Part shown: in pieces, positions 1-64,000 of the stretch | Layout of the letters: each line of letters begins with the position of its first letter | How positions within the stretch are numbered: position 1 is the stretch's first letter | From: a virus | Lineage: Duplodnaviria; Heunggongvirae; Uroviricota; Caudoviricetes | IMG/VR virus record: IMGVR_UViG_3300008108_000013 | Direction: 5' to 3' (one strand) | DNA length: 64,000 bases | The notes under the pieces: generated by a model | Seen by the model: only the letters and a program-made list of their open reading frames with translations | The model's database searches: none | Told to the model about the DNA's origin: nothing | Program-made: the position numbers and the translations under genes

Positions 1-384
1 GACCACATCAAGAAAGTATTGGCTAAGCCAATTGATAACAAATTGGTTATGAGTTTGGTGCTACAGTCTATTGACAATTACAATAATGTCACGTATAATG
101 ACACTATCGTAAATGCTGTTACCAATGCAAATAGCCCTTACAAGGTGTTTTTGAGCAAGCTGAAAGGTTTTGAAAAGATCCGCTACAGTGAACAGAGCTT
201 GAAACGTCTGTGCGAACGTTATGCCAAGGGTGTAACTTTCAATCCAGAAACACAAGTTGAAGCTTTCCGCAAGGAATGCCACGCTGTACAGAATCGTTAC
301 CCGTTGCTGGCTTATATGAGCCGTGTACCGGCAGGCGAGTTGGTTGAGTATATTAACATGGTTGACACACAGAAAGGTGTTTAA
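1..384 (+). CDS. hypothetical protein, probably 5'-truncated by the window edge
   Basis: ORF 19..384 is in frame with an open reading frame back to nt 1 (no stop in 1-18). No recognisable motifs. Confidence 0.45.
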   Translation, partial: DHIKKVLAKPIDNKLVMSLVLQSIDNYNNVTYNDTIVNAVTNANSPYKVFLSKLKGFEKIRYSEQSLKRLCERYAKGVTFNPETQVEAFRKECHAVQNRYPLLAYMSRVPAGELVEYINMVDTQKGV

Positions 385-385
385 A

Positions 386-1351
386 ATGAGCTATCCGTTT
401 TTGATTCAAGGCGATAATGTTGTAGTTGTTATTGATAACAAACCGCACACTATCAATAAGACGCACATTACCTATCAAAAGGTAGTTGATGCTATTAAGG
501 CAGGTGATTGGGACGCCGTTAAGGATGCAATCGAGCCTAAGAAGATTGTTCTTAACTACGGTAAGGGCAACGTGTCTATCCAAGGCGAAACATTGTTTTG
601 GAAGGGCACAGAGCTTCATACTACGCTGGCAGTTAAGATGATTGACATGTTGCGTGAAGGCTTTCCGATCGAGCCAATGGTCCACTTTATGGACAATCTG
701 TACCAAAACCCAAGCAAGCGAGCAGTTGATGAACTGTACGGCTTCTTGGAAAAGGGCAATTTGCCTATTACTCCAGATGGTCACTTCCTTGCTTACAAGA
801 AAGTCCGTGCTAACTACATGGACGTTCACAGTGGCACTATGGACAATAGTATTGGTAAGATCGTTGAAATGGAACGCTACAACGTTGACGATAACAAGGA
901 CAATACTTGCTCAACAGGACTTCACTTCTGTAGCAAGGATTACTTGAACTCATTTAGCGGCGAGCGTACTGTTATTGTTAAAATCAACCCACGTGATGTG
1001 GTTAGTATTCCTAGCGACTACAATGCTACTAAGGGCCGTGCTTGCCGTTACGAAGTTGTTGGTGAAATTGATGCAGATAAAGTAGATCAAGCATTTACTC
1101 GTTCTGTACAATCTAACAGTTCTAATTATGATCGACCTGTTAAAGAAGGTGACACTCCTTTTAAAGCAGGCTATAGCAATGGTTATCACGGGTTGTATAA
1201 TGCACAAGATAACTACTACGGCAAAGATCATACAGATTATAGCGAAGGCTATGCTAAAGGACGTCAAGATGCGCTGTGGGGACACCCAGAACGCTATCGC
1301 TATGTTCCGAATGATTTTTCAAAAGGTGCATGGCCTTTTCCTAACCAATAA
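386..1351 (+). CDS. hypothetical protein (phage early-region type)
   Basis: Long ORF. An internal ATG at 386 sits just after the upstream stop, with an aaaggtg RBS. The upstream part of the track ORF 323..1351 overlaps the previous gene, so the start is set at 386. The C-terminal third is Tyr/Gly/Asn-rich. Confidence 0.55.
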   Translation: MSYPFLIQGDNVVVVIDNKPHTINKTHITYQKVVDAIKAGDWDAVKDAIEPKKIVLNYGKGNVSIQGETLFWKGTELHTTLAVKMIDMLREGFPIEPMVHFMDNLYQNPSKRAVDELYGFLEKGNLPITPDGHFLAYKKVRANYMDVHSGTMDNSIGKIVEMERYNVDDNKDNTCSTGLHFCSKDYLNSFSGERTVIVKINPRDVVSIPSDYNATKGRACRYEVVGEIDADKVDQAFTRSVQSNSSNYDRPVKEGDTPFKAGYSNGYHGLYNAQDNYYGKDHTDYSEGYAKGRQDALWGHPERYRYVPNDFSKGAWPFPNQ

Positions 1352-1368
1352 TTAAAACAGCACATAAT

Positions 1369-1392
1369 AGGCCCTACGGGGCCTATTTTTTT
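1369..1392 (+). terminator. rho-independent terminator
   Basis: AGGCCC-tacg-GGGCCT hairpin followed by a T8 run. Confidence 0.7.
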
Positions 1393-1426
1393 GGCCGTTT
1401 TGTGCGGGTGCGGTTTTCTTCGTTTG

Positions 1427-1436
1427 AATAAATACT
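1427..1436 (+). promoter_or_regulatory. T4-type late-promoter-like box AATAAATACT
   Basis: ATAAATAC lies 45 nt upstream of structural gene 1481. The same ATAAATACTG 10-mer recurs upstream of structural gene 41496. Confidence 0.4.
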
Positions 1437-1480
1437 GTGTATTGATCTAGACGATCTAAAGAAATAACGGAGAATAAGCA

Positions 1481-2605
1481 ATGGGCCTACGTATAAGACG
1501 AGGAAGTGACGAAGCAAGGGCAAACACATCTTTAGACCAAGGTGAGTTAGTTTGGACTAGCAGTCAAGGAACAACTGGTGCAAATTATCACCAACTTTGG
1601 GTAGGTACTGGAATAGGTACTGGTGGTGTAAACATCCTAGAAACTTCAGCAGGATACGGCCTATCTTGGGACGCAGAAACACAAAGATTAGAAGTTTCAG
1701 GGCTTACAACCGACGACATTTCAGTTGGACTCAACAACAAATACTTTACTAACGAACTAGCTGTTGACGCGGTTGCAGCCGCATTAGTAGCAGGCAATGC
1801 AACTAACTCAAATATTACGTTTGTCTATTCAAATACACAAGATGACGCAAACAGAATTAATGCTATTGTTTCTCTCGACGGTATTGGTATTACTGATCTA
1901 GTTGATGACACTACACCTCAACTCGGTGGCAATTTAGATTTAAACAGTAACGATATTACAGGTACAGGTAATGTTGACATAACTGGAGATATTGGTCTTG
2001 CTGGCAGCATTGTTGCAGAAGGTGACACTGGAACTTTAACAATTAACGGGACACAACTTTCAGCTAATACAGAATACGTAACCGTCGGAACTAGTGCTTC
2101 TCCTGTTGGTATTATTGTTAAGAATACAGGACTGATTGACGGCCTTAATGTTATTTCTCCATCGACAACAAACAACGGCCCAAATATTGCTTTTTCAGCA
2201 GTAGGCGGTAGTATAGATGCTCCAGAAGTATTAACAGTCGGAGATTCGTTAGGTCAAGTCCGTTTCCAAGGATACCAAGATACTCCAGTTGGTGAAATAC
2301 AAGCCAACATGGTTACTATCAATGCTGTATTAGCAGTAGCAGGTGATGGTGCTAGTATCCTACCAAGAGGCAAACTACAGTTCTTAATTGCTAACGGTCC
2401 TAATCCTGTAGATGCTGCCACAGCAGAATTTAATAAAGATGGTGTATTTTCTGCACCAGTAATGCGCCCAGGATCGTTTACTACTACACAAAGAAATGCA
2501 CTAACACCAGCAGTTGGAATGATCATTTATAACACAACCGCAAACAAATTCCAAGGTTATCAAAACACAGGCGGCTCAACACTTGAGTGGGTTGACCTAA
2601 GTTAA
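1481..2605 (+). CDS. virion structural / tail-fiber-like protein
   Basis: The N-terminus LRIRRGSDEARANTSLDQGELVWTS resembles the QLRRDTAANW..GE N-domain of the tail-fiber gene at 60463. The sequence is Gly/Thr/Asn-rich and fiber-like, and a late-promoter box lies upstream. Confidence 0.55.
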   Translation: MGLRIRRGSDEARANTSLDQGELVWTSSQGTTGANYHQLWVGTGIGTGGVNILETSAGYGLSWDAETQRLEVSGLTTDDISVGLNNKYFTNELAVDAVAAALVAGNATNSNITFVYSNTQDDANRINAIVSLDGIGITDLVDDTTPQLGGNLDLNSNDITGTGNVDITGDIGLAGSIVAEGDTGTLTINGTQLSANTEYVTVGTSASPVGIIVKNTGLIDGLNVISPSTTNNGPNIAFSAVGGSIDAPEVLTVGDSLGQVRFQGYQDTPVGEIQANMVTINAVLAVAGDGASILPRGKLQFLIANGPNPVDAATAEFNKDGVFSAPVMRPGSFTTTQRNALTPAVGMIIYNTTANKFQGYQNTGGSTLEWVDLS

Positions 2606-2627
2606 TAGCACTTATCACTTTAAATAA

Positions 2628-2676
2628 TCCCTAGTTTTAGTAGTGTTAAATACACACTACTTTCTAGGGATTTTTT
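2628..2676 (+). terminator. rho-independent terminator (two-part hairpin + T6)
   Basis: Outer stem tccctag/ctaggga (7 bp) and inner stem agtagtgt/acactact (8 bp) with a 7-nt loop taaatac, then TTTTTT immediately before ATG 2678. Confidence 0.7.
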
Positions 2677-2677
2677 A

Positions 2678-3400
2678 ATGGATAGATTTTTGAAACACCC
2701 ATCAGATCTTAAATTATCTGATTTACAGAATGTCGATTGGGATGTTATAGAACTAAAACCAACTGTTGACCACAAGGCGTTAATGGAGTGGTATGATCTA
2801 ATGTCTGTTAAATTAGAGCAGGCCAAATGGATTGCATGTGATGAATACGAAGAAAAATATTTCAATCCAGAATTAAAACGTCGATGGTGGGCGGCCAATC
2901 CTAACAAGTATTCCGATAGACCACCATTCTGGTGGTATATGAATTGGCCTTTAGAACGATATGATCCGTTGCCATTTGCATTCCTAGCCAATAAAGAAAT
3001 CTTTCCAGAAGCATTTTCAGACTCATATAATGATCAAGAGAATCCACTTTTAAAAGAATATAACTTTGGTGCGTTTGAAAATCTCTATAACAAATACGGC
3101 AAATACTTACGTGCTATTAGAACAATAGTTCTTCCGGAAGGAGCAGGGTTGGGGCTTCATGTCGACATGCCATATCCTAATGTTATTATTAGATTACACA
3201 TACAGCTAGATGCTAATGAAAATTGTGAATGGCAATTTGGACATGCCGCTGATAGAAGATACGTAATGGAGCCAGGAAAGATGTACTTAGTTAATACTGC
3301 TGTTCCGCATAGTGTAGCAAATTTCGGAGGCCCAGACTGGGTAGTAATTTATGGAACTCCTAACAAAGAAGATATTGAAGAAATGTTAGGATTAGAATAA
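2678..3400 (+). CDS. AspH-like (aspartyl/asparaginyl beta-hydroxylase family) 2OG/Fe(II) cupin oxygenase
   Basis: HxD...H facial triad (LGLHVDMPYPN ... AVPHSVAN). Paralogous to 6558, 8738, 9387 and 14844. Confidence 0.6.
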   Translation: MDRFLKHPSDLKLSDLQNVDWDVIELKPTVDHKALMEWYDLMSVKLEQAKWIACDEYEEKYFNPELKRRWWAANPNKYSDRPPFWWYMNWPLERYDPLPFAFLANKEIFPEAFSDSYNDQENPLLKEYNFGAFENLYNKYGKYLRAIRTIVLPEGAGLGLHVDMPYPNVIIRLHIQLDANENCEWQFGHAADRRYVMEPGKMYLVNTAVPHSVANFGGPDWVVIYGTPNKEDIEEMLGLE

Positions 3401-3401
3401 C

Positions 3402-4232
3402 ATGGCACATTTAAATGTAATAGTTCCTTCTGAGATTGATTACTGGCCTTATTCTTATCCAGATAATCCAGTGTCAACTACTACAGAGTTTGCTGGCCCA
3501 GATAGCCGAGAATTGTACGAAAGAAATTTAAAATACTTACCCCAAGATTGGATTTATCGTAAAACAGATATAGAATATTCCTTTAACAGTAGTAGGTTAA
3601 GAATGAACAAGGATATCGAGAATGTTGATCAATCTTATATATTGTTTAGCGGTACTAGTTATACAATGGGAGTAGGAATTAAAGAAGAAGATCGGTTCTC
3701 TGAAAAAATTAGTAAACAGTTGAATCTGGACTTCATAAACTTTGCAGGTCCTACATATAGTGTTAAAATACAAACAATATCTTTTTTCAATTTATTAAAA
3801 ACAAATCTTCCTCTTCCTAAGGTGTTAGTCGTTGAGTATGCTCCTGAAATAGGATATACCTTTTACAACAATGGAAATTTTGTTTGTGCTAATAAGCCTT
3901 TTTTAAAACACTTGCAAGGACATGATACACAGGCCGATGTTTATAAAACTTTACTCGATACCGATTTCTTTTTTCAAGAAGCAAACATTTATAGAAATAT
4001 GTTGATTGGAACTTGTAAACGGCTTGGAATCAAAATGTTAGAGGTATCCTTTAACATTAACGATAGATTTGTAACTGAAAACGGAATACTTTCCATCGAC
4101 GATGAATATAAAGGTGTTGATATCAGCACAGAGCTTGCTCGAGATGTTAGAATACATAATGGTAATTATTCTGCACATCCGGGAACAGGAATACATCAGT
4201 TGATAACAGATCGACTACTAAAACTAATATGA
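3402..4232 (+). CDS. hypothetical protein, possibly SGNH/GDSL-like hydrolase
   Basis: ILFSGTSYTMGVG (GDSx-like block I) and SAHPGTGIH (DGxHP-like block V). Weak. Confidence 0.3.
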   Translation: MAHLNVIVPSEIDYWPYSYPDNPVSTTTEFAGPDSRELYERNLKYLPQDWIYRKTDIEYSFNSSRLRMNKDIENVDQSYILFSGTSYTMGVGIKEEDRFSEKISKQLNLDFINFAGPTYSVKIQTISFFNLLKTNLPLPKVLVVEYAPEIGYTFYNNGNFVCANKPFLKHLQGHDTQADVYKTLLDTDFFFQEANIYRNMLIGTCKRLGIKMLEVSFNINDRFVTENGILSIDDEYKGVDISTELARDVRIHNGNYSAHPGTGIHQLITDRLLKLI

Positions 4233-4876
4233 GCTCATTGACACTCTTTACATCTGGCAGCACTAAAGAACCAAAAGAAGTTACACATCTTTGGTCAACT
4301 GTTGAGAAGTGCATACTAAGATCAATACAAGAAATAGGTTTAACTCGTTATGACACAGTACTAGATGTCTTTCCGGGAAATGTCATAGCACACTATACAG
4401 TTACAGCCTTTCCGGCAAAATACAGTGGAGCAAGATTAATTACTTCTAACTTTGATCCGTATAACTACATTAAACTATTTCAAAAGTATCAACCTACTTA
4501 TATTGCATTAATTCCTAGACACTATGATATACTGTCAAAGACTAAAGGTTGGAACGAATTAGATATGAGCTGTGTCCGTTATATGGTTATGGGAAGTAGT
4601 AATATCAGCCAATCTACTATAGATACTTTCAGATCCAAGGGTGTACAAACTGTAGCTAACTGGTACGGTATGACTGAAATGCCTCCACCTGTGTTTGTAG
4701 GTTATAATAGTGAATCATTTGATTTTACACCTAGACAAGGCTATACTGTAGAATTTACAGACGAAGGCGAGTGTATAGTTAACGGTGTGTTAACTGGTGA
4801 CTTATTTGATCTTAAGACTAAAAAATTTGTTTCAAGGAAAGTTCAATCTAATGGAAAAACTTGGAAGACAGTTTAG
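4229..4876 (+). CDS. truncated ANL-superfamily adenylate-forming enzyme (mini adenylation core)
   Basis: TSGSTKEPK (A3 P-loop) at residues 8-16, YGMTE (A5) at about residue 147 and TGD (A7) at about residue 198. The protein is only 215 aa and lacks the N- and C-terminal subdomains. ATGA overlap with the previous gene. Confidence 0.5.
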   Translation: MSSLTLFTSGSTKEPKEVTHLWSTVEKCILRSIQEIGLTRYDTVLDVFPGNVIAHYTVTAFPAKYSGARLITSNFDPYNYIKLFQKYQPTYIALIPRHYDILSKTKGWNELDMSCVRYMVMGSSNISQSTIDTFRSKGVQTVANWYGMTEMPPPVFVGYNSESFDFTPRQGYTVEFTDEGECIVNGVLTGDLFDLKTKKFVSRKVQSNGKTWKTV

Positions 4877-5438
4877 AAAATTAGAAGAAAAAGATATTCC
4901 TTCTCTACAGGAATTCTGTGACACTTGTAAAGATCTAGGCTATGTTAATAATCAATCATTTGAAGCTATTAAGTTAGATAAAATGGTAATGCCCTACGGA
5001 CAGTTTTTTGTCGGTGTTGACGATGATAAAATCTTTACCATAGCAGGGGTTCACAGACTGCCTGAGGTAAACGATCGAGCTTGGAGATGTCTTTTTAGAG
5101 GAGCGCAACTTCCTGGGTATACTCCTGCATGGAGCATGGACATATTTAAAAGTGGAATACACTTCAGTCAATTCTTATACCAGCAGATTAAATTTGTACA
5201 AGAACTAGATCCTGATGCAGACTTTTATGTGAGTACCAACGTTCATTCAACTGTAGGTGCTAAGAGCTCTAGAATGAACGATGTTATGATGCCAAGAATA
5301 GCTAAACGTGGTATCTGGACGCTGGCCTTAGAAAACTTCATGCTTTATAATGTTCCGCAGAACCTTTGGAAAATTAACGTTCAGCAGTATATGGAAGCCC
5401 GCGAGCGTTGGCTATCTGGCGAAAGCTGTAGGGATTAA
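4851..5438 (+). CDS. hypothetical protein
   Basis: ORF 4797..5438. The probable start is the MEKLGRQ ATG at 4851, which reduces overlap. No clear motifs; weak GNAT-like resemblance only. Confidence 0.4.
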   Translation: MEKLGRQFRKLEEKDIPSLQEFCDTCKDLGYVNNQSFEAIKLDKMVMPYGQFFVGVDDDKIFTIAGVHRLPEVNDRAWRCLFRGAQLPGYTPAWSMDIFKSGIHFSQFLYQQIKFVQELDPDADFYVSTNVHSTVGAKSSRMNDVMMPRIAKRGIWTLALENFMLYNVPQNLWKINVQQYMEARERWLSGESCRD

Positions 5439-6561
5439 ACAGAGTTTGATTTTCTTGTGGTAAATTAATTTTATCGATCTTATTAAAACTACGCCAATAA
5501 TCTGTGTGATCTAATTTACTAGTTTTAAAATGCAACGAAATAAAACGTCCTAGGTGGGCGTATAACCTACTCCATACCCGATTATACTTTTCAGCTCCTT
5601 GATTATCGTTGAGTAATCTGGCCAGCATTTTAACTGGAGCATGGATAATAAACAACCCTGTTGATTCGAGGGGATCTAAGAATCCTGCACTTAGTCCAAC
5701 CGCTACTACATTTTTCTTCCACGGTTCGGGATTATATTGATTAGAGAATGGAACTTCAAAAATTTTATCTTTCTTTAGGCCTGGAGTCTTTTTAATAAAC
5801 TCATCAACTGCTTGGTCAACACTAACGGCATCTTTGTTAAATGCATAGCCGTTGCCAGTTCGATGATCTAAACTAATTCTCCAACGCCAACCATAATCCA
5901 TTGCATAGGTTTGTGTGTAGTTTGCAGATGGTGCTGTGAAATCTCCAGGACCAGCTACAGCATAATTATTAATTAATCCGTCGTGCTTGACTAAGTTCTG
6001 TCCTAGTGGTTTTCTAATGATAGATCTAAATCCTGTACAATCAATGTATAAATCAGCGGTATACTTACCAGCTCTGCCAACTAAACATTTAACTCCATTT
6101 TCATCTAGTTGAACATCAAGTACATCATCGATGATGTGCTTAACACCTTTTGGAATACAAACAGTATCGCGTAAAGCAATTCCCAATCTAGTAGCATCTA
6201 CGTGATAAGCATGTCTCCACTTTTTAGTAGGCTTAGTTTTTGTTTCTAACCAATGTAACTGTTCTTCGTGTTCCGACTCGTCGAAACAAAAATGGTGCCA
6301 CCACTGATCGTTACCAGTAGTCCAGTTATTATGCTGGATGGTATATTTTCTGATAGCACTACATTTTTCAAAAAGATCTTGTTCAGAGAATCCAACGTCT
6401 TCCAAAAAGTCAACAATACTAGGAACTGTGCTTTCGCCTACTCCGATAATAGGAATATTGTCACTTTCTATGACAGAAATTTTACAGCTAGTTTTATTAG
6501 CAAGATATGCCGCTGCCATCCAGCCTGCACTGCCGCCACCGACTATTAGTATTGTTTTCAT
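5374..6561 (-). CDS. flavin-dependent (tryptophan-type) halogenase
   Basis: N-terminal GGGSAGW FAD-binding motif, GWRWRIS (variant of WxWxIP) and overall halogenase-like length of 395 aa. Confidence 0.75.
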   Translation of the reverse strand: MKTILIVGGGSAGWMAAAYLANKTSCKISVIESDNIPIIGVGESTVPSIVDFLEDVGFSEQDLFEKCSAIRKYTIQHNNWTTGNDQWWHHFCFDESEHEEQLHWLETKTKPTKKWRHAYHVDATRLGIALRDTVCIPKGVKHIIDDVLDVQLDENGVKCLVGRAGKYTADLYIDCTGFRSIIRKPLGQNLVKHDGLINNYAVAGPGDFTAPSANYTQTYAMDYGWRWRISLDHRTGNGYAFNKDAVSVDQAVDEFIKKTPGLKKDKIFEVPFSNQYNPEPWKKNVVAVGLSAGFLDPLESTGLFIIHAPVKMLARLLNDNQGAEKYNRVWSRLYAHLGRFISLHFKTSKLDHTDYWRSFNKIDKINLPQENQTLFNPYSFRQIANARGLPYTAER

Positions 6562-7733
6562 AATCTATATTCTTTATTAATTATATCGTTGACTCTGCCC
6601 ATTGGAATCTTAAACAACAAATGTGTTCTAGTTTTAGACCCTTGATTATGCGTAGCATGAGTTCTTTTCGTATTTATAAGGTAGGCCTTACCTGGTTGTA
6701 GATTATATTTCTTATCTCCAAATATAAAGTAAGATTTTTCGTCTACTTCTATAGGAAAGTGTATTCTTAAATGTGCATCTTTATCAATATGCGGAGGCAA
6801 CATAGAACCAGAAGTATGCGATGTAATTCCAAGTTCTTCAACATCATCAAATGTTTCTAATACCTTTTCGGCGAACCCGAAAACTAAAGGAGTTCTATTA
6901 GTAAATGCAGGTAGCTTTTCATCCTCAGGAGTTGAATCTTTTCCGCTAGGCGGGCTAATTGGTTTACTAGGATTTTTTAAATTACTTAATATACCGTATC
7001 CATGTATTGGGGAGGGTGTATCTAAAGTCCACTCGAGATGTACAAAGTCGTGTTTAACTTTAAAATAGTAGTCAGCTAACTCTTGATAGTTAAATTTAAT
7101 ATTAGGTAGCTCTAGTACATCAAAGTCAAATTGACTTTCATCTAGTAAGTACTCTCGATTTAATATTAAATCAATATCATCTTTATGTAGTTTAAAAATA
7201 AAATGAACTCTATCAGTATCACCTTCATTTTCAACTCCATGAGGTAGAGCTGTATTAATTAGATAGGCATGTCCTTCTTCTAGAACAAAGCTCTCATCTT
7301 CAAATTTAAAATAGCTTTTATCGTTTGCTTTGATAGGTATATGTATCTTAACAAACTCGTCGTTGTCCACATGCATATCGATACGTGTGCCTGGCGGATG
7401 GCCTGCAATTACTGTTTGTCTTACATCTGGAAATGCTTTAATAACTTTACGTGCAAAGCCAAATATCAAATCAGTTGGAACCTTAAAGTCGTTATTTGGG
7501 TGGACTTCGTTATCTTCTTTGACATGATAAGGCGGACAAGGTTTACTTGGATCTTTTAAATTGCTCTGTATAGCCCAGCTATACATATCGGCTACATTAT
7601 GTGTCTTAACATCAAAGTCCTTATCTACAGTCCACTTAAGATGCTGGTAATCGTTAACCACTTGATTGTAGTAATCAAGTAATTCTTTGTAAGAAAATTT
7701 TATATTAGATAATTTTATAACTTTAAAATCCAT
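6558..7733 (-). CDS. tandem-duplicated double AspH-like cupin oxygenase
   Basis: Two complete repeats within one ORF. Each has an N-terminal IKFxYxEL(L/A)DYY segment and an HxD...H cupin core (GHPPGTRIDMHVD..ALPHGVEN and SHTSGSMLPPHIDKD..RTHATHN). Confidence 0.6.
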   Translation of the reverse strand: MDFKVIKLSNIKFSYKELLDYYNQVVNDYQHLKWTVDKDFDVKTHNVADMYSWAIQSNLKDPSKPCPPYHVKEDNEVHPNNDFKVPTDLIFGFARKVIKAFPDVRQTVIAGHPPGTRIDMHVDNDEFVKIHIPIKANDKSYFKFEDESFVLEEGHAYLINTALPHGVENEGDTDRVHFIFKLHKDDIDLILNREYLLDESQFDFDVLELPNIKFNYQELADYYFKVKHDFVHLEWTLDTPSPIHGYGILSNLKNPSKPISPPSGKDSTPEDEKLPAFTNRTPLVFGFAEKVLETFDDVEELGITSHTSGSMLPPHIDKDAHLRIHFPIEVDEKSYFIFGDKKYNLQPGKAYLINTKRTHATHNQGSKTRTHLLFKIPMGRVNDIINKEYRL

Positions 7734-8176
7734 TATACACTCTTTAACATATCATAGACATTACTGTTTATTTCGTCATGTAAAACAGTATTATTAAATA
7801 ATTCACTTATATACATTTCAACTCCTCTGGATCTCGATCGTCCCTTAGCACAATAGATGTGTACTATAGATCCTTGTGGAATAGTTTCAATAAACTTTTT
7901 TAATTCTACTGCTTGTTCTTTGGAACAGGCATGAGCATAAATTATTCTTTGGTCATTATTAAACCAAGGTATAACTTTTAATCCTGTTTTATGTACATCA
8001 TCGAAATATAAATTAATTACGTTTCTATGTTCTTTTTTAAAATAAGGAATTCCGTGTATCCAGCCAGTTGCATTTATACAAATAAAATATTCGTTAAGTA
8101 ACTCAACATTACTGTCGTTGATGTCGGACATGGCCTCTTCAAAGGAGGATCGAGAATATCTTCTAACGTCTAGCAT
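7733..8176 (-). CDS. dual-specificity / tyrosine phosphatase-like protein
   Basis: CX5R P-loop VHIYCAKGRSRSRG with an upstream acidic YFDDVH. Confidence 0.55.
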   Translation of the reverse strand: MLDVRRYSRSSFEEAMSDINDSNVELLNEYFICINATGWIHGIPYFKKEHRNVINLYFDDVHKTGLKVIPWFNNDQRIIYAHACSKEQAVELKKFIETIPQGSIVHIYCAKGRSRSRGVEMYISELFNNTVLHDEINSNVYDMLKSV

Positions 8177-8741
8177 AAAATTCTAAAACACGATTTACTT
8201 TTTCTAATTTTTCGCCTGTTAAAAAATGTTTACCAATAAAGAATTTTAAATCTATATTGGACATTACAGGATTCCTTAACCAAAACTCTATAAGATCCTT
8301 TAGTTGATTTTTACTGATTCCCTCTTTACTATTTGATGTATCTTCAACTTCTGTTATAGTTAAGTGTAGCAGATTAGTTATATCTGTCTTTTTTTCTAAG
8401 GGAATCATCTTACAACGATCTTTTAACTCATGTTTAATTTTTGAATAGGGATCATTTATAGCCTGATAAAAATCTCCCGAAATACTTCCAATGACTAGCA
8501 TATTCGGAACCCACCCATATACATCTTCAAGTAGTTTAATTTGATAATCTTCTACACAGGCGCAATTAATAAACAAGTCTGCTGATCGTGCTTCTTTAAC
8601 TATTTCATCATAGTTGATTGTAAAATCGTATCCTGTAGTTCTACTAAGCTGTACAGTTCCTTCGAACATTTCGAATAACCATTTTCCCAAGAAGTGACTA
8701 GGATTTTCAGAAGACCCGCCGCCGGTCATAACTACTTTCAT
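8163..8741 (-). CDS. hypothetical protein with Rossmann-like N-terminus
   Basis: KVVMTGGGSS Gly-rich N-terminus. No further confident motifs. Confidence 0.3.
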   Translation of the reverse strand: MKVVMTGGGSSENPSHFLGKWLFEMFEGTVQLSRTTGYDFTINYDEIVKEARSADLFINCACVEDYQIKLLEDVYGWVPNMLVIGSISGDFYQAINDPYSKIKHELKDRCKMIPLEKKTDITNLLHLTITEVEDTSNSKEGISKNQLKDLIEFWLRNPVMSNIDLKFFIGKHFLTGEKLEKVNRVLEFYARR

Positions 8742-9394
8742 AGATATAATCCTTTAACATCGTCAGTCCATACTTTTCCATATAAATGTATTCTGTTCGA
8801 ACTACCTTTGTTTTCAACACTATGGGGCAAAGTAGTATTAACTAGATATGCCCACCCAGGTTCCATATGATATTCTTCTCCGTCGATAATCCAATTACTT
8901 TCAAGATTAGTATATATAGGTATGTGTACTCTAATCTTGTCAGGACTGTCTTGATGAGTTATTAACTTAGTTCCTGGTACGTGATCAGTGACTAACCATT
9001 TCTTACTTCGTATAGGCATCGATTGTACAATCTCAAGAGCATAGCCATAAAAGCATTTTCTTGGATTTAGTTTATCATTGTCGTTGTCTTGATACTCTGG
9101 TTTAGCCATTCCTTGCTCAAATGGCTTCGGGCCTGGCTCATCATTACTCCAACAAAGGGTATAGTAGCCTGTATCATCTGGCAATATGTGTCCTGTTGTA
9201 CCAGTCATATCAACGATAGGTTCTTGCCAGACGTGATGATTTTCACCGACTAAAAATTTCCAATCTCGATATTTCGTTTCTAAGTCTTTATACCATTGTT
9301 GCAGTTGTACAGCATCTACCTTAAACCAAGGTTTAACTTTAAATCCAAGATCGACAGAATCAAAGTTCTGTATATACCTTTTCATTTTAGTCAT
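8738..9394 (-). CDS. AspH-like 2OG/Fe(II) cupin oxygenase
   Basis: DHVPGTKLITHQD...RVHIPIYTN...LPHSVEN, the same architecture as 2678. Confidence 0.6.
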   Translation of the reverse strand: MTKMKRYIQNFDSVDLGFKVKPWFKVDAVQLQQWYKDLETKYRDWKFLVGENHHVWQEPIVDMTGTTGHILPDDTGYYTLCWSNDEPGPKPFEQGMAKPEYQDNDNDKLNPRKCFYGYALEIVQSMPIRSKKWLVTDHVPGTKLITHQDSPDKIRVHIPIYTNLESNWIIDGEEYHMEPGWAYLVNTTLPHSVENKGSSNRIHLYGKVWTDDVKGLYL

Positions 9395-10115
9395 TAGTTA
9401 AATCAATAACCTTTGTTAATTGCCAAGGAGCAATTCTAGTAATAATATGAGATCTAAATTCTTTAGACTCGTTGGATGTTCCGTGCCAGTCACCGGTGTT
9501 TAAGATATAAATTTTTCCTAGCTTCATATGGTATTCCCTTTCTTTATTTGGGCCAAAATGAAACTTTGCATTTTCATTTGTTTCTACAGGTATATGTAAC
9601 TTTAAAACTTTACTGTCGAGATGCTGTCTAATATACATACCTGGATGATGAGTAGTAATAATCATCTGTCTAAAAGAGTCTTCACCTAAAACAGATATCA
9701 TTTCTTCTAAGTACCCGAATTTCATTTTTGACATTATCTTAGCATCATCAAAAAACGTATTCCTATTAACTTCAGGAAATAACTCAAGATTGCATTGTTG
9801 CGGAGGCGGTAACGGCTCATATCTTTCTGTTGGCCAAGAAAAGGTAATCCCATCGATAGGACCGCAGTAGTAACCACAATATCCTTCTTCAACCATTTGT
9901 TTACTTAATTCTAAGTCTAACTTTTCCGAGTAGGTATTAAAATTAAATCGCATGTGAGAAAACTTCTCATTTACTTGAGAATACCACTCTGATAATTTAC
10001 TAGTATCGAGCGAATAGTTAAGTTCCAGTAAATCCCAATCATTAGACTCAATTAAAAATTCTTCGGTTATTCCGTGATTTTTGGGATCGTAGTCTTTGAT
10101 AATACGTGCTTTCAA
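9387..10115 (-). CDS. AspH-like 2OG/Fe(II) cupin oxygenase
   Basis: THHPGMYIRQHLD...LHIPVETN...GDWHGTSN. Confidence 0.55.
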   Translation of the reverse strand: MKARIIKDYDPKNHGITEEFLIESNDWDLLELNYSLDTSKLSEWYSQVNEKFSHMRFNFNTYSEKLDLELSKQMVEEGYCGYYCGPIDGITFSWPTERYEPLPPPQQCNLELFPEVNRNTFFDDAKIMSKMKFGYLEEMISVLGEDSFRQMIITTHHPGMYIRQHLDSKVLKLHIPVETNENAKFHFGPNKEREYHMKLGKIYILNTGDWHGTSNESKEFRSHIITRIAPWQLTKVIDLTND

Positions 10116-10153
10116 AATATTTCCTCGGTGATGGAATATTTATTAAATAGAAA

Positions 10154-11188
10154 ATGAGGTGCAAATATTTAGATAACCAAGTGTGCATAAGATCAAACGG
10201 ACAATACAGACTGTGTTGTGCGAGTTTAGAATCTGACAATTTAGAAAATGTTAGAACGCATACTATTGAAGAATGGCGTAACAGTCCAACACACGTTATC
10301 ACAAGACAACAGTTAGAAAATAATATTTGGCCGGATGCGTGTCTTAAATGTAAATTGGACGAAGATGCTGGTAGATCAAGCCAACGATTAAAAACTGCCG
10401 AATATGGCCCGGGACTAACACATTTAGATTTAAGATTTAGCAATAGTTGTAATTTATCTTGTAGTATGTGTTGGCCCGGAAGTTCTTCAAAATTAGTCGA
10501 AGAACACAAAGCATTGGGGGAGTTGTCACCTTGGGGAAGTTTAACCTTTGACCTAGTAAATTGGTACGAAGAAGATTTAGTCGGTAATCTAATTAAATCT
10601 GTTCCTGAATTAAAAGAGGTATACCTCACAGGTGGCGAACCTTTTATGGTTAAAGGCATATTAGACTTTTTAAAAAAGTTAGACGAGAACGTTACTGTAA
10701 GATTTAATACTAACGGTACTTTATACAATGATAAAATTTTTAAAGAATTAAAAAGATTTAAACACGTTAACATTAGTTTTTCCGTAGACGGAATTGGCAA
10801 AGTTAATGATTATATACGTTGGGGAAGTACTTGGAAAGAAATCGAATATAATATAAACAAGTATCAGGAACTTAGCGGTTTCTTTAGTGTTAGCTCTGTA
10901 GTACAAATTTTAAATATCCTTTACATTGATGAACTTAAAGAATGGGTTAAATCTCTAAACTTAGAACACTACGAAACATTCTTGTTGAATCCTAAGCATT
11001 ACTGCCTTTATAACGCTGTGGATGATATAAAAAATACAGTTAAGGGTTACGATCATATTAGAAATATAGAAGCAGATGTCTCAGAACAAAATAAATTTGT
11101 TGAATATACTAATATTTTAGATAACAATAGAAATTGTAAGATAAGAGATTACTTACCGGAGGTTGCAAAACTTTATGGTATTAATTAA
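10154..11188 (+). CDS. radical SAM enzyme, family A (N-terminal Cys-rich extension)
   Basis: CIRSNGQYRLCC ... ACLKCKLDE ... SCNLSCSMC (CxxxCxxC) ... TGGEP ... C-terminal NNRNCKIRDYLPEV. Paralog of 15500, 16788, 18942 and 38120. Confidence 0.7.
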   Translation: MRCKYLDNQVCIRSNGQYRLCCASLESDNLENVRTHTIEEWRNSPTHVITRQQLENNIWPDACLKCKLDEDAGRSSQRLKTAEYGPGLTHLDLRFSNSCNLSCSMCWPGSSSKLVEEHKALGELSPWGSLTFDLVNWYEEDLVGNLIKSVPELKEVYLTGGEPFMVKGILDFLKKLDENVTVRFNTNGTLYNDKIFKELKRFKHVNISFSVDGIGKVNDYIRWGSTWKEIEYNINKYQELSGFFSVSSVVQILNILYIDELKEWVKSLNLEHYETFLLNPKHYCLYNAVDDIKNTVKGYDHIRNIEADVSEQNKFVEYTNILDNNRNCKIRDYLPEVAKLYGIN

Positions 11189-11624
11189 AGAAAATAAAGA
11201 AAAACATAGATCAGTATTCTTCGACGGAGAAAATTATGTCAAGGTGTGGGGCAATACTACTCCGCAGTGGATATCAGAACATGTAAGTATTCTTAATGAG
11301 CTAGTTCCTAACTACGTAATCGAGTATGGCGGCAATTGGATAAAATTTAAAACCGTACAAGGAACACCTGCTAGCGAATTTGATCATACTGAGGAATTTA
11401 TTAACAGAGTCTATAATTTTTGTTTAGAACAAATTGAGAAAACATTGCCGTATGCACACGGTGATTGGGTGTTAAGCAACATAATTATAAAAGAAGATTC
11501 TATGTTTATGGTAGACTGGGATAATGTTGGAATTTACCCTAAAGAAGAAATATATAAAAAACTACACAATGATTTAAAAAGTGCCTTTGGAGAAAAATAC
11601 AAGTATGACACCACAGTCGTTTAG
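11163..11624 (+). CDS. mini kinase, APH/choline-kinase-like catalytic segment
   Basis: HGDWVLSNIII (HGDxxxxN catalytic loop) followed by VDWDNVG (DxD/IDWE-like motif). Only 153 aa. Confidence 0.4.
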   Translation: MQNFMVLIKENKEKHRSVFFDGENYVKVWGNTTPQWISEHVSILNELVPNYVIEYGGNWIKFKTVQGTPASEFDHTEEFINRVYNFCLEQIEKTLPYAHGDWVLSNIIIKEDSMFMVDWDNVGIYPKEEIYKKLHNDLKSAFGEKYKYDTTVV

Positions 11625-12822
11625 TTACCCAACATTAGGTAAAGACGGATTAATTTATTGTCCGCCATACGGTTTAGACGAACCTATGGATTTTATGATT
11701 ACAATAAATCCTAAAACTTTTGATATTCAGAAACTCCCTATTAAGGTTAACAACAGTACAGAAAAATGGACATTTGGAATTACTGTAGATGATAAGATCT
11801 ATTGGTTGCCTTACGGCGAAAGCAAAGTGTTAGTAGTCAATACAACAACAAAGAAGGTCGATTACATTGATATTGATTGGCCTGATAATACAAAAAGCAT
11901 CAAAGGCAAATTTGTTCAAGGACACATTTATAAAAATAAAATTTATGCATTACCTTATGGCGAAGACCAACCACTTGACTACGTATTAATAATAGATACA
12001 ACTACTGATAACGCAGTCCTTAAACCCCTACACTTGCCTGATACCGATACTAAAAAATGGCATCAAAGTGTGTTGCGTGGTAATACAATATATGCTGTAC
12101 CTCGAGGTGGCTCTAAACCGTTTAATTTTGCAATCGAATATAATTGTGACGACTGTAGTGTTAAGTTTATAAACTTTAGCAAATACTATGAAGGGTATCA
12201 AGATACTAGCATGAAGTTTACAACTATAGGTATGATCGACGATATAATCTATGCGGCTCCGTATGGTTACCACGATGATTTTGATTTTTTAATTACAAAT
12301 AAAAAAGGTGAATGGAAATCGGAAAGAACTGGTATAACAGGAACAACAAGAAGATACTTCACTAACATCAAGACAAAAAATGAAAAATTATATTTTCCTC
12401 CTGCAGGCCATCACTCATCATGGAGTAAATTTTTAATCATCGACAGCAATGGCTATAAAACTATAGATCTTGGAATAACAAAGGAAACTAAAAAATACTT
12501 CGCAGGAGTTGAAAATAGCCAAGGCAAAGTCTATTATATTCCCCGAGGCGGATGTGTTTGTGATCCAGATGCCGAATTAAAATTAACCGGAGACCTAGCA
12601 GAAGTATTAGTATTTGATACTAAAGACGATAGTTACTATACTGTCGACGTAAGCAGTTGCTTCACTGATAATACAACTATAGAAAAGTACAATGCCTGTT
12701 GTATTGTCGATGACGTAATATTTGCTATGCCGTACGGTGAAAGCAATTCTTTTCAAACTGTATTAGTTTTTGATACAACACAAGATAAAATTATTAAAAC
12801 GATAGATCTAAATGGCATATAA
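11581..12822 (+). CDS. PYG-repeat protein (beta-propeller-like), paralog 1
   Basis: At least 8 repeats of about 45 aa with the core (I/L)Y(x)(x)P(Y/R)G(E/G)xxx and a trailing DTTT/NTTT (e.g. IYWLPYGESKVLVVNTTT, IYALPYGEDQPLDYVLIIDTTT). The start is uncertain; ATG 11605 is an alternative. Confidence 0.5.
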   Translation: MPLEKNTSMTPQSFSYPTLGKDGLIYCPPYGLDEPMDFMITINPKTFDIQKLPIKVNNSTEKWTFGITVDDKIYWLPYGESKVLVVNTTTKKVDYIDIDWPDNTKSIKGKFVQGHIYKNKIYALPYGEDQPLDYVLIIDTTTDNAVLKPLHLPDTDTKKWHQSVLRGNTIYAVPRGGSKPFNFAIEYNCDDCSVKFINFSKYYEGYQDTSMKFTTIGMIDDIIYAAPYGYHDDFDFLITNKKGEWKSERTGITGTTRRYFTNIKTKNEKLYFPPAGHHSSWSKFLIIDSNGYKTIDLGITKETKKYFAGVENSQGKVYYIPRGGCVCDPDAELKLTGDLAEVLVFDTKDDSYYTVDVSSCFTDNTTIEKYNACCIVDDVIFAMPYGESNSFQTVLVFDTTQDKIIKTIDLNGI

Positions 12823-13963
12823 AGCGTTCCAAGATTTTTATTTAGAAGAATCAATTAAACATCTGTTGTTAACAGAGTATAATGGCTGTTTAGTAAGTCC
12901 TCCCTTTGCTACAGAAAAATGCAAAGACTACAATCAAATTATGATCATCGGAAATGATGTGTCGTTTATTGATTTAGATTTGCCGCCTGCAACTAGCAAG
13001 TTTAATGCTTATACTGTGATAGGAGACAGTCTTTGGCTAATACCGTATGGTATCTGGGATAACTTTAATGTCGTGGTACAATTAAAAGATTTTAAACCTA
13101 TATATCATTATATCGATAAACCAGGAAAAGGCCAATTTTATAATGTAGCATCTAATGGCGAAACTGCTTTTAGTTTTCCTTTAGGGTACGAAGATACAAG
13201 TTTTGGGATCTTTATCAGGGATCAACAAGTCCATACAGTTGAATTTGAAAAACAATCTCAAACAAAATTACACATGGGCTGTGTATATGCAAATGGAAAA
13301 TATTGGAGTGCTCCTAGAGGTGACGAACCTGGCTATGTTAATATGATGAGTTTTGATGGCGAACAGTTAAAGTCGTATCCTATCAACTTGCCTAATCCTA
13401 ACATTACTAGAAAATACACCGATATTATTGTTAAAGGAAACACATTGTATGCTATGCCGTTTGGAGAACAACCGGGTTTGATGGAAGTTATAGAGTTTGA
13501 TACTGTTAGTGAAAATTACAAACTTCACAAACTGAATATGCCAGACGTTGCAAAAAAGTTTAACTGTATGGTAGAAGTTGATGAATATATTATCGGACTA
13601 CCTTACGGAACAAAAGGCGATACAAACAGTCGCTGGGGTATATCTTTTAATACTACAACTAACGATTCTGCTTGTTTTGACTTAGGGGAAGATTTTGCCG
13701 ACGGTGGAAAATATCGTTTTAGATGCGGAGTTAATTTTAATAACAATGCTGTATTTTTTCCTGCTGGTACTCCTGACTGTCCAATAGTTAAAGTCAGTAA
13801 AGACTTAACAATTACTACAAAGCACATTGAGGGCGTTATGTTTGGTAGACCTATTGTACATGACAATAAGTTAAAAGTCTTAGGTTATGATATGCGCGAT
13901 GCTACTAACTCGCTTTATGAGTTTGATGAGAGTTTAAATTACTCTAAAACCTTTTTAAGATAA
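12812..13963 (+). CDS. PYG-repeat protein (beta-propeller-like), paralog 2
   Basis: LWLIPYGIWDNF, YWSAPRGDEPGY, LYAMPFGEQPGL and IIGLPYGTKGDT repeats. Confidence 0.5.
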   Translation: MAYKAFQDFYLEESIKHLLLTEYNGCLVSPPFATEKCKDYNQIMIIGNDVSFIDLDLPPATSKFNAYTVIGDSLWLIPYGIWDNFNVVVQLKDFKPIYHYIDKPGKGQFYNVASNGETAFSFPLGYEDTSFGIFIRDQQVHTVEFEKQSQTKLHMGCVYANGKYWSAPRGDEPGYVNMMSFDGEQLKSYPINLPNPNITRKYTDIIVKGNTLYAMPFGEQPGLMEVIEFDTVSENYKLHKLNMPDVAKKFNCMVEVDEYIIGLPYGTKGDTNSRWGISFNTTTNDSACFDLGEDFADGGKYRFRCGVNFNNNAVFFPAGTPDCPIVKVSKDLTITTKHIEGVMFGRPIVHDNKLKVLGYDMRDATNSLYEFDESLNYSKTFLR

Positions 13964-14844
13964 ATGTCGCTAAGACAACTACATTTATTAGTACCGCAGA
14001 CAATCGGACTGTTAGGGAGTATAAAAGAATCTATAGTTCCAATCTTGCCGCCTTGCTGACAATCTGCTCGATAAACATCTCCCCACTGATCAATACTAAC
14101 CATATGCTGTCCTGCCCAGCATTTCCATCCTTTGAAGTTATTAAGACCCTTTAGTATTAAATCGTTACCCGATACTCGCTGTCCGTCTAATGCTATTTCA
14201 CCTCGATGCATCTTGTAGTCATTAACTGATCTAAAATAAGGCCACTGGTTTATGATTCTTCTTTGTTGTTCTGTGTAATCAGCAACTTCATTAGAGATGT
14301 GATTTATATCGCTTTTATCTAAAATAACTTTTGGCCATACAATAACATTAGGTGATCCGTTATACAACTTATCAGCTACTGCTAGTAGCTCATCAAATTT
14401 ATCAGGCACTAGCATTAGGTTGACTGCTACTACTCCTTTAATTGTTTGAGCAACATTAACGCAATGATCAACATCAGCATACTCTGGATGGTAGCTAAGT
14501 ATCATGCCATCAGTATAGTTACTAATAGATTTAAAATATTCAACACTTTGACTGCCGTTAGTTAAAAAGCTAAAAGTATGGCCTTGTTCTTTAACTACTT
14601 TAGCCATGTCAATAAAGTGTTTCCAATAAGTCGGTTCACCGCCGCTGATTCGATAGCAAATTTCCTTGCCCGGCAAATTAAAATTTTCTATAAATCTCTT
14701 AACTGATTCCCAAGTCGGCCAACCTGAACTACCATCATGCAAATTGCTAGGGCAATAACTACACCTATAATTACATTTGTTTGATAGTGTCCAGCTGACT
14801 AGAAACCAATCTTCTTTTTTAGGATCGAGATAAGTTAATTTCAT
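13939..14844 (-). CDS. radical SAM/SPASM-like enzyme, family B
   Basis: SNKCNYRCSYCPS (CxxxCxxC), ISGGEPTYW, HPEYADVDH and a C-terminal Cys cluster (CWAG..CQQGG..CGTNKCSC). Confidence 0.7.
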   Translation of the reverse strand: MKLTYLDPKKEDWFLVSWTLSNKCNYRCSYCPSNLHDGSSGWPTWESVKRFIENFNLPGKEICYRISGGEPTYWKHFIDMAKVVKEQGHTFSFLTNGSQSVEYFKSISNYTDGMILSYHPEYADVDHCVNVAQTIKGVVAVNLMLVPDKFDELLAVADKLYNGSPNVIVWPKVILDKSDINHISNEVADYTEQQRRIINQWPYFRSVNDYKMHRGEIALDGQRVSGNDLILKGLNNFKGWKCWAGQHMVSIDQWGDVYRADCQQGGKIGTIDSFILPNSPIVCGTNKCSCLSDIYLKKVLE

Positions 14845-15503
14845 TAGTACACATTCATTCCGTGTTTAAGGATAATATCATGTGTACGTTGATTTAATTT
14901 AACTGTTAATATCATTGAATAGACACTATCAGTAAAACTAAACACAGAATGTTCTCTTTGGAAATTAGCAAAGTAAAAATAGCCAGGATCAAAGTACAAC
15001 GGTTTACCATCAAGTAACTGTACATAGTTCTCCGGCTTGCACTTTCCAAATGTCATTATAAGGCGTAGGTATTCTGGTGCAGGGCCTGGATAGTCTACGT
15101 GCGGCGGAAAGAACCCGCCAGCATCTAATTTTAAAAAATGTACACGACCGATATCTGGTCTAAAAATATCAACTACTTGCTGTATCTCAGGAAGTGCATG
15201 ATATACTTGTGTTGGCGTTGTGAAGTTATCATCTTTTAAATCAACATCATGATAATTTTGTAAGTAACCAAAACTGTTTAAGTGATAGTTATCCATGACA
15301 TCGCCTGTGTGGCTAGTTACAGGTAACCCCCACCTATTATTGTGCGTATCTTTTTTTAAGTTATAAGGGCACCAGTTATCTTTAAATTGTAAAAGGTCGT
15401 GCTCTAACTTCAATGGTTCGACACGAAGTTTTAATTTAAGGTACAGACCTAAGTTTGTTAGGCTGTGCCATAGCAACCCTCTTTCAATTTCTTCATTAGT
15501 CAT
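14844..15503 (-). CDS. cupin 2OG/Fe(II) oxygenase-like protein (divergent AspH-like)
   Basis: GRVHFLKLDAGGFFPPHVD ... FQREHSVFSF (HxD...H). Confidence 0.45.
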   Translation of the reverse strand: MTNEEIERGLLWHSLTNLGLYLKLKLRVEPLKLEHDLLQFKDNWCPYNLKKDTHNNRWGLPVTSHTGDVMDNYHLNSFGYLQNYHDVDLKDDNFTTPTQVYHALPEIQQVVDIFRPDIGRVHFLKLDAGGFFPPHVDYPGPAPEYLRLIMTFGKCKPENYVQLLDGKPLYFDPGYFYFANFQREHSVFSFTDSVYSMILTVKLNQRTHDIILKHGMNVY

Positions 15504-16795
15504 AATATTTTTAAGTCCGGAAAAATTTTCCTAAAATCTGTATTCCTTGTTTGGTCACATATTTCTAAATACTCAACAGTACTAGGTAATTTAGAAGACC
15601 AGTCTTCGGACATCATGTATCCGATTAATCCTTCCCAACGCTGTTTTCCGTATGTGTTATTTACAAAACCAGGATCTTGGTACTCATTTAAAAAGGCTTC
15701 AATCCTAGATTTTGCCAATTGTTTTAACTCTAACGGCAAAACTTTAACATTTAAATAGCTTGGTAAGTACACCAAATGCAATCCGATAACACCGCCACCA
15801 TATGGATATAGATTAATCTTTTTAAAGTTAGATTGAATCTTCCAGCGAGCTAGATCAGTTATGTATAGGACATTTAGTAACTGAACAGCGCAGGCAACAT
15901 TTATAGTAATATGATCAGGTGTATTGTCTAACTTATTCAAGTTTGTAACAACGTCTGCCCACTTACTAGGATAACGAATGTAGTCATTGTGTTCACCAAG
16001 TGCATCTATACTAAAATTAAACTTAACCTGTTTGAATTGATTCCAAAGATCAAACAACTTGTCAGGTAGCTCTAAACCGTTTGAGTTGTATCTTAATATA
16101 CAGTTCTTAGCATGTCCACTTTCTACCATGAACTCTAATATTTTATAGTGCTCGGGTATTAGTAAAGGTTCACCACCGGCAAAGTACAACTCTTTGATAT
16201 TGTGTGCTTGAGCCTTCATGTTTTCTAAGAAGGCGCTATCCTTATACCAGGTGTAATCAAATGTTCTATCCCAACCTTGATCTTGTTTAAGCTCAACAGT
16301 CTTATACTTAGGATACTGTTGTTTCCAATCTTTAATCCAGCTTGAACTATCGTGTGGACTACACATGACACATTTTAGTTGACATAAGTTACCCAAACGC
16401 AAGTCGAAGTAGGGTATATCAACAGGTAATGTTCCGTCTGAACCTGTCTTAGTAACAATGCTATCAATATCAACACGATCCTTCCATACCATAGTTTCCC
16501 ATTGACGTTTACTTGTGATACCTTTACTTTCTTCTTCAAAACATTTAGTACAACTATTCGGAACTTCACCATTAAGCATTTGTAAACGAGTTGTCTTCAT
16601 GCTTTCGCTATTCCATACTTCGTCTATAGAATGCTTTGCTAAGTTTAAAACCTGTCCTTGGTGTTTAACTAATCCTGCTTCTTTGTCGTCAACTATTCCT
16701 GCACCGCTAGCATTGGCCGTGCAACATACTCTTACATCACCGTTTGGTCTTGTAGCGATATGAATCCAAGGAAGTGGGCAAAAGGTCTTACTCAA
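15500..16795 (-). CDS. radical SAM enzyme, family A
   Basis: MSKTFCPLPWIHIATRPNGDVRVCC, NSCTKCFEEE, GNLCQLKCVMC, AGGEP and C-terminal QTRNTDFRKIFPDL. Confidence 0.75.
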   Translation of the reverse strand: MSKTFCPLPWIHIATRPNGDVRVCCTANASGAGIVDDKEAGLVKHQGQVLNLAKHSIDEVWNSESMKTTRLQMLNGEVPNSCTKCFEEESKGITSKRQWETMVWKDRVDIDSIVTKTGSDGTLPVDIPYFDLRLGNLCQLKCVMCSPHDSSSWIKDWKQQYPKYKTVELKQDQGWDRTFDYTWYKDSAFLENMKAQAHNIKELYFAGGEPLLIPEHYKILEFMVESGHAKNCILRYNSNGLELPDKLFDLWNQFKQVKFNFSIDALGEHNDYIRYPSKWADVVTNLNKLDNTPDHITINVACAVQLLNVLYITDLARWKIQSNFKKINLYPYGGGVIGLHLVYLPSYLNVKVLPLELKQLAKSRIEAFLNEYQDPGFVNNTYGKQRWEGLIGYMMSEDWSSKLPSTVEYLEICDQTRNTDFRKIFPDLKIL

Positions 16796-18104
16796 AAAGC
16801 TCTCCTAGTTCTGGAGTAACATCTAAAATGTTTTGATTGCGGCGCTGGTCGATAACTTTTGTAAATCTAACAAACTCAGGAATACGTTCTTGTGATAGAT
16901 CTTCCTGATCCATGAAGTTTAAAATTGATTTTAGTATAGAAACTGATGCAGACTTTACATTGTCATTTAGATCACTTTCTAAGAATTTGTTAATCCAGCT
17001 ATCGTAATGTAACTTTAATTTATTTCTTATAGACTCTGGATACATCCTAACACTAACACAATATGGTTTGTGTACAGGGTGTGTAGTTATAACAGGTCTT
17101 TTCTCTCTAGAATTAATTTTTTTAAATCCGCTATCAACTAATTTCCACCACATAAATTCCGGCAAGTGAAAAGCATTGTAGGCACTAACAGTGTATGTTA
17201 TATGGACCATAACGTTAGGATTTTGTTGACATATCTCATCTAGCTGTATTAAGTTCTTAAGGGTAGTATTCCATTTAATAGGATATCGTTGATACTCTTG
17301 CATAGACCCCATGCCGTCAACGCTGGCACCTATTCTAACTTGTTTAAACTGTGTCCAAAGTTCTAAAACTTTTTTCGGTAATGATGTGATATTTGTATTA
17401 TATTCTAGGATTATTTTTGAAGCTCGACCAGCGGCAATACACTTTTCTAAGAATAGAGTATGCCTATCTATAATTAAAGGCTCTCCGCCTGCCATGTAAA
17501 CGTGTTCAATATTATTAATTTGTTCTTCTATCTGCTGCCAAAAGAATTCTGACTCGTGCCAGTTGTAATCATCAGTGACAAACCTTCCTTTGTCGTTCCT
17601 TATCAAATGGACCCACCCGTGACTATCTAAGAACCCCTGCTTTTGATCATACGCAACCCAATCCTCATACCACGAGTGGCTGTCTGTTGGCCCGCACATA
17701 CGACAGGCAAGATTACAGGTGTTACCGAATCTTAAATCGTAATAGCGAGTATCTAAGTTTATACTCCCATCATCGTTTGTACTGTTTACTGCATCTTCGT
17801 AAGTAAAGTTCCACTGATCAATTTCGTTAAGACGTCTGCTAGACATACCAGATTCTTCTTCTTGCTGGCATCTTTTACATTCATCACTCCACACACCATT
17901 AATAATATTCTTCCGAATCTCTTTAATCATGATAGCATTTTTAGCATCAACTATAGAATCTTTACCTGCATTAAAGGGTGTTCCATCATCTTTTCTTGCA
18001 GTTCCTTGATTAGGAGTCACGTTGGCTTGGCAACAAACACGCATGTCGCCATTGTTGCGTACTGCTTGATGTATCCAAGGTAAAGGACAGAATGTTTTAG
18101 ACAT
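16788..18104 (-). CDS. radical SAM enzyme, family A (tandem paralog)
   Basis: MSKTFCPLPWIHQAVRNNGDMRVCC, DECKRCQQEE, GNTCNLACRMC, AGGEP and C-terminal QRRNQNILDVTPEL. Confidence 0.75.
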   Translation of the reverse strand: MSKTFCPLPWIHQAVRNNGDMRVCCQANVTPNQGTARKDDGTPFNAGKDSIVDAKNAIMIKEIRKNIINGVWSDECKRCQQEEESGMSSRRLNEIDQWNFTYEDAVNSTNDDGSINLDTRYYDLRFGNTCNLACRMCGPTDSHSWYEDWVAYDQKQGFLDSHGWVHLIRNDKGRFVTDDYNWHESEFFWQQIEEQINNIEHVYMAGGEPLIIDRHTLFLEKCIAAGRASKIILEYNTNITSLPKKVLELWTQFKQVRIGASVDGMGSMQEYQRYPIKWNTTLKNLIQLDEICQQNPNVMVHITYTVSAYNAFHLPEFMWWKLVDSGFKKINSREKRPVITTHPVHKPYCVSVRMYPESIRNKLKLHYDSWINKFLESDLNDNVKSASVSILKSILNFMDQEDLSQERIPEFVRFTKVIDQRRNQNILDVTPELGELFE

Positions 18105-18954
18105 TAAGTAGATACCTCATAAGAGAACTTATTCCCACTAGCTCTCCGCTTCTATCTATAGCTACATGGATAGCCTTAGTCTGAGTTAGATCGAAGTCCC
18201 TGCAGACTTTTTCATTCACGTCAGCATATTTTTTCCAAAAGTAATCTGGTTCAATATTGTTTAAGATATAAAGTGCAACGATTGTGGTCATTCGATTGCA
18301 CATATGAAAGTCATTCATTATGCTAATAGAGTCGGCTTTCTCTTCTTTAGTCCATCTTAAACCAATTCTATTCCAACCCAGTCCTAGACCTTTTGAAAGG
18401 CTGATGCCTAGTGATACAATAGCAGGATGATCAAAATTAAAATCAATTGTGCGGCTACATGTAATCCATGCTCCGTCGACATGCACAGGAATATTTTTTT
18501 TGGCACATTCATCTAAAATTCCATTCATGCCTGTATGAATATCAGCAGTACCTGGAAAAGGTAAAGAAATTATTAAAGGAATTCCGGGGATCAATGTGCC
18601 GGGTATAGATCTTGTAAAAGAATAACCTAATCTTTCGTGATACTTATAATCACCTTCAATTGTCTGTACGTACCCGGACATATATAAATTATCAATAAAC
18701 TGTGTACATCCGTTAATTATATCGACTCTGTTAAAGGTTTCAAGTCCTCTTATTTGATTCAAGGTCGACGCAGTTAACCAACTAATCATTTTATCTTTAA
18801 AAATATTATGTACGTTATCCGTGTGATCAGGCACCCAACCGTTATAACCAGTTAATGTTGAATTAAACAATGACTCAAGATGACTATCGCAAAAAGGTTT
18901 TAATCTACCTTTTTGTAAATAATCTTGAGAATATTCAGGTGCTATTCTTTCCAT
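18097..18954 (-). CDS. PLP-dependent aminotransferase-like protein (short)
   Basis: SLSKGLGLGWNRIG matches the SxSK...GxRxG PLP-lysine region of fold-type I aminotransferases. The protein is only 285 aa. Confidence 0.4.
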   Translation of the reverse strand: MERIAPEYSQDYLQKGRLKPFCDSHLESLFNSTLTGYNGWVPDHTDNVHNIFKDKMISWLTASTLNQIRGLETFNRVDIINGCTQFIDNLYMSGYVQTIEGDYKYHERLGYSFTRSIPGTLIPGIPLIISLPFPGTADIHTGMNGILDECAKKNIPVHVDGAWITCSRTIDFNFDHPAIVSLGISLSKGLGLGWNRIGLRWTKEEKADSISIMNDFHMCNRMTTIVALYILNNIEPDYFWKKYADVNEKVCRDFDLTQTKAIHVAIDRSGELVGISSLMRYLLNV

Positions 18955-20219
18955 TCTAACATCATCTCATAACACTTTGGAAATACTTCTTTCCAATTAA
19001 TATTTTGTAAACTAGACATCTTAAAGAAAAAGTCTTTAAGATCCTTTCGTCCTTGGATTATTTCATCAACGGTTATAGGCATTTTATTTGCGTACAATTC
19101 CCATTGGTTTAATTTAGAAAGTATCTCCGTATCTGTTGTTTTAGATCGTAGATAGACGAACATCCTATTTCTTTGATCCTCAGACAGTAATCCTATATTT
19201 AAATATTTAGGATTCATAACCGGATGACTTACTACACCAGCAAATGTATCTTTATTAATCTTTTTAAAATTCTTATTCTTTAACCAAAGCATCCAATCGA
19301 CTATGTTTTCTAAATTTAAAATCGAAACCGTAGTACTGGTAAAAACAGTAATATTAGCTGGCGTACTGTCAAGTATATCTAAATTCTTTTCTACAACTTT
19401 CCAAGGTGTTGGATATCGTATCGCATGGTTAACATCTGCTGTTCCGTCAACACTGGCACACAACTTAACTATTTTAAAATTTGAAAATAAATTAAAAATA
19501 TAATCGGGTAACACAGTTACATTAATACTATACTCTAATTCAATATCATTGGCAAATCCATTACTAATAAGTGCCTCTAATAAAGCAACGTGTTCTTTAA
19601 CTAGGAATGGTTCGCCGCCACCGAATTTAATCTTTTTAACAAACATCGAATGTTTAGCAACTAACTCGTAATACTCTTTTTGGTTGGCCCAATCAAATAC
19701 CTTTGTGTCGTCGATTGAATATGACACATCATCGATAGAAAAGATACGCTTACCTGTTACCTTTTCTTGTATCTTATACCATTGATTACTTTCTCCAGGA
19801 TAACACATAACACATTGTACGTTACACTTATTACCTAATCGAAGATCTAGGGATAAGATACGGTATTCAGATACTGTGCCGTCAGGGGCAGTGATTGCTC
19901 TAGCGTCTTCTTTGGTAAAATCATACATAGTCGATTCCCATTGATTCCGACTACGTTTACCTGCTTCGCTTTCGATACGACATCGTCTACATTGTTCGGG
20001 CCATTCATTGTTTAAAAATTTAGCACGAACTTCTTTCAACGTTTCGCAATTACTGATATCAAATTTTAAATCGTCAATAGTTAATATCTTTTCGTTCTGC
20101 GTTAACACAGTTTTCTTATTGCCGCCGCTTTGGCTGTGAGAGCATAGTCGCAGATGTCCATTACTTTTAACAGCAATATGACTCCACGGCAACGGACACC
20201 ATTTATCTAAATTGCTCAT
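18942..20219 (-). CDS. radical SAM enzyme, family A
   Basis: MSNLDKWCPLPWSHIAVKSNGHLRLCS, EQCRRCRIES, GNKCNVQCVMC and GGGEP. ATG 20219 is preferred because it matches paralogs; the track start is 20237. Confidence 0.7.
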   Translation of the reverse strand: MSNLDKWCPLPWSHIAVKSNGHLRLCSHSQSGGNKKTVLTQNEKILTIDDLKFDISNCETLKEVRAKFLNNEWPEQCRRCRIESEAGKRSRNQWESTMYDFTKEDARAITAPDGTVSEYRILSLDLRLGNKCNVQCVMCYPGESNQWYKIQEKVTGKRIFSIDDVSYSIDDTKVFDWANQKEYYELVAKHSMFVKKIKFGGGEPFLVKEHVALLEALISNGFANDIELEYSINVTVLPDYIFNLFSNFKIVKLCASVDGTADVNHAIRYPTPWKVVEKNLDILDSTPANITVFTSTTVSILNLENIVDWMLWLKNKNFKKINKDTFAGVVSHPVMNPKYLNIGLLSEDQRNRMFVYLRSKTTDTEILSKLNQWELYANKMPITVDEIIQGRKDLKDFFFKMSSLQNINWKEVFPKCYEMMLEWKE

Positions 20220-21168
20220 TAAACCTATCCACTTCACCGCACTGGCGACTACATTCTTTTAACGGACTATTCTCCCATGTACTTGCAATACTGTTAAAGT
20301 ATCCGCTATCAAAAATTTCTGCTAAACTGTTTTCATGTAAGTTAGGATACTTGCCTATCTTATCCATATAATCTATTCTGTTGGGATGGTTAGGATTAAA
20401 CCATTCGTTGTCTAGCCAACAACAAGGAACAACATTTCCTGTAGCACTAACATACAGACTCTTTTCATTGGCTACTTTACAGGTAATCGCTTTAGATTGT
20501 TCAGACACAACAATTTTCTTGCTTTTATCTGTTGGATACAGTATATGTAATGTACGACCTTCTTTATCTAATACTTGTAACTTGTCTTCTTTGAAACGTG
20601 CTGTGTTCTTTGCTACAAAATGTTTGAACCCCATGCGCTGGCTCAATTCTTTACAAATCTCTACTTGGTGTTTATTGTGTTCGAAAATTAACATATCCCA
20701 AGTTGCTGTTCCACCTTCTTTGATAAACAACTTAGCATTATCAAGAATCTTAACCCAGTCTGTGCCAATGCGGTATAAGGGGTGTGTATCAATAAGCCCG
20801 TCAATACCAAATCGAACATGTACATCTAACTTAGCAAGTCCCTTCCAAAAATTTTCACTCTTAGCGGAACCGTTAGTGTTCATGCTTAATTGTATGTCTG
20901 GATTTGCTGATCGCAAGTATTCAAAAATCTTTAATGTATCCTTAGCAATAATGGGGTCGCCTAAGTTACCACACATATATAACCTGTCTAACTGCTTTAT
21001 AATACCGTCGGGGAACCACTCTTTAAACTGTTCAAGTGTAATCTCGTCAATTGTAATAAAAGGATTTTCAATGCCGCCTTGAATGTTACGGGCACACATA
21101 GGACAACTAGCCTGACAACGACTGGTAACTTCTAAGTGAACTGTCCTAATATCCGTTAGTTTATACAT
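20203..21168 (-). CDS. radical SAM/SPASM-like enzyme (distinct type)
   Basis: TSRCQASCPMC (CxxxCxxC) at the N-terminus. C-terminal Cys-rich region TCKV...PCCWLDNEW...CSRQCGE. Confidence 0.7.
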   Translation of the reverse strand: MYKLTDIRTVHLEVTSRCQASCPMCARNIQGGIENPFITIDEITLEQFKEWFPDGIIKQLDRLYMCGNLGDPIIAKDTLKIFEYLRSANPDIQLSMNTNGSAKSENFWKGLAKLDVHVRFGIDGLIDTHPLYRIGTDWVKILDNAKLFIKEGGTATWDMLIFEHNKHQVEICKELSQRMGFKHFVAKNTARFKEDKLQVLDKEGRTLHILYPTDKSKKIVVSEQSKAITCKVANEKSLYVSATGNVVPCCWLDNEWFNPNHPNRIDYMDKIGKYPNLHENSLAEIFDSGYFNSIASTWENSPLKECSRQCGEVDRFNEQFR

Positions 21169-22168
21169 TCAACTTCCTTTTAGGAATCTTAACCTCTGTC
21201 GGGCAATTACAATATAACTGCTGACAGCGTGTAGTTGTGATTACATCAGGAGTAAACTTTGACTCAAACTCAGGGTCGTATATAGAAAATCTATTAACAC
21301 CACCAAACATATTTCTTGCACCACAGCTACCGCTAATAACACCATCTCGCTCTATAGCAAATCTATCTACGCCCAAGTTACAATCCCAGCCTGTAAAGTA
21401 ATGCCAACCATTTTGAATTACTTTAAAAGTATCAGCCGGTATCTCTTCTCCAGAATCCATAACTACACGCATGTCGGATTTAGAATCCTGGATCCTTCCG
21501 AGATCTCTTTGTTTCTGTATCCACTCTACAGGAGGAATTTTTTTCATCTTCTGTTCAGTATAGGCAATCTGTTCCGGAGTAAATCCTTTTATTTCACCGT
21601 CAGTAAATATAGGTTTAGTCTTTAACACCCACGGTGTAGGATGTGCCTTCATTTTCTCGGCTATCTCAACACAGCGATCCCAGTGTAAAGGATCCATTAA
21701 TACCTGTGCATTGATTAGCACATCAGTATTATAAAACACCCAATCCATTACTTCAATGATATGGTCGACATCCGCAAATTCATTATGTACACTAATACTA
21801 ATATCATCAAAGTACTTTGCATACTCCATCCAGAATCTCATAGTTCTTGATGCGTTAGTAACTATACTAATTTTACAGTCATGATTTTTACTAAAATATT
21901 CTGCAAATTCACCTAGCTCTGGCCATAGACTCGGCTCACCGCCGGTCAAGTTTATACGCACATTTTGTTTGCCAAGATGTTCTTTGTATATCTTTAACAT
22001 ATGGCTGAGATTCTTAGTGACCATATTAAAGTCTGTAGGGAATCGATACTTGCCATCATTACAGCCGTCGTAGCAATAATGACACTTATAGTTACACAAC
22101 GTTCCTATGATGTATTCGATTCTCAAGACACCGTCAAAGTCTTTATTTAAGATTGCTATCGGCTTCAT
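21161..22168 (-). CDS. radical SAM/SPASM-like enzyme, family B
   Basis: GTLCNYKCHYC, LTGGEPSLW, HNEFADVDH and a C-terminal CNLG..SGSCGARN..RCQQLYCNCP. Confidence 0.7.
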   Translation of the reverse strand: MKPIAILNKDFDGVLRIEYIIGTLCNYKCHYCYDGCNDGKYRFPTDFNMVTKNLSHMLKIYKEHLGKQNVRINLTGGEPSLWPELGEFAEYFSKNHDCKISIVTNASRTMRFWMEYAKYFDDISISVHNEFADVDHIIEVMDWVFYNTDVLINAQVLMDPLHWDRCVEIAEKMKAHPTPWVLKTKPIFTDGEIKGFTPEQIAYTEQKMKKIPPVEWIQKQRDLGRIQDSKSDMRVVMDSGEEIPADTFKVIQNGWHYFTGWDCNLGVDRFAIERDGVISGSCGARNMFGGVNRFSIYDPEFESKFTPDVITTTRCQQLYCNCPTEVKIPKRKLNV

Positions 22169-22758
22169 TTCTTACCTATTATCATAAAACGTTTATATAA
22201 CGGTAGATCCAATTCGCCGGAATATAAAATTTGTTCTAGTCCTGATTGCTGTTTAAATTCTTCTAAATCTCGAGCAATACGAACATGTTCCGGAATACTG
22301 TAATTGTTACTCTGTAACACAATTAAACTATCGTGTGGAAGCCCCGATAGCCACAGATCATATTCGTCTTGTGTAATGTGTTCGCAACTAGTGTTAATAA
22401 CAACATCTGCATCACTTCTAATATTACACATATCGGCTGTGATTGCTCTAAACTTACCTTTTTCTAATTCGATCTGATTCATATTATGAGCGATTTCTTC
22501 GCACTCAGGATCGATATCAATACTACGAATATAGTGACAAGGCACATTACTTTGAAATAACATACTCGCTAGTGTTCCAACCCAACCGCCGTGAATATCC
22601 ACACTAACGCTAGAATGTACTAATTCGTCTAAATTATCTATTAACCATTCTTTACTTAATATTTGGCCGCGCCAAAACGCATCCATAGTACGAATAGGAT
22701 CTTTACTGTTTCGTATGGCTCTCATCCAATGATGTAAATGTTCTGTGTCTATTTGCAT
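22165..22758 (-). CDS. hypothetical protein, possibly class I SAM-dependent methyltransferase
   Basis: VDIHGGWVGT (motif I-like Gly-rich loop) and DADVVINTS. Weak. Confidence 0.3.
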   Translation of the reverse strand: MQIDTEHLHHWMRAIRNSKDPIRTMDAFWRGQILSKEWLIDNLDELVHSSVSVDIHGGWVGTLASMLFQSNVPCHYIRSIDIDPECEEIAHNMNQIELEKGKFRAITADMCNIRSDADVVINTSCEHITQDEYDLWLSGLPHDSLIVLQSNNYSIPEHVRIARDLEEFKQQSGLEQILYSGELDLPLYKRFMIIGKK

Positions 22759-23723
22759 TTTGGTATTTTACTATCCGCTGAACTTACGCAACTAGGTGTA
22801 ATACAGCTTTGAGGTTGTTTAAATAATTCAAAGTTATCTAGTGTTCCTAAAGATTGGTCGTGACAACTGTAACTTCTCTTGACCTCAGTTCCCCTAATTA
22901 TAACACTCTGGTATCCTGAATTGCAAGTCCAATTATTAAATTTATTAAAACCAAAAGAATTAAATCTTTCAGCTTGATCGAATAGGTATTCTGTCCCAGA
23001 GTTATCATAAAGAGCAATCTGATAAACATCTTCTCCATTTGACGACTGAGGAAATCCTTCTCTCATTAAATGTAGCATTTCCTCAGTATAACCATCAACA
23101 ATCGCAGTAGCATCTAAAGTACTCTGCGGTTTTAAGGTAACACTTATTCCTCTTTTATGTAGGCGTTCCATGCGTTCATATAATGTATAAAATTGATCTG
23201 GAACCATAACTTGATTAACTGTAAGCAAAACATTTTCATACATTAATTGTAAACACTTGTCTCCGAATTCTTGTTCTTTGGCAAACTCTGCATGGTAGCT
23301 GGCAGTGATACTTCTGCGCTGTAGTGTAGATGTAACACTGGCCCAGTTCTTCCACCAATTAGTTCCAGGACTCAAATTTGTAGTCATGTGAATACTTTGG
23401 TAAGGACTTTCTAAATCTTTTTCTACATGTTTTGTTAGATCTAAAAGGTGTTTATAAGCAGTAGGTTCTCCGCCACTAAAACTCCAATGAAATTCTGTAA
23501 ATCCGTTACGTCTTGCTTGGCGCTTTATCTCATCAACTGTTTGTTTGTAAACATCTAACGGTTGGAAGTCAAGTCGATCACTTCTTGCATAGGGCCAACA
23601 GTACGAACAGTTATAATTACAAAAACGACCTAGTATCCAGCTAACCGAAAACAGAGGTCGATTTAACATTGTTCTTTGTCCAAAACGGACTATTTTTTCG
23701 AATGGAATGGTAGAAAATAGCAT
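22749..23723 (-). CDS. radical SAM/SPASM-like enzyme, family B
   Basis: GRFCNYNCSYCWP, FSGGEPTAY and a C-terminal Cys cluster (CNSG..SCHD..SCITPSC..KCK). Confidence 0.7.
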   Translation of the reverse strand: MLFSTIPFEKIVRFGQRTMLNRPLFSVSWILGRFCNYNCSYCWPYARSDRLDFQPLDVYKQTVDEIKRQARRNGFTEFHWSFSGGEPTAYKHLLDLTKHVEKDLESPYQSIHMTTNLSPGTNWWKNWASVTSTLQRRSITASYHAEFAKEQEFGDKCLQLMYENVLLTVNQVMVPDQFYTLYERMERLHKRGISVTLKPQSTLDATAIVDGYTEEMLHLMREGFPQSSNGEDVYQIALYDNSGTEYLFDQAERFNSFGFNKFNNWTCNSGYQSVIIRGTEVKRSYSCHDQSLGTLDNFELFKQPQSCITPSCVSSADSKIPKCK

Positions 23724-23764
23724 CAGGTGTATTTAACTAGCTAACAACATGGGTCCAAAATAAG

Positions 23765-23793
23765 TTGACTTTAACTGAAAACGAATATATACT
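23765..23793 (+). promoter_or_regulatory. sigma70-type promoter TTGACT-17-TATACT
   Basis: -35 at 23765-23770 and -10 at 23788-23793. The -10 ends 6 nt before the first base of the tRNA-like gene at 23800. Confidence 0.6.
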
Positions 23794-23799
23794 ATGCAT

Positions 23800-23914
23800 G
23801 TAGACGTGAGTGGAATTGGTAGACCTCCCCTATGGTAAGTATCAAACTGCCATAGGGGGCCTGGGCCTAGCCAATATGGCGGCTTTGTAGGTTCGAATCC
23901 TACCGTCTACACCA
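23800..23914 (+). tRNA. atypical tRNA-like gene (115 nt; tRNA-Leu-like D-loop, unresolved anticodon arm)
   Basis: Perfect 7-bp acceptor stem gtagacg/cgtctac. T-arm gtagg-TTCGAAT-cctac. Discriminator A plus encoded CCA. D-loop GGAATTGGTAGAC as in tRNA-Leu. Between them lies a 10-bp perfect hairpin tcccctatgg/ccataggggg with a 14-nt loop that does not fit a canonical anticodon arm. Confidence 0.5.
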
Positions 23915-23938
23915 GATTAACTACACACAGAGGCACAG

Positions 23939-24274
23939 ATGAAAAAGACTATCGTTATCTTTACTGCTCTTTCTTTTATTTTTGTTAGTTCAGCAGTGGC
24001 TGGTCCGATCGTAGACGCTGACCCAAATAAGATGTATAACTTTGACAAAGGATCTAAGACCATGTCCGTTACATGGCATGTAGTTGATAATCCTCTAGCA
24101 GAGTGCGACAAGGAGAGTAAGAGAGTCGGCAACGGCGGCTTTGCCTATAAAGTACAGGCCTGTGCATTTTGGACTAAGACTCAATGCACTATTATTACAG
24201 GCAAGCGTGATAACCACGACACTATTGGACATGAGTTTCGCCACTGTTTTCAAGGCCACTGGCATTCGCAATGA
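23939..24274 (+). CDS. small secreted protein with C-terminal HExxH-like motif
   Basis: N-terminal signal peptide MKKTIVIFTALSFIFVSSAVA. C-terminal GHEFRHCFQGHWH. Confidence 0.45.
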   Translation: MKKTIVIFTALSFIFVSSAVAGPIVDADPNKMYNFDKGSKTMSVTWHVVDNPLAECDKESKRVGNGGFAYKVQACAFWTKTQCTIITGKRDNHDTIGHEFRHCFQGHWHSQ

Positions 24275-24675
24275 CTAGAGATTTAGTTGAAGACATTTAT
24301 AAAGATTCCGAAATCTTAAACAAGATTCGGACACGTGACGACTATGCTCAAAACTTGTATGCGGCATGGTGTAATATGCAGTGGTGTCCAAAAGAACTTT
24401 GGCCCACCCTCCGGCAAGATCCCGACAAAGACCTTTGGTCCGCTAGTTGGCGTAGTGCTGGTGGTATAGTAGCGCGGTTTCGTAATAACGGTGAAGACTA
24501 TATGGATTATTACTGTAGTGGTATGGGTGGTGTTGCCACTTACGATTTGAAAGAAGGCGAAGAATATATGGCTCAAAAGAAATTTGTGCCTGAGGGAACT
24601 ATTACAGACGAGATTGCCACAGATCTTGACAGGATAGGATGGTTTCCTGTACCATACGACGATGACAAGATTTAA
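24271..24675 (+). CDS. hypothetical protein
   Basis: ORF with ATGA overlap to the upstream gene. Trp-rich. Confidence 0.45.
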   Translation: MTRDLVEDIYKDSEILNKIRTRDDYAQNLYAAWCNMQWCPKELWPTLRQDPDKDLWSASWRSAGGIVARFRNNGEDYMDYYCSGMGGVATYDLKEGEEYMAQKKFVPEGTITDEIATDLDRIGWFPVPYDDDKI

Positions 24676-24693
24676 AGTTAAAGTAAATACAAC

Positions 24694-24873
24694 ATGGAAA
24701 ACGAAAAACTTATTTTTACAGCAGAAGAGATCTTCCAAGAAATACCTGGAGATCCAGACAATGTTATAATGAAATTTCCCGATGAAGTTTTAAAATTAAC
24801 AGGCTGGAAAGAAGGCGACATTTTAGATATCAACATAGAGGACGGAAAAATCGTAGTAAAAAAGAATGGCTAA
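24694..24873 (+). CDS. small hypothetical protein (59 aa)
   Basis: Not in the ORF track. ATG at 24694 and TAA at 24871, overlapping the IF-1 start by 8 nt. Confidence 0.3.
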   Translation: MENEKLIFTAEEIFQEIPGDPDNVIMKFPDEVLKLTGWKEGDILDINIEDGKIVVKKNG

Positions 24874-25084
24874 AGACGACATCATTGAACTCACAGGCAC
24901 AGTAGACGAAGTACTTCCCGGTAGTATGTTTAGGGTAAAGGTAGAAAATATGCAGGCCGTTTTACTCTGTTACATGGGCGGGAAACTAAAACAAAATAAG
25001 ATTAGGATAATCTTAGGAGATAAGGTCAAACTAGAAGTAAGTCCATATGACCTTACGAAGGGTAGAATAACTTATAGGCTGTAA
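24866..25084 (+). CDS. infA: translation initiation factor IF-1 homolog
   Basis: 72 aa. AKDDIIELTGTV..LPGSMFRVKVENMQAV..KLKQNKIRIILGDKVKLEVSPYDLTKGRITYR aligns along the full length with bacterial IF-1 (S1-like fold). Confidence 0.8.
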   Translation: MAKDDIIELTGTVDEVLPGSMFRVKVENMQAVLLCYMGGKLKQNKIRIILGDKVKLEVSPYDLTKGRITYRL

Positions 25085-25086
25085 TT

Positions 25087-25752
25087 ATGAACTCGGTAAT
25101 GGAGACAATTTGTGCGATTTGTAATTCAATTTTGAGTCGCACAAGATCAGGAATAAGTTTCCAAAAGCTAGTAAATCAAATACGCCGAGAATTCAAATCT
25201 AACTACCTAGAAATTAAAGTCACAACAGTGAGAGATAAATCTCTCAACGAAGAAATATTCTATGCCAACGGATATTATGATCCTACTGATGACCAAGAAG
25301 GTGACCGTTGTATAGAATTGGTCATAACTCATAACTTTATCAAAGATCGAATTTGGTATGAAGAACCTATCAAGCAATTATTGATACAGGTTTTTGATAC
25401 TGTAGTTCACGAACTAAGACATCAACGACAGTATCGAAAAAGACATTTCCAAATGGGCACTGATCGCGGAACTGGATATAAAGAATATCTAGCCGATCCA
25501 GAAGAGGTTGATGCATATTCGATCAGCATAGCAATCGAACTTTGCCGAAGTTTAGGAAAAACTAGAGCTTTGAGATATCTCCACAATATCGACAAACTGA
25601 GCCGATTTAAAATAAGTGGTAATTTTGTTAGCCCATGTTTGGCTTCTTATCGTGCAGAATTTCCCAATCCGTCGGATCCGATTGTAAAAGAATTAGCCAA
25701 AAAAATCTATATACGATTAAAAAAGATTGACACAGACTACATTTTCCAGTAA
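25087..25752 (+). CDS. putative Zn-metallopeptidase (HExxH)
   Basis: VVHELRHQ HExxH motif. SprT-like possibility. Confidence 0.35.
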   Translation: MNSVMETICAICNSILSRTRSGISFQKLVNQIRREFKSNYLEIKVTTVRDKSLNEEIFYANGYYDPTDDQEGDRCIELVITHNFIKDRIWYEEPIKQLLIQVFDTVVHELRHQRQYRKRHFQMGTDRGTGYKEYLADPEEVDAYSISIAIELCRSLGKTRALRYLHNIDKLSRFKISGNFVSPCLASYRAEFPNPSDPIVKELAKKIYIRLKKIDTDYIFQ

Positions 25753-25785
25753 AATATAGACAATACAACTCACACAGAGAGCGAA

Positions 25786-26472
25786 ATGAAATATCCACTT
25801 CAGACTGTATTGGAACTGGCCTGCGCCGCACAGCGTACCAACAGTGACTATATCAAGCAAACTCAACCTGTTTATTCCGAAGACAACAAGTTAATGTCCT
25901 ATAAGTGGGACAACAAACTATTAATGCTGATTACACTTGGAGCTTCTAGTTATACTCCAAGTGACGACGGACTGAAACCCCCGTTGCTCTGTACTAAAAA
26001 AGAAGATTCAGACCTTGCTGAAGAAATTAAAAAATACTATCGCCGATTGATGTTTTCAGCAGTACAGGGCGACAATGAATTTCAAACCGAGGTTAATTCA
26101 CTACTCAATTCCGAGGAGGTGCCAGACAATCGTTTTGGGTTTATTGCTTGTTTGCCCAGCGTGTACAAAAGAGATGTTAGCCGCAAACAAGTAGAAAAAA
26201 AGAGCAAAACTGTTGATAAAGAGTTTTTAGCCGATGTAGGATCGAATATTTTGGATAAAGATTGTGAAGTGATAGCATGTCAACGTTCAAAAAACTTTGA
26301 TGCTTTTAATGTTGATGCTATAATCGACAACAAGATGGTCTCATGGATGAGCAAATATGAGCTCAAACTTGGACCCGCAGTTGTTGTTAAAGCAAAGGTT
26401 AAAGATCACAATGCTCATTGGAAGTATGAAAACCCAGTGACCCGTTTAAATTATGTAAAGGCTGTACAATGA
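25786..26472 (+). CDS. hypothetical protein
   Basis: ORF only. Confidence 0.45.
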   Translation: MKYPLQTVLELACAAQRTNSDYIKQTQPVYSEDNKLMSYKWDNKLLMLITLGASSYTPSDDGLKPPLLCTKKEDSDLAEEIKKYYRRLMFSAVQGDNEFQTEVNSLLNSEEVPDNRFGFIACLPSVYKRDVSRKQVEKKSKTVDKEFLADVGSNILDKDCEVIACQRSKNFDAFNVDAIIDNKMVSWMSKYELKLGPAVVVKAKVKDHNAHWKYENPVTRLNYVKAVQ

Positions 26473-27059
26473 AACTAGAACTAGACGAACAGTTATGCCA
26501 AAAGTATCCTAAGATATTTGCTAACCGGCATGCTGACATGAAAACAACCTGTATGTGTTGGGGGTTTGAATGCGGCGATGGTTGGTACAATTTGTTAGAT
26601 CATCTGTGCAATAGTATCCAACACCATATCGATTGGTCCATACGTCAAAATGAAATGGATTTAAAATACAACTCTATGGTCGAAGATCTAAAGGCTGGAA
26701 AAGATAGTTCATTTAGAGAATATACTAAAGGCCTTTATGAAACAGTTGCAGAAGATCGAAAAAAAGAAATCCTTAAAAACGGTTTAAGAAAAGTTAAAGA
26801 TTCAATCCCTCAGGTAGTAGCAGATCAAGTTAAAGAAAAGTTTGGTACACTACGTTTTTACTATCACGGTGGTGATGATCAAATTAGAGGTATGGTAAGT
26901 TTGGCAGAAAGCCTAAGTGCTTCAATGTGTGAAGGATGCGGCATTCCGTCAAAGGTGCAAAACGATGGTGGTTGGTACAGTAACATCTGTCCTGTTTGTC
27001 GTGACTTACGAGAACAAGAACGTGTTCAAATGATGAAAAGTAATGGATTTGAAGAATGA
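26469..27059 (+). CDS. hypothetical Cys-rich protein
   Basis: CMCWGFECGDGW ... CEGCG ... CPVCRD pairs, a possible Zn-binding protein. Confidence 0.45.
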   Translation: MKLELDEQLCQKYPKIFANRHADMKTTCMCWGFECGDGWYNLLDHLCNSIQHHIDWSIRQNEMDLKYNSMVEDLKAGKDSSFREYTKGLYETVAEDRKKEILKNGLRKVKDSIPQVVADQVKEKFGTLRFYYHGGDDQIRGMVSLAESLSASMCEGCGIPSKVQNDGGWYSNICPVCRDLREQERVQMMKSNGFEE

Positions 27060-27322
27060 CTAAAGAAATTAAAATTCAATTTGCACCAGGATGCTTTGAT
27101 AACTTCGAAGGTTCTCAGGAAGAGCTCGACGGACTCATTGCCGAAATACAACAGATGTTCGAAGGAAAGACTCCGGAAGAAATTGAAGCTATGAGTAATA
27201 GAATCAATCCCGACGATCTATCTGAGGAAGAATTGGCACAACTAGCCGAAGCTATGCTTGATGAGGAAGAATTGGATGAACTTGAACAAATGGGTATGCC
27301 TCGTAAAAGGAAACTGCAATGA
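27056..27322 (+). CDS. small highly acidic protein
   Basis: Glu/Asp-rich (EEELAQLAEAMLDEEELDELEQ) with a basic tail PRKRKLQ. Confidence 0.45.
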   Translation: MTKEIKIQFAPGCFDNFEGSQEELDGLIAEIQQMFEGKTPEEIEAMSNRINPDDLSEEELAQLAEAMLDEEELDELEQMGMPRKRKLQ

Positions 27323-27882
27323 TCACTCTTAAAGAATATCTAGAAGCAATTGATTATAAAATCACCGAAGGCTCCGACTACGGTTGGGGTTGTTACGGCC
27401 CAAATGCGAGATACCTAGACTCATATAAAGAAGATCGGTATAGCATTAGTGCTATCTTTGATAGCCAAAACCAATTTGTCTACGCTGTTGAATTATGGGA
27501 TTATGTAAACCATCGAGAATATCGTTGGCAACATCCTAATTACAAGGAAGAATATCTAGCCGAATCTAAAGAGAGAGGTATTGATCCAACAGAATCGCTT
27601 GACGACAGTAAGTTCATCGATTTGGACGTAACAGAAGATATTCTGGAAAAGATCGCCAAAGTTGTAGCAGGAGAAGATTACGACACTCGTGTCAAAATCG
27701 AAGTTGACTTTTCAGATGAAGATCTGCTTCAATACATGAAACTAGCACACGAAATGGACATTACATTTAACGAGCTAGTTGAACGTGCTGTCAAAGCCGC
27801 AATCGACGACTTTGAGCGTGATCCAGATACATTTAAACAAAACGCAGAGAGATTTATAAATGAAAATTACCCTAGCGTCTGA
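27319..27882 (+). CDS. hypothetical acidic protein
   Basis: ORF only. Confidence 0.45.
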   Translation: MITLKEYLEAIDYKITEGSDYGWGCYGPNARYLDSYKEDRYSISAIFDSQNQFVYAVELWDYVNHREYRWQHPNYKEEYLAESKERGIDPTESLDDSKFIDLDVTEDILEKIAKVVAGEDYDTRVKIEVDFSDEDLLQYMKLAHEMDITFNELVERAVKAAIDDFERDPDTFKQNAERFINENYPSV

Positions 27883-28714
27883 TCTCCACTTAGAGTTTTC
27901 AGACTGCTACGACCTTAAAAACGAGAACAATGCGAACGTATTGATCCTTGGTGGCGACATCATGATTGCCGAGGATCTTCACGACCATCCTTATGTTCCT
28001 AGTATCTACGAATACGGTTCATTTGCTGAACTAGGTCGTAAGCAGAAGCGTGTTCAGACATTCCGTGACTTCCTGAAGCGTATGAGCAACCTGTTTCCGC
28101 ATGTTATCTATGTTGCAGGTAACCACGAATTCTATCACGGCAAGTGGGTTAAGGGTATCCAGTACCTCAGAGACGAGTGTTCCCAGTTCCCCAATGTTCA
28201 CTTCTTAGAGCGTGATTCGATTAAGATCGACGATGTTATATTTGTCGGCGGAACACTATGGACTGATATGAACAAAGGTGATCCTCTCACTCTTCATGCT
28301 GTTCGTGATATGATGAACGATTTCCGTATCATTAAAAACGATGAAAAGGGCTATACTAACCTTAAGCCTGCGGATACTGTTATTCGTCATCGCGAAACAC
28401 TGGCATACATCAAAACTGTAATTGCTGAAAAGCCAGATGAAAAGTTTGTTGTTGTAGGACACCACAGTCCAAGTCACCAAAGTATCCATGAAGGATACCG
28501 ACATGAAACTCTCATGAATGGTGCATATCATAGTGACTTGAGTGAGTTTATTTTGGATCATCCGCAGATCAAACTGTGGACACATGGCCATACTCATCAC
28601 TGTTTTGATTATGTAATAGGCGAAACTCGTGTTGTTTGTAATCCACGTGGTTACCAAAGCGATGGTTACAGCGAGAATACTGGCTGGAATCCTAATATTA
28701 TTTTGGAGGTTTAA
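27860..28714 (+). CDS. calcineurin-like metallophosphoesterase
   Basis: DLHLE, GGDIM, GNHEF, GHHSP and GHTHH metal-binding blocks. Confidence 0.75.
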   Translation: MKITLASDLHLEFSDCYDLKNENNANVLILGGDIMIAEDLHDHPYVPSIYEYGSFAELGRKQKRVQTFRDFLKRMSNLFPHVIYVAGNHEFYHGKWVKGIQYLRDECSQFPNVHFLERDSIKIDDVIFVGGTLWTDMNKGDPLTLHAVRDMMNDFRIIKNDEKGYTNLKPADTVIRHRETLAYIKTVIAEKPDEKFVVVGHHSPSHQSIHEGYRHETLMNGAYHSDLSEFILDHPQIKLWTHGHTHHCFDYVIGETRVVCNPRGYQSDGYSENTGWNPNIILEV

Positions 28715-28888
28715 ATGACAGAAGAAAAGAAAGTAGTAACTGTAACTGAAATGCTACGACAGACAGGCAATAACACTGCCTTCTTTCTAGGTAAGGTTGC
28801 AGAACATATTGAACAGTTGGAGAGCGAGATCGCTCAACTTCGTAAACGTGTCGAAGAATTAGAAAATGAACGTTCAGACAACATTTAA
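28715..28888 (+). CDS. small coiled-coil hypothetical protein (57 aa)
   Basis: Not in the ORF track. MTEEKKVV...LESEIAQLRKRVEELENE. Overlaps the start of 28866. Confidence 0.3.
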   Translation: MTEEKKVVTVTEMLRQTGNNTAFFLGKVAEHIEQLESEIAQLRKRVEELENERSDNI

Positions 28889-29162
28889 CGAAAAAGAGCT
28901 TAAACTCTTTAAACGCTGGCTCAAAGGCTGTCTTGCCTTTGGGCCGGTCACTGTTACCTTTACTAAAAAAGACGGCAGTGAAAGAATCATGGAGTGTACG
29001 ACAGCACTATCACTAGTACCTGAAGATGCGGCTGATCCTATGATTCCTAAAAGAGAAAAGAAAGTCAACGAAGAAGTATGTCCTGTTTATGACATTGAAT
29101 CCAAGGCTTGGCGCAGTTTTCGTTGGGATAGTATCAAACAAGTTAGACTGGAAATTAAATGA
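28866..29162 (+). CDS. hypothetical protein
   Basis: ORF only. Confidence 0.4.
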   Translation: MNVQTTFNEKELKLFKRWLKGCLAFGPVTVTFTKKDGSERIMECTTALSLVPEDAADPMIPKREKKVNEEVCPVYDIESKAWRSFRWDSIKQVRLEIK

Positions 29163-29557
29163 CAGCACCTCTGCGTGATGACCTAATGGTTCAACAGCAG
29201 ATTAGAAACAGTTGGGAGCATATGATCGGAGTCATTATGCTCAACCAAACTGGGCGAAAACCCGTAAAAACAGTACTACCAAACTTTCTTGATCTTTGGC
29301 CTACACCAAAAGATTTCCTAAATGCACACCATATGACTGTTAAAAAAGTAATACGTCCATTAGGAATGACCAATGTTCGATATAAAAGACTGCGTCAAAT
29401 GACCAAAGATTACTTGACGTGGGACGGTAGTGATGCTACAATGCTTTATGGAATTGGAAAATATGGTTCTGATTCTTATGAAATTTTCTTTAAGCAAAAC
29501 TATTCTGTAAAACCCACGGATAAGGAACTTATCCGATATCTGAAAGAAGAAGTATGA
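29159..29557 (+). CDS. hypothetical protein
   Basis: ORF with ATGA-type coupling to neighbours. Confidence 0.45.
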   Translation: MTAPLRDDLMVQQQIRNSWEHMIGVIMLNQTGRKPVKTVLPNFLDLWPTPKDFLNAHHMTVKKVIRPLGMTNVRYKRLRQMTKDYLTWDGSDATMLYGIGKYGSDSYEIFFKQNYSVKPTDKELIRYLKEEV

Positions 29558-30003
29558 AGATTGGACTTAGCTATAGCCGTTGCGTTCGTGACATTGTAGA
29601 AGGCAAAGTTGATATCAATGATGTTTTGGTTATTGTTGCTCGAACCGACTTCGATCCACGAGATGACATGCAATGGCAGGGTATTTGGCAGGGCTACGGT
29701 GGTGGCAGTGACGGCAATATGATGCGTGGCTTCTTTGGTGGTAGTCATCCAGAGTGGGCCGGATATACCGACGTAGACGAAGATCGTTTTCGTAGTGTTA
29801 GTATTGAACTTTGGGAATCTGGAAAATTTCACCAGCCTCGTAAATTTGGCTCACACCCACGCAGACTTCCTCATATTTGGTTAGAAACAGTTCTTCCTAG
29901 CGAAGAGCTAGACAAGAATCCAGGAATCAAAGCCGCTTGGAATAAATTCCAGACATTGGCTAGCCTGTCTAGTGTAAACCTAAATGAAGATCACAGCGTG
30001 TGA
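29554..30003 (+). CDS. hypothetical protein
   Basis: ORF only. Confidence 0.45.
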   Translation: MKIGLSYSRCVRDIVEGKVDINDVLVIVARTDFDPRDDMQWQGIWQGYGGGSDGNMMRGFFGGSHPEWAGYTDVDEDRFRSVSIELWESGKFHQPRKFGSHPRRLPHIWLETVLPSEELDKNPGIKAAWNKFQTLASLSSVNLNEDHSV

Positions 30004-30530
30004 AGACTCTACCTTTAATTCTAACTTTTTTGGCTTTTCCTGTATTAGCAGATAACTGCCGTATGCAGGAAACCAGCCAAATGACCAGCCAGCGTAAAGT
30101 CGGCGAAGTTATAAATTTGGTTAAAAATAAAAGTCATAATCGTTGCGAAGTCAAGTATCAAATAGATGTTGATGGCAAGAAACATTTGGTTTCGTGGGTA
30201 CAAACTGGCTTGTATCAGGAAGAAATACTGTGCCAAATGGCAATCCAAAATGGCACTAACGATCTATTAGTCCGATTGCCCGGAGTCTACCAAACCGAAA
30301 CCATTATCAAGTGTAAAGAAAAAACTTATCCAAAATCGATCACCAAGGGGTATGAAGGTGAAGAAATAGAATTTGGTACACACCCACAAGCACCTGGATA
30401 TCGTAGAATTGGTACAGCGTCTAACTGTAGATTCTTTATTGGTTGGACTGCAAACGGCTATTCCGAAAGAACCCAAGGCGTCATCTGCGAAAATAAAAAC
30501 AATCTTTGGACAGTTGTGGACAAGTTCTGA
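30000..30530 (+). CDS. secreted protein (signal peptide)
   Basis: MKTLPLILTFLAFPVLA signal peptide. Confidence 0.5.
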   Translation: MKTLPLILTFLAFPVLADNCRMQETSQMTSQRKVGEVINLVKNKSHNRCEVKYQIDVDGKKHLVSWVQTGLYQEEILCQMAIQNGTNDLLVRLPGVYQTETIIKCKEKTYPKSITKGYEGEEIEFGTHPQAPGYRRIGTASNCRFFIGWTANGYSERTQGVICENKNNLWTVVDKF

Positions 30531-30531
30531 C

Positions 30532-30560
30532 TTGACCTTTTTCTCTAATTGTGATATAAT
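30532..30560 (+). promoter_or_regulatory. sigma70 promoter TTGACC-17-TATAAT
   Basis: -35 at 30532-30537 and -10 at 30555-30560, upstream of the small membrane-protein operon. Confidence 0.6.
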
Positions 30561-30591
30561 AACAATATCGTAATTCGATAGAGAGGCATTT

Positions 30592-30720
30592 ATGAAGGCA
30601 TTTATTTTAGGCACTATCTTTGGTTTGGTACTAGCTACTGTTGGTTTCAGCGGTATCGCTCGTATTCTTGACCGAGGAGTTGATACAGTTAAAACACACT
30701 CACAGGAGATGGCAAAATGA
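30592..30720 (+). CDS. small membrane protein (42 aa)
   Basis: Not in the track. MKAFILGTIFGLVLATVGFSGIARIL is a single transmembrane helix. Confidence 0.4.
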   Translation: MKAFILGTIFGLVLATVGFSGIARILDRGVDTVKTHSQEMAK

Positions 30721-30851
30721 AAGTAGTATTCTCATTTATCATTGTCGGTATGCTGACAGCATGTAGTACTTCCGCTGGATTAGTTAAAGGTCTAGGAGAA
30801 GATATCAAAGCTGGTACCGACTGGACAGCTTCTAAAATCAAATCTAACTAA
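30717..30851 (+). CDS. entericidin-like small lipoprotein
   Basis: Not in the track. MKVVFSFIIVGMLTACSTSAGLVKGLGEDIKAG has a lipobox LTAC followed by a GxGEDI motif, as in EcnA/EcnB. ATGA overlap with the previous ORF. Confidence 0.55.
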   Translation: MKVVFSFIIVGMLTACSTSAGLVKGLGEDIKAGTDWTASKIKSN

Positions 30852-30861
30852 GGACAAAAAA

Positions 30862-31425
30862 ATGAAAAAGACTCTACTACTTCTACCTCTTGTAGCAGTT
30901 ATGACTGCCTGCGGCACTACTGATCCTTATGGGAAACGTGCTGACATGGAACGTGAACGTCAAGAACGCTATGTAGAACGTTCAATCGACAAGGCACCTA
31001 AGTGGATGTTTGAATTGCCTAACAGTACCAGTGCAGTTTACGAAAACGGTACTGCGGTTAGTGGTGATTGGATGATGGCTGATGCTAAAGCCAAAGCAAC
31101 CGCTTATGGCAAACTTTGTATGCTAGCCGGTGGTACTGCTAGTCAGCAGACTAAAATCTACCGTACAGATTCCGAAGCAACGTCAACTGAACTCAGTGAA
31201 CAGGCAATTAAAACTTCATGCAAGGCTGTTGACCTGACGGGTGCTGAAGTTGCCAAAGACGGAATTAAAGTTGTCCAAGAGGGCAATCGATATCGTGTAT
31301 ATGTACTAGTAGCTTTGCCTACCGGCGATGCTAACATCCTACGCAAATACAAAGATGCTCAACGTCAACGAGAAATTGCCGCACAGCGAGCACCAGAAGC
31401 ATTTAAAGAAATGGAACGTCAATGA
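30862..31425 (+). CDS. lipoprotein
   Basis: Signal peptide with lipobox VMTAC. Confidence 0.55.
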   Translation: MKKTLLLLPLVAVMTACGTTDPYGKRADMERERQERYVERSIDKAPKWMFELPNSTSAVYENGTAVSGDWMMADAKAKATAYGKLCMLAGGTASQQTKIYRTDSEATSTELSEQAIKTSCKAVDLTGAEVAKDGIKVVQEGNRYRVYVLVALPTGDANILRKYKDAQRQREIAAQRAPEAFKEMERQ

Positions 31426-31598
31426 TTAAAATTATTCTAGCATTTCTCATAGCCTTTGGTATTTGCTATTTTGGTATTAAAGGCTATAGAGATCTAACCG
31501 GCAAGGACAAATGGGCATTGACAAAACTTGTAGGATACAGTATATTCTGTAGTGTTTTAGCAATCGCTGTACTGATTGCTATTGTTATTATTTTTTAA
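31422..31598 (+). CDS. small two-TM membrane protein (58 aa)
   Basis: Not in the track. ATGA overlap with the previous gene. Two hydrophobic helices. Confidence 0.4.
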   Translation: MIKIILAFLIAFGICYFGIKGYRDLTGKDKWALTKLVGYSIFCSVLAIAVLIAIVIIF

Positions 31599-31607
31599 GG
31601 ACTTAAA

Positions 31608-32405
31608 ATGAAACGTATTTTCACTCTCTCTATTCTCGCCGCCGCAGTTCTTGCTACTGGCTGTACTCGTATCGAAACCGGTGAGGTTGGTGTACGGGTC
31701 GGTTTTGACAAACAGGTTAAACCTGGTGAACTGCTACCTGGCTCATTCAATCAAACTATCATCGGCGATGTCTTGACGTTCCCAGTCAAAGACGTTAACG
31801 TTATTCTTGAGAACATGACCCCCGTTGCTAAAGATAACAGCACCATGAAAGACTTGGATGCTGTGGTTGTTTACAACATCAATCCGCAGAGCGTAGCTGA
31901 ACTCTACAGCACCAAGAACAAGGCATTCCACGCCGAGTTCAAAGGCGACACTTATGTGATGTATAATTATGTTGTACAGAATGCTCGTAACGCTATCTAC
32001 AAAGCGGCTCGTAAGTACGAAGCATTGGACATGGCAGACAATCGTGAACCGATGGAGAAGTTTATTCAGGAAGAAATTACTCGCAATCTTGCTGAAGAAA
32101 AACTAGACGGCACTATCATGATCAGCCAAGTGTTGATCCGTAATGTTGTACCAGCAGATAGTGTCGTAGAATCAGCTAACGCTCTTGTTCGTGCTAAGAA
32201 CGAATACAAGCAGAAGGAAGTTGAAGTTCAAACAGCTAAGAAAGAAGCAGAACGTATGGCCGCGTTGGCTAATAACTCTGCTAGTTCGATCGCATTTATG
32301 AATGCACAGGCCGCATTGAATATTTCGGAAGGTATCAAGAATGGTAAGGTACAGACTATTGTTGTACCGGCTAACTTCAATGCTTTGATGTTGCCTAAAC
32401 AGTAA
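31608..32405 (+). CDS. SPFH (band-7/prohibitin/HflKC-like) domain lipoprotein
   Basis: Lipobox LATGC. SPFH-like core followed by a C-terminal coiled-coil KEVEVQTAKKEAERMAAL. Confidence 0.7.
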   Translation: MKRIFTLSILAAAVLATGCTRIETGEVGVRVGFDKQVKPGELLPGSFNQTIIGDVLTFPVKDVNVILENMTPVAKDNSTMKDLDAVVVYNINPQSVAELYSTKNKAFHAEFKGDTYVMYNYVVQNARNAIYKAARKYEALDMADNREPMEKFIQEEITRNLAEEKLDGTIMISQVLIRNVVPADSVVESANALVRAKNEYKQKEVEVQTAKKEAERMAALANNSASSIAFMNAQAALNISEGIKNGKVQTIVVPANFNALMLPKQ

Positions 32406-32944
32406 TGAAACTGTTCGGACGCACAGGCGGCTACTACCTATTCTGGACAGGCTTTGTCTACTTCTGGATAGGTATGTACCTTGCTTTCACACATGCCGCC
32501 CTCCCAGAAATTGCTACAGCATTATGGATTTGTGTTTTAGCTCTACCTTTCGTAATTCCTCCGATTGGTAGATATTTTAACTTAGATGTGAGATGGGATA
32601 TGAACTTTTTAAGTTTTTTAGGATTTGGAAAAATGGTCAAAGACGGTGCAGATGTTTTAGAGTTTCCTAAGCCAAAAGCAGTTCCTCCGATGCCAGAAGT
32701 GCAACCTCCTGCTCCAAAAGAAGAACCTGCTAAAGTTTTTTATCGCCTTGGACTAACTGATAACAATCGAGTTGCGTTTCATATGGGCTATAGTGAAATT
32801 ACCATGAACAAAGATGGCTGTCAACAAATGATTGATCAGATTGCTTTCTTCCAAAGTCAATTATACGACGAAGGTGGTCCAAGTGACGACCCAGATGGAG
32901 GATTGCCGGTGCCAGAAGAAGTTGAAAATAAAAAGGCGGCGTAA
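32405..32944 (+). CDS. membrane protein with Pro-rich linker (possible SPFH partner)
   Basis: Two TM helices, a PPMPEVQPPAPKEEP linker and ATGA coupling to the SPFH gene. Confidence 0.45.
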   Translation: MKLFGRTGGYYLFWTGFVYFWIGMYLAFTHAALPEIATALWICVLALPFVIPPIGRYFNLDVRWDMNFLSFLGFGKMVKDGADVLEFPKPKAVPPMPEVQPPAPKEEPAKVFYRLGLTDNNRVAFHMGYSEITMNKDGCQQMIDQIAFFQSQLYDEGGPSDDPDGGLPVPEEVENKKAA

Positions 32945-33132
32945 TGAGTGGACGTGGAATTATAATGCAAGAACCCGATACTGTTTGCGAACTGTGCGGG
33001 AAAATTGATGAGTGTAGGCCTTATGGCGCAAACGATGAACAAATCTGTTTTGATTGTGCTATGGCTACACCCGAATCACAGGCCATTGCTGAAAAGAAAA
33101 TGGCTAGATATATTTTTGGAGAAGAAGAATAA
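32944..33132 (+). CDS. small zinc-ribbon protein
   Basis: CELCGK...CFDC. Confidence 0.35.
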   Translation: MSGRGIIMQEPDTVCELCGKIDECRPYGANDEQICFDCAMATPESQAIAEKKMARYIFGEEE

Positions 33133-33752
33133 TGCCTCGTTTAGTACCTACTATTATTGAAAAAGAAGCACACGGCGAACGTGCCTATGACATTTACAGT
33201 CGATTACTCAAGGATCGTATTGTTATGCTAGATTCAGATGTTGATGAACACATGTCTAGCCTAATTGTAGCACAACTACTATTTTTGGAAAGCCAAGGTA
33301 ATGAAGATATTAACTTCTTCATTAATAGCCCGGGCGGTAGTGTAACAGCAGGATTGGCTATCTATGATACCATGCAGTTTATCAAACCAGACATCGCAAC
33401 CTATGTTGTAGGTCAAGCCGCAAGTATGGGCTCATTTTTGTCCCAAGCAGGCACTCCAGGTAAAAGGTTTGTCTTGCCCGAAAGCCGGACAATGATCCAT
33501 CGTGTTAGTTCAGGTACTCCGGGTACCCGTGGTAGTGTTCATGTACAAGAGCTACAGTTTGAAGATGCTGTACGGGCTATGGAAGAGTCAAAAAGACTGA
33601 ATAAACGACTAACCGAACTATATGTTAAGCACAATACTAAGGGTAAAACCTACGAAGAACTGTTCGATACTATGAAATTTGACACATTTTTAAGTGCCGA
33701 AGAAGCAGTAAACTACGGTTTAGCGGACAAAGTTATAACTCAACGTCCTTGA
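33132..33752 (+). CDS. clpP: ATP-dependent Clp protease proteolytic subunit ClpP
   Basis: ERAYDIYSRLLKDRIVML N-terminus, GQAASMGS (catalytic Ser) and MIHRV (His). Full-length cellular-type ClpP. Confidence 0.85.
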   Translation: MPRLVPTIIEKEAHGERAYDIYSRLLKDRIVMLDSDVDEHMSSLIVAQLLFLESQGNEDINFFINSPGGSVTAGLAIYDTMQFIKPDIATYVVGQAASMGSFLSQAGTPGKRFVLPESRTMIHRVSSGTPGTRGSVHVQELQFEDAVRAMEESKRLNKRLTELYVKHNTKGKTYEELFDTMKFDTFLSAEEAVNYGLADKVITQRP

Positions 33753-33776
33753 GTTCTTTTGGGTTTTCTGCTATAG

Positions 33777-33784
33777 TATAAATA
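33777..33784 (+). promoter_or_regulatory. T4-type late promoter TATAAATA
   Basis: Exact TATAAATA 25 nt upstream of the GTG start of the second ClpP gene. Confidence 0.45.
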
Positions 33785-33809
33785 TACGCAGATAATCAAA
33801 GGGCCCATC

Positions 33810-34385
33810 GTGAAAAAACTAGAGGATTTTTCCGCTTCAGATCGTATTGATGTAAAATTACTCGAAAATCATACGCATTTCCTAGTAGGCGAAATTGACG
33901 AAAATAATGTCAACGAATGTATCAAATGGATAACCTACGAAAGTTTTGATACTAAAGAAAAAACGATAACTCTGTACATTAATTCAACAGGTGGTGATCT
34001 TTACCAAGCATTTGCCCTTATTGATGTGATGCAGAACAGTCATCATCCTATACGTGTTATAGGTATCGGTGCTGTGATGAGTGCGGCATTTTTAATATTT
34101 GCTAGCGGAACTAAGGGCGAAAGATTTGCCGCTCCAAACACTAGTTTTATGTGTCATCAGTTTTCGGCAGGCGTTGAAGCCAAATATCACGATATCAAAG
34201 CCGAAATGAAAGAAAATGAATCTCTTAACACTAAGATGGTTCAAATTCTAAAAGAAGCCACAGGACTAGCACCTTCCAAAATTAAGTCTAAACTACTTCC
34301 AGCCAGCGATGTTTATCTAACAGCCGACGAAGTTGTAGAATTGGGTGTTGCAGATTACGTCCTCGGTGTTGAAGACGAAGAATAA
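33810..34385 (+). CDS. ClpP paralog (second proteolytic subunit)
   Basis: Aligns with ClpP. GAVMSAAF has Ser in the catalytic position and MCHQF has His. GTG start. Divergent from the first copy. Confidence 0.65.
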   Translation: MKKLEDFSASDRIDVKLLENHTHFLVGEIDENNVNECIKWITYESFDTKEKTITLYINSTGGDLYQAFALIDVMQNSHHPIRVIGIGAVMSAAFLIFASGTKGERFAAPNTSFMCHQFSAGVEAKYHDIKAEMKENESLNTKMVQILKEATGLAPSKIKSKLLPASDVYLTADEVVELGVADYVLGVEDEE

Positions 34386-34388
34386 GTC

Positions 34389-34417
34389 TTGACAATTTTT
34401 CCTTAAGAAACTATAAT
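34389..34417 (+). promoter_or_regulatory. perfect-consensus sigma70 promoter TTGACA-17-TATAAT
   Basis: -35 at 34389-34394 and -10 at 34412-34417, 30 nt upstream of the DNA ligase ATG. Confidence 0.65.
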
Positions 34418-34446
34418 AATAACATTATAGTTAACTAGGATTCAAA

Positions 34447-35766
34447 ATGAAATTTCCATGGGAAGTTATTAGCGATTTAGAATCTGACAATAGCCGTTTG
34501 GCTAAAGAAGATGTTGTACAGAGAGAAGCAGTTGCAGGTAACAATGTTTTTTTTGAAGGCTGTCGATTGGCCCTAGATCCAATGATCACTTTTGGTCTTA
34601 AACAAATACCGGAGAAAAAAGATGAAGATGGCCCTGGCTTACCTTGGGATGGTTTTAATAGTGTTGTTCAGCGTCTACGTGATCGTAAGCTCACCGGTAA
34701 CGTTGCCCGTAGTGCCGTTGACACGTTGATGAATACTGCGACTAAGTCGCAATGGAACAATTGGTATCGTCGTATCCTTATCAAGGACTTGCGTTGTGGT
34801 ACTAGCGAAAAAACCATCAACAAAGTTGTAGAAAAGAAATGGCCAGAGTATTCAGTTCCTATTTTTAGTTGTCAGCTTGCTCACGATAGTGCTAATCACG
34901 AGAGCAAGGTTTCTGGACGTAAACTTATCGAAGTTAAACTCGATGGTGTTCGCGTTCTTACTATTGTTCGTACAGATGGTCGCGTTGAGCAGTTTAGTCG
35001 TAATGGTAAAGAGCTAGTAAACTTTGAACACATTACTAAGCAAATTAGCGAAGTCGTAAAGAAGGATCCTCCTAAATACGATCTTGTCTTAGACGGCGAA
35101 GTTATGTCTAGTAGTTTCCAAGACTTGATGAAGCAAGTACATCGCAAAAGTGATGTAGCCGCAAATGATGCTGTACTACATTTATTCGACCTTTGTCCCT
35201 TGGACAAGTTCCAGGAAGGATCTTGGGATAAAGATCAAGAAACTCGTAGTGCTTATGTTAAAGCCTGGATAGAAAAACATCAAGCAGATTTACCTAATGT
35301 TGCCTGTTTAACGTTCGAAGATGTAGATCTAGACACTGATATAGGCAAAAAACGATTTAAAGAAATTAATCAAAAGGCTATTGACGGTGGCTACGAAGGC
35401 ATTATGATTAAAGATCCTAATGCTGGTTATGAATGTAAACGTAGTGTGGCTTGGCTCAAGCTGAAACCGTTTATCGAAGTAAGCCTTGATGTTGTTGCCG
35501 TAGAAGAAGGCACTGGTCGTAATGTAGGTAAACTTGGTGCTTTAGTTTGTGAAGGTGTAGATGATGGAAAGTCGATACGAGTTAATGTTGGCAGTGGGTT
35601 TAGTGATGACCAGCGCAGTGGTTTTTGGAATTTTAAAGAAGACTGTGTGGGTATGGTTGCGGAAGTACGTGCAGATGCTATCACGCAAAATCAAGATGGC
35701 AGTTATTCGTTACGGTTTCCCAGGTTTTTACGTTTTAGGGGGCTCACACATGGCGAGAAAATATAA
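34447..35766 (+). CDS. ATP-dependent DNA ligase
   Basis: Motif I KLDGVR (KxDG). Nucleotidyltransferase and OB-domain length of 439 aa. Confidence 0.8.
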   Translation: MKFPWEVISDLESDNSRLAKEDVVQREAVAGNNVFFEGCRLALDPMITFGLKQIPEKKDEDGPGLPWDGFNSVVQRLRDRKLTGNVARSAVDTLMNTATKSQWNNWYRRILIKDLRCGTSEKTINKVVEKKWPEYSVPIFSCQLAHDSANHESKVSGRKLIEVKLDGVRVLTIVRTDGRVEQFSRNGKELVNFEHITKQISEVVKKDPPKYDLVLDGEVMSSSFQDLMKQVHRKSDVAANDAVLHLFDLCPLDKFQEGSWDKDQETRSAYVKAWIEKHQADLPNVACLTFEDVDLDTDIGKKRFKEINQKAIDGGYEGIMIKDPNAGYECKRSVAWLKLKPFIEVSLDVVAVEEGTGRNVGKLGALVCEGVDDGKSIRVNVGSGFSDDQRSGFWNFKEDCVGMVAEVRADAITQNQDGSYSLRFPRFLRFRGLTHGEKI

Positions 35767-35998
35767 TATTCGGCGTTCGATGCACAAGGACATGCTCTAC
35801 GGAGCATTACTTGAGTTGGTACAAAATCAACGTGTTTGGCACGAAAGCTCTGTAAGTCCAGAGTATAGCCACTTGACGGAAGAAGGTAAAGACGCTATCA
35901 TACATATTGTTGAAGAAATGTTTAGAGGATTGCAGACAATTCACAAACAAGAAATTAAAGAAGAAGCAAAGAAACAAACAATGGAGGCATTAAAGTGA
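35750..35998 (+). CDS. hypothetical protein
   Basis: Internal ATG MARKYNI of track ORF 35561..35998. The upstream part lies inside the ligase gene. Confidence 0.35.
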   Translation: MARKYNIRRSMHKDMLYGALLELVQNQRVWHESSVSPEYSHLTEEGKDAIIHIVEEMFRGLQTIHKQEIKEEAKKQTMEALK

Positions 35999-36369
35999 CG
36001 AATCCTTTTCGTGATCAAGAAAAATTTATGAAGGCCTGCGATCAAAGTGTCGAAGGCTGGAACCAGGAGCAATTTAATCTGTATGTTAATTTAATCGATG
36101 AAGAATACAATGACGAACTTAAGACCGCCATTGCTAATTGCGACCCAGTTGAAATCGTAGATGCACTAACAGATATTCTAGTTGTTACTATTGGCGCACT
36201 GCACAGCATGGGTGCAGACGGCGAAGGCGCCTGGAAAGAAGTTATGCGTACTAACTTTGCCAAGATTGACAAAGAAACTGGCAAGGTGCGTAAACGCGAG
36301 GACGGAAAAGTCTTAAAACCCGTGGGCTGGACACCGCCCGAATTAAATAAGTTTTTAACTAAGGAGTAA
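35995..36369 (+). CDS. mazG: MazG-like nucleotide pyrophosphohydrolase
   Basis: All-alpha NTP-PPase signature. EExxDE-like acidic pairs (IDEEYNDELKTAIAN, DALTDILVV). Confidence 0.7.
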   Translation: MTNPFRDQEKFMKACDQSVEGWNQEQFNLYVNLIDEEYNDELKTAIANCDPVEIVDALTDILVVTIGALHSMGADGEGAWKEVMRTNFAKIDKETGKVRKREDGKVLKPVGWTPPELNKFLTKE

Positions 36370-36372
36370 ACT

Positions 36373-37062
36373 ATGTTTGGATCTAGTTACACAGGCGGTG
36401 CAGTTTACCGTTCAGCAAGTGATATTAATGGTGCAATGGGTCGAGTTTACGGACACATGGGACTTGCAGTTATCACATCAATGATTGTTAGTTTTTTAGT
36501 AGGCAATAATACTACACTCATGCAGTTCTTTTTTACCGGGGCAATGAAGTGGGTTGTAATTTTTGCACCGCTGGTGGCTATTCTAGCTGTTAGCTTCGCA
36601 ATGGATAAGTTTAGTAAATCTGCATTACAACTATTTTTACATGGATTTGCCGCACTAATGGGATTGAGTTTTGCTACAATTTTTGTAGTCTATAACATGG
36701 GCAGTATTGTAAGTGCATTTATGAGTGCCGCAGTTTTATTTGGCGTCATGAGTTTTTATGGTTACTTTACTAAAAAGAATCTAGACAGTGTTGGCCAATT
36801 TATGTTTATTGGTTTGATTGCTATCATTATTGCTAGTATCATCAATATCTTCATTGGTAGTACTGTAATGCAAATGGTAATTTCAGCTATTGCTGTTATT
36901 ATTTTCCTAGGATTGACTGCCTACGACACACAAAAGATTCGTGAAATGGTCAGTTATGACAATGACGGTAAGGCCGAGGTAATGGGTGCATTGACACTAT
37001 ATCTCGACTTCATTAATCTGTTCTTAAACTTGCTACAACTGTTCGGCGGACGTAAGGATTAA
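36373..37062 (+). CDS. Bax inhibitor-1 / YccA family membrane protein
   Basis: Seven hydrophobic segments. The N-terminal GAVYRSA..MGRVYGHMGLAV is typical of BI-1/YccA. Confidence 0.7.
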   Translation: MFGSSYTGGAVYRSASDINGAMGRVYGHMGLAVITSMIVSFLVGNNTTLMQFFFTGAMKWVVIFAPLVAILAVSFAMDKFSKSALQLFLHGFAALMGLSFATIFVVYNMGSIVSAFMSAAVLFGVMSFYGYFTKKNLDSVGQFMFIGLIAIIIASIINIFIGSTVMQMVISAIAVIIFLGLTAYDTQKIREMVSYDNDGKAEVMGALTLYLDFINLFLNLLQLFGGRKD

Positions 37063-37063
37063 A

Positions 37064-37888
37064 ATGCGTAATTACTGGACTTGCTCAAAATTCGCAGACT
37101 GGATTCGAGGTACTACTAAAGGTGGTGCCAAGACTTCTGAAGGCTGGAACGAATGGGAAAAGCGAGCCAAAGCTGAACACCCTATTCGTTGGTGGATTGC
37201 CGAAGAAGGTTTGGACAAGATACAAGACGTATGGTGTTATATTCCAGAAAGATTGAATGATGTTCGCTACTATATTAATAACCGTTGGGTTACTCGCACT
37301 CATTGTCTTACCGCTCACCCTCGAGATATCCCCCGCGGCGAGTGGAGGGACGTAGGCAACAGATTCCTGCCATGCTTGTTTAACGAGCTTGTCGATTTTG
37401 TTGAAGTAGAACAGGCATGGCACCATGTAATGTGGGACGAAGAGGCTCGTAAAAAATACAAAACCCCATGGTGGCGCAGTGGTTGGCTGCGTTGGAGAAC
37501 TTGGCGTTGTCCTGAAGCAGGTATCGATTATCTCAAATGGGCAATGACTTTAACTAACAAAGACTTTATCGAAGAAGGCGAAAAAGAAGAACCTACCTAT
37601 CAAGCCAAAGCCGCTAAAGAAATTCTTGAGCTTTATACTTGGTGGAAAGAAGTCTATCCCAATCGCCCAGAACCCATGGAAGCCAGTGGCTGGAGTGCGT
37701 ATTGCGATGCTATGCGTGATAAGTATCCCGGTAGTTTTATGGCTAGCCTAAACAGCAAAGATCCCGAAGATCGTAAAGCCAGCGACAAAGCTCACAAGCT
37801 ACTTCGTAAAATTGAAGCGGCTTATGAAAAAGAAGATGAGGCTATGATGATTCGTCTTATTAAGATTCGTGAATCATTGTGGACATAG
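37064..37888 (+). CDS. hypothetical Trp-rich protein
   Basis: ORF only. Confidence 0.45.
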   Translation: MRNYWTCSKFADWIRGTTKGGAKTSEGWNEWEKRAKAEHPIRWWIAEEGLDKIQDVWCYIPERLNDVRYYINNRWVTRTHCLTAHPRDIPRGEWRDVGNRFLPCLFNELVDFVEVEQAWHHVMWDEEARKKYKTPWWRSGWLRWRTWRCPEAGIDYLKWAMTLTNKDFIEEGEKEEPTYQAKAAKEILELYTWWKEVYPNRPEPMEASGWSAYCDAMRDKYPGSFMASLNSKDPEDRKASDKAHKLLRKIEAAYEKEDEAMMIRLIKIRESLWT

Positions 37889-38112
37889 TCTATAGGCAAG
37901 ACCGAAGAAAGTGGATAGCAGAGGTTTGGAGCGATGACCAATCCGAACCTCTTGTTGCGGAAGGTTTCAAAGAACCTTATCCAGAAGAATTATATGTTGA
38001 AATAAATCAATGGTGTATTGATACACTAGGGTATCATGCCCGCACAGCCTATCACATATTTGAATTTAAAAGACGTTCAGACCTGGACTGGTTTCTATTA
38101 AGGTGGCAATAA
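37879..38112 (+). CDS. hypothetical small protein
   Basis: ORF only. Confidence 0.4.
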   Translation: MDIVYRQDRRKWIAEVWSDDQSEPLVAEGFKEPYPEELYVEINQWCIDTLGYHARTAYHIFEFKRRSDLDWFLLRWQ

Positions 38113-38119
38113 TTACTAT

Positions 38120-39499
38120 ATGGATAATAAAATCGTTTGGTTAAAACAAATAAAAAAGGACCTAGACAAAGTCGGGCCAGGCATGTGTCTAGCAAAATGG
38201 GTTCAAACAACATTACACCTTCATAACGGACACACTCATAGCTGTCACCATCCCGACACACACAAAGTTCCTTTAGAAGAGATTGCTGTAAATCCAAGTG
38301 CGTTACATAATACCAATTTCAAAAAAGAGCAGAGAAAATTAATGATGACTGGACAACGTCCAGCAGAGTGTCACTATTGCTGGAATGTTGAGGATAATGT
38401 TCCTCCGGGCGTTGATGATGTCTTTAGCGATAGGGTTTATAAAAGTGCCAACTCTAAATGGGCAGGCCCAAAACATTATGCTGAAGTTCTTAACATCGGC
38501 TGGCAGGGTGATATTAATCCGACATATCTCGAAGTAAGTTTTAGTTACGCTTGTAATTTTAAGTGCTCATATTGCAGTCCGCAGATTAGTTCAAAATGGA
38601 TGGAAGAAATTAAAGAGTATGGCGAATATCCGACTACGCTGAGATACAACGGTTTAGATCATATCAACTACCAAAACAAAATGCCTATCCCGGAAAGAGA
38701 AGATAATCCATATACAGATGCATTCTGGAAGTGGTGGCCCGAAATATATAACACCCTTCACACGTTTAGAATTACCGGCGGCGAACCGTTAATGACTAAA
38801 CATACTTTTCGTACATTAGATTACGTTATTGAAAATCCTAATCCTGAACTAGAACTTGCGATTAATTCTAACCTATGTGTTCCTGATAAATTATTTGATG
38901 AGTTTATAGAAAAAGTTAAAATTATTACAGAAAATAAACTAGTCAAGCAATTTACACTCTATACAAGTTGCGAAGCTACTGGAAAAAAAGCAGAATACAT
39001 TCGTCACGGATTAGATTATAACAAGTGGATCTCTAATTGTAATCGTTATCTAAAAGAAATTCCTGCCGGTAATTTTAGTATTATGTCAACATACAACGCT
39101 CTTTCAATAACTTCGTATATGGAGTTTTTAAAAGATGTTCTTATTCTTAAATTAAAATATGCAAATAAAGAATTACACAGGACAATTAATATAGACATAC
39201 CGTACTTAGATAATCCTAAATGGATGAGCGTTAGAATCTTGCCAACATCTTACATATCTTTAATACAAGAACAGGTTCAATATATGAAAGACAATCATTG
39301 CGATGGCAAAGGTTTTCAACACTGGGAAGTTGAAAAGCTAGATAGGATACAGTATCTTATCAAAGAAGATCCAGAACAATCCTGGCTTAAAGATTTTTAT
39401 ATGTTTTTTAACGAACACGATCGAAGAAGAAATACGGATTTTAAAAATACGTTCCCTGAATTAATTGATTTTTATCACGCATGTCAACAAATAAAATAA
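38120..39499 (+). CDS. radical SAM enzyme, family A (distant fifth copy)
   Basis: MCLAKW...NGHTHSCHHP, AECHYCWNVE, YACNFKCSYCSP, TGGEP and C-terminal DRRRNTDFKNTFPEL. Confidence 0.7.
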   Translation: MDNKIVWLKQIKKDLDKVGPGMCLAKWVQTTLHLHNGHTHSCHHPDTHKVPLEEIAVNPSALHNTNFKKEQRKLMMTGQRPAECHYCWNVEDNVPPGVDDVFSDRVYKSANSKWAGPKHYAEVLNIGWQGDINPTYLEVSFSYACNFKCSYCSPQISSKWMEEIKEYGEYPTTLRYNGLDHINYQNKMPIPEREDNPYTDAFWKWWPEIYNTLHTFRITGGEPLMTKHTFRTLDYVIENPNPELELAINSNLCVPDKLFDEFIEKVKIITENKLVKQFTLYTSCEATGKKAEYIRHGLDYNKWISNCNRYLKEIPAGNFSIMSTYNALSITSYMEFLKDVLILKLKYANKELHRTINIDIPYLDNPKWMSVRILPTSYISLIQEQVQYMKDNHCDGKGFQHWEVEKLDRIQYLIKEDPEQSWLKDFYMFFNEHDRRRNTDFKNTFPELIDFYHACQQIK

Positions 39500-40161
39500 A
39501 AAGACTTTTTTCTTTTGGTTCAGAATTTACTAACTATAATTGGTTTACCTGGGCTGAAATACTTGCCGATGACCTTAGTATTCCTTTGTATAATTACGGA
39601 GGAAAAAACTTTAACAACAGAGAAATTTTTGATTGTGTAATGAAAACTGATGGCATTTATAAATTTACCAGCAATGATATTGTTGTAGTACAATGGGTGC
39701 AGGGAAATATAGACGATCTATCTTTGGTCAAAGCAACAGGTTCATTAATGGAACTGAAACAGACTGAGTATCATTTTATTTCGTCAGTACCGTTCCTTGA
39801 TCAAAAAACAAGAAATTCTGAAAGTAATAGAAAAGTCATTGCATCATATCATGAATATTTTTCGAAGATTCAGAAAGACTTTTCTACTGTCCTTTGGAAT
39901 AACGATCTAGAGAAAAAATATCGAGACGATTTTCAATCATTAGGTTATCTGTTCAAAGACCCAACACCTAATCCAATACAGCATCTAGAGTATTTTGAAA
40001 GAACTTTTTGGAAGGTTAATCCAAAAACAAAGAATAGTGTACAAAGGTGTCATCTTCTTTGGACAGAAAAAATCAAATCAAACTGCACCAAAAATAAATT
40101 AAATTTGGACTCCTACACAAAAGAAGAACTGTTCGAACTTAAAGATACTACCAATCTTTAA
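39481..40161 (+). CDS. hypothetical protein
   Basis: ORF overlapping the end of 38120. Confidence 0.45.
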   Translation: MSTNKIKRLFSFGSEFTNYNWFTWAEILADDLSIPLYNYGGKNFNNREIFDCVMKTDGIYKFTSNDIVVVQWVQGNIDDLSLVKATGSLMELKQTEYHFISSVPFLDQKTRNSESNRKVIASYHEYFSKIQKDFSTVLWNNDLEKKYRDDFQSLGYLFKDPTPNPIQHLEYFERTFWKVNPKTKNSVQRCHLLWTEKIKSNCTKNKLNLDSYTKEELFELKDTTNL

Positions 40162-40164
40162 CGG

Positions 40165-40193
40165 TTGACAGATATAGCCATTGGCTATATAAT
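40165..40193 (+). promoter_or_regulatory. perfect-consensus sigma70 promoter TTGACA-17-TATAAT
   Basis: -35 at 40165-40170 and -10 at 40188-40193, upstream of 40227. Confidence 0.65.
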
Positions 40194-40226
40194 AACTATA
40201 TTGAAACTTAGATAGGAGCATTTCAA

Positions 40227-41417
40227 ATGGCTAAAGCCGCAACCAAAACCCGTGTAACCAAAAAGCAAGTTATTGCTCATCGTACTCGTGCCGTAAAAGA
40301 CACTAGCCCGACTTGGGATGGTTGTGAAGATTGGGGTGCTGATCAGTTCTATTCACACTTCCGTAGATCTATGGATTACTATCGTTTAGAAACTGATGGT
40401 AAGTTTGCTAAACCGTCAGTGATTAAGTGGATGGAAACCGTAGGCTGTGCCAAAAGTGATATCCTTGCAATTAAAAAAGTAAAGGACAGTCGTATTAGCG
40501 GCACAATGGGTGCTATTGCTTCCTGTTTACTTCGCGGTATGACTCCGCAACGTGCAGACTTCAATGGGGGCCGCGATACTACCGAATGGTTGCGTAAGGC
40601 CATTGTTGAGGCTATTTCTGCAGGTAAGGATGATATCGAAGAAGAAGAAAAGAAAGAGACTAAACCAACTGGTCCGATTATTAGTATTCAAGATCGCGTT
40701 CGTGAAGCCACATATGCTATGACCGAAGAAATCGAAGACGCTATCGAAGCATGGCAAAAGGACCCAGAAAGTTTTGATCCAAAAGCATTCAAAGTTCTTA
40801 ATCTTCTAAAAGGCAAACAGGCCAAAGCCGCACACGCTCGTATTATCCGTGACTTTTACGGTCGAGATTTAGCCGAGCTTTTGGAATTGTCTAGCGGTAA
40901 AGCTGACGAGCAGTTGCGTGAAGGCTACAGTCATCGCAGTCGCAAGCAAATTAAAAAGTTCATCGAATTCCTACAAGAAATTGAAAGTGCTTGTAATATG
41001 CTCATGCAAGAGGCTAAAGTTAATAAAAAGCCTCGTGCCCGTAAGGCTGTACCTGCAGAGAAGATTGTTGCTAAACTCAAGTACAAAAAGACAGACGAGC
41101 CTCTCAAACTAGTATCTATTAACCCAACAGATATTCTAGGCGCTAAAGAGCTTTGGGTTTACAATACTAAATCTCGTAAACTAGGCAAGTATGTTGCCAC
41201 TGAGTATGCAGAACTCGGAGTTAAGGGCACTACTATTACAGGCTTTAACGAAGCACAGAGTATCTGTAAGACTATTCGCAAGCCAGAAGAGAAGCTTAAA
41301 GAGTTTAAGGCGGCGGGTAAGGTACAGTTGCGTAAGTTCTTAGACGACATCAATGCTACAGATACTAAGATGAACGGCAGGATTAATGAAGAAATAATCC
41401 TACTTAAAGTAGCATAA
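40227..41417 (+). CDS. hypothetical protein (strongly expressed early-type gene)
   Basis: Flanked by a perfect promoter and a strong terminator. Charged and Lys-rich. No recognised motif. Confidence 0.5.
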   Translation: MAKAATKTRVTKKQVIAHRTRAVKDTSPTWDGCEDWGADQFYSHFRRSMDYYRLETDGKFAKPSVIKWMETVGCAKSDILAIKKVKDSRISGTMGAIASCLLRGMTPQRADFNGGRDTTEWLRKAIVEAISAGKDDIEEEEKKETKPTGPIISIQDRVREATYAMTEEIEDAIEAWQKDPESFDPKAFKVLNLLKGKQAKAAHARIIRDFYGRDLAELLELSSGKADEQLREGYSHRSRKQIKKFIEFLQEIESACNMLMQEAKVNKKPRARKAVPAEKIVAKLKYKKTDEPLKLVSINPTDILGAKELWVYNTKSRKLGKYVATEYAELGVKGTTITGFNEAQSICKTIRKPEEKLKEFKAAGKVQLRKFLDDINATDTKMNGRINEEIILLKVA

Positions 41418-41420
41418 AAT

Positions 41421-41446
41421 AGGGCCGAGAGGCCCTATTTTTTTGG
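41421..41446 (+). terminator. rho-independent terminator
   Basis: AGGGCC-gaga-GGCCCT hairpin plus T8. Confidence 0.7.
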
Positions 41447-41469
41447 CTTTCGGTTACTCGTTGTTCAAG

Positions 41470-41477
41470 ATAAATAC
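41470..41477 (+). promoter_or_regulatory. late-promoter-like ATAAATAC box
   Basis: The same ATAAATACTG as at 1427, 19 nt upstream of the ATG at 41496. Confidence 0.4.
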
Positions 41478-41495
41478 TGGACGAGAGACCTATTT

Positions 41496-42950
41496 ATGAG
41501 CCAAATTTTTACCATTGAAAACGACCGAGTCGTAATTAAAAAACTAGCCTTAGAAGAGTTATCAGGTGATCTAACTGTTAGCGGTACACTTACAGTTGAT
41601 AATCTTGTTGTTAAAAACTCTGAGGAAACAGAGAAACCAGTATTAGAAAACTTCGGTAACTGGGAAGAATCTCACGAACCAGATTTACAGACTAAAGGAT
41701 TCTCGTGGACATGGGCTAATGGAACTACGCACCTAGCTTATCGAAACGGCGGAAGAATATGGACCAGCGGACATATTGATTTAGAACCAACTAAGTCATT
41801 TATGATCGATGGTATCGCTGTTCTAAGCAAAAACGAACTAGGTTCTCAAATCACAAAAAGTAAATTAAAAGAAGTCGGTTCTCTAAAAGATCTAACAGTT
41901 TTAGGAAATACCGCACTCGGTGAATTTGCGATTTTTAATGCCACTGTTAACAGACTAGGTCTTAATACTGAAGAACCTAATGGTACATTTAGTGTTGTAG
42001 AAAATAATGTTGAATTAGTTGTTACATCACAAAAAGAAAATGTCGGTCACATAGGAACACATACTAACAGTGATTTAGAAATTATAAGTGATAATACAAC
42101 ACGAATTACTGTTAAAAATAACGGACAGATTATTTTTGGAAATCCGTCAACAAATAATGCAGATGTTAGAATTTACGGAACCCTGCATGTTGAAACAGTC
42201 GTTGCTGATAATAGAATTGATAGGTATCAACCTTTAGAATTTAGATCTTCTAAAGATGCAGGTATTTACGGCCAGGGCCTAGTTTGGACAGGACAAGGAA
42301 GTGCCCGTAGATTAGTCATGCTGGCTAATCCAGATAGAATTTTCTCTTCGGAATCTTTTGATCTTGCCACTGATCAAAGTTATCATATAGGTGGTGTTTC
42401 TGTATTATCTAGCGTAGGATTAGGAAAGTCTGTTACACAGTCTAATTTAAGTAAATTAGGAACACTAGAAAATCTAGCAGTTGAAGGTGAAACAGTATTT
42501 TTAGGAGATGTAAATGCCAGTCGATCAGTTATTAATGCAAAATCTATACTGTTTAATGACGGCGACGAGTTTACTATCACTAACTCAAAATTAAACGGAA
42601 ATAGGAAGATTTCTTTTTCTGTAAACAATGATGAAACATACTATGCCGACCTCAATGAAATAATTATCGGTAACAAACAAAATATTCGTAGACCAGTTAA
42701 AGTATTTGGTCAAATGAGTGTAGGGATTAATAACCCAGAGGAAGGTGTTGATCTTGCAGTAAAAGGCAATATACAATTCTCAAATAAAAAGTTTGTCACC
42801 GGTCCGTCAGTACCAACATCAGGAAACTTCAACAAGGGTGATATTTGTTGGAATGAAAATCCAGTTGCTGATAATTATGTTGGATGGATTTGTATAGAAG
42901 CAGGTGCGCCTGGTCGCTGGTTACCGTTCGGCAGTATTGCACGTCAATAA
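41496..42950 (+). CDS. virion structural-like protein
   Basis: Internal repeats (SKLKEVGSLKDLTVLGNTALGEF and SNLSKLGTLENLAVEGETVFLGDV). Late box upstream. Confidence 0.45.
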   Translation: MSQIFTIENDRVVIKKLALEELSGDLTVSGTLTVDNLVVKNSEETEKPVLENFGNWEESHEPDLQTKGFSWTWANGTTHLAYRNGGRIWTSGHIDLEPTKSFMIDGIAVLSKNELGSQITKSKLKEVGSLKDLTVLGNTALGEFAIFNATVNRLGLNTEEPNGTFSVVENNVELVVTSQKENVGHIGTHTNSDLEIISDNTTRITVKNNGQIIFGNPSTNNADVRIYGTLHVETVVADNRIDRYQPLEFRSSKDAGIYGQGLVWTGQGSARRLVMLANPDRIFSSESFDLATDQSYHIGGVSVLSSVGLGKSVTQSNLSKLGTLENLAVEGETVFLGDVNASRSVINAKSILFNDGDEFTITNSKLNGNRKISFSVNNDETYYADLNEIIIGNKQNIRRPVKVFGQMSVGINNPEEGVDLAVKGNIQFSNKKFVTGPSVPTSGNFNKGDICWNENPVADNYVGWICIEAGAPGRWLPFGSIARQ

Positions 42951-42980
42951 TATCAGTTTTTAATTTATCTTTTTTTGCCC

Positions 42981-42988
42981 ATAAATAT
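42981..42988 (+). promoter_or_regulatory. late-promoter-like ATAAATAT box
   Basis: Upstream of the 43008 start. Confidence 0.35.
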
Positions 42989-43007
42989 TTGCTCACAGAG
43001 GCATATC

Positions 43008-43334
43008 ATGGGCAAAATTACACAACAACTTCATAAACAAATCACAGGCTGGAGAATATATTCTGTCGTAGCACCAGCAGTATTCACAGCCGTGTCAGCA
43101 TGGCTGTATCTTCAATTCGGAACACCGTTTGAAACTATTTTTTATACAGGATTGATTGTATTATCAGTTACCTGTATCAGTTGGTGGCATTGGAGTCTAT
43201 CTACTATGGTTACAATGCTATCCATTATGAAAGATACCGACGACCATTTCGAAGGCGTTCAAAATGAACTTAAACGTCTTCGAGAACATATGAAACCGGA
43301 CTTACATGTAGTCAAAACTGTTGACAAACGATAA
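43008..43334 (+). CDS. small membrane protein
   Basis: The internal ATG 43008 (MGKITQQ) is preceded by a cagagg RBS, whereas track start 42975 lacks one. Two TM helices. Confidence 0.45.
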   Translation: MGKITQQLHKQITGWRIYSVVAPAVFTAVSAWLYLQFGTPFETIFYTGLIVLSVTCISWWHWSLSTMVTMLSIMKDTDDHFEGVQNELKRLREHMKPDLHVVKTVDKR

Positions 43335-43430
43335 GAACAAAGTATAATTACATTATGCGGTCTTAGGCATTCAACCCGCAATATAAATTCTGCATGCCAT
43401 CAAACTTGCTCAACTATAAGGAGACTAGAG

Positions 43431-44015
43431 ATGGCAATTAAAATCAAAGCAACTAAAGTTTTTAAATATCTACCCTGCGGTCACGCTCAATATTTTGATC
43501 TTGAACCTGATGGTAGTCCTGGCGAGTGTGCCAGTGTTCACGGTTATGATCGAGAAGTTGAATTTACCTTTGCGGGTGAAATTGACGACTATGGTTGGAT
43601 CATTCCATTTGGTGAACTAGCACCAGTTAAAGCATTCTTAGAATACTACTTCGATCACGTGACTGTTCTTCCCGCAGATGATCCAAGATTGGGTCAAATT
43701 ACAAAAGAACTTACTGTACCTGGAGGTCTATTAGGTACACTTCGTGTTCTCCCTAGCGGTGTGTCGATGGAAATGAGTTCGATTTTTATTTGGGAACATG
43801 TTAATCATTACGTATATAAAGTAACCAATGGTCGCTGTTATGTAGAGCGTGTTCGTGTTTATGAACACAATCGCAATGATGCTATGTGCGAAGTAGATGA
43901 AGTCACAGCTAAAACAGACGCACAGCGTAAAATGACCGGCGGCGAAGTACTGCCAATGAAGCCACGCTGGGCCTGGGAAGCTCCAAAAGATCTTATCCAA
44001 AGATTGGAACAATAA
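43431..44015 (+). CDS. 6-pyruvoyl-tetrahydropterin synthase / QueD-like protein
   Basis: CxxxxHGH-like ECASVHGYD motif in the expected position. Weak overall. Confidence 0.4.
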   Translation: MAIKIKATKVFKYLPCGHAQYFDLEPDGSPGECASVHGYDREVEFTFAGEIDDYGWIIPFGELAPVKAFLEYYFDHVTVLPADDPRLGQITKELTVPGGLLGTLRVLPSGVSMEMSSIFIWEHVNHYVYKVTNGRCYVERVRVYEHNRNDAMCEVDEVTAKTDAQRKMTGGEVLPMKPRWAWEAPKDLIQRLEQ

Positions 44016-44097
44016 TTGCTAAAGAAATTTTGGCGTATATGGGCCAAGGCGCTAGGCGAAAAAGCAGGTGATTCGGACTCTGAAGCGGACCGAATCG

Positions 44098-44126
44098 CTT
44101 GCATTAGAACTGTAATTGTGTTAATA
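44098..44126 (+). promoter_or_regulatory. sigma70-like promoter TTGCAT-17-TAATAT
   Basis: Lies in the 160-nt intergenic region upstream of uvdE. Coordinates are approximate. Confidence 0.35.
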
Positions 44127-44175
44127 TACATTATCACTAACTTTTTTATCGTCGCAGGCGTTATAAGGCATTGGA

Positions 44176-45195
44176 ATGGCTAAAATTGGTTTCGCATGTA
44201 AATGGATTGACTTTCCTAATCAAGTCGACGGCATTAAACCCAAAGATGCTTGTAAGCAGTATAATACCGGTGCTACAACTGTAGCTTGGTTAAATAGACA
44301 GAGCAGAGATGTTGCAGAACAAAAGCTCTGGGACCTTATGGTTCAAAATATCGAAGCAACACACAAACTCGTAAAGCGAGTAGGAGAATTGGATGAATCC
44401 CTTAGGATGGTTCGTATTAGCAGTGATATCCTTCCTGTATATACTGAGCCCAAGTGGTCTTACTTTTGGCGCAGACTCGACGTTGTGGACTACTGTGATC
44501 GGCATTTTAAACTTGTTGGCGATAGTGCTCGTAGAAGCGGCGTTCGTCTTTCTTTTCATCCTGGCCAGTTCACTGTTCTTGCTAGCGATAATCCTGAAAT
44601 TGTCAAAAGATCAATAGAGGAGTTTGAGTATCATGCAGATATGGCCCGTTGGATGGGGTACGGTAAATCATTTCAGGACTTTAAAATCAATGTCCACATC
44701 GCGGGTAGAGCCGGTCCAGAAGGTATCCGACAAGCCCATAAGAGACTCAGTCCAGAAGCCCGTAACTGTATTACCATCGAAAACGAAGAAAACGCCTGGG
44801 GCTTAGATGATTGCCTTACTCTTTCTGATATTATCCCTATCGTTCTTGATATACACCATCATTGGGTCCGAGAAGGAGAGTATATCAATAGTCAAGACTC
44901 AAGAGTTAAACAGGTGGAAGCGAGTTGGCGTGGTGTTCGTCCTGCTATGCATTACAGCGTATCTCGTGAAGATATACTCACCGGACACAGTACAAGTGTT
45001 TTGCCAGATTACAAAGCTCTGTTAGAATCTGGATATAAAAAAGCAAAGCTCAGAGCACACTCTGATTTTTATTGGAACAAGGAAGTTAATAATTGGGCAA
45101 TAAGTTTTCTAGACCAGTTCGACATAATGTGCGAAAGCAAAGGCAAGAATCTAGCCAGTATGGAACTGTACAAACAGTGGAAGGGAATCGAATGA
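44176..45195 (+). CDS. uvdE: UV-damage endonuclease UvdE/Uve1 family
   Basis: TIM-barrel UvdE blocks (RISSDILPVY, GVRLSFHPGQF, CITIENEENAW, LDIHHH). Confidence 0.75.
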   Translation: MAKIGFACKWIDFPNQVDGIKPKDACKQYNTGATTVAWLNRQSRDVAEQKLWDLMVQNIEATHKLVKRVGELDESLRMVRISSDILPVYTEPKWSYFWRRLDVVDYCDRHFKLVGDSARRSGVRLSFHPGQFTVLASDNPEIVKRSIEEFEYHADMARWMGYGKSFQDFKINVHIAGRAGPEGIRQAHKRLSPEARNCITIENEENAWGLDDCLTLSDIIPIVLDIHHHWVREGEYINSQDSRVKQVEASWRGVRPAMHYSVSREDILTGHSTSVLPDYKALLESGYKKAKLRAHSDFYWNKEVNNWAISFLDQFDIMCESKGKNLASMELYKQWKGIE

Positions 45196-45386
45196 TAACC
45201 AGAGAAAAACTAATACATCATATCGAAACCATGCGTGAAAGGCATGATGAACTCGATAAGCAGATTAAAGAATTATACGAACATCATGCCAATGATCTAA
45301 AAGTAGAAGAACTTAAAAAGAAAAAGCTCAAACTCAAAGATGAGATTGAGCAAACAAGTTCAAAGTTAAAGAAAATTGATCAATAA
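45192..45386 (+). CDS. small coiled-coil protein (DUF465/YdcH-like)
   Basis: MITREKLIHHIETMRERHDELDKQIKELYEHHANDL. ATGA overlap with the uvdE stop. Confidence 0.4.
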   Translation: MITREKLIHHIETMRERHDELDKQIKELYEHHANDLKVEELKKKKLKLKDEIEQTSSKLKKIDQ

Positions 45387-45412
45387 AAAAGGGCCACTAG
45401 GGCCCTTTTTTT
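45385..45412. terminator. bidirectional rho-independent terminator
   Basis: AAAAAA-GGGCC-acta-GGGCCC-TTTTTTT is flanked by A and T runs. It serves plus gene 45192..45386 and minus gene 45411..45710. Confidence 0.65.
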
Positions 45413-45710
45413 ATGCCTTTGGTTTACGGCCGCGAGCTTTTTTAACAGTATCTTTTGCTTTAGTGGTGGCTTTTTTAACACCAGCCTTAGCTTTTTCTTT
45501 AACTACTGCAACGTCAGCTGAATCAACCTTACCGTCTTTGTTAACATCGGCGGTAGCTTTTACACCCTCGACGACATTTTGAACGGCGGCTGTTGCATCA
45601 GCAACGTCAACCTTACCGTCTTGATTAACATCAAAACTTTTGGCATTTCTATTGTAGTACCAGAAACCAGCAACTGCTAAAATTGCGACAGCAATTAGAA
45701 GTAATTCCAT
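45411..45710 (-). CDS. small membrane-anchored protein with two dockerin/EF-hand-like Ca-loop motifs and a Lys-rich tail
   Basis: N-terminal TM helix, DVNQDGKVDVAD and DVNKDGKVDSAD loops, and C-terminal KKATTKAKDTVKKARGRKPKA. Confidence 0.5.
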   Translation of the reverse strand: MELLLIAVAILAVAGFWYYNRNAKSFDVNQDGKVDVADATAAVQNVVEGVKATADVNKDGKVDSADVAVVKEKAKAGVKKATTKAKDTVKKARGRKPKA

Positions 45711-45763
45711 AGTTGTCTCCTTGTTGATTATTTAGTTTTAAATACGCTACTATATATTTTATT

Positions 45764-46678
45764 ATGAAAAATACGCCAATAGTTACTGTTACTTGTACCA
45801 GAGATCTGCCATTACTTGAATTGCAGGCGCAAAGTGTGTATCATTACTTAGATACAGAATGTCCTGTTTATATCATTGTAAATGAATCTAATATGTTAGA
45901 TTGGTTAGATTACTTTGATAAAAATATAAGACATTTTTACGATAAGCATAAACTTAAAATACTATTTAGAGATGCGTTTCCTGGAGAATGGCAACAATGG
46001 ATACCTAGTAAAATTAACCCATGGCATGTGGGCTGGGAAACCCAACAAATATTAAAGTTGGCTATAGCAGAGCATTTAACTACAGATGCATTTCTAGTCT
46101 GCGACAGCCAGAATTTTTTGATTAAAAACTGGTCAGCCGATTATAATATTCCTGAGGGGAAGATTCCTTACAGGACAGGAATTTATGCTATGCCAATAGA
46201 CATATGGCAAGAATATTCAAAACGTCTAGACCTGGATCTAAAATCTCCTAATTCTCAAACTATATCAATGTGTACCCCGATTTTTTTACACACTCAATTA
46301 GTTCAAAGTCTAATCAAAAGCAAAGGTGGCGTACAAAAATTTAGCAGTTGGTTTAAAACTGCTTCCAGAGTAAAAAGCGAATTTGTATTATATGCTCTGT
46401 GGGCTGAAAAACACGGCGGGCTTAACAAATTACACTATTGCGTCGAAGACTGGGCTAGTCCGTATTTGCGAGATAGCAATAATTTTGATTATGATTTTGA
46501 GAAATTTATAAATTTTATCGGAGTACACGAACCACATTCTTGGATCAGTGTTAACCATCGTAGCTGGGGCGATATGAGTGGCAAACAATATCAGAGATTA
46601 AAAGCTAAATTATTAGAATATAAACTAGAACCAAAATTTGACGAATATCGTAGCACTTACGTTGACTACAAATTCTAA
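45764..46678 (+). CDS. hypothetical protein
   Basis: ORF only. Confidence 0.45.
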   Translation: MKNTPIVTVTCTRDLPLLELQAQSVYHYLDTECPVYIIVNESNMLDWLDYFDKNIRHFYDKHKLKILFRDAFPGEWQQWIPSKINPWHVGWETQQILKLAIAEHLTTDAFLVCDSQNFLIKNWSADYNIPEGKIPYRTGIYAMPIDIWQEYSKRLDLDLKSPNSQTISMCTPIFLHTQLVQSLIKSKGGVQKFSSWFKTASRVKSEFVLYALWAEKHGGLNKLHYCVEDWASPYLRDSNNFDYDFEKFINFIGVHEPHSWISVNHRSWGDMSGKQYQRLKAKLLEYKLEPKFDEYRSTYVDYKF

Positions 46679-46690
46679 ATAAATATCACT

Positions 46691-47254
46691 ATGTATAATT
46701 TTATCAAGTGGGCTACTCTACAAGAAAGCCATACTCCCAAAACCTTAGAACAACTAATTCTTCCTTATAAAAAGGACGAACTAGATCCTGTTCTTTCTGA
46801 AGATACGATAAAATTACACTACGGTAAACTGTATAAAACTTATGTTGAAAGATACAATGCTGGGGAGGGCGATCCCGATTTTAACGAAGCAGGCGCATTC
46901 TTACATCATATTCTTTTCGAACAATTCCAAGTTCCTAGCGGCAACAACAATCCTGACGGCTCTGCAGGAGAGTTTATCAATAAACATTTTAAGTCTTACG
47001 AAGCATTTAAAGACGCTTTTAACAAAGAAGCAATGGCTATACAAGGCTCGGGGTGGGTATATTTGGCTCGTAACGGTGAAATAAAAACCATTAAAAATCA
47101 CCAAATCAAACAAGACATCGTGCTACTCATAGACTGGTGGGAACATGCGTTTATCTTAGATTACGGATCAGATAAAAAACGTTATCTTGAGAACCAATGG
47201 AAGATTATAAACTGGAACGTAATAAGTGCTAGAATTGGTCTAGTGTCTTCATAG
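46691..47254 (+). CDS. Fe/Mn superoxide dismutase family protein
   Basis: LPYKKDELDPVLSEDTIKLHYGK (first His ligand), AFLHH (second His), GSGWVYL and DWWEHAF (Asp and His ligands). All four metal ligands are conserved. Confidence 0.7.
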   Translation: MYNFIKWATLQESHTPKTLEQLILPYKKDELDPVLSEDTIKLHYGKLYKTYVERYNAGEGDPDFNEAGAFLHHILFEQFQVPSGNNNPDGSAGEFINKHFKSYEAFKDAFNKEAMAIQGSGWVYLARNGEIKTIKNHQIKQDIVLLIDWWEHAFILDYGSDKKRYLENQWKIINWNVISARIGLVSS

Positions 47255-47516
47255 AGCTTACAGGCATATCCCATATTCTACGTGCTTCTACACCCTTTTC
47301 TTGTGCAAACTTTTTAGCATCACAATCTCCGCATACATGATAGTAGTTGTTGTTTAAACGCTTGGGATCCATGTTACCCTTATCTCGTTTAAATATCCCC
47401 TGACAACAATCACAACGAAAGATCAAAACAGTTTTTTTTCTTGTGTAGGCATGCATCGTACCGTACTTACTCTTACGGTAGTGAGCTTGTTGTGCGTATT
47501 CTTGTCCTATGTACAT
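47229..47516 (-). CDS. small zinc-ribbon protein
   Basis: CDCCQG...CGDCD, convergent with the SOD gene. Confidence 0.35.
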   Translation of the reverse strand: MYIGQEYAQQAHYRKSKYGTMHAYTRKKTVLIFRCDCCQGIFKRDKGNMDPKRLNNNYYHVCGDCDAKKFAQEKGVEARRIWDMPVSSMKTLDQF

Positions 47517-47576
47517 AACTGTATTTACATTAAGGTTATAAAAATGTTTTGCTAAATATGATATCGAGGGGTAAAT

Positions 47577-47900
47577 GTGATTACAATTACTGATTCAGCA
47601 AAACAAAAAATTAAAGATCTTCTCTATGAAGAAGGGAATCCTAACCTAGCACTAAGAACATTTGTCCAAGGTGGCGGATGCAGTGGTTTTAGTTATGGAT
47701 TTACATTTGACGAAGAAATCAACGAAGATGATTTCGAACTACCCTTAGATGAATTTAAATTACTTGTAGACAGCATGAGTATGCAGTATCTACAAGGTGC
47801 AGAAATCGATTATAAAGAAGAGCTAATGGGCTCTCAATTCACTATTAAAAATCCCAACGCAGTAACTACCTGCGGGTGTGGTTCCAGTTTCGGAGTATAA
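47577..47900 (+). CDS. A-type Fe-S cluster carrier (IscA/ErpA/HesB family)
   Basis: GGGCSGFSY and C-terminal CGCGSSF signature cysteines. GTG start with a gagggg RBS. Confidence 0.8.
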
Positions 47901-47905
47901 AATAA

Positions 47906-50900
47906 ATGGCAAAGCAAATTATTGATATTGGTGTACAAGGTAACGACGGTACCGGCGACAGTATTCGCGAATCGTTCCGCAAAGTTAATGAAAACTTTAC
48001 AGAACTATATGCTGTCTTTGGTATTGAAGGATCTATTGATTTTACCGCGTTAGGCGATACCCCGAACAGTTACGAAGCTAATCAGCTGATCATGGCTAAC
48101 AATGCCGGTGATTCGCTAACTGCTAGAACTATCATCGGCGAGGGTGCTGTAAGTATTGATACTGATGATAACGGAAAAATCATATTTTCTGTCGATCAGA
48201 TTGGCTTGGCTGCTGACCAGGAGCCAGCACTTGCAAACTATCTAAATGCTAATAACTTTTCTATTGTTCGCCTAGCAGATCCTAGCCAAACTATAGTTGA
48301 TATTTGGAATCTTAACAATGCCAGCTTGCCAACTACTCTCGACGAACTGCCCGTAACTGTTGGCTACGCCAATGACAATTACCTACGTGTAAGCGGAGAA
48401 CAGGTATCAACAGTATTGCGTGTACGCGATGAGCCTACATTTCCAGACGTAGAAGATCCAGATTATGACGGTTCTCTAGTCGGAAACTATCTATCAACTG
48501 AAGCAGTACAAAGAAAATTTGTCGTAAGTCGCCAGGGTGATGCGATGACTGGTCCTTTATTCTTAAACGACCATCCAAGTCCGTTAGCAGGGCAAGGCAC
48601 ACCAAACGGTATTACTGACCTACAGGCTGCAACAAAATACTATGTAGATAATCAGGTATTCTCAAGTGCTGTTAACTTGTTTGTTAGCGGTGCTACTGGT
48701 GATGATTTACAACAAAGAACACCGGCGGGTAAAGAAGGTCGTTACTGGCAATATGCTTATAAAACGATCGGTGCTGCCGCTTTGGCTGCAGAAAACATCA
48801 TTAATCTTGCTAACCAAGAACCTGGACCATACCGTCAACGTTTAAGCTACACAATTGGTCCTGACCAGTATTTTAGTACTGTACAAGAAGTAACTCTTAT
48901 CGACGGAAACACAAAAACTGAAGGTTATCAAGATGCTTTTGATCTGCTACAAGTTAACAAAGAGTTCATCCAAGCAGAAACTATCGCTTATATCAATAAC
49001 AAATACGTAAACAGTTTTACATACGATGAGGCTCAATTCAATGCTGATATACAGTTTGCACTTGAAAGTGTTGCAAACGATATTGTAGTTGGATCTACAT
49101 TTAATTCCACTCGTGCGGCAGTTGCCTATTACACTGGACCAAATAGCGATAAATTAGCGTCGCAGTTAGTTCAAACTATCGAAGCAATTAAATATGCTCG
49201 AGATGAAGTATTAAACTTTTCTTATGATGACGATAAGCTGGCCAATTATGTTGGGCAGGTTATTGATGCACTATGCTATGACTTAGTATTCCAATCAAAT
49301 TATCAAAGTATCCAAGCAGGTATTTTCTTTGCAGATGCAGGAACAGACATTAGCGTTCCGCAAATGGTTCAACTATTATTAGAAATTGAAGAACAGATCA
49401 CTGCTCTCGGCGCAGTCAGCGGACCAAGTGCGCCGCCTGCGGCTGCTCAATCTATTACTGATAATATTGCGGTTATCATCGACATTATAACCGGGGATAC
49501 TATTCCAGAACCAAGTATGCCAGATTTATCCAACACCCCAGTTGGAAGATCTAGTGCTAGAGATTTAGTATTAGCTAACATTCCGTTCCTACAAGCAGAG
49601 ACTATTGCATTCTTAGGTGCAGAATATCCTACACTAGCCTACAACAAAGAAAAATGCCGTAGAGATATAAAATATATACTCTGGAGTTTAGTCTACGACT
49701 TTATGTATGATGGTAATCTACAAAGCGTATATGCTGGATTAAGATATTGGACTGGGACTACACGAAATATTGCGTCATATGAAATTGAACCGTTTAATGA
49801 TGTCCTTGAATATATGAGGACATTGTTAGTATCTATAGTTAACAGCGACAGTCCAACCACTGTATACCAACAAAGTTTTAGACAGTATAGAAACGAAACA
49901 TTAATCAACGGTAGCATTGTTTTATCTTCAATCGATGACAACATTGATGCTATCAAAGCAATTATCACTAATTACCTTTCTGCTCCGGCAGTTGTATTAC
50001 CAACAGTAACTAATCCGCCAATCGCGGCAACTATTATTACTGCTAGGAATGCTATACAAACAGAAAAACCTGCTTATCAAGATTTTGCAATCGATTACAT
50101 CGACGAAAACTTCCCTGTAATTAATGATCCTGATATCCTAACCGACATCGAAGAAAGATTCCAAATAATTATTGATTTACTGACTCTAGGTCTCCAAGGC
50201 AGAGAAAACTCTAACTATACAATACCAGTGGGAACTAGTATCGGTGCGTTCCATGCCCAGGCATTAATAATGGGCAACTTAGATTTTATTGCTTCTCAAA
50301 CAGAAGGATATTTAATTGCCAATCATGGCGGATATTCTTATGATTCTGTGATTTTCCAACAACATATTAAAGATATCACCGAAGCAGTTGTTTATGACCT
50401 AATCTACGGTGGTAACTCTGCTATTAGCTATAAAGCAAATCAATTATTTGCTGCCGAAGTAACTGGAAATGAAATTTTAGATACGTTTTCATATACTGCT
50501 GGTTTAATTACCAACAGTATTATACAGAATCTAGGAGCATCTCCTATCTATTCAATAACAACTGCGGCCGGCTTAACACAATTTATTGATGCTACTAATT
50601 ACCCAGGCGGTGGTGGCGCGGCGCCTTCAATTAATAACCTCTTTAATATTTTACAGGCAATTATCGATGGTGATGAAGGTCCTACTGTACAAACACCAGT
50701 CTTAGACGGATACAGTTCGATTAGAAGAAGTGCTAGAAATATTATTCTATTAAACCGTGCACCTGTAGCACAAAGAACTCTAGATTTCTTAAATGCTAAC
50801 TACCAAGGTGGCTTTAACTACGACGAAGCAATTTGCTACAGAGACTTGGGATTAATTATCGATGCTATGAGCATTGATATAATTACAGGCGGAACTTATC

Positions 50901-53900
50901 AAAGTATTACTGCTGGTAAGAGCTACTACAGAAATGCTAGTGCTAGGGCTATCGCTATCGGAACACAGCTAACTGAAACTCTTGATGCAATTAATTTTGC
51001 TAAAGGAGTAGCAGTACAAGTATTAGAACAAACAACTGCTAGTCGTTACCAAAGTTTAATTACACAAACATTAAACCCTGCAAAAATTGCAAGTCCACAA
51101 GCAGTTACTGATTTACAAAATAATATGGACATCATCGTTACGATTATTAACGGTGGTGTTGGCGTAGCACCAACTCCGAGCTTTGGAACAGGTATATGGC
51201 GAGTTGAAATTTCCAATGGTGGTAACGGATTCGTCGACCAAGGTGCACCGGGTAATAACGATATTATTCCTGCCAAGGTGTTAGTCGGTATTGATTCTGC
51301 GGCCTATGGTAGTATTGTAAGATATGTTCGTGGTTATACTATCAATACAGACATTATTGAAGTACGCCTTACTAAGCCAGGATTCTTTACCGTTAATGAA
51401 CAAATCGAATTCGGTGAAACTATTCGTGATATCAACATTGTTATTCAAGTTGAAGCAGGTATATATCTCGAAGACTACCCAATTAAAGTTCCGCCTAATG
51501 TTTCTATAAGAGGCGATGAATTCCGTAGAACTATTGTTAGACCAAGAGATAGAATTTCTCAAAGTCCGTGGCGTAAAGTATTCTTCTATCGTGACTCAGT
51601 TATCGATGCTCTAGAACTAGGATTGATCGATACTGAAAACGATTATGCAACTGAATCAACTATCGACCTAGGTGGTACTAGTGATAAGATTGTTGTTACA
51701 TTGAATGTAGGTCAAGTTCCGAGTTCATGGGTTGGAAAAATCCTTATGGATGACAGACCTGCTGTTTCTGTCACTGGAACTAGTGCATCAAACAACAGAG
51801 TGACAACTGCTACTGCACACAACTATGAAGTAGGAAATCCTATTATCTTTACAGAAACCATAGGCGGTTTAATTGCCAATAGAAAATATTATGTATATGA
51901 TGTTCCTACAACTTCAACCTTTAGAGTTGCAGATAACCTAACAAATCCAACACCGTTGACGCTGACTACAGATTCAACAGCGTCATCTGTGCTACGTTAT
52001 GATCGCCGAGGCAAAGCAGTTGTTGATAGTGTGTCTGGAAACTTTGCAAACTGTTCAGTAATCTATCCATTCCAGTCAAGCGGAGAACTAGCTATCGGCG
52101 AATGGCATTTATACGAACCGCTTAACTACGGACGACACTATCTAGTAGATCCGTTAGATGTTGATAGCCCGGCTAAAAATAACAAAGATATTGACGTTAT
52201 GTTGTGTAACGATGCTAATCGTATCAGCAACTTAACATTCCAAGGACACGGTGGATTCTCAATGGTCCTTGATCCAGAAGGAACTATTAAGACTAAATCA
52301 CCTTATGGCCAAGTTTGTTCTTCATTCAGTCAGTCGAATAACCGCAAGCGTTTTGCTGGCGGACAGTTTGTTGACGGATTTACTGGCCGATTAAAAGGTA
52401 AAATTATCAGTGTTGAATACGACGGTATTACCAGTTTCGATCTAACAAACCTAACTAATGGTAGCGGCTACACTCCAACGACCGGTTCTGTAACATACAC
52501 TAGCGTCCCTGTTACTGGTTTAACTTATACAGCAACTAGTGTAAACGGTACTACAAATAAAGTTTTACTTGATGTAACAGAAGAAGAACTAGGAGATCTA
52601 GTCCCAGGAAGTGCTGTTACTTTCAGTGGAACTACATTCGGTGGTATTGAAGCAGGTCGTAGATATTACATTAATACAATCTATGTAACTAAGGAAATTA
52701 CTCTAAGTCTTACACAAAGTACAGATATTTCAGATGTTGTTGATCTAACATCAGGATCTGGAACTATGACTATGGTCAACGGTGGTGTAAATGCCACTGC
52801 TGATGTCACTGTTATCAACGGTGTTGTAACTAACGTCATCATCAACCAAGCTGGCGAATACTGGACAGAAGGTGAATTGATCACTGTTGATTCTGCAGAC
52901 ATTGGAGGGACAGGTAGCGGTTTTAACACACCGATCGGTGCTGTTAATGGAAAAGGGGTACAAATTAATGTACGTGGTGGAAAGAACAGCGGTTTAGATA
53001 TTCGCCCACCACAGCCTCCATGTGCTTTCTTTGTTCAGGGTATTCGTTATCAGGTCAACGACGTTGTTAGCTGGACTCCTAACTCGTTCAATTACGATTC
53101 GGACAAGTGTGCCCGAGATGTTGAGATCATCGTAAATGCCGTTTTAGAAGATTCGATCTTCGGCACAAATTATCAAACTATCACTGCCGGTCTAGCATAC
53201 ATTAGAAGCTATAGCTCAGTAGTAACAAGCCAACAAAAAGAACAAACGATAGACGGCTTAAACTATGCTAGAGATTTAATCTACGATCTAGCCACAGATA
53301 ATGCAACTAAGTTAGCAATAAGAACTAACATGAAGATTATCACTGACATTATTGAAGCTGTCAGTGAGTCTGCGGCGCCTAGTTTAACTTACACAGATCC
53401 TACAACACCAGCAAGCGGAACTAGTTTAATCGGTTCCAATCAGGCGGCCGCAGTTATCATCGATAATAAAGAATTTTTACAAGAAGAAGTTGTTTCTTAT
53501 ATCGCAGACGAATTAGGAAGTATTCCAGGGTATGACGAAGCTACCTGTGCCCGTGATGTAGGTTATATTATTGACGCTATGGTCTTTGATATTCTCTACG
53601 GTGGTAATACTGCTACGATAGTTGCGGCTGAAGCATATTTCGATGGTACTGGTGAAAATACTGTTGAACCGCAAATTTCTGCCTTCCAAGATGCTCTTGG
53701 TAGATTAAAAGATATTATAGGATTTATTATTACATCAGATCCGGGCGCCTGGACTAAATCTCCATCTAATGGATTAACTCAGACTAACGGATTCCCCGGA
53801 GATAGCGGATCTGTTTCTACAGCAGAATCGTTAGTACAGATTGTAATTAATGTAGTGTCTAACGGGTTAGGTGTTGTTCCTGCAGATGACGAACCTACAT

Positions 53901-56900
53901 TTGCAAATGGTGTTGAATATGTAACTATCAACCCTGATAGAATTGAAATACTTAACAATATCAATCTTGTAAAAGAAAGAACAATAGCTTACCTTGATAG
54001 TCTATATCGAGGCGGCACAGTAATCTTAACACTAGATACTTCTACACCATTTAATGCACAAGGTGCATACGACAATGAAATTTGTTCAAGAGACGTTGGT
54101 TTAATCATCGACGCTGTCTTGTATGATATGGTGTTAGGTTCTAATTATCAAACTATTAAAGCTGGTGTTTCTTATACACGAGCAACTGCTAGTGCTGTTA
54201 TTACTTCTCAGAAAACACAGACATTAGCTGGTTTAGATCAAACTAGAAATCTAGTATTAAATGAAGTATTAAATCCTATTGCTAGAGAAAGTATCGTTGA
54301 TAGTATGGCTTTGATCAATTCTATCATTGATCAAGGTGTTACCGCGGCGCCTGCAATATCATATCCTTCTAGTCCTAGCACTACTGCTAACGCAGGAAAA
54401 GTTAGAGATAACATAGTTGCTAATAGAAATTTCATTGCAGAAGAAGTTGTTGCTTGGATTGCGGCTTCATTTAATTTAAAGAATTATTCAAATTACAGTT
54501 CTGTAACAACTCGTCGAGATATGGGCTACATCATTGATGCCATGGTGTACGATATCGTTTACGGCGGCAACTCGATGACCTATGACATTTCTGAATCTTT
54601 CTATTCTAAGATTACAGGTGCAAGTCAGATCGACGGAGTTGAAGAACTATACACAGCGGCATTAGGTAGAATGACGGTTATTTTACAACAGGTTGTAACT
54701 AACGCTGGCGTAACACGCAGTCCAGGGACTGTATCAACACAGACTATAAATCCTGCATACGCTATATTAGTTTCTGATGCAGAATATACAAAAATAGAAA
54801 CTCTAACTGATATCGTAACAGACTATGTTGAAGACGGCGATTTTGATACAGCTACAACTAGAACCACTCCAACCATAAGTGGCCTAGATGCAGATCTATT
54901 AGCAGAAAGAACTAGCATCCTGTCTGTCAAAGATGATATTAGAAAAGAAACTATAACATTTATTAATGATGGTGCAGACCTAACTATTAACATCGAGATG
55001 GGCGGTAACAAGTCTATGTTGGCCAACGACTTTGCGATGATTAACGATTTAGGCTATGCGATTGTATGTACTAACGGTGGTATATCAGAACAAGTTTCAA
55101 CATTCACATACTACTGTCATACTCACTACTGGGCCAACAACGGTGGACAGATTCGTTCTGTAGCAGGTTCAAATGCACACGGTACATATGGTCTACGTGC
55201 TAGTGGATTTGATGTAACTGAAAAACCAGATGCAGTAACTCTTGCTCATGACATGGTGCAGACTGCAAGAGTTTATAAGTCTGGCGAATATGCAGACGAG
55301 ATGACACCAACTACCGGTAAGCAGGCTCTGAGTATCTTTATTCTAGGTTATAGTTACAAACCATTTAATAATTCTGAAGTAGAAATAGATCATAGTATGG
55401 CCGGCTTGGGTATAGTTCGATATGAAGTTAGCTCTATCGAAAATACTCCAGTGTCAATTGGTGGACAAACTGTTCTTAAGATGAACTTGTCTACTACAGG
55501 TAATAACGGAACTAGCTCAACTGGTCTAGCTACAGCCTTGTATGACGGGCAACAGATTACTATACGTGTCTTACAAAATATCAAGTTTAATAATATTGAT
55601 AACGTTAATCCAACTCGTCCAAGTACTGCTCTACAGTACAACGACAACTTAGCCGACATTTATCGTATTCTTGCATATAACTTAAATGAGTCAACAGGCG
55701 AATTACTACCAGATAACGTGTCGATTCTACAGTCTGATGCATCATTTAACTATTATAAGTTCACTACTGATCTCAATAATCTAGGAACTTTAGACTGGGA
55801 TTATGCTTTAGAGATTACCGATCTTACTGCTGATGGCACTACTGTCACTGTCGAGTTTGCCGCACAAACGTTTGCTCCGTTTGAAATCGGAGAGTACATC
55901 AGTGTTCAACAGACTGTTAGTGATGGTACTAATACTGAATCGTTTAACGGTGCATATCTCGTAACTGATGTCGGTGTTGACTTTGTTGAATTTGCCAGCA
56001 CAGTCACTGATAACTGGGTCGAAGGTGGTTATGTAGGAGATAAAACCCAGGGTTCTAGAGTAGGCGACATTAAACTTGCTGTACTTGAAATCGGACAGGC
56101 TACAGTTATTGCACAGATCAACAAAGGAACCTATGTCGTAGGTTGGCATGGTCGAACACATCGTGTAGATGGTTACACCGTTCCTTTAAAAATCGCACAA
56201 GGATCTTATGTAAGCTATACCGCTGGAACTAACACATTATTAGTAAATGGTGTGTCGGGTACTATCGAAATAGGCGACGAGATATTTGGTACTGGATGGG
56301 CTGGAGAAACTGTTGTTAGCGTTACAGAACCACCATCAGTAGGCGGAGATTACACTATCGTTGTTTCCGGAGACCCAAGTACTACTCCAACAGGAACGAT
56401 TACATTTGGTATCCAAAGAAACGGTTACTTAAGAATTGATCCTAATCCTGTACAGAACTTAGTCGGTGACGGTTCGGGTATTGATGCTCTTTCTTTTGTA
56501 AGTAAGACCAATCCAGCTAGTGGATTAAAATTTGTTACCTATAATGTACCTTGGACTCCAAACACACCTCCTATCGCAGATGCATGGTATAAGATAGCTG
56601 GGCAAGAAAATCAAAATTATAATGATTGGCATCAGGTATCGGGGGTATTAAGTAAGACACAATTAACTGTTAGTAGCACTTCAAACCTAACAGTAGGTAT
56701 GGTGGTTACCAGCGTAAGTCCAGGAACTGTTATTCAAGCAGGCACTATCATCCAAAGTATTGATGCCGCAGATAAATTTACAGTAAGTCCGGCATGTTGG
56801 GTTCCTGCAGGTTCTCTAGTAAGTTCGACTATTGTGGCTACACTTGCAAGTATTATTATCAGTAATGCAGGTACAAACTATACATCGGGCGCACCAATCA

Positions 56901-59900
56901 TTACATTCGTCGGCGGCGATCCTATCGTTCCTGCGATTGCAACCTGTACAGTCTTAAATGGTAGTATCGAAACTGTTACTGTAGTAAGTCCAGGTTACGG
57001 TTATCAAGATACACCTATCATACAACTAAGTTATGGTAATGGTTTGCTTACAGCAGTACTAACCAGCTCTCCGATTGTCGATACAACAGCATTAGCTGGT
57101 ACTAGCACAAATCAAATTACTGTTGCCTATGAAGACAATCCTGGTATTTTCGAGTTGCAAGATCAGGCAGTGTTTACTGCAAGTATTAGCGACGGACTAG
57201 GTGGAGCCGGTACTCAATTAGATGTCTCTGCTGTTGAAGTTGGTGTAATTAAAGTCGGCCAAACTATCAGCGGTACTGGTATCACTGCTGGAACAAAGAT
57301 TACTGCATTTGTATCCGGAACTCCGGGCGGCATTGGAGTTTACACCGTTGATACTAGTCAATCAGTTATTGCACCGATTGAAGTAACTGCTGAAGTTATT
57401 CTAAGCGGATTTACCAGCAAGACAGGACCTGCGGTATTTGTTGGTAGCATTAGCGGAACTACACTAACTGTTGCTTCACTGACATCAGGAACTATTGCGA
57501 TAGGTCAAGTAATTACCGGAACTGGTATTACAGCGAATACTTATATTATTGGAGGTAGTGCATCTACATGGACTGTAAGCACTAGCCAAACTGTAGGCTC
57601 GGGTACTACTATTACCGCAGGATATGCTGTAGTACTAAACTTCCCAACACAGTCTAGTGCTCCAACTGCAAGTCGTTGGTATGAAATTAGCGGAAATACT
57701 AATCCGCTTTACAATGGAATATATTATGCTGTAGCTTCTACAACATCGACTATTACACTGTCATATCCTAATGACCCAGGAACATGGAGTTCGTCAACTG
57801 ATACTAAACTCGACGGACTGACTGCTTCTGCTATTACAGAAAGTCTAGGATTCAGCAAACCTTTCCCAGAAGAGGGTGCTGTAACTATGCGACTTGGATA
57901 TCCAAGAAACGCTGATGCACAGATTACTGTTCGTATTTCAACTTGCCGTGCAACAGGGCATGACTTCTTAGACATTGGTACTGGTAGTTACTCAACAACT
58001 AACTATCCTGTAACAATTTATGGTAATCCTGTTTTAAGTAAACAACAGGCCAATGAAGTTATTGAAGACGGTGTCGGTCGTGTATTCTATGTAACGTCAG
58101 ACCAAAACGGTATCTTCCGTGTAGGTCGTTTCTTTACAGTTGACCAAGGTACTGGTACAGTTACATTCTCAGCGTCTATTGCGTTGAGTAACTTGGACGG
58201 TATTGGTTTCAAACGAGGTGTTGTTGTTAGTGAATTCTCAACTGACAGCTCGATGACTAACAATGCTCCTGAAATTGTTCCAGTGCAGTCAGCTGTTCGT
58301 GGGTATATCGACAAGCGTCTAGGCCTAGACCATGGAGGCGGTCCTGTTCCATTAAACAACTTAATTGGCCCAGGTTATCTAGCTCTTAACGGTTCGTTAA
58401 CTATGAAGGGTAACCTTAACATGGGTACCTTTAGTATTACTAACCTAGCAACACCGTTGATTACAGATGCTGGTACTAATGCGGCTAACAAATTCTATGT
58501 TGACCAAGCAATCAGCGAGTTCGACGAGTTTGAAGAACTAAGAGATGTACAGTTTAACAGTTTAGTTGAAGGTGAGATTCCGGTATGGGATCAAAGCACT
58601 GTATTCAACATCATCGGTGGACTAGGTAATGGTAACACATTAACTGTTAACTTTGCCACACAGGCAACTGCACCTTTCCCAATTGGCAGCATTATTGTTG
58701 TAAGTGGTGTTACTCCCGCAAACTACAATGGAACTTATATTGTAACTAGTTGTACAACTAACTCTGTAAGTTTCGATAGCGATGTAGTCGATGCGTATTC
58801 TAGTGGTGGTACAGTTAAAGCTAATAAATGGCGAAACATACAACTACCTAACAACTCTGCTACTAGCGATGTATTATTAACATACAACGGTGTCACTGGA
58901 AAAATAACCAGCACTATTCAATCTGGCAAGATTGTTAACAGTATGGTCAGTGCTACCGCAGGCATTGAGCAGAGCAAACTAGCGATGACTGCGGCCAGTA
59001 CCCGTGCTAGTGCTACAGGTATTGCACAGTCTAATCTAGGACTTGCCAGCTTTAAAGACATTGAGTTCCAAGCAACTAATGGTTGGATTGAACTTAAGAG
59101 TGCTACTAGTGCATCAACAGGTGTTACCCATGCTAAACTTCAATGGATGTCGCAAGGTACTATTTTAGGACGTGCGGCGGGTACAGGTACAGGGGCAGCT
59201 GGGGAGATTTCATTTGGAACAGTAGTTGCCAGCGGTGACGGTGTTAAGAATGCACCATTTGCTGCCAACGGTGCTATGACTGTTACCTACGATGGTAGCA
59301 ATCCATCTAATAACAGTTATAGCGTAACAAGCATTTCTACAACTGGTTCAAGCAATAGCTTGACAAAGACTGACGGCAGTGGAAACTTGAACATATCTGG
59401 TGGTTATGTTAATGCTACTTCTTTAAGAATTAGTTCAAACACTATCATAGATGTTAACGTTGGTACTAATGCTTCACAATTCTATACTCCAGGATCTTAT
59501 AACTTCTTATCTGCTACTGGTACTAATAGTTCTAACTCAACTGTTACATTGAACGGTGGTACTTTAGATGTTACTGCCGGTACATTAAAATCAGACGATT
59601 TAACTACAGGAGGTACTTCAACAGCAGGTACTATTACTGGAGACTGGTCATTAGCCAGTACTAGTGTTTTAGATGTAACTGCCGGAACACTATATACTGA
59701 TACTATCGTATCAAGTAGGACTAACGCGGCTGCAACAGGTTCGATTCGAGGTTACTGGTCACTTGATGGTTCAAGTCGACTTGAAGCGACTTATGCAGAC
59801 TTGGCAGAATACTACGAGAGTGATCAGGAATATCGCCCAGGTACTGTTCTAGTTTTTGGTGGAACTAAAGAAGTTACAACTAGTAATATACTAAACGATA

Positions 59901-60169
59901 CTAGACTAGCAGGAGTTGTAACAACTAATCCAGCTTATATTATGAATAGAGAACAAACTGGAACCAGGGCCTGCGTTGCACTTATTGGTCGAGTTCCATG
60001 TTGGGTAGTAGGAAGAGTCAAAAAAGGCGATATGCTGACAACAGCATCTACTCCAGGTTGTGCTGTTAAGGCCATGAATCCGACACTAGGTGCTATCATA
60101 GGCAAAGCATTAGAAGACAAGGATTACGGTGAAGCCGGAGTCATTCAAGTCGCAGTGGGGAGATCATAA
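47906..60169 (+). CDS. giant (4087 aa) virion structural / fiber-like protein with multiple internal repeat families
   Basis: Single 12.3-kb ORF. The N-terminal [35 protein letters not shown] domain is shared with 60169. There are at least 9 copies of a ~150-250 aa repeat with the core C(A/R)RD(V/M)G(Y/L)IIDA(M/V)xxD(I/L)xYGGN(Y/T)QxIxAG. The C-terminal half is Gly/Thr/Ser/Val-rich with duplicated FA(A/T)Q(T/A)xAPFxIG...NG(A/T)Y(L/I)VT domains. Confidence 0.8.
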
Positions 60170-60444
60170 TGACCAAACAAGTAATCAACGTTGGAACAAC
60201 ACCAAACGATCGCACAGGCGATCCGTTGCGTACAGCGTTTAACAAAATAAACGAAAACTTTAATGAACTTTATATATTAACAAGTGGTACTGGAGCAGAA
60301 CTAAGTGAACTTGCTCAAGACTATGCGGCGGAAATGTTTGTTAATGAAACTCATAACGGTGTTAGCGTAACATATGATGATATTGAAAATAAAATAAGAT
60401 TATCAGTAAATATAGATGGTGGCAACGCTTCTACTACATTTTAA
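60169..60444 (+). CDS. small paralog of the giant-protein N-terminal domain
   Basis: [35 protein letters not shown] parallels the first 35 aa of 47906. 1-nt stop/start overlap. Confidence 0.55.
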   Translation: MTKQVINVGTTPNDRTGDPLRTAFNKINENFNELYILTSGTGAELSELAQDYAAEMFVNETHNGVSVTYDDIENKIRLSVNIDGGNASTTF

Positions 60445-60462
60445 ATTATAGGAATAGATAAA

Positions 60463-63400
60463 ATGGCAAATAGAATTCAATTAAGAAGAGATACTGCGGC
60501 AAATTGGGAAGATGCTGATCCAACGTTGGCTGCTGGAGAAGTAGGCGTTGACCTTACTAATCGAAAAATTAAAATCGGCGACGGATCTACTAAATGGACT
60601 GACCTAGACTACTGGGATGATCAAGAACCAAATCCATTTGATGGCTCATATAACAGCCTAACAGGTAAGCCAACTCTATTCAGCGGTAGTTACAGTGACT
60701 TAACTAACAAACCCAGTCTGTTTAGCGGTAGCTATAACGATCTAACCAACAAGCCAACTATTCCAGATTTAGGCAATGTAGGACAGCATGTTTTACCTAG
60801 TACAGACAATACCTACGATCTAGGATCACCAACAAAACAATGGCGTGATATATTTGTCAGCGAAGGAAGTATCTATATCGGTGATGTTAAACTCAGCAAC
60901 GATAGTGGAACACTACTAGTACAGAGAGTCACCGATGCTGGTCTAGTTACAGAAGAACCGGTTGAAGCTCCGGGTGTTGTAACTACTGACAGATTGGTCA
61001 ATGGTATTAATACGTTTGTTCTCAATGCCGATGGCACCGTAGAGATCAATGGTGAACCTTTCACCGGAGGCGGTGGATCTATATCAGTTGGCGATGGTCA
61101 AGGACCTAGCGTCGAAAATGTCACAGAAATTTTAATCAACGGTACTATTACAGAAATAGAACCTGGTTTAGTAGGTATTAGTGTAGGCAGTGGAGATGCG
61201 ATCGTCAACGGTGATAACTCATTAACCATAGACGGCAGTGGTAACGCTATATTTCAAGGTGACGGTGCAGGCAACGGAGTTAATCGCGGACTAGAGTGGG
61301 ACTACGGTGCTGAACAAAACAATGGTACAAACTCTATGGTTCGCCAAGACGTCAGTGGTCTAAGTGTAAAGGCTTGGACAGAAGGCGACGGTGGCGGACC
61401 AACAGGCGGCAGCGAAAATGGTGGTTCAGCAACAGTAAACATTCGTACCAATCAAGGTGATAATGAAAAATGGTGGATATTTGACGGAGCAGGTAATTTA
61501 ACGTTACCGACAGGTGGTGATATCCTAGACGAAAATGGCGATTCAGTATTAGGTTTAACCAACGATAAAGAAGTCAAAGTTACAGTGGGCAACACAGAAT
61601 ACTTTGCCCTAATTAGTCGTGCCCAGCAGGCAGATACCAACGGTGTATCACCGCAGGCTGTGGCCTATGATGGGGACGGTAATATGATTACCCTACACGT
61701 CAGTCTTTACGACATAGGCAACGACAAACTAGTCATTTCAAAGTTTGACGATGCAGGATCATTATTGTGGCAAACGCAACTGAACAATCACGATGTTGAC
61801 CTAAGTGTAAATGCTGATCTAGTAGTGTTTGATGACAACAGTATGGTGATAACATTTACCATTGACAGTTACAGTACTACTGACAGAGACAGCATCGCCG
61901 TAATGAAACTTGACGATGAAGGCGGTCTAGTATGGAGCAAGGTGCTAACTGGTAATCAAGAAGTTGAAATTAATGAACTTATTACTCCTAGTGTAAACAC
62001 CATATCATTGGTAAATGTTGAAGGCACAGACTATCAGGTAGTATCTGTTGGCAATGACTATACTTGGTTACCGGTAGGAGCGGTGTTCTCAGAAAGCACA
62101 GACAGCGTTAACTGGACCATACTAGGTAATTTATCAGCCGTTACCTATGACAGTGGAACTAATACTTCCAGCCTACGATTTCCACTTGGCACATTCTCAG
62201 GCGATCTAGATTCTCCTACTAAATCTTACAGATTCAGTTATGATCAAGTCAACAGTTGGCACGAAACTAGTGCTATCACTACAGACGGTGATGACGTGTT
62301 TGTGATCGCAGAATATCAAGACGGTGCTAGCGGACCTAACCTAACCAAAGCAGCCATACTGAAACTGGCGGGCACTAACGGTAATTTAATATGGGCTAAG
62401 ATATTAGAAGTTCCAGGTAGTGTAGCTGAAATGTACGGGGCAGATGTAGGAGCAGACGGCAACATTGTGGCCGTGGGTTATTATAGTCCCGATGGCCCTG
62501 GACTAACAGGAGCCTGGGTCAACAAGTTTGACGGCACTACCGGTGCTTATATCTGGGGCACTGCAATCCAAGGGTTAGGTGAAGTTAATGCTGCCGGTGG
62601 CGATATTGTGGTAGACAGCCAGAACAACGTGTTTGTCACCTTAAACACTCGTGAAGATATTGTTATTGACCTTGGGACCACTACCAAAACCATAGCCTAC
62701 ATAGTCAAGATTGACAGCACCGGTGACATAGTATGGAGCCGCAGAGCGGGACCAGGACCTTGTGCTAGTGTAGCATCAGGTATTGACTGCGACGACACAG
62801 GTAATGTTTATCTAAGTGTTCTAACAGTCACACAGGACAATCCTATTAGAGACGTTAATGAGTTTGGAACCACTGGTAAGACCACTATGGCTCTGGCCAA
62901 GTACAGCACAGACGGTGAAGTACTGTGGCAGAGATACATTGAGTCAGATCATTATGAATTCATTGGCTATGATGATATTGGCAACAGCGACTACGATTAC
63001 AACTTCAACTACAATCGTGCCCGCAATCTAAGCCTAGGCCCTAACGGTAAGTTGGCCATACAAGGCTCAGTGCTTGAGGAAGACAGCGATGGTTCCTTCG
63101 GCGGTGATAGAAACAAACAGGGTGTGGTTCTACAGATAGATCAAGATGGCCGTGAAATGACCATAGGATCTAGTTCAGACAAATTCACTGTAGTTGCCAG
63201 CCGTATTCCAGGCAAGTTCGTTACATTACCTGCTGTAGAAGGTCTAGCAGAGGGTGTACTAACAGACCTCACAGAAGATGTATTAGTGGTTACACCAACA
63301 CTGACCTTTGTGGACGCTGAATTAGCACAGGTTCGTTCAACATCACAGCCATATGAATATGTATTTGGCAACGATGGTACACTGACCATACCTAACGATG

Positions 63401-64000
63401 GTGATATTCGCCTAACACAAACACAAATTGGTTGGTTCTCCGTATTTGGACAAGCCAATAATAACAACAACGATATTTGGTTCCGTGCCAACTGTGTAGA
63501 TCCCGCCACAGGTGACGTCTATGCCGTGGGTCAAGATGACAACAGCGGTGACGGTATCGTAGTTCGCTACAACAGCCAAGGACAGGTAGTATGGAGTATT
63601 AAACTCAACGACGTCACTAACGGTAACAACACTCGTTGTAACGCTGTCAAGATCCATCCAACCAACGGCAACATTGTAGTACTATGCGAATACTATGGCA
63701 ATTATACAGGAGCATTGTTCCTACAAATTGATCCAGAAACTGCTCGTGTAGTAGTCAGTGCTGGATTTAGAGACAGTGGAGACAATAACAGTGCTATACC
63801 TTATGACTTTAGTTTTGACGGTGCTGGCAACATCATTGTCGTTGGTCGTAAGTTTGACGAGTATAACAGCGTTTCTATAACTCCACAAACTGGTAGTACT
63901 ACCAGCACATTATATGTTCTACGATCAGTGGGCGATGTTAATGCCAACGACTGGTATGTAAGTGGCACAGGCATTACTGGTCGTGCTAGTATAAACACAG
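60463..64000 (+). CDS. tail-fiber protein (3' end beyond window)
   Basis: Open frame from ATG 60463 to the window end. The N-terminus MANRIQLRRDTAANWEDADPTLAAGEVGVDLTNRKIKIGDGSTKW is a phage fiber N-domain. It has three Phage_fiber_2-type repeats (GSYNSLTGKPTLF, SGSYSDLTNKPSLF, SGSYNDLTNKPTIP). Confidence 0.65.
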   Translation, partial: MANRIQLRRDTAANWEDADPTLAAGEVGVDLTNRKIKIGDGSTKWTDLDYWDDQEPNPFDGSYNSLTGKPTLFSGSYSDLTNKPSLFSGSYNDLTNKPTIPDLGNVGQHVLPSTDNTYDLGSPTKQWRDIFVSEGSIYIGDVKLSNDSGTLLVQRVTDAGLVTEEPVEAPGVVTTDRLVNGINTFVLNADGTVEINGEPFTGGGGSISVGDGQGPSVENVTEILINGTITEIEPGLVGISVGSGDAIVNGDNSLTIDGSGNAIFQGDGAGNGVNRGLEWDYGAEQNNGTNSMVRQDVSGLSVKAWTEGDGGGPTGGSENGGSATVNIRTNQGDNEKWWIFDGAGNLTLPTGGDILDENGDSVLGLTNDKEVKVTVGNTEYFALISRAQQADTNGVSPQAVAYDGDGNMITLHVSLYDIGNDKLVISKFDDAGSLLWQTQLNNHDVDLSVNADLVVFDDNSMVITFTIDSYSTTDRDSIAVMKLDDEGGLVWSKVLTGNQEVEINELITPSVNTISLVNVEGTDYQVVSVGNDYTWLPVGAVFSESTDSVNWTILGNLSAVTYDSGTNTSSLRFPLGTFSGDLDSPTKSYRFSYDQVNSWHETSAITTDGDDVFVIAEYQDGASGPNLTKAAILKLAGTNGNLIWAKILEVPGSVAEMYGADVGADGNIVAVGYYSPDGPGLTGAWVNKFDGTTGAYIWGTAIQGLGEVNAAGGDIVVDSQNNVFVTLNTREDIVIDLGTTTKTIAYIVKIDSTGDIVWSRRAGPGPCASVASGIDCDDTGNVYLSVLTVTQDNPIRDVNEFGTTGKTTMALAKYSTDGEVLWQRYIESDHYEFIGYDDIGNSDYDYNFNYNRARNLSLGPNGKLAIQGSVLEEDSDGSFGGDRNKQGVVLQIDQDGREMTIGSSSDKFTVVASRIPGKFVTLPAVEGLAEGVLTDLTEDVLVVTPTLTFVDAELAQVRSTSQPYEYVFGNDGTLTIPNDGDIRLTQTQIGWFSVFGQANNNNNDIWFRANCVDPATGDVYAVGQDDNSGDGIVVRYNSQGQVVWSIKLNDVTNGNNTRCNAVKIHPTNGNIVVLCEYYGNYTGALFLQIDPETARVVVSAGFRDSGDNNSAIPYDFSFDGAGNIIVVGRKFDEYNSVSITPQTGSTTSTLYVLRSVGDVNANDWYVSGTGITGRASINT

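Follow-up and report, generated by a model that had tools for sequence, protein, structure and literature searches.

Two adjacent genes of a tailed phage, here called A and B, are predicted with high confidence to encode compact, stand-alone, eight-bladed beta-propellers. They define a new, unnamed, phage-restricted propeller family whose blade pattern resembles Kelch repeats, and they close a four-gene operon of overlapping genes that runs from an N-twitch radical SAM (rSAM) enzyme through a mini-kinase-like protein to A and B (Table 1). Within the window, i.e., the whole 64,000-nucleotide stretch of DNA that was analysed, this operon sits, as a fixed component, in a ~21-kb island that comprises rSAM enzymes, AspH-type cupins, and a halogenase; the island is carried by an uncultured clade of jumbo-type myoviruses. 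A preliminary description of the same DNA had delimited both open reading frames correctly and had proposed that their products are precursors or substrates of the RiPP type, modified by the neighbouring rSAM enzymes, or alternatively beta-propeller lectins. Confident AF2 models bear out the beta-propeller alternative as to the fold, whereas the function implied by the words lectin and scaffold is plausible only. From fold, synteny, and conservation, we tentatively read A and B as a non-catalytic ligand-binding or adaptor pair, and we give this reading somewhat less than an even chance.

Each gene of the operon overlaps the next: the stop of rSAM 10154 overlaps the ATG 11175 of the kinase-like gene by 14 nt, independent gene calls give a 20-nt overlap between the kinase-like gene and A, and the stop of A overlaps the start of B by 11 nt, both in the window and in all 39 measurable loci. 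The ATG at 11605 (M9) is the probable start of A, which would then be 405 aa long: alignments with homologues begin at residue 8-9, and this ATG is preceded by a GGAG. Read from the sequence, B and the convergent rSAM 13939 share 25 nt at their 3' ends. A and B do lie on the plus strand between minus-strand blocks, as had been described, and the plus-strand block also contains the rSAM and kinase-like genes. Scans for sigma-70-like promoters and terminators returned counts at shuffle expectation, and the T4 late-promoter motif TATAAATA was found 2 times against 7.8 expected and was absent near the operon.

Table 1. Genes of the operon, its downstream neighbours, and features of propeller A (nucleotide positions in the window unless given as aa)
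Feature	Position	Strand	Remarks
N-terminal-twitch radical SAM enzyme, operon gene 1	10154..11188	+	344 aa; Pfam Radical_SAM, SPASM
Mini protein-kinase-like/APH-like protein	11163..11624	+	153 aa; probable start ATG 11175
Propeller A, predicted Kelch-like, eight-bladed beta-propeller	11581..12822	+	413 aa as listed
A, predicted blades 1-4	about aa 11-53, 57-97, 109-149, 157-198		
A, predicted blades 5-8	about aa 207-249, 257-296, 300-356, 364-409		
A, P-R-G-G-C-x-C-x-P loop opening the blade-7 insertion	12541..12567 (aa 321-329)	+	invariant
Propeller B, predicted eight-bladed beta-propeller paralogous to A	12812..13963	+	383 aa; final blade degenerate
Radical SAM enzyme, convergent downstream	13939-14844	-	Pfam Radical_SAM
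Probable AspH-like cupin	14844-15503	-	hhalign to island cupin 8738 family

The repeats were reported as about eight of ~45 aa in each protein. This count holds for A, which has eight h-Y-x-x-P-[Y/R/A]-G units (aa 29, 77, 125, 174, 227, 274, 321, and 384) spaced by 47-63 aa. B has seven clear units, six of the PxG form at aa 78, 123, 168, 216, 264, and 317 and one PPF variant at aa 31; its eighth, R346-P347, is degenerate. The repeat length in both is rather ~47-50 aa. The repeat that had been quoted as an example, IYALPYGEDQPLDYVLIIDTTT, corresponds to A residues 121-142. The repeats are above chance level: a blade HMM built solely from blades of the B family picks up A blades 2, 3, 5, and 8 at 9.8-23.5 bits, and one built from A only picks up three B blades as well as 13 repeats of an unrelated tail-fibre protein, against a top score of 4.7 bits in shuffled controls (n=400). 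Aligned to each other with hhalign, A and B match in register over 345 columns (98.4% probability, E = 4.9e-15), which confirms the reported paralogy and shows that it extends over their whole length. No tandem repeat was found at the DNA level, so the repeats are ancient and visible at the protein level only. A and B are indeed the sole repetitive proteins in the window, but other island proteins lack an enzyme annotation too: six further island ORFs (3402-4232, 4797-5438, 7733-8176, 8163-8741, 18097-18954, and 22165-22758) gave no family match.

The AF2 models of A and B have pLDDT values of 88.8 and 90.5, respectively, and a pTM of 0.89 each. In these predicted models, the blades are four-stranded, antiparallel, and radial, in keeping with the 44-56-aa blades expected of Kelch propellers. 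Within a blade of ~48 aa, strand A is preceded by a basic-aromatic 'KK[W/Y/F]', 'IYxxP' forms strand B, 'P-x-G' with an acidic residue begins the B-C loop, 'VLVID' forms strand C, and a Thr-rich turn connects strands C and D. The motif elements thus map onto strands and loops, and the repeat motif noticed earlier is fold architecture. Its h-Y-x-x-P-[Y/R/A]-G part was recovered, whereas its 'D/N-TTT' element, which belongs to the poorly conserved C-D turns (the lowest of all classes), is not kept across homologues. The fold match is predicted confidently, yet to no single known propeller family: structural matches share 5-14% identity, and the best of them are non-catalytic scaffolds. A confident match to a known propeller family with no conserved modifiable residue had been named as grounds for dropping the precursor proposal; we found the confident fold, no one family, and conserved Cys, His, and Tyr residues.

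Kelch propellers (Keap1/KLHL substrate-adaptor domains, NanM, and galactose oxidase) are like A and B in their four-stranded blades of ~45-50 aa, in the basic residue before strand A, in a hydrophobic-Tyr strand B that runs into a tight turn, in a hydrophobic strand C ending in Asp, and in conserved D-A and B-C loops, which are the usual Kelch binding face. They differ in that the Gly-Gly doublet after strand B is P-x-G in A and B, that they usually have five to seven blades rather than eight, and that A and B stand alone, without a BTB, F-box, or catalytic partner domain, and themselves match no Kelch Pfam model. Eight-bladed scaffolds (BamB, Fbw7/Cdc4 WD40 phosphodegron receptors, Sqt1, and the d1-domains of NirF/NirN/cd1) resemble A and B at the level of the fold only, at the identities given above, and A and B have no WD, PQQ, or d1 motifs and no evident haem or PQQ ligands. 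A link to haem d1 or PQQ, suggested by the NirF/NirN and PQQ-dehydrogenase matches, was rejected: these matches have 7-12% identity and no cofactor motifs, and reflect an eight-blade fold effect. Beta-propeller lectins (tachylectin-2 and the PLL/BP39L type) have aromatic, basic, and acidic loop residues recurring from blade to blade on one face, a pattern that A and B may share, and have five to seven blades, in contrast to eight in A and B.

Neither A nor B matched Pfam, PHROGs, or NCBIfam, and for the Pfam Kelch models this held at a cutoff as loose as E <= 1. Weak matches to the Kelch models occur in A-family homologues, in 17 of 30 to PF24681 (best E = 4e-7) and in three to PF25210; the PF24681 match on homologue P0093 is labelled 'faint' in the precomputed table of the collection. 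A PDB sequence-profile search with the A family gave one marginal match only, to a chain that its PDB file calls OR464. The cultured-phage collection had no DNA or tblastn match to the locus and encodes no relative of A. Each paralogue has ~300 clusters. A propeller family that no Pfam, PHROG, or NCBIfam model recognises in the window is thereby defined, together with its fixed partners, a ~150-aa kinase-like protein and N-twitch rSAM enzymes.

The first of these partners has the hallmarks of a kinase fold, namely an H-x-D-x4-N catalytic loop, a D-x-D/E metal motif, and an N-lobe lysine in ORF 11163-11624; K27, H99-x-D101-W-x-L-S-N106, and D118-W-D120-N121 are invariant among 16 diverse homologues. 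Sub-threshold Pfam matches among these homologues are to APH (14 of 16, best E = 6.9e-6) and RIO1 (11 of 16). For the window protein, no kinase Pfam model scores above its gathering score (16-18 bits against cutoffs of 22-29), and a PDB profile search gave weak matches to protein-kinase domains, SalKC, and OspG. The rSAM enzyme encoded at 10154-11188 scores 243 bits (cutoff 170) against NCBIfam NF033640, N_Twi_rSAM. Of the island's unannotated proteins, the one encoded at 14844 alone resembles a cupin, its family aligning with that of island cupin 8738 over 160 columns in hhalign (68% probability, E = 4.7e-5).

Gene order ties the propellers to these partners. Across 87 related phage loci, every non-truncated locus has A and B collinear with the kinase-like gene. 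The kinase-like gene adjoins propeller A in all of these and also in a divergent module, L090, which keeps the kinase, one propeller, and the rSAMs although its kinase and propeller are only ~21-23% identical to those of the window. In most related loci, the kinase-like gene is immediately preceded by a homologue of rSAM 10154. Downstream, the rSAM 13939 and cupin 14844 pair follows B in all related phage loci with the downstream flank present; orthologues of the two occur in 85/87 and 84/87 loci, with median identities of 60% and 66%, respectively. Loss of the rSAM genes from related genomes had been named as evidence against the precursor proposal. In phages the opposite is seen: rSAM genes accompany the pair in all 88 loci (87/87 and L090) and lie directly downstream of it wherever the flank was captured.

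This co-occurrence, the repetitive character of A and B amid many rSAM/SPASM-type enzymes, and the weak matches of the kinase-like partner to SalKC and to chains named 'Protein kinase domain-containing protein' are what favours multi-core RiPP precursors, in which the rSAM enzymes would cross-link or otherwise modify every repeat as a core peptide before its release. We consider this explanation highly improbable. RiPP cores are short and disordered, whereas the repeat of A and B is a folded 48-aa blade; the models are confidently globular, and the repeat periodicity is that of four beta-strands. Blades differ from one another and lack one repeated identical core, and their conservation across homologues is blade-specific. 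There is neither a leader nor a cleavage-site pattern, and no peptidase, transporter, or exporter family was found among the scanned island ORFs, several of which are without annotation. Tail fibres and sensor proteins with no relation to rSAMs contain this repeat type too, and cellular loci hold the rSAM core without such proteins, as described below. Repetitive proteins beside rSAM enzymes need not, then, be RiPP precursors, and a tempting mis-annotation is removed.

Cellular orthologues of the island's rSAM core were found at 78 loci, mostly in Bdellovibrionota; those of rSAM 15500, 20203, and 22749 have 35-50% identity. In none of the 78 was a propeller or kinase present within 8 kb on either side. 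The kinase-plus-propeller unit is a phage-specific add-on to the rSAM core. Hence, the pair is phage-specific and not a universal substrate of the core enzymes, and its co-occurrence with rSAM genes is one-directional, since bacteria have rSAM orthologues without propellers. A GTDB scan with two peptide patterns, by which only close relatives are detectable, returned no relative of A. The island therefore divides into an rSAM core common to bacterial chromosomes and a phage-specific set of kinase-like gene, propellers, cupins, and halogenase, and this split offers an experimental handle on the eight to twelve radical-SAM genes of some large aquatic phages.

Faces and loop classes of A and B were assigned via DSSP topology. 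B-C loops are the best-conserved structural class, with 51-55% of positions at least 90% conserved, compared with 19-25% in strands and 10-13% in C-D turns, and the face that bears the D-A and B-C loops is significantly more conserved than the opposite one (top against bottom face, p = 0.018 for A, p = 3e-5 for B). In most blades, conserved K/R, W/Y/F, Y, and E/D residues are repeated in these two loop classes, where they could be structural; the conserved residues shared by every blade are structural Pro, Gly, and Lys only. In A, the invariant, blade-specific residues are H161, R175, H277, R322, C325, C327, E302, and E368, and K304, K305, and K369 are invariant as well; in B, K63, Y79, Y126, R169, Y265, and R302 are invariant, and the conserved loop residues are distributed across seven blades. 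The loop that opens the blade-7 insertion of A belongs to the B-C class and has a lower local pLDDT (57-66); among 30 homologues of 50-74% identity, none departs from P321, R322, G323, G324, C325, or C327, and P329 is retained in at least 90%. Loop conservation of this kind, with His, Cys, Arg, Glu, and Tyr among the invariant residues, would suit an active site just as well. Streptide-type (KxxxW) and three-residue cyclophane motifs in 'KKW' were rejected by inspection because the flanking positions vary between blades, and the Thr-rich turn was rejected as a kinase target because it is among the least conserved positions.

Loops that are better conserved than core strands, together with the blade-specific invariant residues of A, raise the question of whether A and/or B are enzymes that catalyse a step of the island pathway at the conserved loop face. 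Propellers of this kind have precedents in Kelch-type sugar mutarotases, copper radical oxidases, and propeller lyases, hydrolases, and alkylating enzymes, and almost all other identified genes of the island encode enzymes. We nevertheless regard catalysis as unlikely, while giving it real weight: neither sequence nor structure produced a specific enzyme-family match, the low-identity best hits being non-catalytic scaffolds, and the spread of conserved loop residues over the blades of B looks multivalent, unlike a single pocket.

A further explanation makes A and/or B full-length protein substrates, whose maturation by phosphorylation, hydroxylation, or cross-linking would fall to the kinase-like protein together with the neighbouring rSAM and cupin enzymes specific to the phage. 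Some radical-SAM enzymes are known to act on whole proteins, among them sulfatases, ribosomal protein S12, and glycyl-radical enzymes. The strict co-occurrence and the overlapping genes tie the pair to the kinase-like protein and the rSAMs, and the invariant CxC loop lies in the lower-confidence blade-7 insertion. Rates of evolution bear on this as well. Within the clade, median identity is 49-51% for the propeller pair and 45-67% for the neighbouring enzymes, so A and B are not hypervariable there. Between distant lineages, the enzymes diverge more slowly than the kinase-like protein and the propeller, and such faster change is frequent in substrates of tailoring enzymes; this fits a specificity module and would also fit a co-evolving substrate. 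Against the substrate explanation, the rSAM core common to bacteria works without any propeller, which leaves no more than the phage-specific enzymes as potential modifiers of A or B, only structural Pro, Gly, and Lys are conserved in each blade, and the Thr-rich turn is weakly conserved. On balance, we hold it to be quite improbable.

Distant relatives raise yet another explanation, that A and B are virion-associated lectins or receptor-binding proteins, i.e., tail-fibre accessories or decoration proteins that recognise host glycans. The same repeat, in 13 copies, forms the distal part of the tail-collar fibre P0269, and tachylectin Pfam matches occur in the distant relatives P0252, P0269, and P0271 only, with no lectin or tachylectin family match for A or B themselves. 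The distant relatives also comprise proteins with Kelch motifs, as well as fusions to ankyrin repeats or to Zeta-toxin/NACHT domains. Host-recognition clusters of marine myophages have also been reported to contain rSAM cassettes (PMC7029224). This role seems improbable to us. Both proteins lack fibre-anchoring and collar domains as well as, judging by the sequence, an N-terminal signal peptide; the operon lies between rIIB and replication/nucleotide-metabolism genes, outside any structural module. Moreover, the pair is no more variable within the clade than its enzyme neighbours and is always overlapped with the kinase-like gene and the rSAM gene.

In the binding or adaptor reading that we favour, A and B would work jointly, probably as a hetero-complex that forms a non-catalytic binding platform. 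The conserved face of the D-A and B-C loops, where Lys, Arg, Tyr, Trp, and His abound, may capture a ligand and keep it in place for the partner kinase and for the neighbouring tailoring enzymes specific to the phage; the ligand could be a glycan, a sugar-phosphate, or a phosphorylated peptide or protein. In favour of this reading, the repeat type serves as a binding module in the distant relatives, and A and B are not hypervariable within the clade. The pair would thus be the target-recognition part of a phage version of the pathway. Fbw7/Cdc4, in which a basic top face is coupled to kinase-dependent ligand recognition, may serve as a working analogy for a partnership between propeller and kinase. 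In one case, a single 3.1-kb metagenomic contig, A and B are fused in frame through a short linker with no separate B start.

A broader proposal, which we consider doubtful, is that the kinase-like protein and twin propellers are a phage-invented targeting module grafted on a bacterial-type multi-rSAM tailoring pathway. That pathway would be one common to predatory Bdellovibrionota, possibly glycan-directed, and during infection the module would turn its chemistry on a macromolecule of the host or of the phage. Taken furthest, the proposal would have the neighbouring phage-specific enzymes, rSAM and cupin, mature the propellers themselves into a modified, cofactor-like, or cross-linked protein. 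Family-2 glycosyltransferases lie beside the rSAM orthologues in 21 of the 78 cellular loci and in no phage locus, and the glycan connection is therefore a lead only.

The abundance of radical-SAM genes in large aquatic phages has been noted in the literature without explanation. Cyanophages of the Syn9 type have tandem arrays of dioxygenase and tryptophan-halogenase genes (Iyer et al. 2010, PMC2938197). In marine T4-like genomes that are rich in rSAM genes, these number up to 12 (Nishimura et al. 2017, PMC5332604). The excerpts of these two accounts that were available describe no kinase-plus-propeller unit, whereas the enzyme palette that they describe, of dioxygenases, Trp-halogenase-like proteins, and rSAM enzymes, is the same as that of the island in the window.

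Two neighboring open reading frames (ORFs), A and B (see table), encode paralogous eight-bladed propellers of a new phage-restricted family. The preliminary description had noted PYG repeats in both, and a unit-by-unit listing confirmed them: A has eight hydrophobic-Y-x-x-P-[Y/R/A]-G units (aa 29, 77, 125, 174, 227, 274, 321, and 384), and B opens with a PPF variant, continues with six clear P-x-G units, and ends in a degenerate one. A blade hidden Markov model (HMM) built from B only detected four A blades (9.8-23.5 bits), and an A-only HMM detected three B blades and 13 repeats of an unrelated protein. With a best score of 4.7 bits among 400 shuffled sequences, these cross-validated HMMs place the predicted blade repeat above chance. 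We found no tandem repeat at the DNA level and no blade repeat in other ORFs of the window. The proposed paralogy also held: BLASTP of A against B returned several out-of-register alignments (best E = 1e-9), and a profile-profile comparison of the two families matched them over their full length and in register (98.4% probability, E = 4.9e-15, 345 columns), which points to duplication of a complete gene. A homologs start at residue 8-9, M9 is almost invariant, and GGAG lies upstream of ATG 11605, most likely the start codon of A.

Window coordinates of the two propeller genes
Feature	Coordinates	Strand	Product
Propeller A	11581-12822	+	413 aa
Propeller B	12812-13963	+	383 aa; adjoins A

Neither protein matched Pfam, PHROGs, or NCBIfam. 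Their homologous clusters (295 for A and 273 for B) come exclusively from metagenomes, are nearly all of the same length, and carry no functional name; a Kelch-repeat domain model matched 17 of 30 diverse A-family members weakly (best E = 4e-7). AlphaFold2 with family alignments gave confident all-beta models (pLDDT 88.8 for A and 90.5 for B; pTM 0.89 each), with eight groups of four strands each. In each blade, a basic-aromatic KK[W/Y/F] motif leads into strand A, IYxxP forms strand B, P-x-G plus an acidic residue opens the B-C loop, and VLVID forms strand C, followed by a Thr-rich C-D turn and strand D. This pattern parallels the Kelch repeat, with P-x-G where Kelch has a Gly-Gly doublet. 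In fold, A and B belong to a known class, the beta-propellers, and their repeats follow a Kelch-like pattern. Of the earlier suggestion of a beta-propeller lectin or scaffold, structure prediction supports the fold, and the function is plausible.

We classed residues by DSSP topology and scored conservation per class. In both families, conservation peaks in the B-C loops (51%-55% of positions ≥90% conserved), where it exceeds that of strands (19%-25%), and is lowest in C-D turns (10%-13%). With faces assigned by topology rather than model coordinates, conservation is higher on the D-A plus B-C face than on the one across from it (p = 0.018 for A; p = 3e-5 for B). Conservation in A centers on blades 4 and 6-8, including an invariant P-R-G-G-C-x-C loop, and in B extends across blades 1-7. 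From fold, synteny, and conservation, we infer that A and B work jointly as a pair of binding or adaptor proteins without catalytic activity. On its conserved loop face, the pair would hold a ligand for the kinase and phage-specific tailoring enzymes; this could be a glycan, a sugar-phosphate, or a phosphorylated peptide or protein. That A and B are themselves propeller enzymes is the likeliest of four rival explanations.

A and B lie in an island (about 2.7-23.7 kb of the window) that carries at least eight radical-SAM (rSAM) genes. Three of these belong clearly to NCBIfam NF033640 (N-terminal twitch rSAM). Also present are a Trp-halogenase-like gene, an AMP-binding fragment, and four to five AspH-type cupins. 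A and B close a plus-strand four-gene operon (rSAM 10154-11188, an NF033640 member; a 153-aa protein; A; B) whose genes overlap by 14, 20, and 11 nt in order. Conserved residues of the 153-aa protein (K27, H99-x-D101-x4-N106, and D118-W-D120-N) make up the catalytic signature of the protein-kinase-like/APH fold; its matches in Pfam and PDB are sub-threshold. A 250-aa ORF antisense to rSAM 10154-11188 (10048-10800, minus strand) is low-complexity and Ser/Leu/Pro-rich, which argues that it is almost certainly not a gene. The 3' ends of B and the minus-strand rSAM 13939-14844 overlap convergently by 25 nt (13939-13963), with no terminator-like structure between the two genes. G+C content in the island center (8001-14000) is 0.33-0.35, below most of the window (0.37-0.45). 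At 4229-5438 (plus strand), a 215-aa ORF covers just the middle of the AMP-binding (adenylating enzyme) domain, and a 213-aa ORF that lacks annotation overlaps the end of the first. Related loci L001 and L003 show the same split, which suggests a possible split or truncated adenylating enzyme.

Across 87 related loci (7 from encoding-contig look-ups and 80 from IMG/VR), every uncut contig keeps the kinase-like gene, A, and B collinear. An rSAM gene lies upstream in most, and a convergent rSAM and cupin-like pair lies downstream wherever that flank was captured. A and B were detected in 85-86 of the loci, and their 11-nt overlap is identical in 39/39 measurable cases. Median identity is 49%-51% for A/B versus 45%-67% for enzyme neighbors; A and B are conserved to the same degree as those enzymes. 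Overlapping A, B, and mini-kinase-like genes are a unit fixed within an rSAM/cupin/halogenase island. That the propellers are full-length protein substrates of the adjacent enzymes ranks third among the rivals. In one contig (L088, 3-2171; JGI 3300018421, Ga0181592_10056304), A and B are naturally fused in frame through a short linker (LDLN-YILSSK-YKAF) with no B start codon left, and an Asp_Arg_Hydrox gene replaces the rSAM gene directly after B. A distant, compact, and divergent module (L090; Logan SRR27364936_2190056, 213-10685) retains an rSAM, a kinase-like gene, another rSAM, and a single propeller, and adjoins orthologs of the window's convergent enzyme block. It encodes a 188-aa APH/choline-kinase-like protein, five rSAMs, and ThyX; its enzymes are 37%-55% identical to those of the window, versus ~21%-23% for the kinase-like protein and propeller. 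The kinase and propeller unit is kept yet evolves faster than the enzymes, and the A/B duplication is confined to the window's clade. L090 could serve as a minimal experimental system.

The association with rSAM genes raised in the preliminary description holds in related phage loci but is one-way. Homologs of the island N-twitch rSAM (45%-50% identity) occur in 78 cellular loci, mostly on megabase-scale Bdellovibrionota contigs, together with orthologs of rSAM 20203, rSAM 22749, x_22165 (an ORF without family match), and often rSAM 16788. No propeller (blade HMM) or kinase-like gene lies within 8 kb on either side, so this unit is absent from the cellular versions. Orthologs of the island rSAM core (15500, 16788, 20203, 22749, and x_22165; 15500-23723, minus strand) are 35%-50% identical (L092-L169) and cluster on chromosomal contigs of these predatory bacteria and in a few other MAGs, which suggests phage/bacteria gene exchange or a host link. 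In Bdellovibrio sp. HCB2-146, four family-2 glycosyltransferases and a GNAT acetyltransferase are interspersed among the core rSAMs; family-2 glycosyltransferases adjoin rSAMs in 21/78 cellular and 0 phage loci, a partial glycan link. The preliminary description had favored repetitive, rSAM-modified RiPP precursors. Multi-core precursors of this kind conflict with the confident globular fold, with blade-specific conservation, with the absence of a leader and, among the island ORFs scanned, of a protease or exporter, and with propeller-free cellular rSAM clusters; this lead is unsupported and the least likely rival.

An exhaustive profile search returned 486 proteins at E ≤ 1e-3; in GTDB, a scan with just two peptide patterns, which reach close relatives only, detected no relative of A. 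The nearest relatives outside A/B carry the blade repeat as a module of larger proteins: a tail-collar fiber with 13 repeats (P0269), tachylectin- or Kelch-motif proteins, an ankyrin fusion, and a Zeta-toxin/NACHT fusion. Two, one in a phiKZ-like phage and one in a RING/F-box context, have no rSAM genes nearby. A virion-associated lectin or receptor-binding role for A and B is the second likeliest rival to the adaptor reading.

Published work describes tandem dioxygenase and halogenase arrays in cyanophages (Iyer et al., 2010; PMC2938197), 12 rSAM genes in a single marine T4-like genome (Nishimura et al., 2017; PMC5332604), and rSAM cassettes in pelagimyophage variable regions (Zaragoza-Solas et al., 2020; PMC7029224). 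We found no description of a kinase-plus-propeller unit in the literature searched. The window derives from a large myovirus. Its products include rIIB, an ATP-dependent DNA ligase, an endonuclease, and a tail-fiber-like protein. The rIIB is nearest, among cultured phages, to those of jumbo phages XacN1, Xoo-sp13, and RsoM2USA (309-385 kb), and A/B homologs occur on contigs as long as 356 kb. In the whole window, the T4-type late-promoter motif TATAAATA occurs twice versus 7.8 times expected from shuffles, and this phage is unlikely to use the canonical T4 late promoter. An additional rSAM gene (38120-39499, plus strand; PHROG 14086) lies outside the island, amid replication and structural genes. 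A 4087-aa ORF without any Pfam family (47906-60169, plus strand) precedes one (60445-63999, plus strand) that extends beyond the window and starts with a major-tropism-determinant N-terminal domain (Mtd_N); in L001, a 356-kb contig, the island is likewise flanked by an Mtd_N protein.

Follow-up and report, generated by a model that had tools for sequence, protein, structure and literature searches.

The four radical SAM (rSAM) genes examined here, which lie in a 64,000-nucleotide stretch of DNA (the window) from the genome of a large T4-like phage, are part of a gene cassette that is widespread among phages. Three of them, B1, B2 and B3, are anciently diverged paralogs of one uncharacterised rSAM family, and each of the four enzymes most likely carries, judging from conserved cysteines, one extra predicted iron-sulfur cluster. 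The original prediction, which had described three paralogs and a distinct fourth rSAM as likely peptide maturases, was partly confirmed in its observations and partly supported in its interpretation.

Organization of the operon

Ten genes run on the minus strand from position 23723 to 13939. Every junction between them overlaps, by 1-35 nt, leaving essentially no intergenic space, and this end-to-end overlap makes them one operon with translational coupling. From first to last, the genes are B3 (22749..23723), the methyltransferase-like u197 (197 aa; 22165..22758), B2 (21161..22168), SP (20203..21168), NT3 (18942..20237), a 285-aa PLP-like protein (18097..18954), NT2 (16788..18104), NT1 (15500..16795), u219 (219 aa; 14844..15503) and B1 (13939..14844). 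The predicted open reading frames of B1, SP, B2 and B3 had been placed correctly, and all four are real rSAM genes.

The remaining operon genes are less readily classified. Although u197 has no Pfam match above threshold, weak Methyltransf_25 matches in 8/28 members of its family (best E 0.0034) indicate that it is probably a class I SAM-methyltransferase-like Rossmann protein. The 285-aa protein, which has relatives in 9 related loci, shows a weak likeness to fold-type I PLP aminotransferases through sub-threshold NCBIfam matches (valine-pyruvate transaminase, E 0.0035; hisC, E 0.017). Searches of Pfam, NCBIfam and PHROG gave no match for u219, with orthologs in only about 8 close relatives; its HxD...H arrangement, by eye, looks putatively cupin- or 2OG-oxygenase-like. 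On the flanks of the operon are several paralogous Asp/Asn beta-hydroxylases (Asp_Arg_Hydrox) and a homolog of Trp-halogenase, genes that would suit peptide or protein modification too; the immediate neighbours of B1 encode two repeat-rich, beta-propeller-like proteins.

Three paralogs of one radical SAM family

The Pfam Radical_SAM family was matched by all four proteins above its gathering score of 29.5 bits (B1 45.4, B2 46.3, B3 50.4, SP 37.6). The proposed paralogy of B1, B2 and B3 was borne out over their full length at 22-28% identity, with BLASTP E-values of 2e-23 for B1-B2 (22% identity), 8e-24 for B1-B3 (28%) and 7e-13 for B2-B3 (22%), and 41 columns are invariant in the three-way alignment. 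Each has an N-terminal CX3CX2C site for the SAM-cleaving cluster, a partial TIM-barrel core and a C-terminal domain of ~80 residues. AF2 modelling was confident (pLDDT 91.3 and 90.0). The CX3CX2C cysteines are C24/28/31 in B1 (301 aa), C25/29/32 in B2 (335 aa) and C35/39/42 in B3 (324 aa).

Two of the four motifs that had been attributed to all three paralogs are absent from B3. GGEP(T/S)xW and H(P/N)E(Y/F)ADVDH are present in B1 and B2, whereas B3 has GGEPTAY and HAEFAKEQEF in their place; of the latter motif, only S-x-H is general among 140 relatives. CNYxCxYC does occur in all three, but in B3 it spans residues 32-42, so that only its start falls within the first 35 residues as claimed. The predicted count of four to six C-terminal cysteines holds, with exactly five in each protein. 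The family comprises 561 clusters (50% identity) at E<=1e-30, and its full-length relatives come mostly from viral contigs.

The C-terminal cysteine domain

The C-terminal domains lie at ~nt 13942-14142 in B1 (C242, C262, C283, C288, C290), ~nt 21164-21403 in B2 (C263, C282, C315, C320, C322) and ~nt 22752-22946 in B3 (Cys 267, 287, 307 and 312, plus 323), and share the pattern C-x18-C-x~32-C-x4-C(-x-C). Across 140 B-family ORFs, the cysteines at B2 positions 263, 282, 315 and 320 are 100% conserved and that at 322 is conserved in 78%. A SPASM signature comprises seven cysteines and two clusters, while a twitch domain has one auxiliary cluster and four to five cysteines; by its residues, the B domain fits a twitch domain and not SPASM. 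The proposed "SPASM/twitch-like" clusters thus hold as a conserved twitch-like Fe-S domain in the three paralogs, but the seven-cysteine, two-cluster form is found in none of the four enzymes, and SPASM proper was rejected for B1-B3 and SP on their four to five conserved cysteines.

Several alignments are consistent with this assignment. No curated twitch or SPASM HMM in Pfam or NCBIfam scored above threshold on B1-B3, and when 59 diverse B C-terminal domains were scanned against Pfam, SPASM was the sole family matched by more than one (7/59, best E 0.0015). Profile alignment to SkfB (6efn) placed the five B cysteines on SkfB C333, C351, C380, C385 and C387, at an E-value of 0.52 that is not significant alone; C351, C385 and C387 are Aux I ligands and C333 is the conserved pre-hairpin ligand position. 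In the model, a beta-hairpin (269-272, 277-279) lies between the first and second cysteines, as in twitch domains, and hhalign aligned this Cys1-hairpin-Cys2 segment to the family-A twitch domain with E 6.6e-4, at a probability of only 27%. The domain is modular, with two copies in one 655-aa Oligoflexia protein.

SP and the family-A enzymes

SP (321 aa; CX3CX2C at C18/22/25) is a separate rSAM, and the reported TSRCQASCPMC, PCCW and CSRQCGE are all present. Its description as a distinct rSAM-SPASM is half right, since its score clears the Pfam SPASM threshold, yet no more than four to five of its C-terminal cysteines are conserved. Its four-cysteine C-terminal domain (~nt 20206-20487; C230, C249/250, C306, C310) is homologous to the twitch domain found at the N-terminus of the family-A enzymes beside it (hhalign 96%).

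The count of five family-A rSAMs in the original prediction was borne out (15500, 16788, 18942, 10154 and 38120). NT1, NT2 and NT3 scored 430, 373 and 281 bits against NCBIfam N_Twi_rSAM (cutoff 170), and each has an N-terminal twitch domain; that of NT1 matched Pfam SPASM at 35.4 bits over residues 6-85, with C6, C24, C82 and C85 invariant in 148 relatives. NT0, a fourth family-A-type rSAM on the plus strand (10154..11188), clusters with the NT family through BLAST and its conserved cysteine pattern, and the protein at 38120 has the family-A core in common (E 9e-17). NT0 is syntenic in four loci (L001, L002, L004 and L029) and, although it lies outside the 13939-23723 interval, belongs in close relatives to the same conserved block as the operon genes.

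Recurrence in viral and cellular genomes

The operon core recurs in dozens of viral contigs (at least 80) as B3, u197, SP, NT and B2 in conserved order, while B1 and a further NT gene lie on the other strand. Of 84 related loci, 75 also have NT, 51 SP and 57-59 u197; 43/57 u197 copies have an rSAM gene no more than 100 bp away, and 54/57 share the strand of their nearest rSAM gene. The tight viral partners of the rSAM genes are this methyltransferase-like protein, a QueC-like PP-loop ATPase and a B12-rSAM. Cassette-bearing viral loci also hold UDP-glucose dehydrogenase, NAD epimerase/dehydratase, DegT aminotransferase and a StrB1-like amidinotransferase (E 3.8e-14). The sugar-nucleotide genes occur in only 9-14/84 viral loci at a median of 1.5-6 kb from the nearest rSAM gene, which places the linkage at the level of the island and not the operon. 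In pelagimyophages, rSAM cassettes sit in the hypervariable island beside LPS O-chain genes (PMC7029224).

B-like genes also occur in MAGs that were binned as Bdellovibrionota, Oligoflexia and WWE3, where their immediate neighbours are GT2, AsnB-type amidotransferases, an FkbM methyltransferase, a carbamoyltransferase, an ABC ATPase and PMT_2-like proteins. These putatively cellular contexts are MAG contigs assigned by binning, and one locus adjoins a phage integrase.

A tailoring pathway and its substrate

Taken jointly, we read these genes as a twitch-domain rSAM cassette serving one tailoring pathway with a carbohydrate- or nucleoside-type substrate, a reading we regard as about evenly balanced between right and wrong. 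Each enzyme would cleave SAM reductively to a 5'-deoxyadenosyl radical that abstracts a hydrogen atom from the substrate, and the single twitch-bound auxiliary cluster could serve either to accept the substrate radical's electron, a role proposed in BtrN and anSME, or, like its MoaA counterpart, to hold the substrate. In the weakest step of this proposal, the three B orthologs, SP and the NT enzymes would perform successive steps of a single pathway; the predicted multi-step radical chemistry is a reasonable reading in this sense, given one conserved multi-rSAM operon. A sugar nucleotide, glycan or aminocyclitol-like molecule would be favoured over a ribosomal peptide because the MAG relatives adjoin glycan-synthesis genes. 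Against this, the nearest structures include SkfB, EpeE, SuiB and CteB, all peptide enzymes.

That the B and SP enzymes are instead RiPP or protein maturases, placing cross-links, epimerisations or similar on a ribosomal peptide, phage protein or host protein, appears unlikely. The C-x4-C-x-C pattern and the best C-terminal sequence match, the sactisynthase SkfB, speak for it, as do the hydroxylase paralogs, halogenase homolog and repeat-rich proteins adjoining the operon, and the hydroxylases, halogenase and u197 could then be further tailoring enzymes; yet such hydroxylases, halogenase and repeat proteins stand beside the rSAM core in only about 3-8/84 loci. Twitch/SPASM enzymes range from BtrN, acting on a small molecule, to peptide cross-linkers, such that the domain does not reveal function, and SkfB, CteB and SuiB, RiPP enzymes of known structure, carry an RRE domain at the N-terminus (PMC6231123). 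In the window's proteins the rSAM motif begins at residue 18-35, leaving no room for one, and a PqqD/RRE scan of the operon and ten upstream proteins (20 neighbours) gave no match. No conserved small ORF of >=40 aa was found in the 84 loci, the overlapping junctions leave a precursor gene no space, and the contexts of the cellular relatives are of glycan type. The inference from SPASM/twitch domains to peptide-modifying maturases was therefore not supported, as no test marks B1-B3 or SP as such.

We consider it quite improbable that the cassette supplies the phage with a protective or otherwise useful base, be it a tRNA base or a hypermodified one in DNA, after the manner of the rSAM-containing thymidine-hypermodification and 7-deazaguanine pathways. 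The QueC-like ATPase directly adjoins rSAM genes in about 20 loci (20/23 copies within 100 bp), tandem B-family genes occur in Campylobacter phage CP21, which, like CP220 with its fully 7-amido-7-deazaguanine DNA (PMC10516641), is a Firehammervirus, and rSAM enzymes are reported to be involved in phage thymidine hypermodification. However, no DpdA/Tgt, QueD, FolE or hydroxymethylase family was found among the recurrent neighbours of the 84 loci, and the B proteins score at most 30 bits against NCBIfam QueE cutoffs of >200. QueE is also not known to have a twitch domain, which counts against this route.

We give little credence to redundant, fast-evolving paralogs piling up as independent auxiliary metabolic genes with no joint pathway. 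In favour of this view are the widely differing rSAM copy number among loci (up to six NT genes in tandem), the hypervariability of the island among related phages (PMC7029224) and the module-like exchangeability of the rSAM block of CP220 and CPt10 (PMC2853527). Against it, the three B types stay distinct orthologous lines (B3 orthologs from about 40 viral loci are 59-86% identical), the order B3, u197, SP, NT, B2 is conserved, and the genes are translationally coupled.

Comparison with characterised systems

The enzymes share features with several known systems. The family-A enzymes fall in NF033640 N_Twi_rSAM ("twitch domain-containing radical SAM protein"), which shares the operon and cassette with B and SP; the rSAM cores are only distantly related, and the twitch domain is N-terminal in NF033640 but at the opposite, C-terminal end in B and SP. 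Membership of N_Twi_rSAM was rejected for B1-B3 (20-33 bits) and SP (66 bits) against the cutoff of 170. The best NCBIfam match to the N-terminal ~110 residues of B1-B3 is to viperin and prokaryotic viperins (NF038283; B2 70.7 bits), but viperin identity was likewise rejected, as the cutoff of 180 is missed by a wide margin and the matches span only the first ~100-130 residues. The Cys-rich, twitch-like C-terminal domain of B is unlike viperin, which is not known to have an auxiliary cluster.

SkfB, the Bacillus subtilis sactisynthase (PDB 6EFN), resembles the B enzymes in its partial TIM-barrel core followed by a C-terminal twitch, and its C-x17-C-x28-C-x4-C-x-C aligns one-to-one with the B pattern, without significance. 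The third cysteine is absolute in B and the fifth is not, so the ligand sets may differ. BtrN, BlsE and MoaA lack an RRE, have just one auxiliary cluster each, bound in a SPASM domain that is truncated, and act on 2-deoxy-scyllo-inosamine, cytosylglucuronate and GTP, respectively, each a sugar, nucleoside or nucleotide. There is no significant sequence similarity to them past the first ~130 residues of the rSAM core, and NCBIfam scores are far under the BlsE and MoaA cutoffs; the four-cysteine layout of SP, C-x18-C...C-x3-C, may be of the general BtrN type.

Among phages, the Campylobacter Firehammervirus rSAM blocks (CP220, CPt10 and CP21) are rSAM-rich like the window's phage. CP21_027, 028 and 029 stand in tandem, belong to the B family over their full length and share its C-terminal Cys domain, at only 18-27% identity to the window's B proteins; the examined stretch of CP21 yielded no u197 homolog and only one, weak NT-core match. 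B1 is the closest of the three B proteins both to CP21 and to the Bdellovibrionota MAG relatives. These phages are T4-like myoviruses with 11-12 rSAM genes, of unknown function since 2010, some of them in exchangeable five-gene rSAM modules that each include a putative glycine amidinotransferase (PMC2853527).

Results

Ten ORFs, all on the - strand, occupy the region 13939-23723, and every junction between them is an overlap of 1-35 nt with no intergenic gaps, and we read the block as a single operon with translational coupling. Followed in the direction of transcription, it opens with the radical SAM (rSAM) paralog B3 (22749-23723), followed by u197, a protein of 197 amino acids (22165-22758), the paralog B2 (21161-22168), the distinct rSAM protein SP (20203-21168), a family-A rSAM gene (18942-20237), a gene for a 285-aa protein (18097-18954), two further family-A rSAM genes (16788-18104 and 15500-16795), u219, a protein of 219 amino acids (14844-15503), and, as the tenth and last gene, the paralog B1 (13939-14844).

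The divergent gap between B3 and ORF 23939 holds a tRNA-like element (23800-23911, + strand) with a perfect 7-bp acceptor stem, a canonical T arm and a CCA end, in which about 57 nt, including a long hairpin, stand in place of the D/anticodon region. The element scores 27.3 bits with the Rfam tRNA model (GA 29; E about 1e-3), ARAGORN returned nothing for it, and it is also conserved in the related locus L012 (about 18200-18316), at the corresponding place and with a different hairpin sequence. It may represent a tRNA that is interrupted or degenerate, or else a small stable RNA of tRNA-like form.

The Pfam Radical_SAM model (PF04055, gathering score 29.5 bits) is matched by B1, B2, B3 and SP at 45.4, 46.3, 50.4 and 37.6 bits, respectively. 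Relatives of the B family were sampled through 122 database homologs of B2 and an IMG/VR scan that gave at least 206 viral relatives, with 80 loci retained, and conservation was assessed in 140 non-identical B-family ORFs taken from the collected loci. The CX3CX2C motif, the expected binding site of the [4Fe-4S] cluster that cleaves SAM, is 100% conserved in these ORFs and in 44 relatives of SP. Motif and profile alike place B1-B3 and SP in the radical SAM superfamily, and the predicted activity is to cleave SAM reductively, giving a 5'-deoxyadenosyl radical.

The three B paralogs can be aligned end to end in every pairing (E 2e-23, 8e-24 and 7e-13; 22-28% identity). The original prediction, which described three paralogs and a fourth, distinct rSAM protein, proved essentially right as an observation: CNYxCxYC is common to B1, B2 and B3, each of them has exactly five C-terminal cysteines, and every motif quoted for SP was found. 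Two motifs had been generalised too far, GGEPxxW and HxE(Y/F)ADVDH, which were claimed for all three paralogs and are present in B1 and B2 but not in B3. The count of five family-A genes was borne out, as three of them pass the NCBIfam N_Twi_rSAM model (NF033640; 281-430 bits against a cutoff of 170), the gene at 10154 groups with those three, and the gene at 38120 shares their core. This last ORF (38120-39499, + strand), 14 kb from the operon, is an rSAM gene with 24% identity to the family-A core over 342 aa (E 9e-17), a different N-terminus and the motif CNFKCSYC.

B1, B2, B3 and SP themselves fall outside N_Twi_rSAM, with 20.4, 33.4, 28.0 and 66 bits against the cutoff of 170 and with a cysteine domain that is C-terminal. 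Nor do B1-B3 appear to be prokaryotic viperins, since the equivalog model (NF038283) has a cutoff of 180 bits over the whole protein and they reach 44.8, 70.7 and 34.5 bits within the first ~110 residues only. Matches of a full-length B profile to PDB sequences are confined to residues ~11-134.

Across the 140 B-family ORFs, the three rSAM cysteines and C263, C282, C315 and C320 (B2 numbering) are 100% conserved and C322 is present in 78%, giving the spacing C-x18-C-x~32-C-x4-C(-x-C). The C-terminus of B1-B3 is not picked up by any curated model, and searches with the full proteins gave no SPASM match (PF13186 or TIGR04085) at E<=0.1. Scanned in isolation, seven of 59 diverse C-terminal domains matched PF13186, all below threshold (best E 0.0015), and SPASM was the sole Pfam family to match more than one of them. 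SRCR and tagatose-epimerase matches to a C-terminal-only profile were rejected as spurious. A profile of the B C-terminal domains was aligned with the twitch domain of SkfB (6EFN) at a non-significant E of 0.52, and in this alignment the five B cysteines fall on SkfB C333, C351, C380, C385 and C387 (numbering corrected for a +2 chain offset and checked against the published CX33CXC spacing). The SkfB paper gives C351, C385 and C387 as the Aux I ligands and C333 as the pre-hairpin position, which is a cluster ligand in all other characterised SPASM/twitch enzymes.

SPASM domains have a seven-cysteine motif, CX9-15GX4C-gap-CX2CX5CX3C-gap-C, that binds two auxiliary clusters, and the twitch domain is a truncated SPASM with one auxiliary cluster (PMC6231123). 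The twitch layout was taken as a cysteine before a beta-hairpin, a cysteine just after it and two cysteines past the following helix. In the structural model of B2, the hairpin (269-272/277-279) lies between C263 and C282. With five C-terminal cysteines, four of them invariant, against the seven of SPASM, the domain reads as twitch-type, and we conclude from sequence and model that B1-B3 carry such a domain, predicted to hold one auxiliary cluster. The auxiliary-cluster domain proposed for these C-termini was right in kind, then, as a twitch rather than a SPASM domain. This domain is modular, as a 655-aa Oligoflexia homolog carries two copies.

B-type enzymes of about 650 aa are encoded in contigs from metagenome-assembled genomes (MAGs) binned as Bdellovibrionota or Oligoflexia (L088 4721-6688 and 11276-13240, L087 5993-7960, L085 9692-11635). 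The L088 protein that was aligned has an extra cysteine-rich, twitch-like domain copy at its far C-terminus, and a full-library search returned many members of 640-660 aa with two matched stretches each.

Profile searches separate SP from the B paralogs, which stay below threshold for TIGR04085 and PF13186, as SP passes PF13186 over residues 230-310 (28.5 bits against a GA of 21.5). In 44 relatives and 32 database homologs only C230, C249(/C250), C306 and C310 are kept in its C-terminal region, and the seven-cysteine, two-cluster SPASM signature is absent from both sets. The SP model places a hairpin (237-240/245-247) between C230 and C249, and so the protein is predicted to fit the twitch layout. 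An hhalign comparison of its C-terminal domain with the N-terminal twitch of family A (probability 96%, E 4e-9) indicates that the two domains are homologous.

The source of the window is, judging from its gene content, a large myovirus related to T4-like cyano- and pelagiphages, because the ORF at 323-1351 matches RIIB (E 1.6e-78), the ORF at 41496-42950 has tail-fibre-like domains, and a giant ORF of 4087 aa (47906-60169, + strand) resembles cyanomyovirus gp7, baseplate wedge and tail-fibre-like proteins in short patches within its first 1500 aa. The giant ORF is possibly a VrlC-type giant baseplate protein of the kind known from cyano- and pelagimyophages (PMC7029224). The ORF at 33132-33752 (+ strand), whose family is labelled 'head maturation protease' in PHROGs, was dropped as a T4 prohead protease and no longer supports T4 relatedness; it is a ClpP homolog with 61% identity to ClpP of the Pseudomonas jumbo phage PA5oct. 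In ocean viral genomes of T4-like type, ClpP has been listed alongside Fe-S-related auxiliary genes (PMC5332604). Metagenomic contigs of up to 215 kb encode an identical SP protein. Searched at the nucleotide level, the operon and the 24 kb downstream of it matched none of 50,697 phage records, and a tblastn search with B2 was likewise negative, so that a close cultured relative is absent.

On the far side of B1, the window has an array of Asp/Asn beta-hydroxylase (cupin) paralogs within 2678-10115 (at 2678, 6558 with a double domain, 8738 and 9387), together with a Trp-halogenase homolog (5374-6561, 290 bits) and a 215-aa AMP-binding fragment (4229-4876) that covers profile positions 168-346 only and is overlapped by the next ORF; this gene may be split or truncated. 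Two adjacent proteins (11581-12822 and 12812-13963, both + strand) consist of ~48-aa repeats with the motif hhYxhP(Y/R)G (seven and four matches) and have a beta-propeller or Kelch-like look, with a faint Kelch match in the ortholog from locus L001. The second runs towards B1, with a 25-nt overlap at the 3' end of the latter. Only about seven close relatives have these repeat proteins, which may serve as a substrate or have a structural role. A 153-aa protein (11163-11624, + strand) contains HGDWVLSNIII...VDWDN, by eye similar to the catalytic motif of aminoglycoside/choline kinase-like phosphotransferases, and is syntenic with the family-A gene at 10154 and the repeat proteins in close relatives.

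When the window proteins were searched by tblastn against 84 related loci, rSAM proteins with an N-terminal twitch were found in 75, u197 in 59 and SP in 51. About 40 loci share the order B3-u197-SP-N-twitch rSAM-B2 on one strand, with B1 and another N-twitch rSAM on the opposite strand. Orthologs across loci are 59-86% identical for B3, 31-54% for B2 and 22-62% for B1, and these identities mark the three B types as old, separately maintained lines. Such separate maintenance argues for distinct roles within one process. At E<=1e-30, an HMM search of the full library returned 561 family-B clusters (50% identity), and the full-length relatives come mostly from viral contigs.

Tight partners were defined as genes no more than 100 bp from an rSAM gene, in most cases sharing its strand. 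They include u197, which is weakly methyltransferase-like and matched nothing in a PDB sequence search, a QueC-like PP-loop ATPase (21 loci) and a B12-rSAM. A family of 306-aa proteins, absent from the window (examples are L080 878-1798 and L124 1696-2616 and 10998-11918), is the second most frequent non-rSAM partner after u197 in the ±10-kb loci examined; it occurs in 38 of the 84 loci, in 46 copies of which 28 lie no more than 100 bp from an rSAM gene and 45 share the strand of the nearest such gene, and had no match in Pfam or PDB sequence searches. The recurrent neighbour families fam3, fam10 and fam16 had no Pfam match, and fam3 and fam16 had none in PDB.

Discussion

Of the possible substrates of the core, the recurrent rSAM gene set, we tentatively favour one of carbohydrate or nucleoside type, a preference held at somewhat less than even confidence. 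The strongest pointer is that B-like genes in MAG contigs abut glycan-type genes. In contigs binned as Bdellovibrionota, Oligoflexia and WWE3, they directly adjoin genes for a GT2 glycosyltransferase, an ABC ATPase, two AsnB-type amidotransferases, an FkbM methyltransferase, a sulfatase, PMT_2-like proteins (sub-threshold) and a carbamoyltransferase. The genome scan started from 12 closer sequences, with search patterns that favour B2-like proteins, and may under-count cellular relatives. Genes for four sugar or aminocyclitol enzymes (a UDP-glucose dehydrogenase, an NAD epimerase/dehydratase, a DegT aminotransferase and a StrB1-like amidinotransferase) are found in only 9-14 of the 84 loci, usually kilobases from the rSAM genes. 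By the distance analysis these sugar-nucleotide genes are island neighbours only, which lowered our confidence in the substrate claim.

A peptide or protein substrate, as in RiPP maturation, is the next candidate and an unlikely one. The original prediction had drawn it from the SPASM/twitch domains, as typical of peptide-modifying maturases, a shortcut that is not justified here; the defining RiPP features (an RRE, a PqqD-like protein, room in the operon for a precursor) were not found, and the inference went unsupported. The rSAM motif of the B and SP proteins starts at residue 18-35, leaving no N-terminal RRE as in SkfB, CteB and SuiB; no PqqD/RRE match was found in the ten operon proteins (E<=0.1) or ten upstream proteins (E<=0.01); and the operon is without intergenic space. 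Beside the cassette in the 84 loci, the only conserved non-shadow ORF families of 40-100 aa were, by eye, IF-1-like and AbrB-like. The Asp/Asn hydroxylases, the Trp-halogenase homolog and the two repeat proteins, which might have suited a peptide pathway, co-occur with the core in only about 3-8 of the 84 loci. Modification of nucleic acid ranks behind both of these readings and is improbable.

The core, which comprises the three B proteins, SP, two or more N-twitch rSAMs, a protein resembling methyltransferases and, in many cases, a PP-loop ATPase, might form a phage pathway for an undescribed radical-tailored small molecule or glycan, a proposal that we regard as speculative. Candidate products would include a metabolite resembling aminoglycosides or nucleosides, or an unusual sugar on the surface of the virion or infected cell. 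If the proposal is true, B1-B3 would be the first members of a new functional class among twitch rSAM enzymes, and the presence of about ten rSAM genes in many T4-like phages would be explained. The core offers a well-defined unit to clone and express in a heterologous host, and its product would show the purpose of much oxygen-sensitive radical chemistry in abundant aquatic phages.

What is new here is the recognition of family B as a distinct twitch-type family of at least 561 clusters at 50% identity, with a C-terminal domain missed by curated models, and of its three types as separate orthologs within a compact conserved core. No described function for such phage rSAM cassettes was found in the literature, and the cassettes themselves have been seen repeatedly. 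Among cultured phages, full-length B relatives were found only in Campylobacter phage CP21 (Firehammervirus), where CP21_029, 028 and 027 lie in tandem and have the same cysteine domain as the B family. For the T4-like phages CP220 and CPt10, which are related to CP21, 11-12 rSAM genes were reported in 2010, some of them in exchangeable five-gene rSAM modules that each also have a putative amidinotransferase (PMC2853527). In a cyanophage paper, genes for DegT-like, rSAM and inosamine amidinotransferase proteins make up a comparable trio, a T4-like ocean viral genome has 12 rSAM genes (PMC5332604), and the rSAM cassettes of pelagimyophages are located in a hypervariable 'host recognition cluster', adjoining LPS O-chain genes (PMC7029224). 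The proteins described here are new, uncharacterised members of the known SPASM/twitch group of rSAM enzymes, in a cassette that is already on record.

Follow-up and report, generated by a model that had tools for sequence, protein, structure and literature searches.

Auxiliary iron-sulfur domains of the SPASM/twitch type are described in reviews as C-terminal extensions of radical SAM (rSAM) enzymes (PMC9012708, PMC13459092). The archetypal twitch rSAM BtrN, the butirosin 2-deoxy-scyllo-inosamine dehydrogenase, follows this plan, and in SkfB, BlsE and MoaA the twitch module likewise stands after the core. Within the SPASM/twitch group of peptide or protein maturases, to which anSME, SkfB, CteB and PqqE belong, SPASM enzymes have seven or eight cysteines for two auxiliary clusters in the same position. 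As for phage-borne tailoring genes, Iyer et al. (2021) described a cyanophage cluster which combines an amino-acid halogenase with cupin/2OG hydroxylases; its predicted role was either the decoration of capsular polysaccharide or the synthesis of a secondary metabolite (PMC7824862).

Here we analysed 64,000 nucleotides of viral DNA (IMG/VR record IMGVR_UViG_3300008108_000013), hereafter called the window. This stretch is a fragment of a marine jumbo phage to which PA5oct is distantly related, and it encodes five rSAM proteins in which a module of the SPASM/twitch type is very probably placed ahead of the core.

Five paralogs in a catalogued family

The five rSAM open reading frames reported in the earlier note were all recovered. 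Copies 1 (15500-16795, 431 aa), 2 (16788-18104, 438 aa) and 3 (18942-20237, 431 aa) are encoded on the minus strand, and copies 4 (10154-11188, 344 aa, the shortest) and 5 (38120-39499, 459 aa, the most divergent) on the plus strand. Copy 1 has a TTG start with AGGAG upstream. For copy 3 either GTG at 20237 (431 aa) or ATG at 20219 (425 aa) can serve as start codon, and the GTG-start version had no entry in the protein collection. The description of copies 1 to 3 as three adjacent genes applies to copies 1 and 2, which overlap by 8 nt, while copy 3 is set apart by a gene for a conserved 285-aa protein with an SLSK motif (18097-18954, minus strand). Judged by their sequences, the five copies are true paralogs, with homology well beyond chance: pairwise BLASTP gave identities of 21-35% and E-values from 1e-6 to 1e-87. 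A search with a profile made from all five revealed no sixth full-length paralog in the window.

The superfamily assignment is supported by the CX3CX2C motif, the GGE SAM-binding motif and a partial TIM-barrel core. GGEP is invariant in all copies, as the earlier note had it, and lies at residue 207 of copy 1, with the rSAM motif CQLKCVMC at residue 138. The proposed consensus CN(L/V)xCxMC is only approximate because of this motif and of CNFKCSYC in copy 5. Only one asparagine and one proline are invariant in the proposed RRNxxFxxxFPEL-like tail; the copies possess a helical C-terminal domain of ~100 aa.

The combination of features, which the earlier note did not recognise, corresponds exactly to the already catalogued NCBIfam family NF033640, named "twitch domain-containing radical SAM protein" (N_Twi_rSAM). 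Copies 1 to 5 scored 429.9, 373.3, 281.2, 243.0 and 334.7 bits against a curated cutoff of 170 bits, and every match was full-length, running from profile position ~1-5 through 395-398 of 398. PGAP already annotates Bdellovibrio, Bacteriovorax and Methylomagnum homologs under this name. With a clustering threshold of 50% identity the family forms at least 6,300 clusters, and it is hosted by phages and Bdellovibrionota-like bacteria, typically as tandem arrays. With end-to-end matches and no structural difference, the five window genes are new additions to this family, for which the name is only descriptive and no characterised member was found. Our literature search returned no paper on any member, and no solved structure was found beyond generic rSAM cores. 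The earlier note had stated that its proposal would be refuted if the N-terminal motif aligned with a characterised family of defined chemistry; no such alignment was observed.

Several assignments to characterised families were rejected. The JGI label 'AslB' implies an anaerobic sulfatase maturase, but the best TIGR03942 score was 25.7 bits, for copy 4 only, against a cutoff of 349.45, and the C-terminal cysteine-rich domain of these enzymes is lacking. Models for viperin and prokaryotic viperin (NF038283, TIGR04278) gave 18-28 bits (cutoff 180). LipA and MiaB/RimO resemble the window copies in that their auxiliary [4Fe-4S] cluster is also encoded upstream of the rSAM motif, but no N-terminal cluster domain of UPF0004 or LipA type was found. 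The archaeal tetraether lipid synthase Tes/GDGT-MAS (7TOL/7TOM), whose model NF045702 gave 25 bits (cutoff 450), differs from the window copies by its three clusters, rubredoxin-like iron and Cys3His and Cys3Met ligation, and was absent from the structural matches of the isolated N-terminal domain.

The N-terminal cysteine domain

The twitch motif was reportedly defined by Grell et al. in 2015 as CX9-15GX4C followed, after a gap, by CX2C; its cysteines suffice for a single cluster, unlike the seven or eight of SPASM. All five copies contain CX12GX4C or CX13GX4C plus one CxxC. The domain takes up roughly residues 1 to 90-105, and the CX3CX2C motif follows at residue 99-145. About five extra N-terminal cysteines had been proposed; the copies hold 4-6 each, of which exactly four precede the rSAM motif invariantly (C6, C24, C82 and C85 in copy-1 numbering). 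The surrounding motifs vary more than was thought. The (F/W)CPLPW motif is present in copies 1-3 and replaced by CKYLD in copy 4 and CLAKW in copy 5, their twitch motifs reading CKYLDNQVCIRSNGQYRLCC...CLKC and CLAKW...NGHTHSC...CHYC, respectively. The CC doublet occurs in copies 1, 2 and 4 but not in copies 3 and 5; acidic residues follow the CxxC in every copy, as had been noticed. Conservation was determined for 159 domains from representatives at most 50% identical and for 114 domains of proteins homologous to a Bdellovibrio member. In both sets C24, C82, C85 and the three rSAM cysteines were 100% conserved, and C6 was conserved in 97-99%.

With a gathering score of 21.5 bits, Pfam SPASM (PF13186) matched residues 6-85 of copy 1 at 35.4 bits, whereas copies 3 and 4 stayed slightly below the threshold (19.5 and 20.6 bits); the Pfam scan gave no PF13186 match for copies 2 and 5. 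Among the matches listed, precomputed PF13186 preceded PF04055 (Radical_SAM) in 120 of 120 copy-1 homologs. The AF2 model of copy 1 (pLDDT 85) resembled solved SPASM/twitch domains in fold, with a beta-hairpin spanning C6 to C24 and a helix (residues 80-90) bearing C82 and C85. A structural search with the isolated domain returned SPASM/twitch enzymes exclusively as top matches. At the sequence level, the N-terminal profile matched no PDB entry, and its hhalign comparison with the C-terminal SPASM region of a neighbouring gene was not significant.

From sequence and models, the N-terminal cysteine motif is very probably a SPASM/twitch-type auxiliary [4Fe-4S] domain set before the rSAM core. 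The SPASM match of copy 1 and the twitch spacing bear out the earlier suggestion of an auxiliary Fe-S cluster, which the N-terminal cysteines very probably bind, and its placement is unusual relative to characterised enzymes, where the domain is C-terminal. Compared with BtrN, the window copies carry the twitch at the opposite end, possess the helical C-terminal domain as an addition and show no detectable sequence similarity beyond the motifs. Compared with anSME, SkfB, CteB and PqqE, they have four invariant cysteines, before the core, and no RRE.

Separate lineages in a variable phage island

Copies 1-4 belong to a variable island of biosynthetic type (1481-23723, no strand assigned), and copy 5 lies outside it. 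The GC content is 33-37% in the island and 38-44% across 24-64 kb of the window, and synteny is found in related phage contigs (L001-L004, L032, L033). Pfam and NCBIfam scans identified four rSAMs outside NF033640 (13939-14844; 20203-21168, with SPASM at its C-terminus; 21161-22168; 22749-23723), a flavoenzyme of the Trp-halogenase family (5374-6561), an AMP-binding fragment (4229-4876) and a 197-aa methyltransferase-like protein (22165-22758). The island further encodes cupins of the Asp/Asn-hydroxylase type (PF05118) at 2678-3400, 6558-7733, 8738-9394 and 9387-10115, a small kinase-like ORF (11163-11624) and two conserved repeat-rich proteins without known function (11581-13963). Phage-borne halogenase and hydroxylases are shared with the cyanophage cluster of Iyer et al., which centres on carbamoyltransferases and a HemK-like methylase and for which no rSAMs are mentioned (PMC7824862), whereas rSAMs dominate the island.

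Each paralog has its own orthologs. For copy 1, more than 100 homologs share 70-86% identity. Copy 2, located directly downstream of the 285-aa gene, is 48-52% identical to orthologs on IMG/VR contigs and 41% identical to one in a bacterial contig (L031), where a homolog of the 285-aa gene again precedes the ortholog; copy 2 is missing from the equivalent position in the related phages L002 and L033. The ortholog of copy 3 in L033 is 64% identical and the order copy 3, 285-aa gene, copy 1 is kept there, while copy 4 has a syntenic ortholog in L002 (43%). Copy 5 is 41% identical to gp349 of Ralstonia phage RsoM2USA and 44% identical to the fourth gene of a Bdellovibrionales array (L012). Copies 1, 2 and 5 reach 41-47% identity with bacterial or other-phage genes, compared to 21-35% among the window paralogs. 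As each paralog represents a separate orthologous lineage, the copies are not recent duplicates, and the term tandem array used in the earlier note is right only loosely. The number of paralogs at the island site varies from one to three across related phages. On a Bdellovibrionales chromosome four NF033640 members follow one another, other contigs have three to six, and fusion proteins with two or three NF033640 copies exist.

The 285-aa protein had no match in Pfam or PHROG and only a weak transaminase-like NCBIfam match (E = 0.0035). Its homologs number at least 1,257, and no Pfam domain is present in any of them. In three of three contexts (L031, L032, L033) its homolog adjoins an N_Twi rSAM or lies one gene away.

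Candidate substrates and chemistry

Gene contexts of other family members offer hints to the substrate. In Vibrio phage K566 two GT8 glycosyltransferases are interspersed among four NF033640-like rSAMs, and PagP is close by; a Methylomagnum plasmid carries a member amid three glycosyltransferases, a polyprenyl synthetase, a UbiA prenyltransferase, AsnB and an ABC transporter; and on a Limisphaerales chromosome two members adjoin an ACP and a GT1 glycosyltransferase. Fusions to an FkbM methyltransferase domain (one member) and to TPR repeats (some members) also occur. The glycan-linked examples are distant relatives (22-34% identity), and together with the polyprenyl genes and the FkbM fusion they give a weak hint that a glycan or lipid-linked envelope molecule is tailored. 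Genes for KDO-8-P synthase and CMP-KDO synthetase are found at most 10 kb away in related phages. No glycosyltransferase was recognisable within the island itself, and no consistent partner genes were seen around members in the Bdellovibrionota chromosome contexts examined. The substrate is most likely a sugar, a glycan, a lipid-linked envelope molecule or a secondary metabolite rather than a ribosomal peptide; this is the weakest step of our interpretation.

The paralogs, the Asp/Asn beta-hydroxylases and the halogenase could instead act post-translationally on a peptide or on a protein of phage or host, for instance through cross-linking, epimerisation or oxidation. Most characterised SPASM/twitch enzymes serve as peptide or protein maturases, and SkfB, CteB, ChlB, EpeE, SuiB, PapB and anSME are among the neighbours of the window copies in structure or sequence. 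The beta-hydroxylases, the Trp-halogenase-type enzyme and the TPR fusions would suit such substrates equally well, and the presence of the repeat-rich proteins in the island is in line with this reading. The PF05118 family, however, also covers lipid A and Kdo hydroxylases (LpxO, KdoO). The Pfam scan detected an RRE/PqqD-like domain, a hallmark together with an adjacent precursor gene of RiPP-maturing rSAMs, in none of the five copies, where the twitch motif opens the protein, but this does not rule out protein substrates. As the island genes abut or overlap, there is no gap or short ORF between them suiting a precursor, and several independent contexts combine glycosyltransferase or polyprenyl genes with the absence of a peptide precursor. 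Peptide or protein maturation appears unlikely.

We regard it as still more improbable that the rSAMs modify nucleotides or phage DNA bases and that the island is a DNA-modification module. The replicon is indeed a jumbo phage, relatives of the core include MoaA, viperin, BlsE and QueE, and the neighbouring rSAMs outside the family match prokaryotic viperin best, though below threshold (70.7 and 44.8 bits, cutoff 180). The rSAM isomerases of thymidine-hypermodifying phages act on nucleotides or DNA bases, as do QueE and viperin-like enzymes. Kinase, PLP and flavin enzyme classes are said, after Lee et al. 2018, to serve thymidine hypermodification, and the island encodes a kinase-like ORF, a flavoenzyme and a protein with weak PLP-type similarity. 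On the other hand, all viperin and QueE scores were far below the family cutoffs, the scans of the island turned up neither a DNA glycosylase nor a DNA transferase nor a partner from nucleotide metabolism, and members occur in bacterial chromosome arrays and, on a plasmid, within polysaccharide/lipid loci. Finally, a new metal site (a Zn ribbon or a non-SPASM/twitch Fe-S cluster), and hence an unrecognised architecture, could be read from the subthreshold or absent SPASM matches of four copies and the negative PDB and hhalign comparisons, but is highly improbable because the curated N-terminal-twitch model NF033640 covers all copies from residue 2-21 on and cysteine spacing, hairpin-helix topology and structural matches fit SPASM/twitch enzymes.

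We therefore favour twitch-type enzymes acting on a sugar, envelope or secondary-metabolite molecule. According to sequence and models, each paralog would bind a catalytic [4Fe-4S] cluster via CX3CX2C and SAM via GGEP, and a second, fully cysteine-ligated [4Fe-4S] cluster in its N-terminal twitch domain, laid out as a cysteine, a beta-hairpin, a cysteine and a helix with CxxC. By analogy, the auxiliary cluster, whose four cysteine ligands would leave none of its iron sites open, most likely serves as electron conduit or acceptor. A 5'-deoxyadenosyl radical would take a hydrogen from the substrate, and the substrate radical would then be oxidised or otherwise resolved via the auxiliary cluster, which could support dehydrogenation, epimerisation, decarboxylation or cross-linking. 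As the paralogs are old and separately conserved, each probably acts on a different step or position, presumably alongside the 285-aa partner, the four other rSAMs, the cupin hydroxylases, the flavin halogenase and the methyltransferase-like protein. For this interpretation as a whole, comprising family membership, cofactors, mechanism, paralog roles and substrate class, we estimate a probability of about 60%.

More tentatively, and with the odds somewhat against it, one can speculate that NF033640 enzymes perform a chemistry new to SPASM/twitch enzymes and that the island is a complete, horizontally mobile pathway, shared with predatory Bdellovibrionota, which yields its product during infection. 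If so, five paralogs of distinct lineage, the 285-aa partner, four other rSAMs, cupin hydroxylases and a flavin halogenase would constitute this pathway, and its product, an envelope glycoconjugate or a metabolite, would be heavily oxidised and possibly halogenated.

Five paralogs of a catalogued radical-SAM family

All five ORFs described in the earlier note were found where it had placed them, namely copy 1 at 15500-16795(-) encoding 431 aa, copy 2 at 16788-18104(-) with 438 aa, copy 3 at 18942-20237(-) with 431 aa, copy 4 at 10154-11188(+) with 344 aa and copy 5 at 38120-39499(+) with 459 aa. A multiple alignment of the five ran end to end with 33 invariant columns at pairwise identities of 21-35%, and a profile built from the five copies retrieved exactly these five full-length members when the window was searched. 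Copy 1 starts with TTG preceded by AGGAG, and its N-terminus MSKTFCPLPW is identical to that of copy 2; for copy 3, either GTG 20237 or ATG 20219 is possible as the start. Copies 1 and 2 abut, but the description of copies 1-3 as three adjacent genes overlooks a gene for a 285-aa protein located between copies 2 and 3. Likewise, the CPLPW motif is confined to copies 1-3 and the CC doublet to copies 1, 2 and 4, and only four of the "about 5" cysteines counted upstream of the radical-SAM (rSAM) core, where each copy has 4-6, are invariant.

The combination of motifs, which the earlier note did not recognise, is already catalogued. Copies 1-5 match end to end the NCBIfam family NF033640 ("N_Twi_rSAM, twitch domain-containing radical SAM protein") with 243-430 bits at a curated cutoff of 170 bits, and PGAP applies this name to bacterial proteins. 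The Pfam SPASM model matched aa 6-85 of copy 1 above threshold and copies 3 and 4 slightly under it, and the precomputed Pfam domains place SPASM before Radical_SAM in 120/120 of the copy-1 homologs listed. In all five copies the cysteines follow the pattern CX12-13GX4C, a gap of ~40-57 residues and CX2C, which Grell et al. 2015 reportedly described as the first half of the SPASM motif, equivalent to the one-cluster "twitch" domain.

Conservation was assessed in 159 domains from representatives sharing at most 50% identity, and in 114 domains from homologs of a Bdellovibrio member. In both sets C24, C82 and C85 (copy-1 numbering) and the three rSAM cysteines C138, C142 and C145 were 100% conserved and C6 was conserved in 97-99%, whereas the fifth cysteine, C25, was retained in only 80-97%; proline and tryptophan of the C-x-x-P-W motif reached ~90-97%. 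An AF2 model of copy 1 (pLDDT 85, pTM 0.86) placed a beta-hairpin between C6 and C24, and C82 together with C85 on a helix. A comparison of the N-terminal domain with the C-terminal SPASM region of the protein encoded at 20203-21168 by hhalign aligned the NGxxxxCC segment only and was not significant. As the NF033640 and SPASM matches, the pattern and conservation of the cysteines and the modelled topology agree, the earlier note's idea of an unusually placed auxiliary Fe-S cluster is well founded, with a SPASM/twitch-like motif preceding the rSAM core. Reviews define SPASM and twitch domains as C-terminal extensions (PMC9012708, PMC13459092). The initial observation was real and its auxiliary-cluster reading essentially right; the motif is not new and belongs to a catalogued, biochemically unexplored family. 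In annotation, the labels "AslB" and "MoaA/NifB/PqqE" should give way to "N-terminal-twitch radical SAM protein" (NF033640).

Old lineages and paralog arrays

A profile search recovered 6,303 clusters of this very large family at E <= 1e-30 and 11,298 at E <= 1e-10 (clusters at 50% identity). Sequence searches of the PDB returned generic rSAM cores only with the whole-protein profile and no meaningful match with the N-terminal profile. We found no paper that names NF033640 or a twitch or SPASM domain at the N-terminus, and no evidence of any characterised member of the family. Among viral proteins in BFVD, the structural neighbours came from uncultured phages and carried no name beyond "Radical_SAM domain containing", apart from KVP40-type proteins. 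The array had no megablast match among 50,697 phage records, and tblastn retrieved only relatives with 22-28% identity.

The five copies are distinct old lineages, as judged from identities to outside sequences which exceed the values between the window paralogs. Copy 1 shares 70-86% identity with more than 100 metagenomic proteins, and its counterpart on the 1.85-Mb bacterial contig L031 is 47% identical. For copy 2, genes with 48-52% identity are present in IMG/VR contigs, and a second L031 gene shares 41%. Copy 5 shows 44% identity to gene four in a Bdellovibrionales chromosomal array of four, and 41% to gp349 of Ralstonia phage RsoM2USA. A recent tandem duplication was rejected, since the paralogs share only 21-35% identity and each has closer orthologs elsewhere.

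Arrays of divergent paralogs are characteristic of the family. Two to five members stand in a row on bacterial and MAG contigs, L031 has six rSAM genes in a 10-kb stretch, and IMG/VR contigs carry 3-6 members each; in addition, two or three family copies are fused into single polypeptides such as P0121 (856 aa) and P0124 (1,203 aa). Arrays of 4-6 N-terminal-twitch rSAM genes were seen in Bdellovibrionota, Oligoflexia and other bacteria (L012 6592-12338, a Bdellovibrionales array; L031 1-10350; L007; L011). The bacterial loci come from a motif-restricted scan, made with a closer alignment than that of the five paralogs and biased to proteins with [KN]TFCPLPW or H[LIQ]A[TV]R[PN]NGD, so the apparent enrichment in predatory bacteria is a biased estimate. 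The habit of keeping paralog arrays is common to jumbo phages and predatory bacteria.

An rSAM-rich island in a marine jumbo phage

PHROG matches of the replicon include a head maturation protease, DNA ligase, endonuclease and tail fibre, and a conserved window protein shares 42% identity with proteins of the Pseudomonas phage PA5oct group. A 215-kb contig carries identical proteins, and close relatives are encoded on contigs of 283-379 kb; the source of the window is an uncultured marine jumbo phage. Copies 1-4 reside in an island of ~22 kb (1481-23723; roughly 1.5-23.7 kb) with a GC content of 33-37% versus 38-44% over 24-64 kb. The island also holds four rSAMs from outside the family, one of which has an ordinary SPASM domain at its C-terminus, a methyltransferase-like 197-aa protein, four PF05118 cupins of the Asp/Asn-hydroxylase type, a cupin-like ORF (14844-15503; HxD...H pattern by eye, no Pfam match), a Trp-halogenase-family flavoenzyme, an AMP-binding fragment and a small kinase-like ORF. 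Including copy 5, which lies outside the island, nine rSAM genes are present in the 64-kb window. The island is syntenic in related phage contigs (L001-L004, L032, L033) with varying gene content: at the array position L002 has the copy-1 ortholog only, in L033 the 285-aa gene stands between copies 3 and 1, and in the window copy 2 also lies there, between the 285-aa gene and copy 1. This phage island is unusually rich in rSAMs, and up to nine such genes together with hydroxylases and a halogenase in abundant marine jumbo phages are a striking commitment to oxygen-sensitive radical chemistry by viruses whose ocean habitat is oxic.

The 285-aa protein (18097-18954(-)) has at least 1,257 "hypothetical" homologs, none with a Pfam domain. 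In all three contexts examined (L032, L033 and L031, the last at 8036-8983) its gene adjoins or sits one gene from an N_Twi rSAM. Its SLSK motif and a weak, transaminase-like match (E = 0.0035), the only one obtained, hint that it is perhaps a PLP enzyme. A 197-aa protein (22165-22758(-)) shows a class-I methyltransferase-like motif by eye (VDIHGGWVG...IDID) and no Pfam match. It is 33% identical to RsoM2USA gp347 (L029 7904-8587), two genes from the copy-5-like gp349, which suggests a conserved module of rSAM and methyltransferase-like protein.

Further genes of the window were recorded. Two adjacent paralogs of 413 and 383 aa (11581-12822(+) and 12812-13963(+)) contain about seven hydrophobic-Y-x-x-P-x-G repeats, had no match in Pfam, NCBIfam or PHROGs, are kept at 44-54% identity within the island of L002 and L033, and possibly form a beta-propeller. 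The AMP-binding match covers profile positions 168-346 only, in a 215-aa ORF (4229-4876(+)) overlapping the next ORF of 213 aa (4797-5438(+)) in another frame, and may represent a split or frameshifted adenylating enzyme or a sequencing error. Two rSAMs outside the family (21161-22168(-) and 13939-14844(-)) matched best to prokaryotic viperin NF038283, though far under threshold with 70.7 and 44.8 bits versus a cutoff of 180. About 1 kb upstream of copy 5, 36373-37062(+) encodes a 229-aa multi-pass membrane protein whose 68%-identical L032 homolog has a Bax1-I (Bax inhibitor-1/YccA-like) Pfam match, unusual for a phage. Downstream of a tail-fibre-like gene (41496-42950) lies a single ORF of 4,087 aa (47906-60169(+)).

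Predicted clusters and candidate substrates

Each paralog is predicted to carry two [4Fe-4S] clusters, of which the auxiliary one, ligated by four cysteines, would relay or accept an electron from the substrate radical. Since it would be fully Cys-ligated, such a role is more probable, and direct substrate binding, as with the three-Cys cluster of MoaA, appears less likely by analogy. Electron relay or acceptance by the auxiliary cluster was also proposed for BtrN, anSME and SuiB (PMC9012708).

The weakest step of our proposal is the substrate class, which may be a sugar, glycan or lipid-linked molecule of the envelope or of secondary metabolism. Several observations point this way. In the cultured Vibrio phage K566, four family-like rSAMs are interspersed with two GT8 glycosyltransferases (scores of 47 and 33 bits versus a gathering score of 24.3) and PagP lies nearby, and a Methylomagnum plasmid has a member beside three glycosyltransferases, polyprenyl synthetase, UbiA, AsnB and an ABC transporter. 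A Limisphaerales locus contains a GT1 glycosyltransferase along with an ACP, a fusion joins an FkbM methyltransferase domain to one member of the family, and in relatives KDO-8-P synthase and CMP-KDO synthetase genes are found near the island. Lipid A and Kdo hydroxylases likewise belong to PF05118. A parallel is provided by a halogenase/hydroxylase cluster of cyanophages, interpreted as polysaccharide decoration or metabolite synthesis (Iyer et al., PMC7824862). The window island has no recognisable glycosyltransferase, and the chromosomal contexts in Bdellovibrionota were uninformative on the substrate.

The hydroxylases, the halogenase and TPR fusions would fit peptide or protein substrates equally well. 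The peptide alternative loses weight in that the copies have no RRE domain and the island genes leave no room for a precursor gene. Small ORFs of 69 and 45 aa on L031 were rejected as RiPP precursors; they have neither a repeat nor a Cys/Gly-rich core, and nothing comparable is present in the phage. Modification of DNA or nucleotides is possible and lacks specific support. A link to menaquinone was discarded, as a family gene was seen behind the men operon on one Oligoflexia contig only.

The value of the observation lies in the size of this strictly conserved, unstudied rSAM family of presumed two-cluster enzymes, in its paralog arrays and in the rSAM-rich phage island. Tractable members are available in the cultured Vibrio phage K566, in Ralstonia phage RsoM2USA and in cultured Bdellovibrio and Bacteriovorax strains. 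One solved reaction would annotate thousands of genes and could reveal how these phages affect the envelope or metabolome of their hosts.
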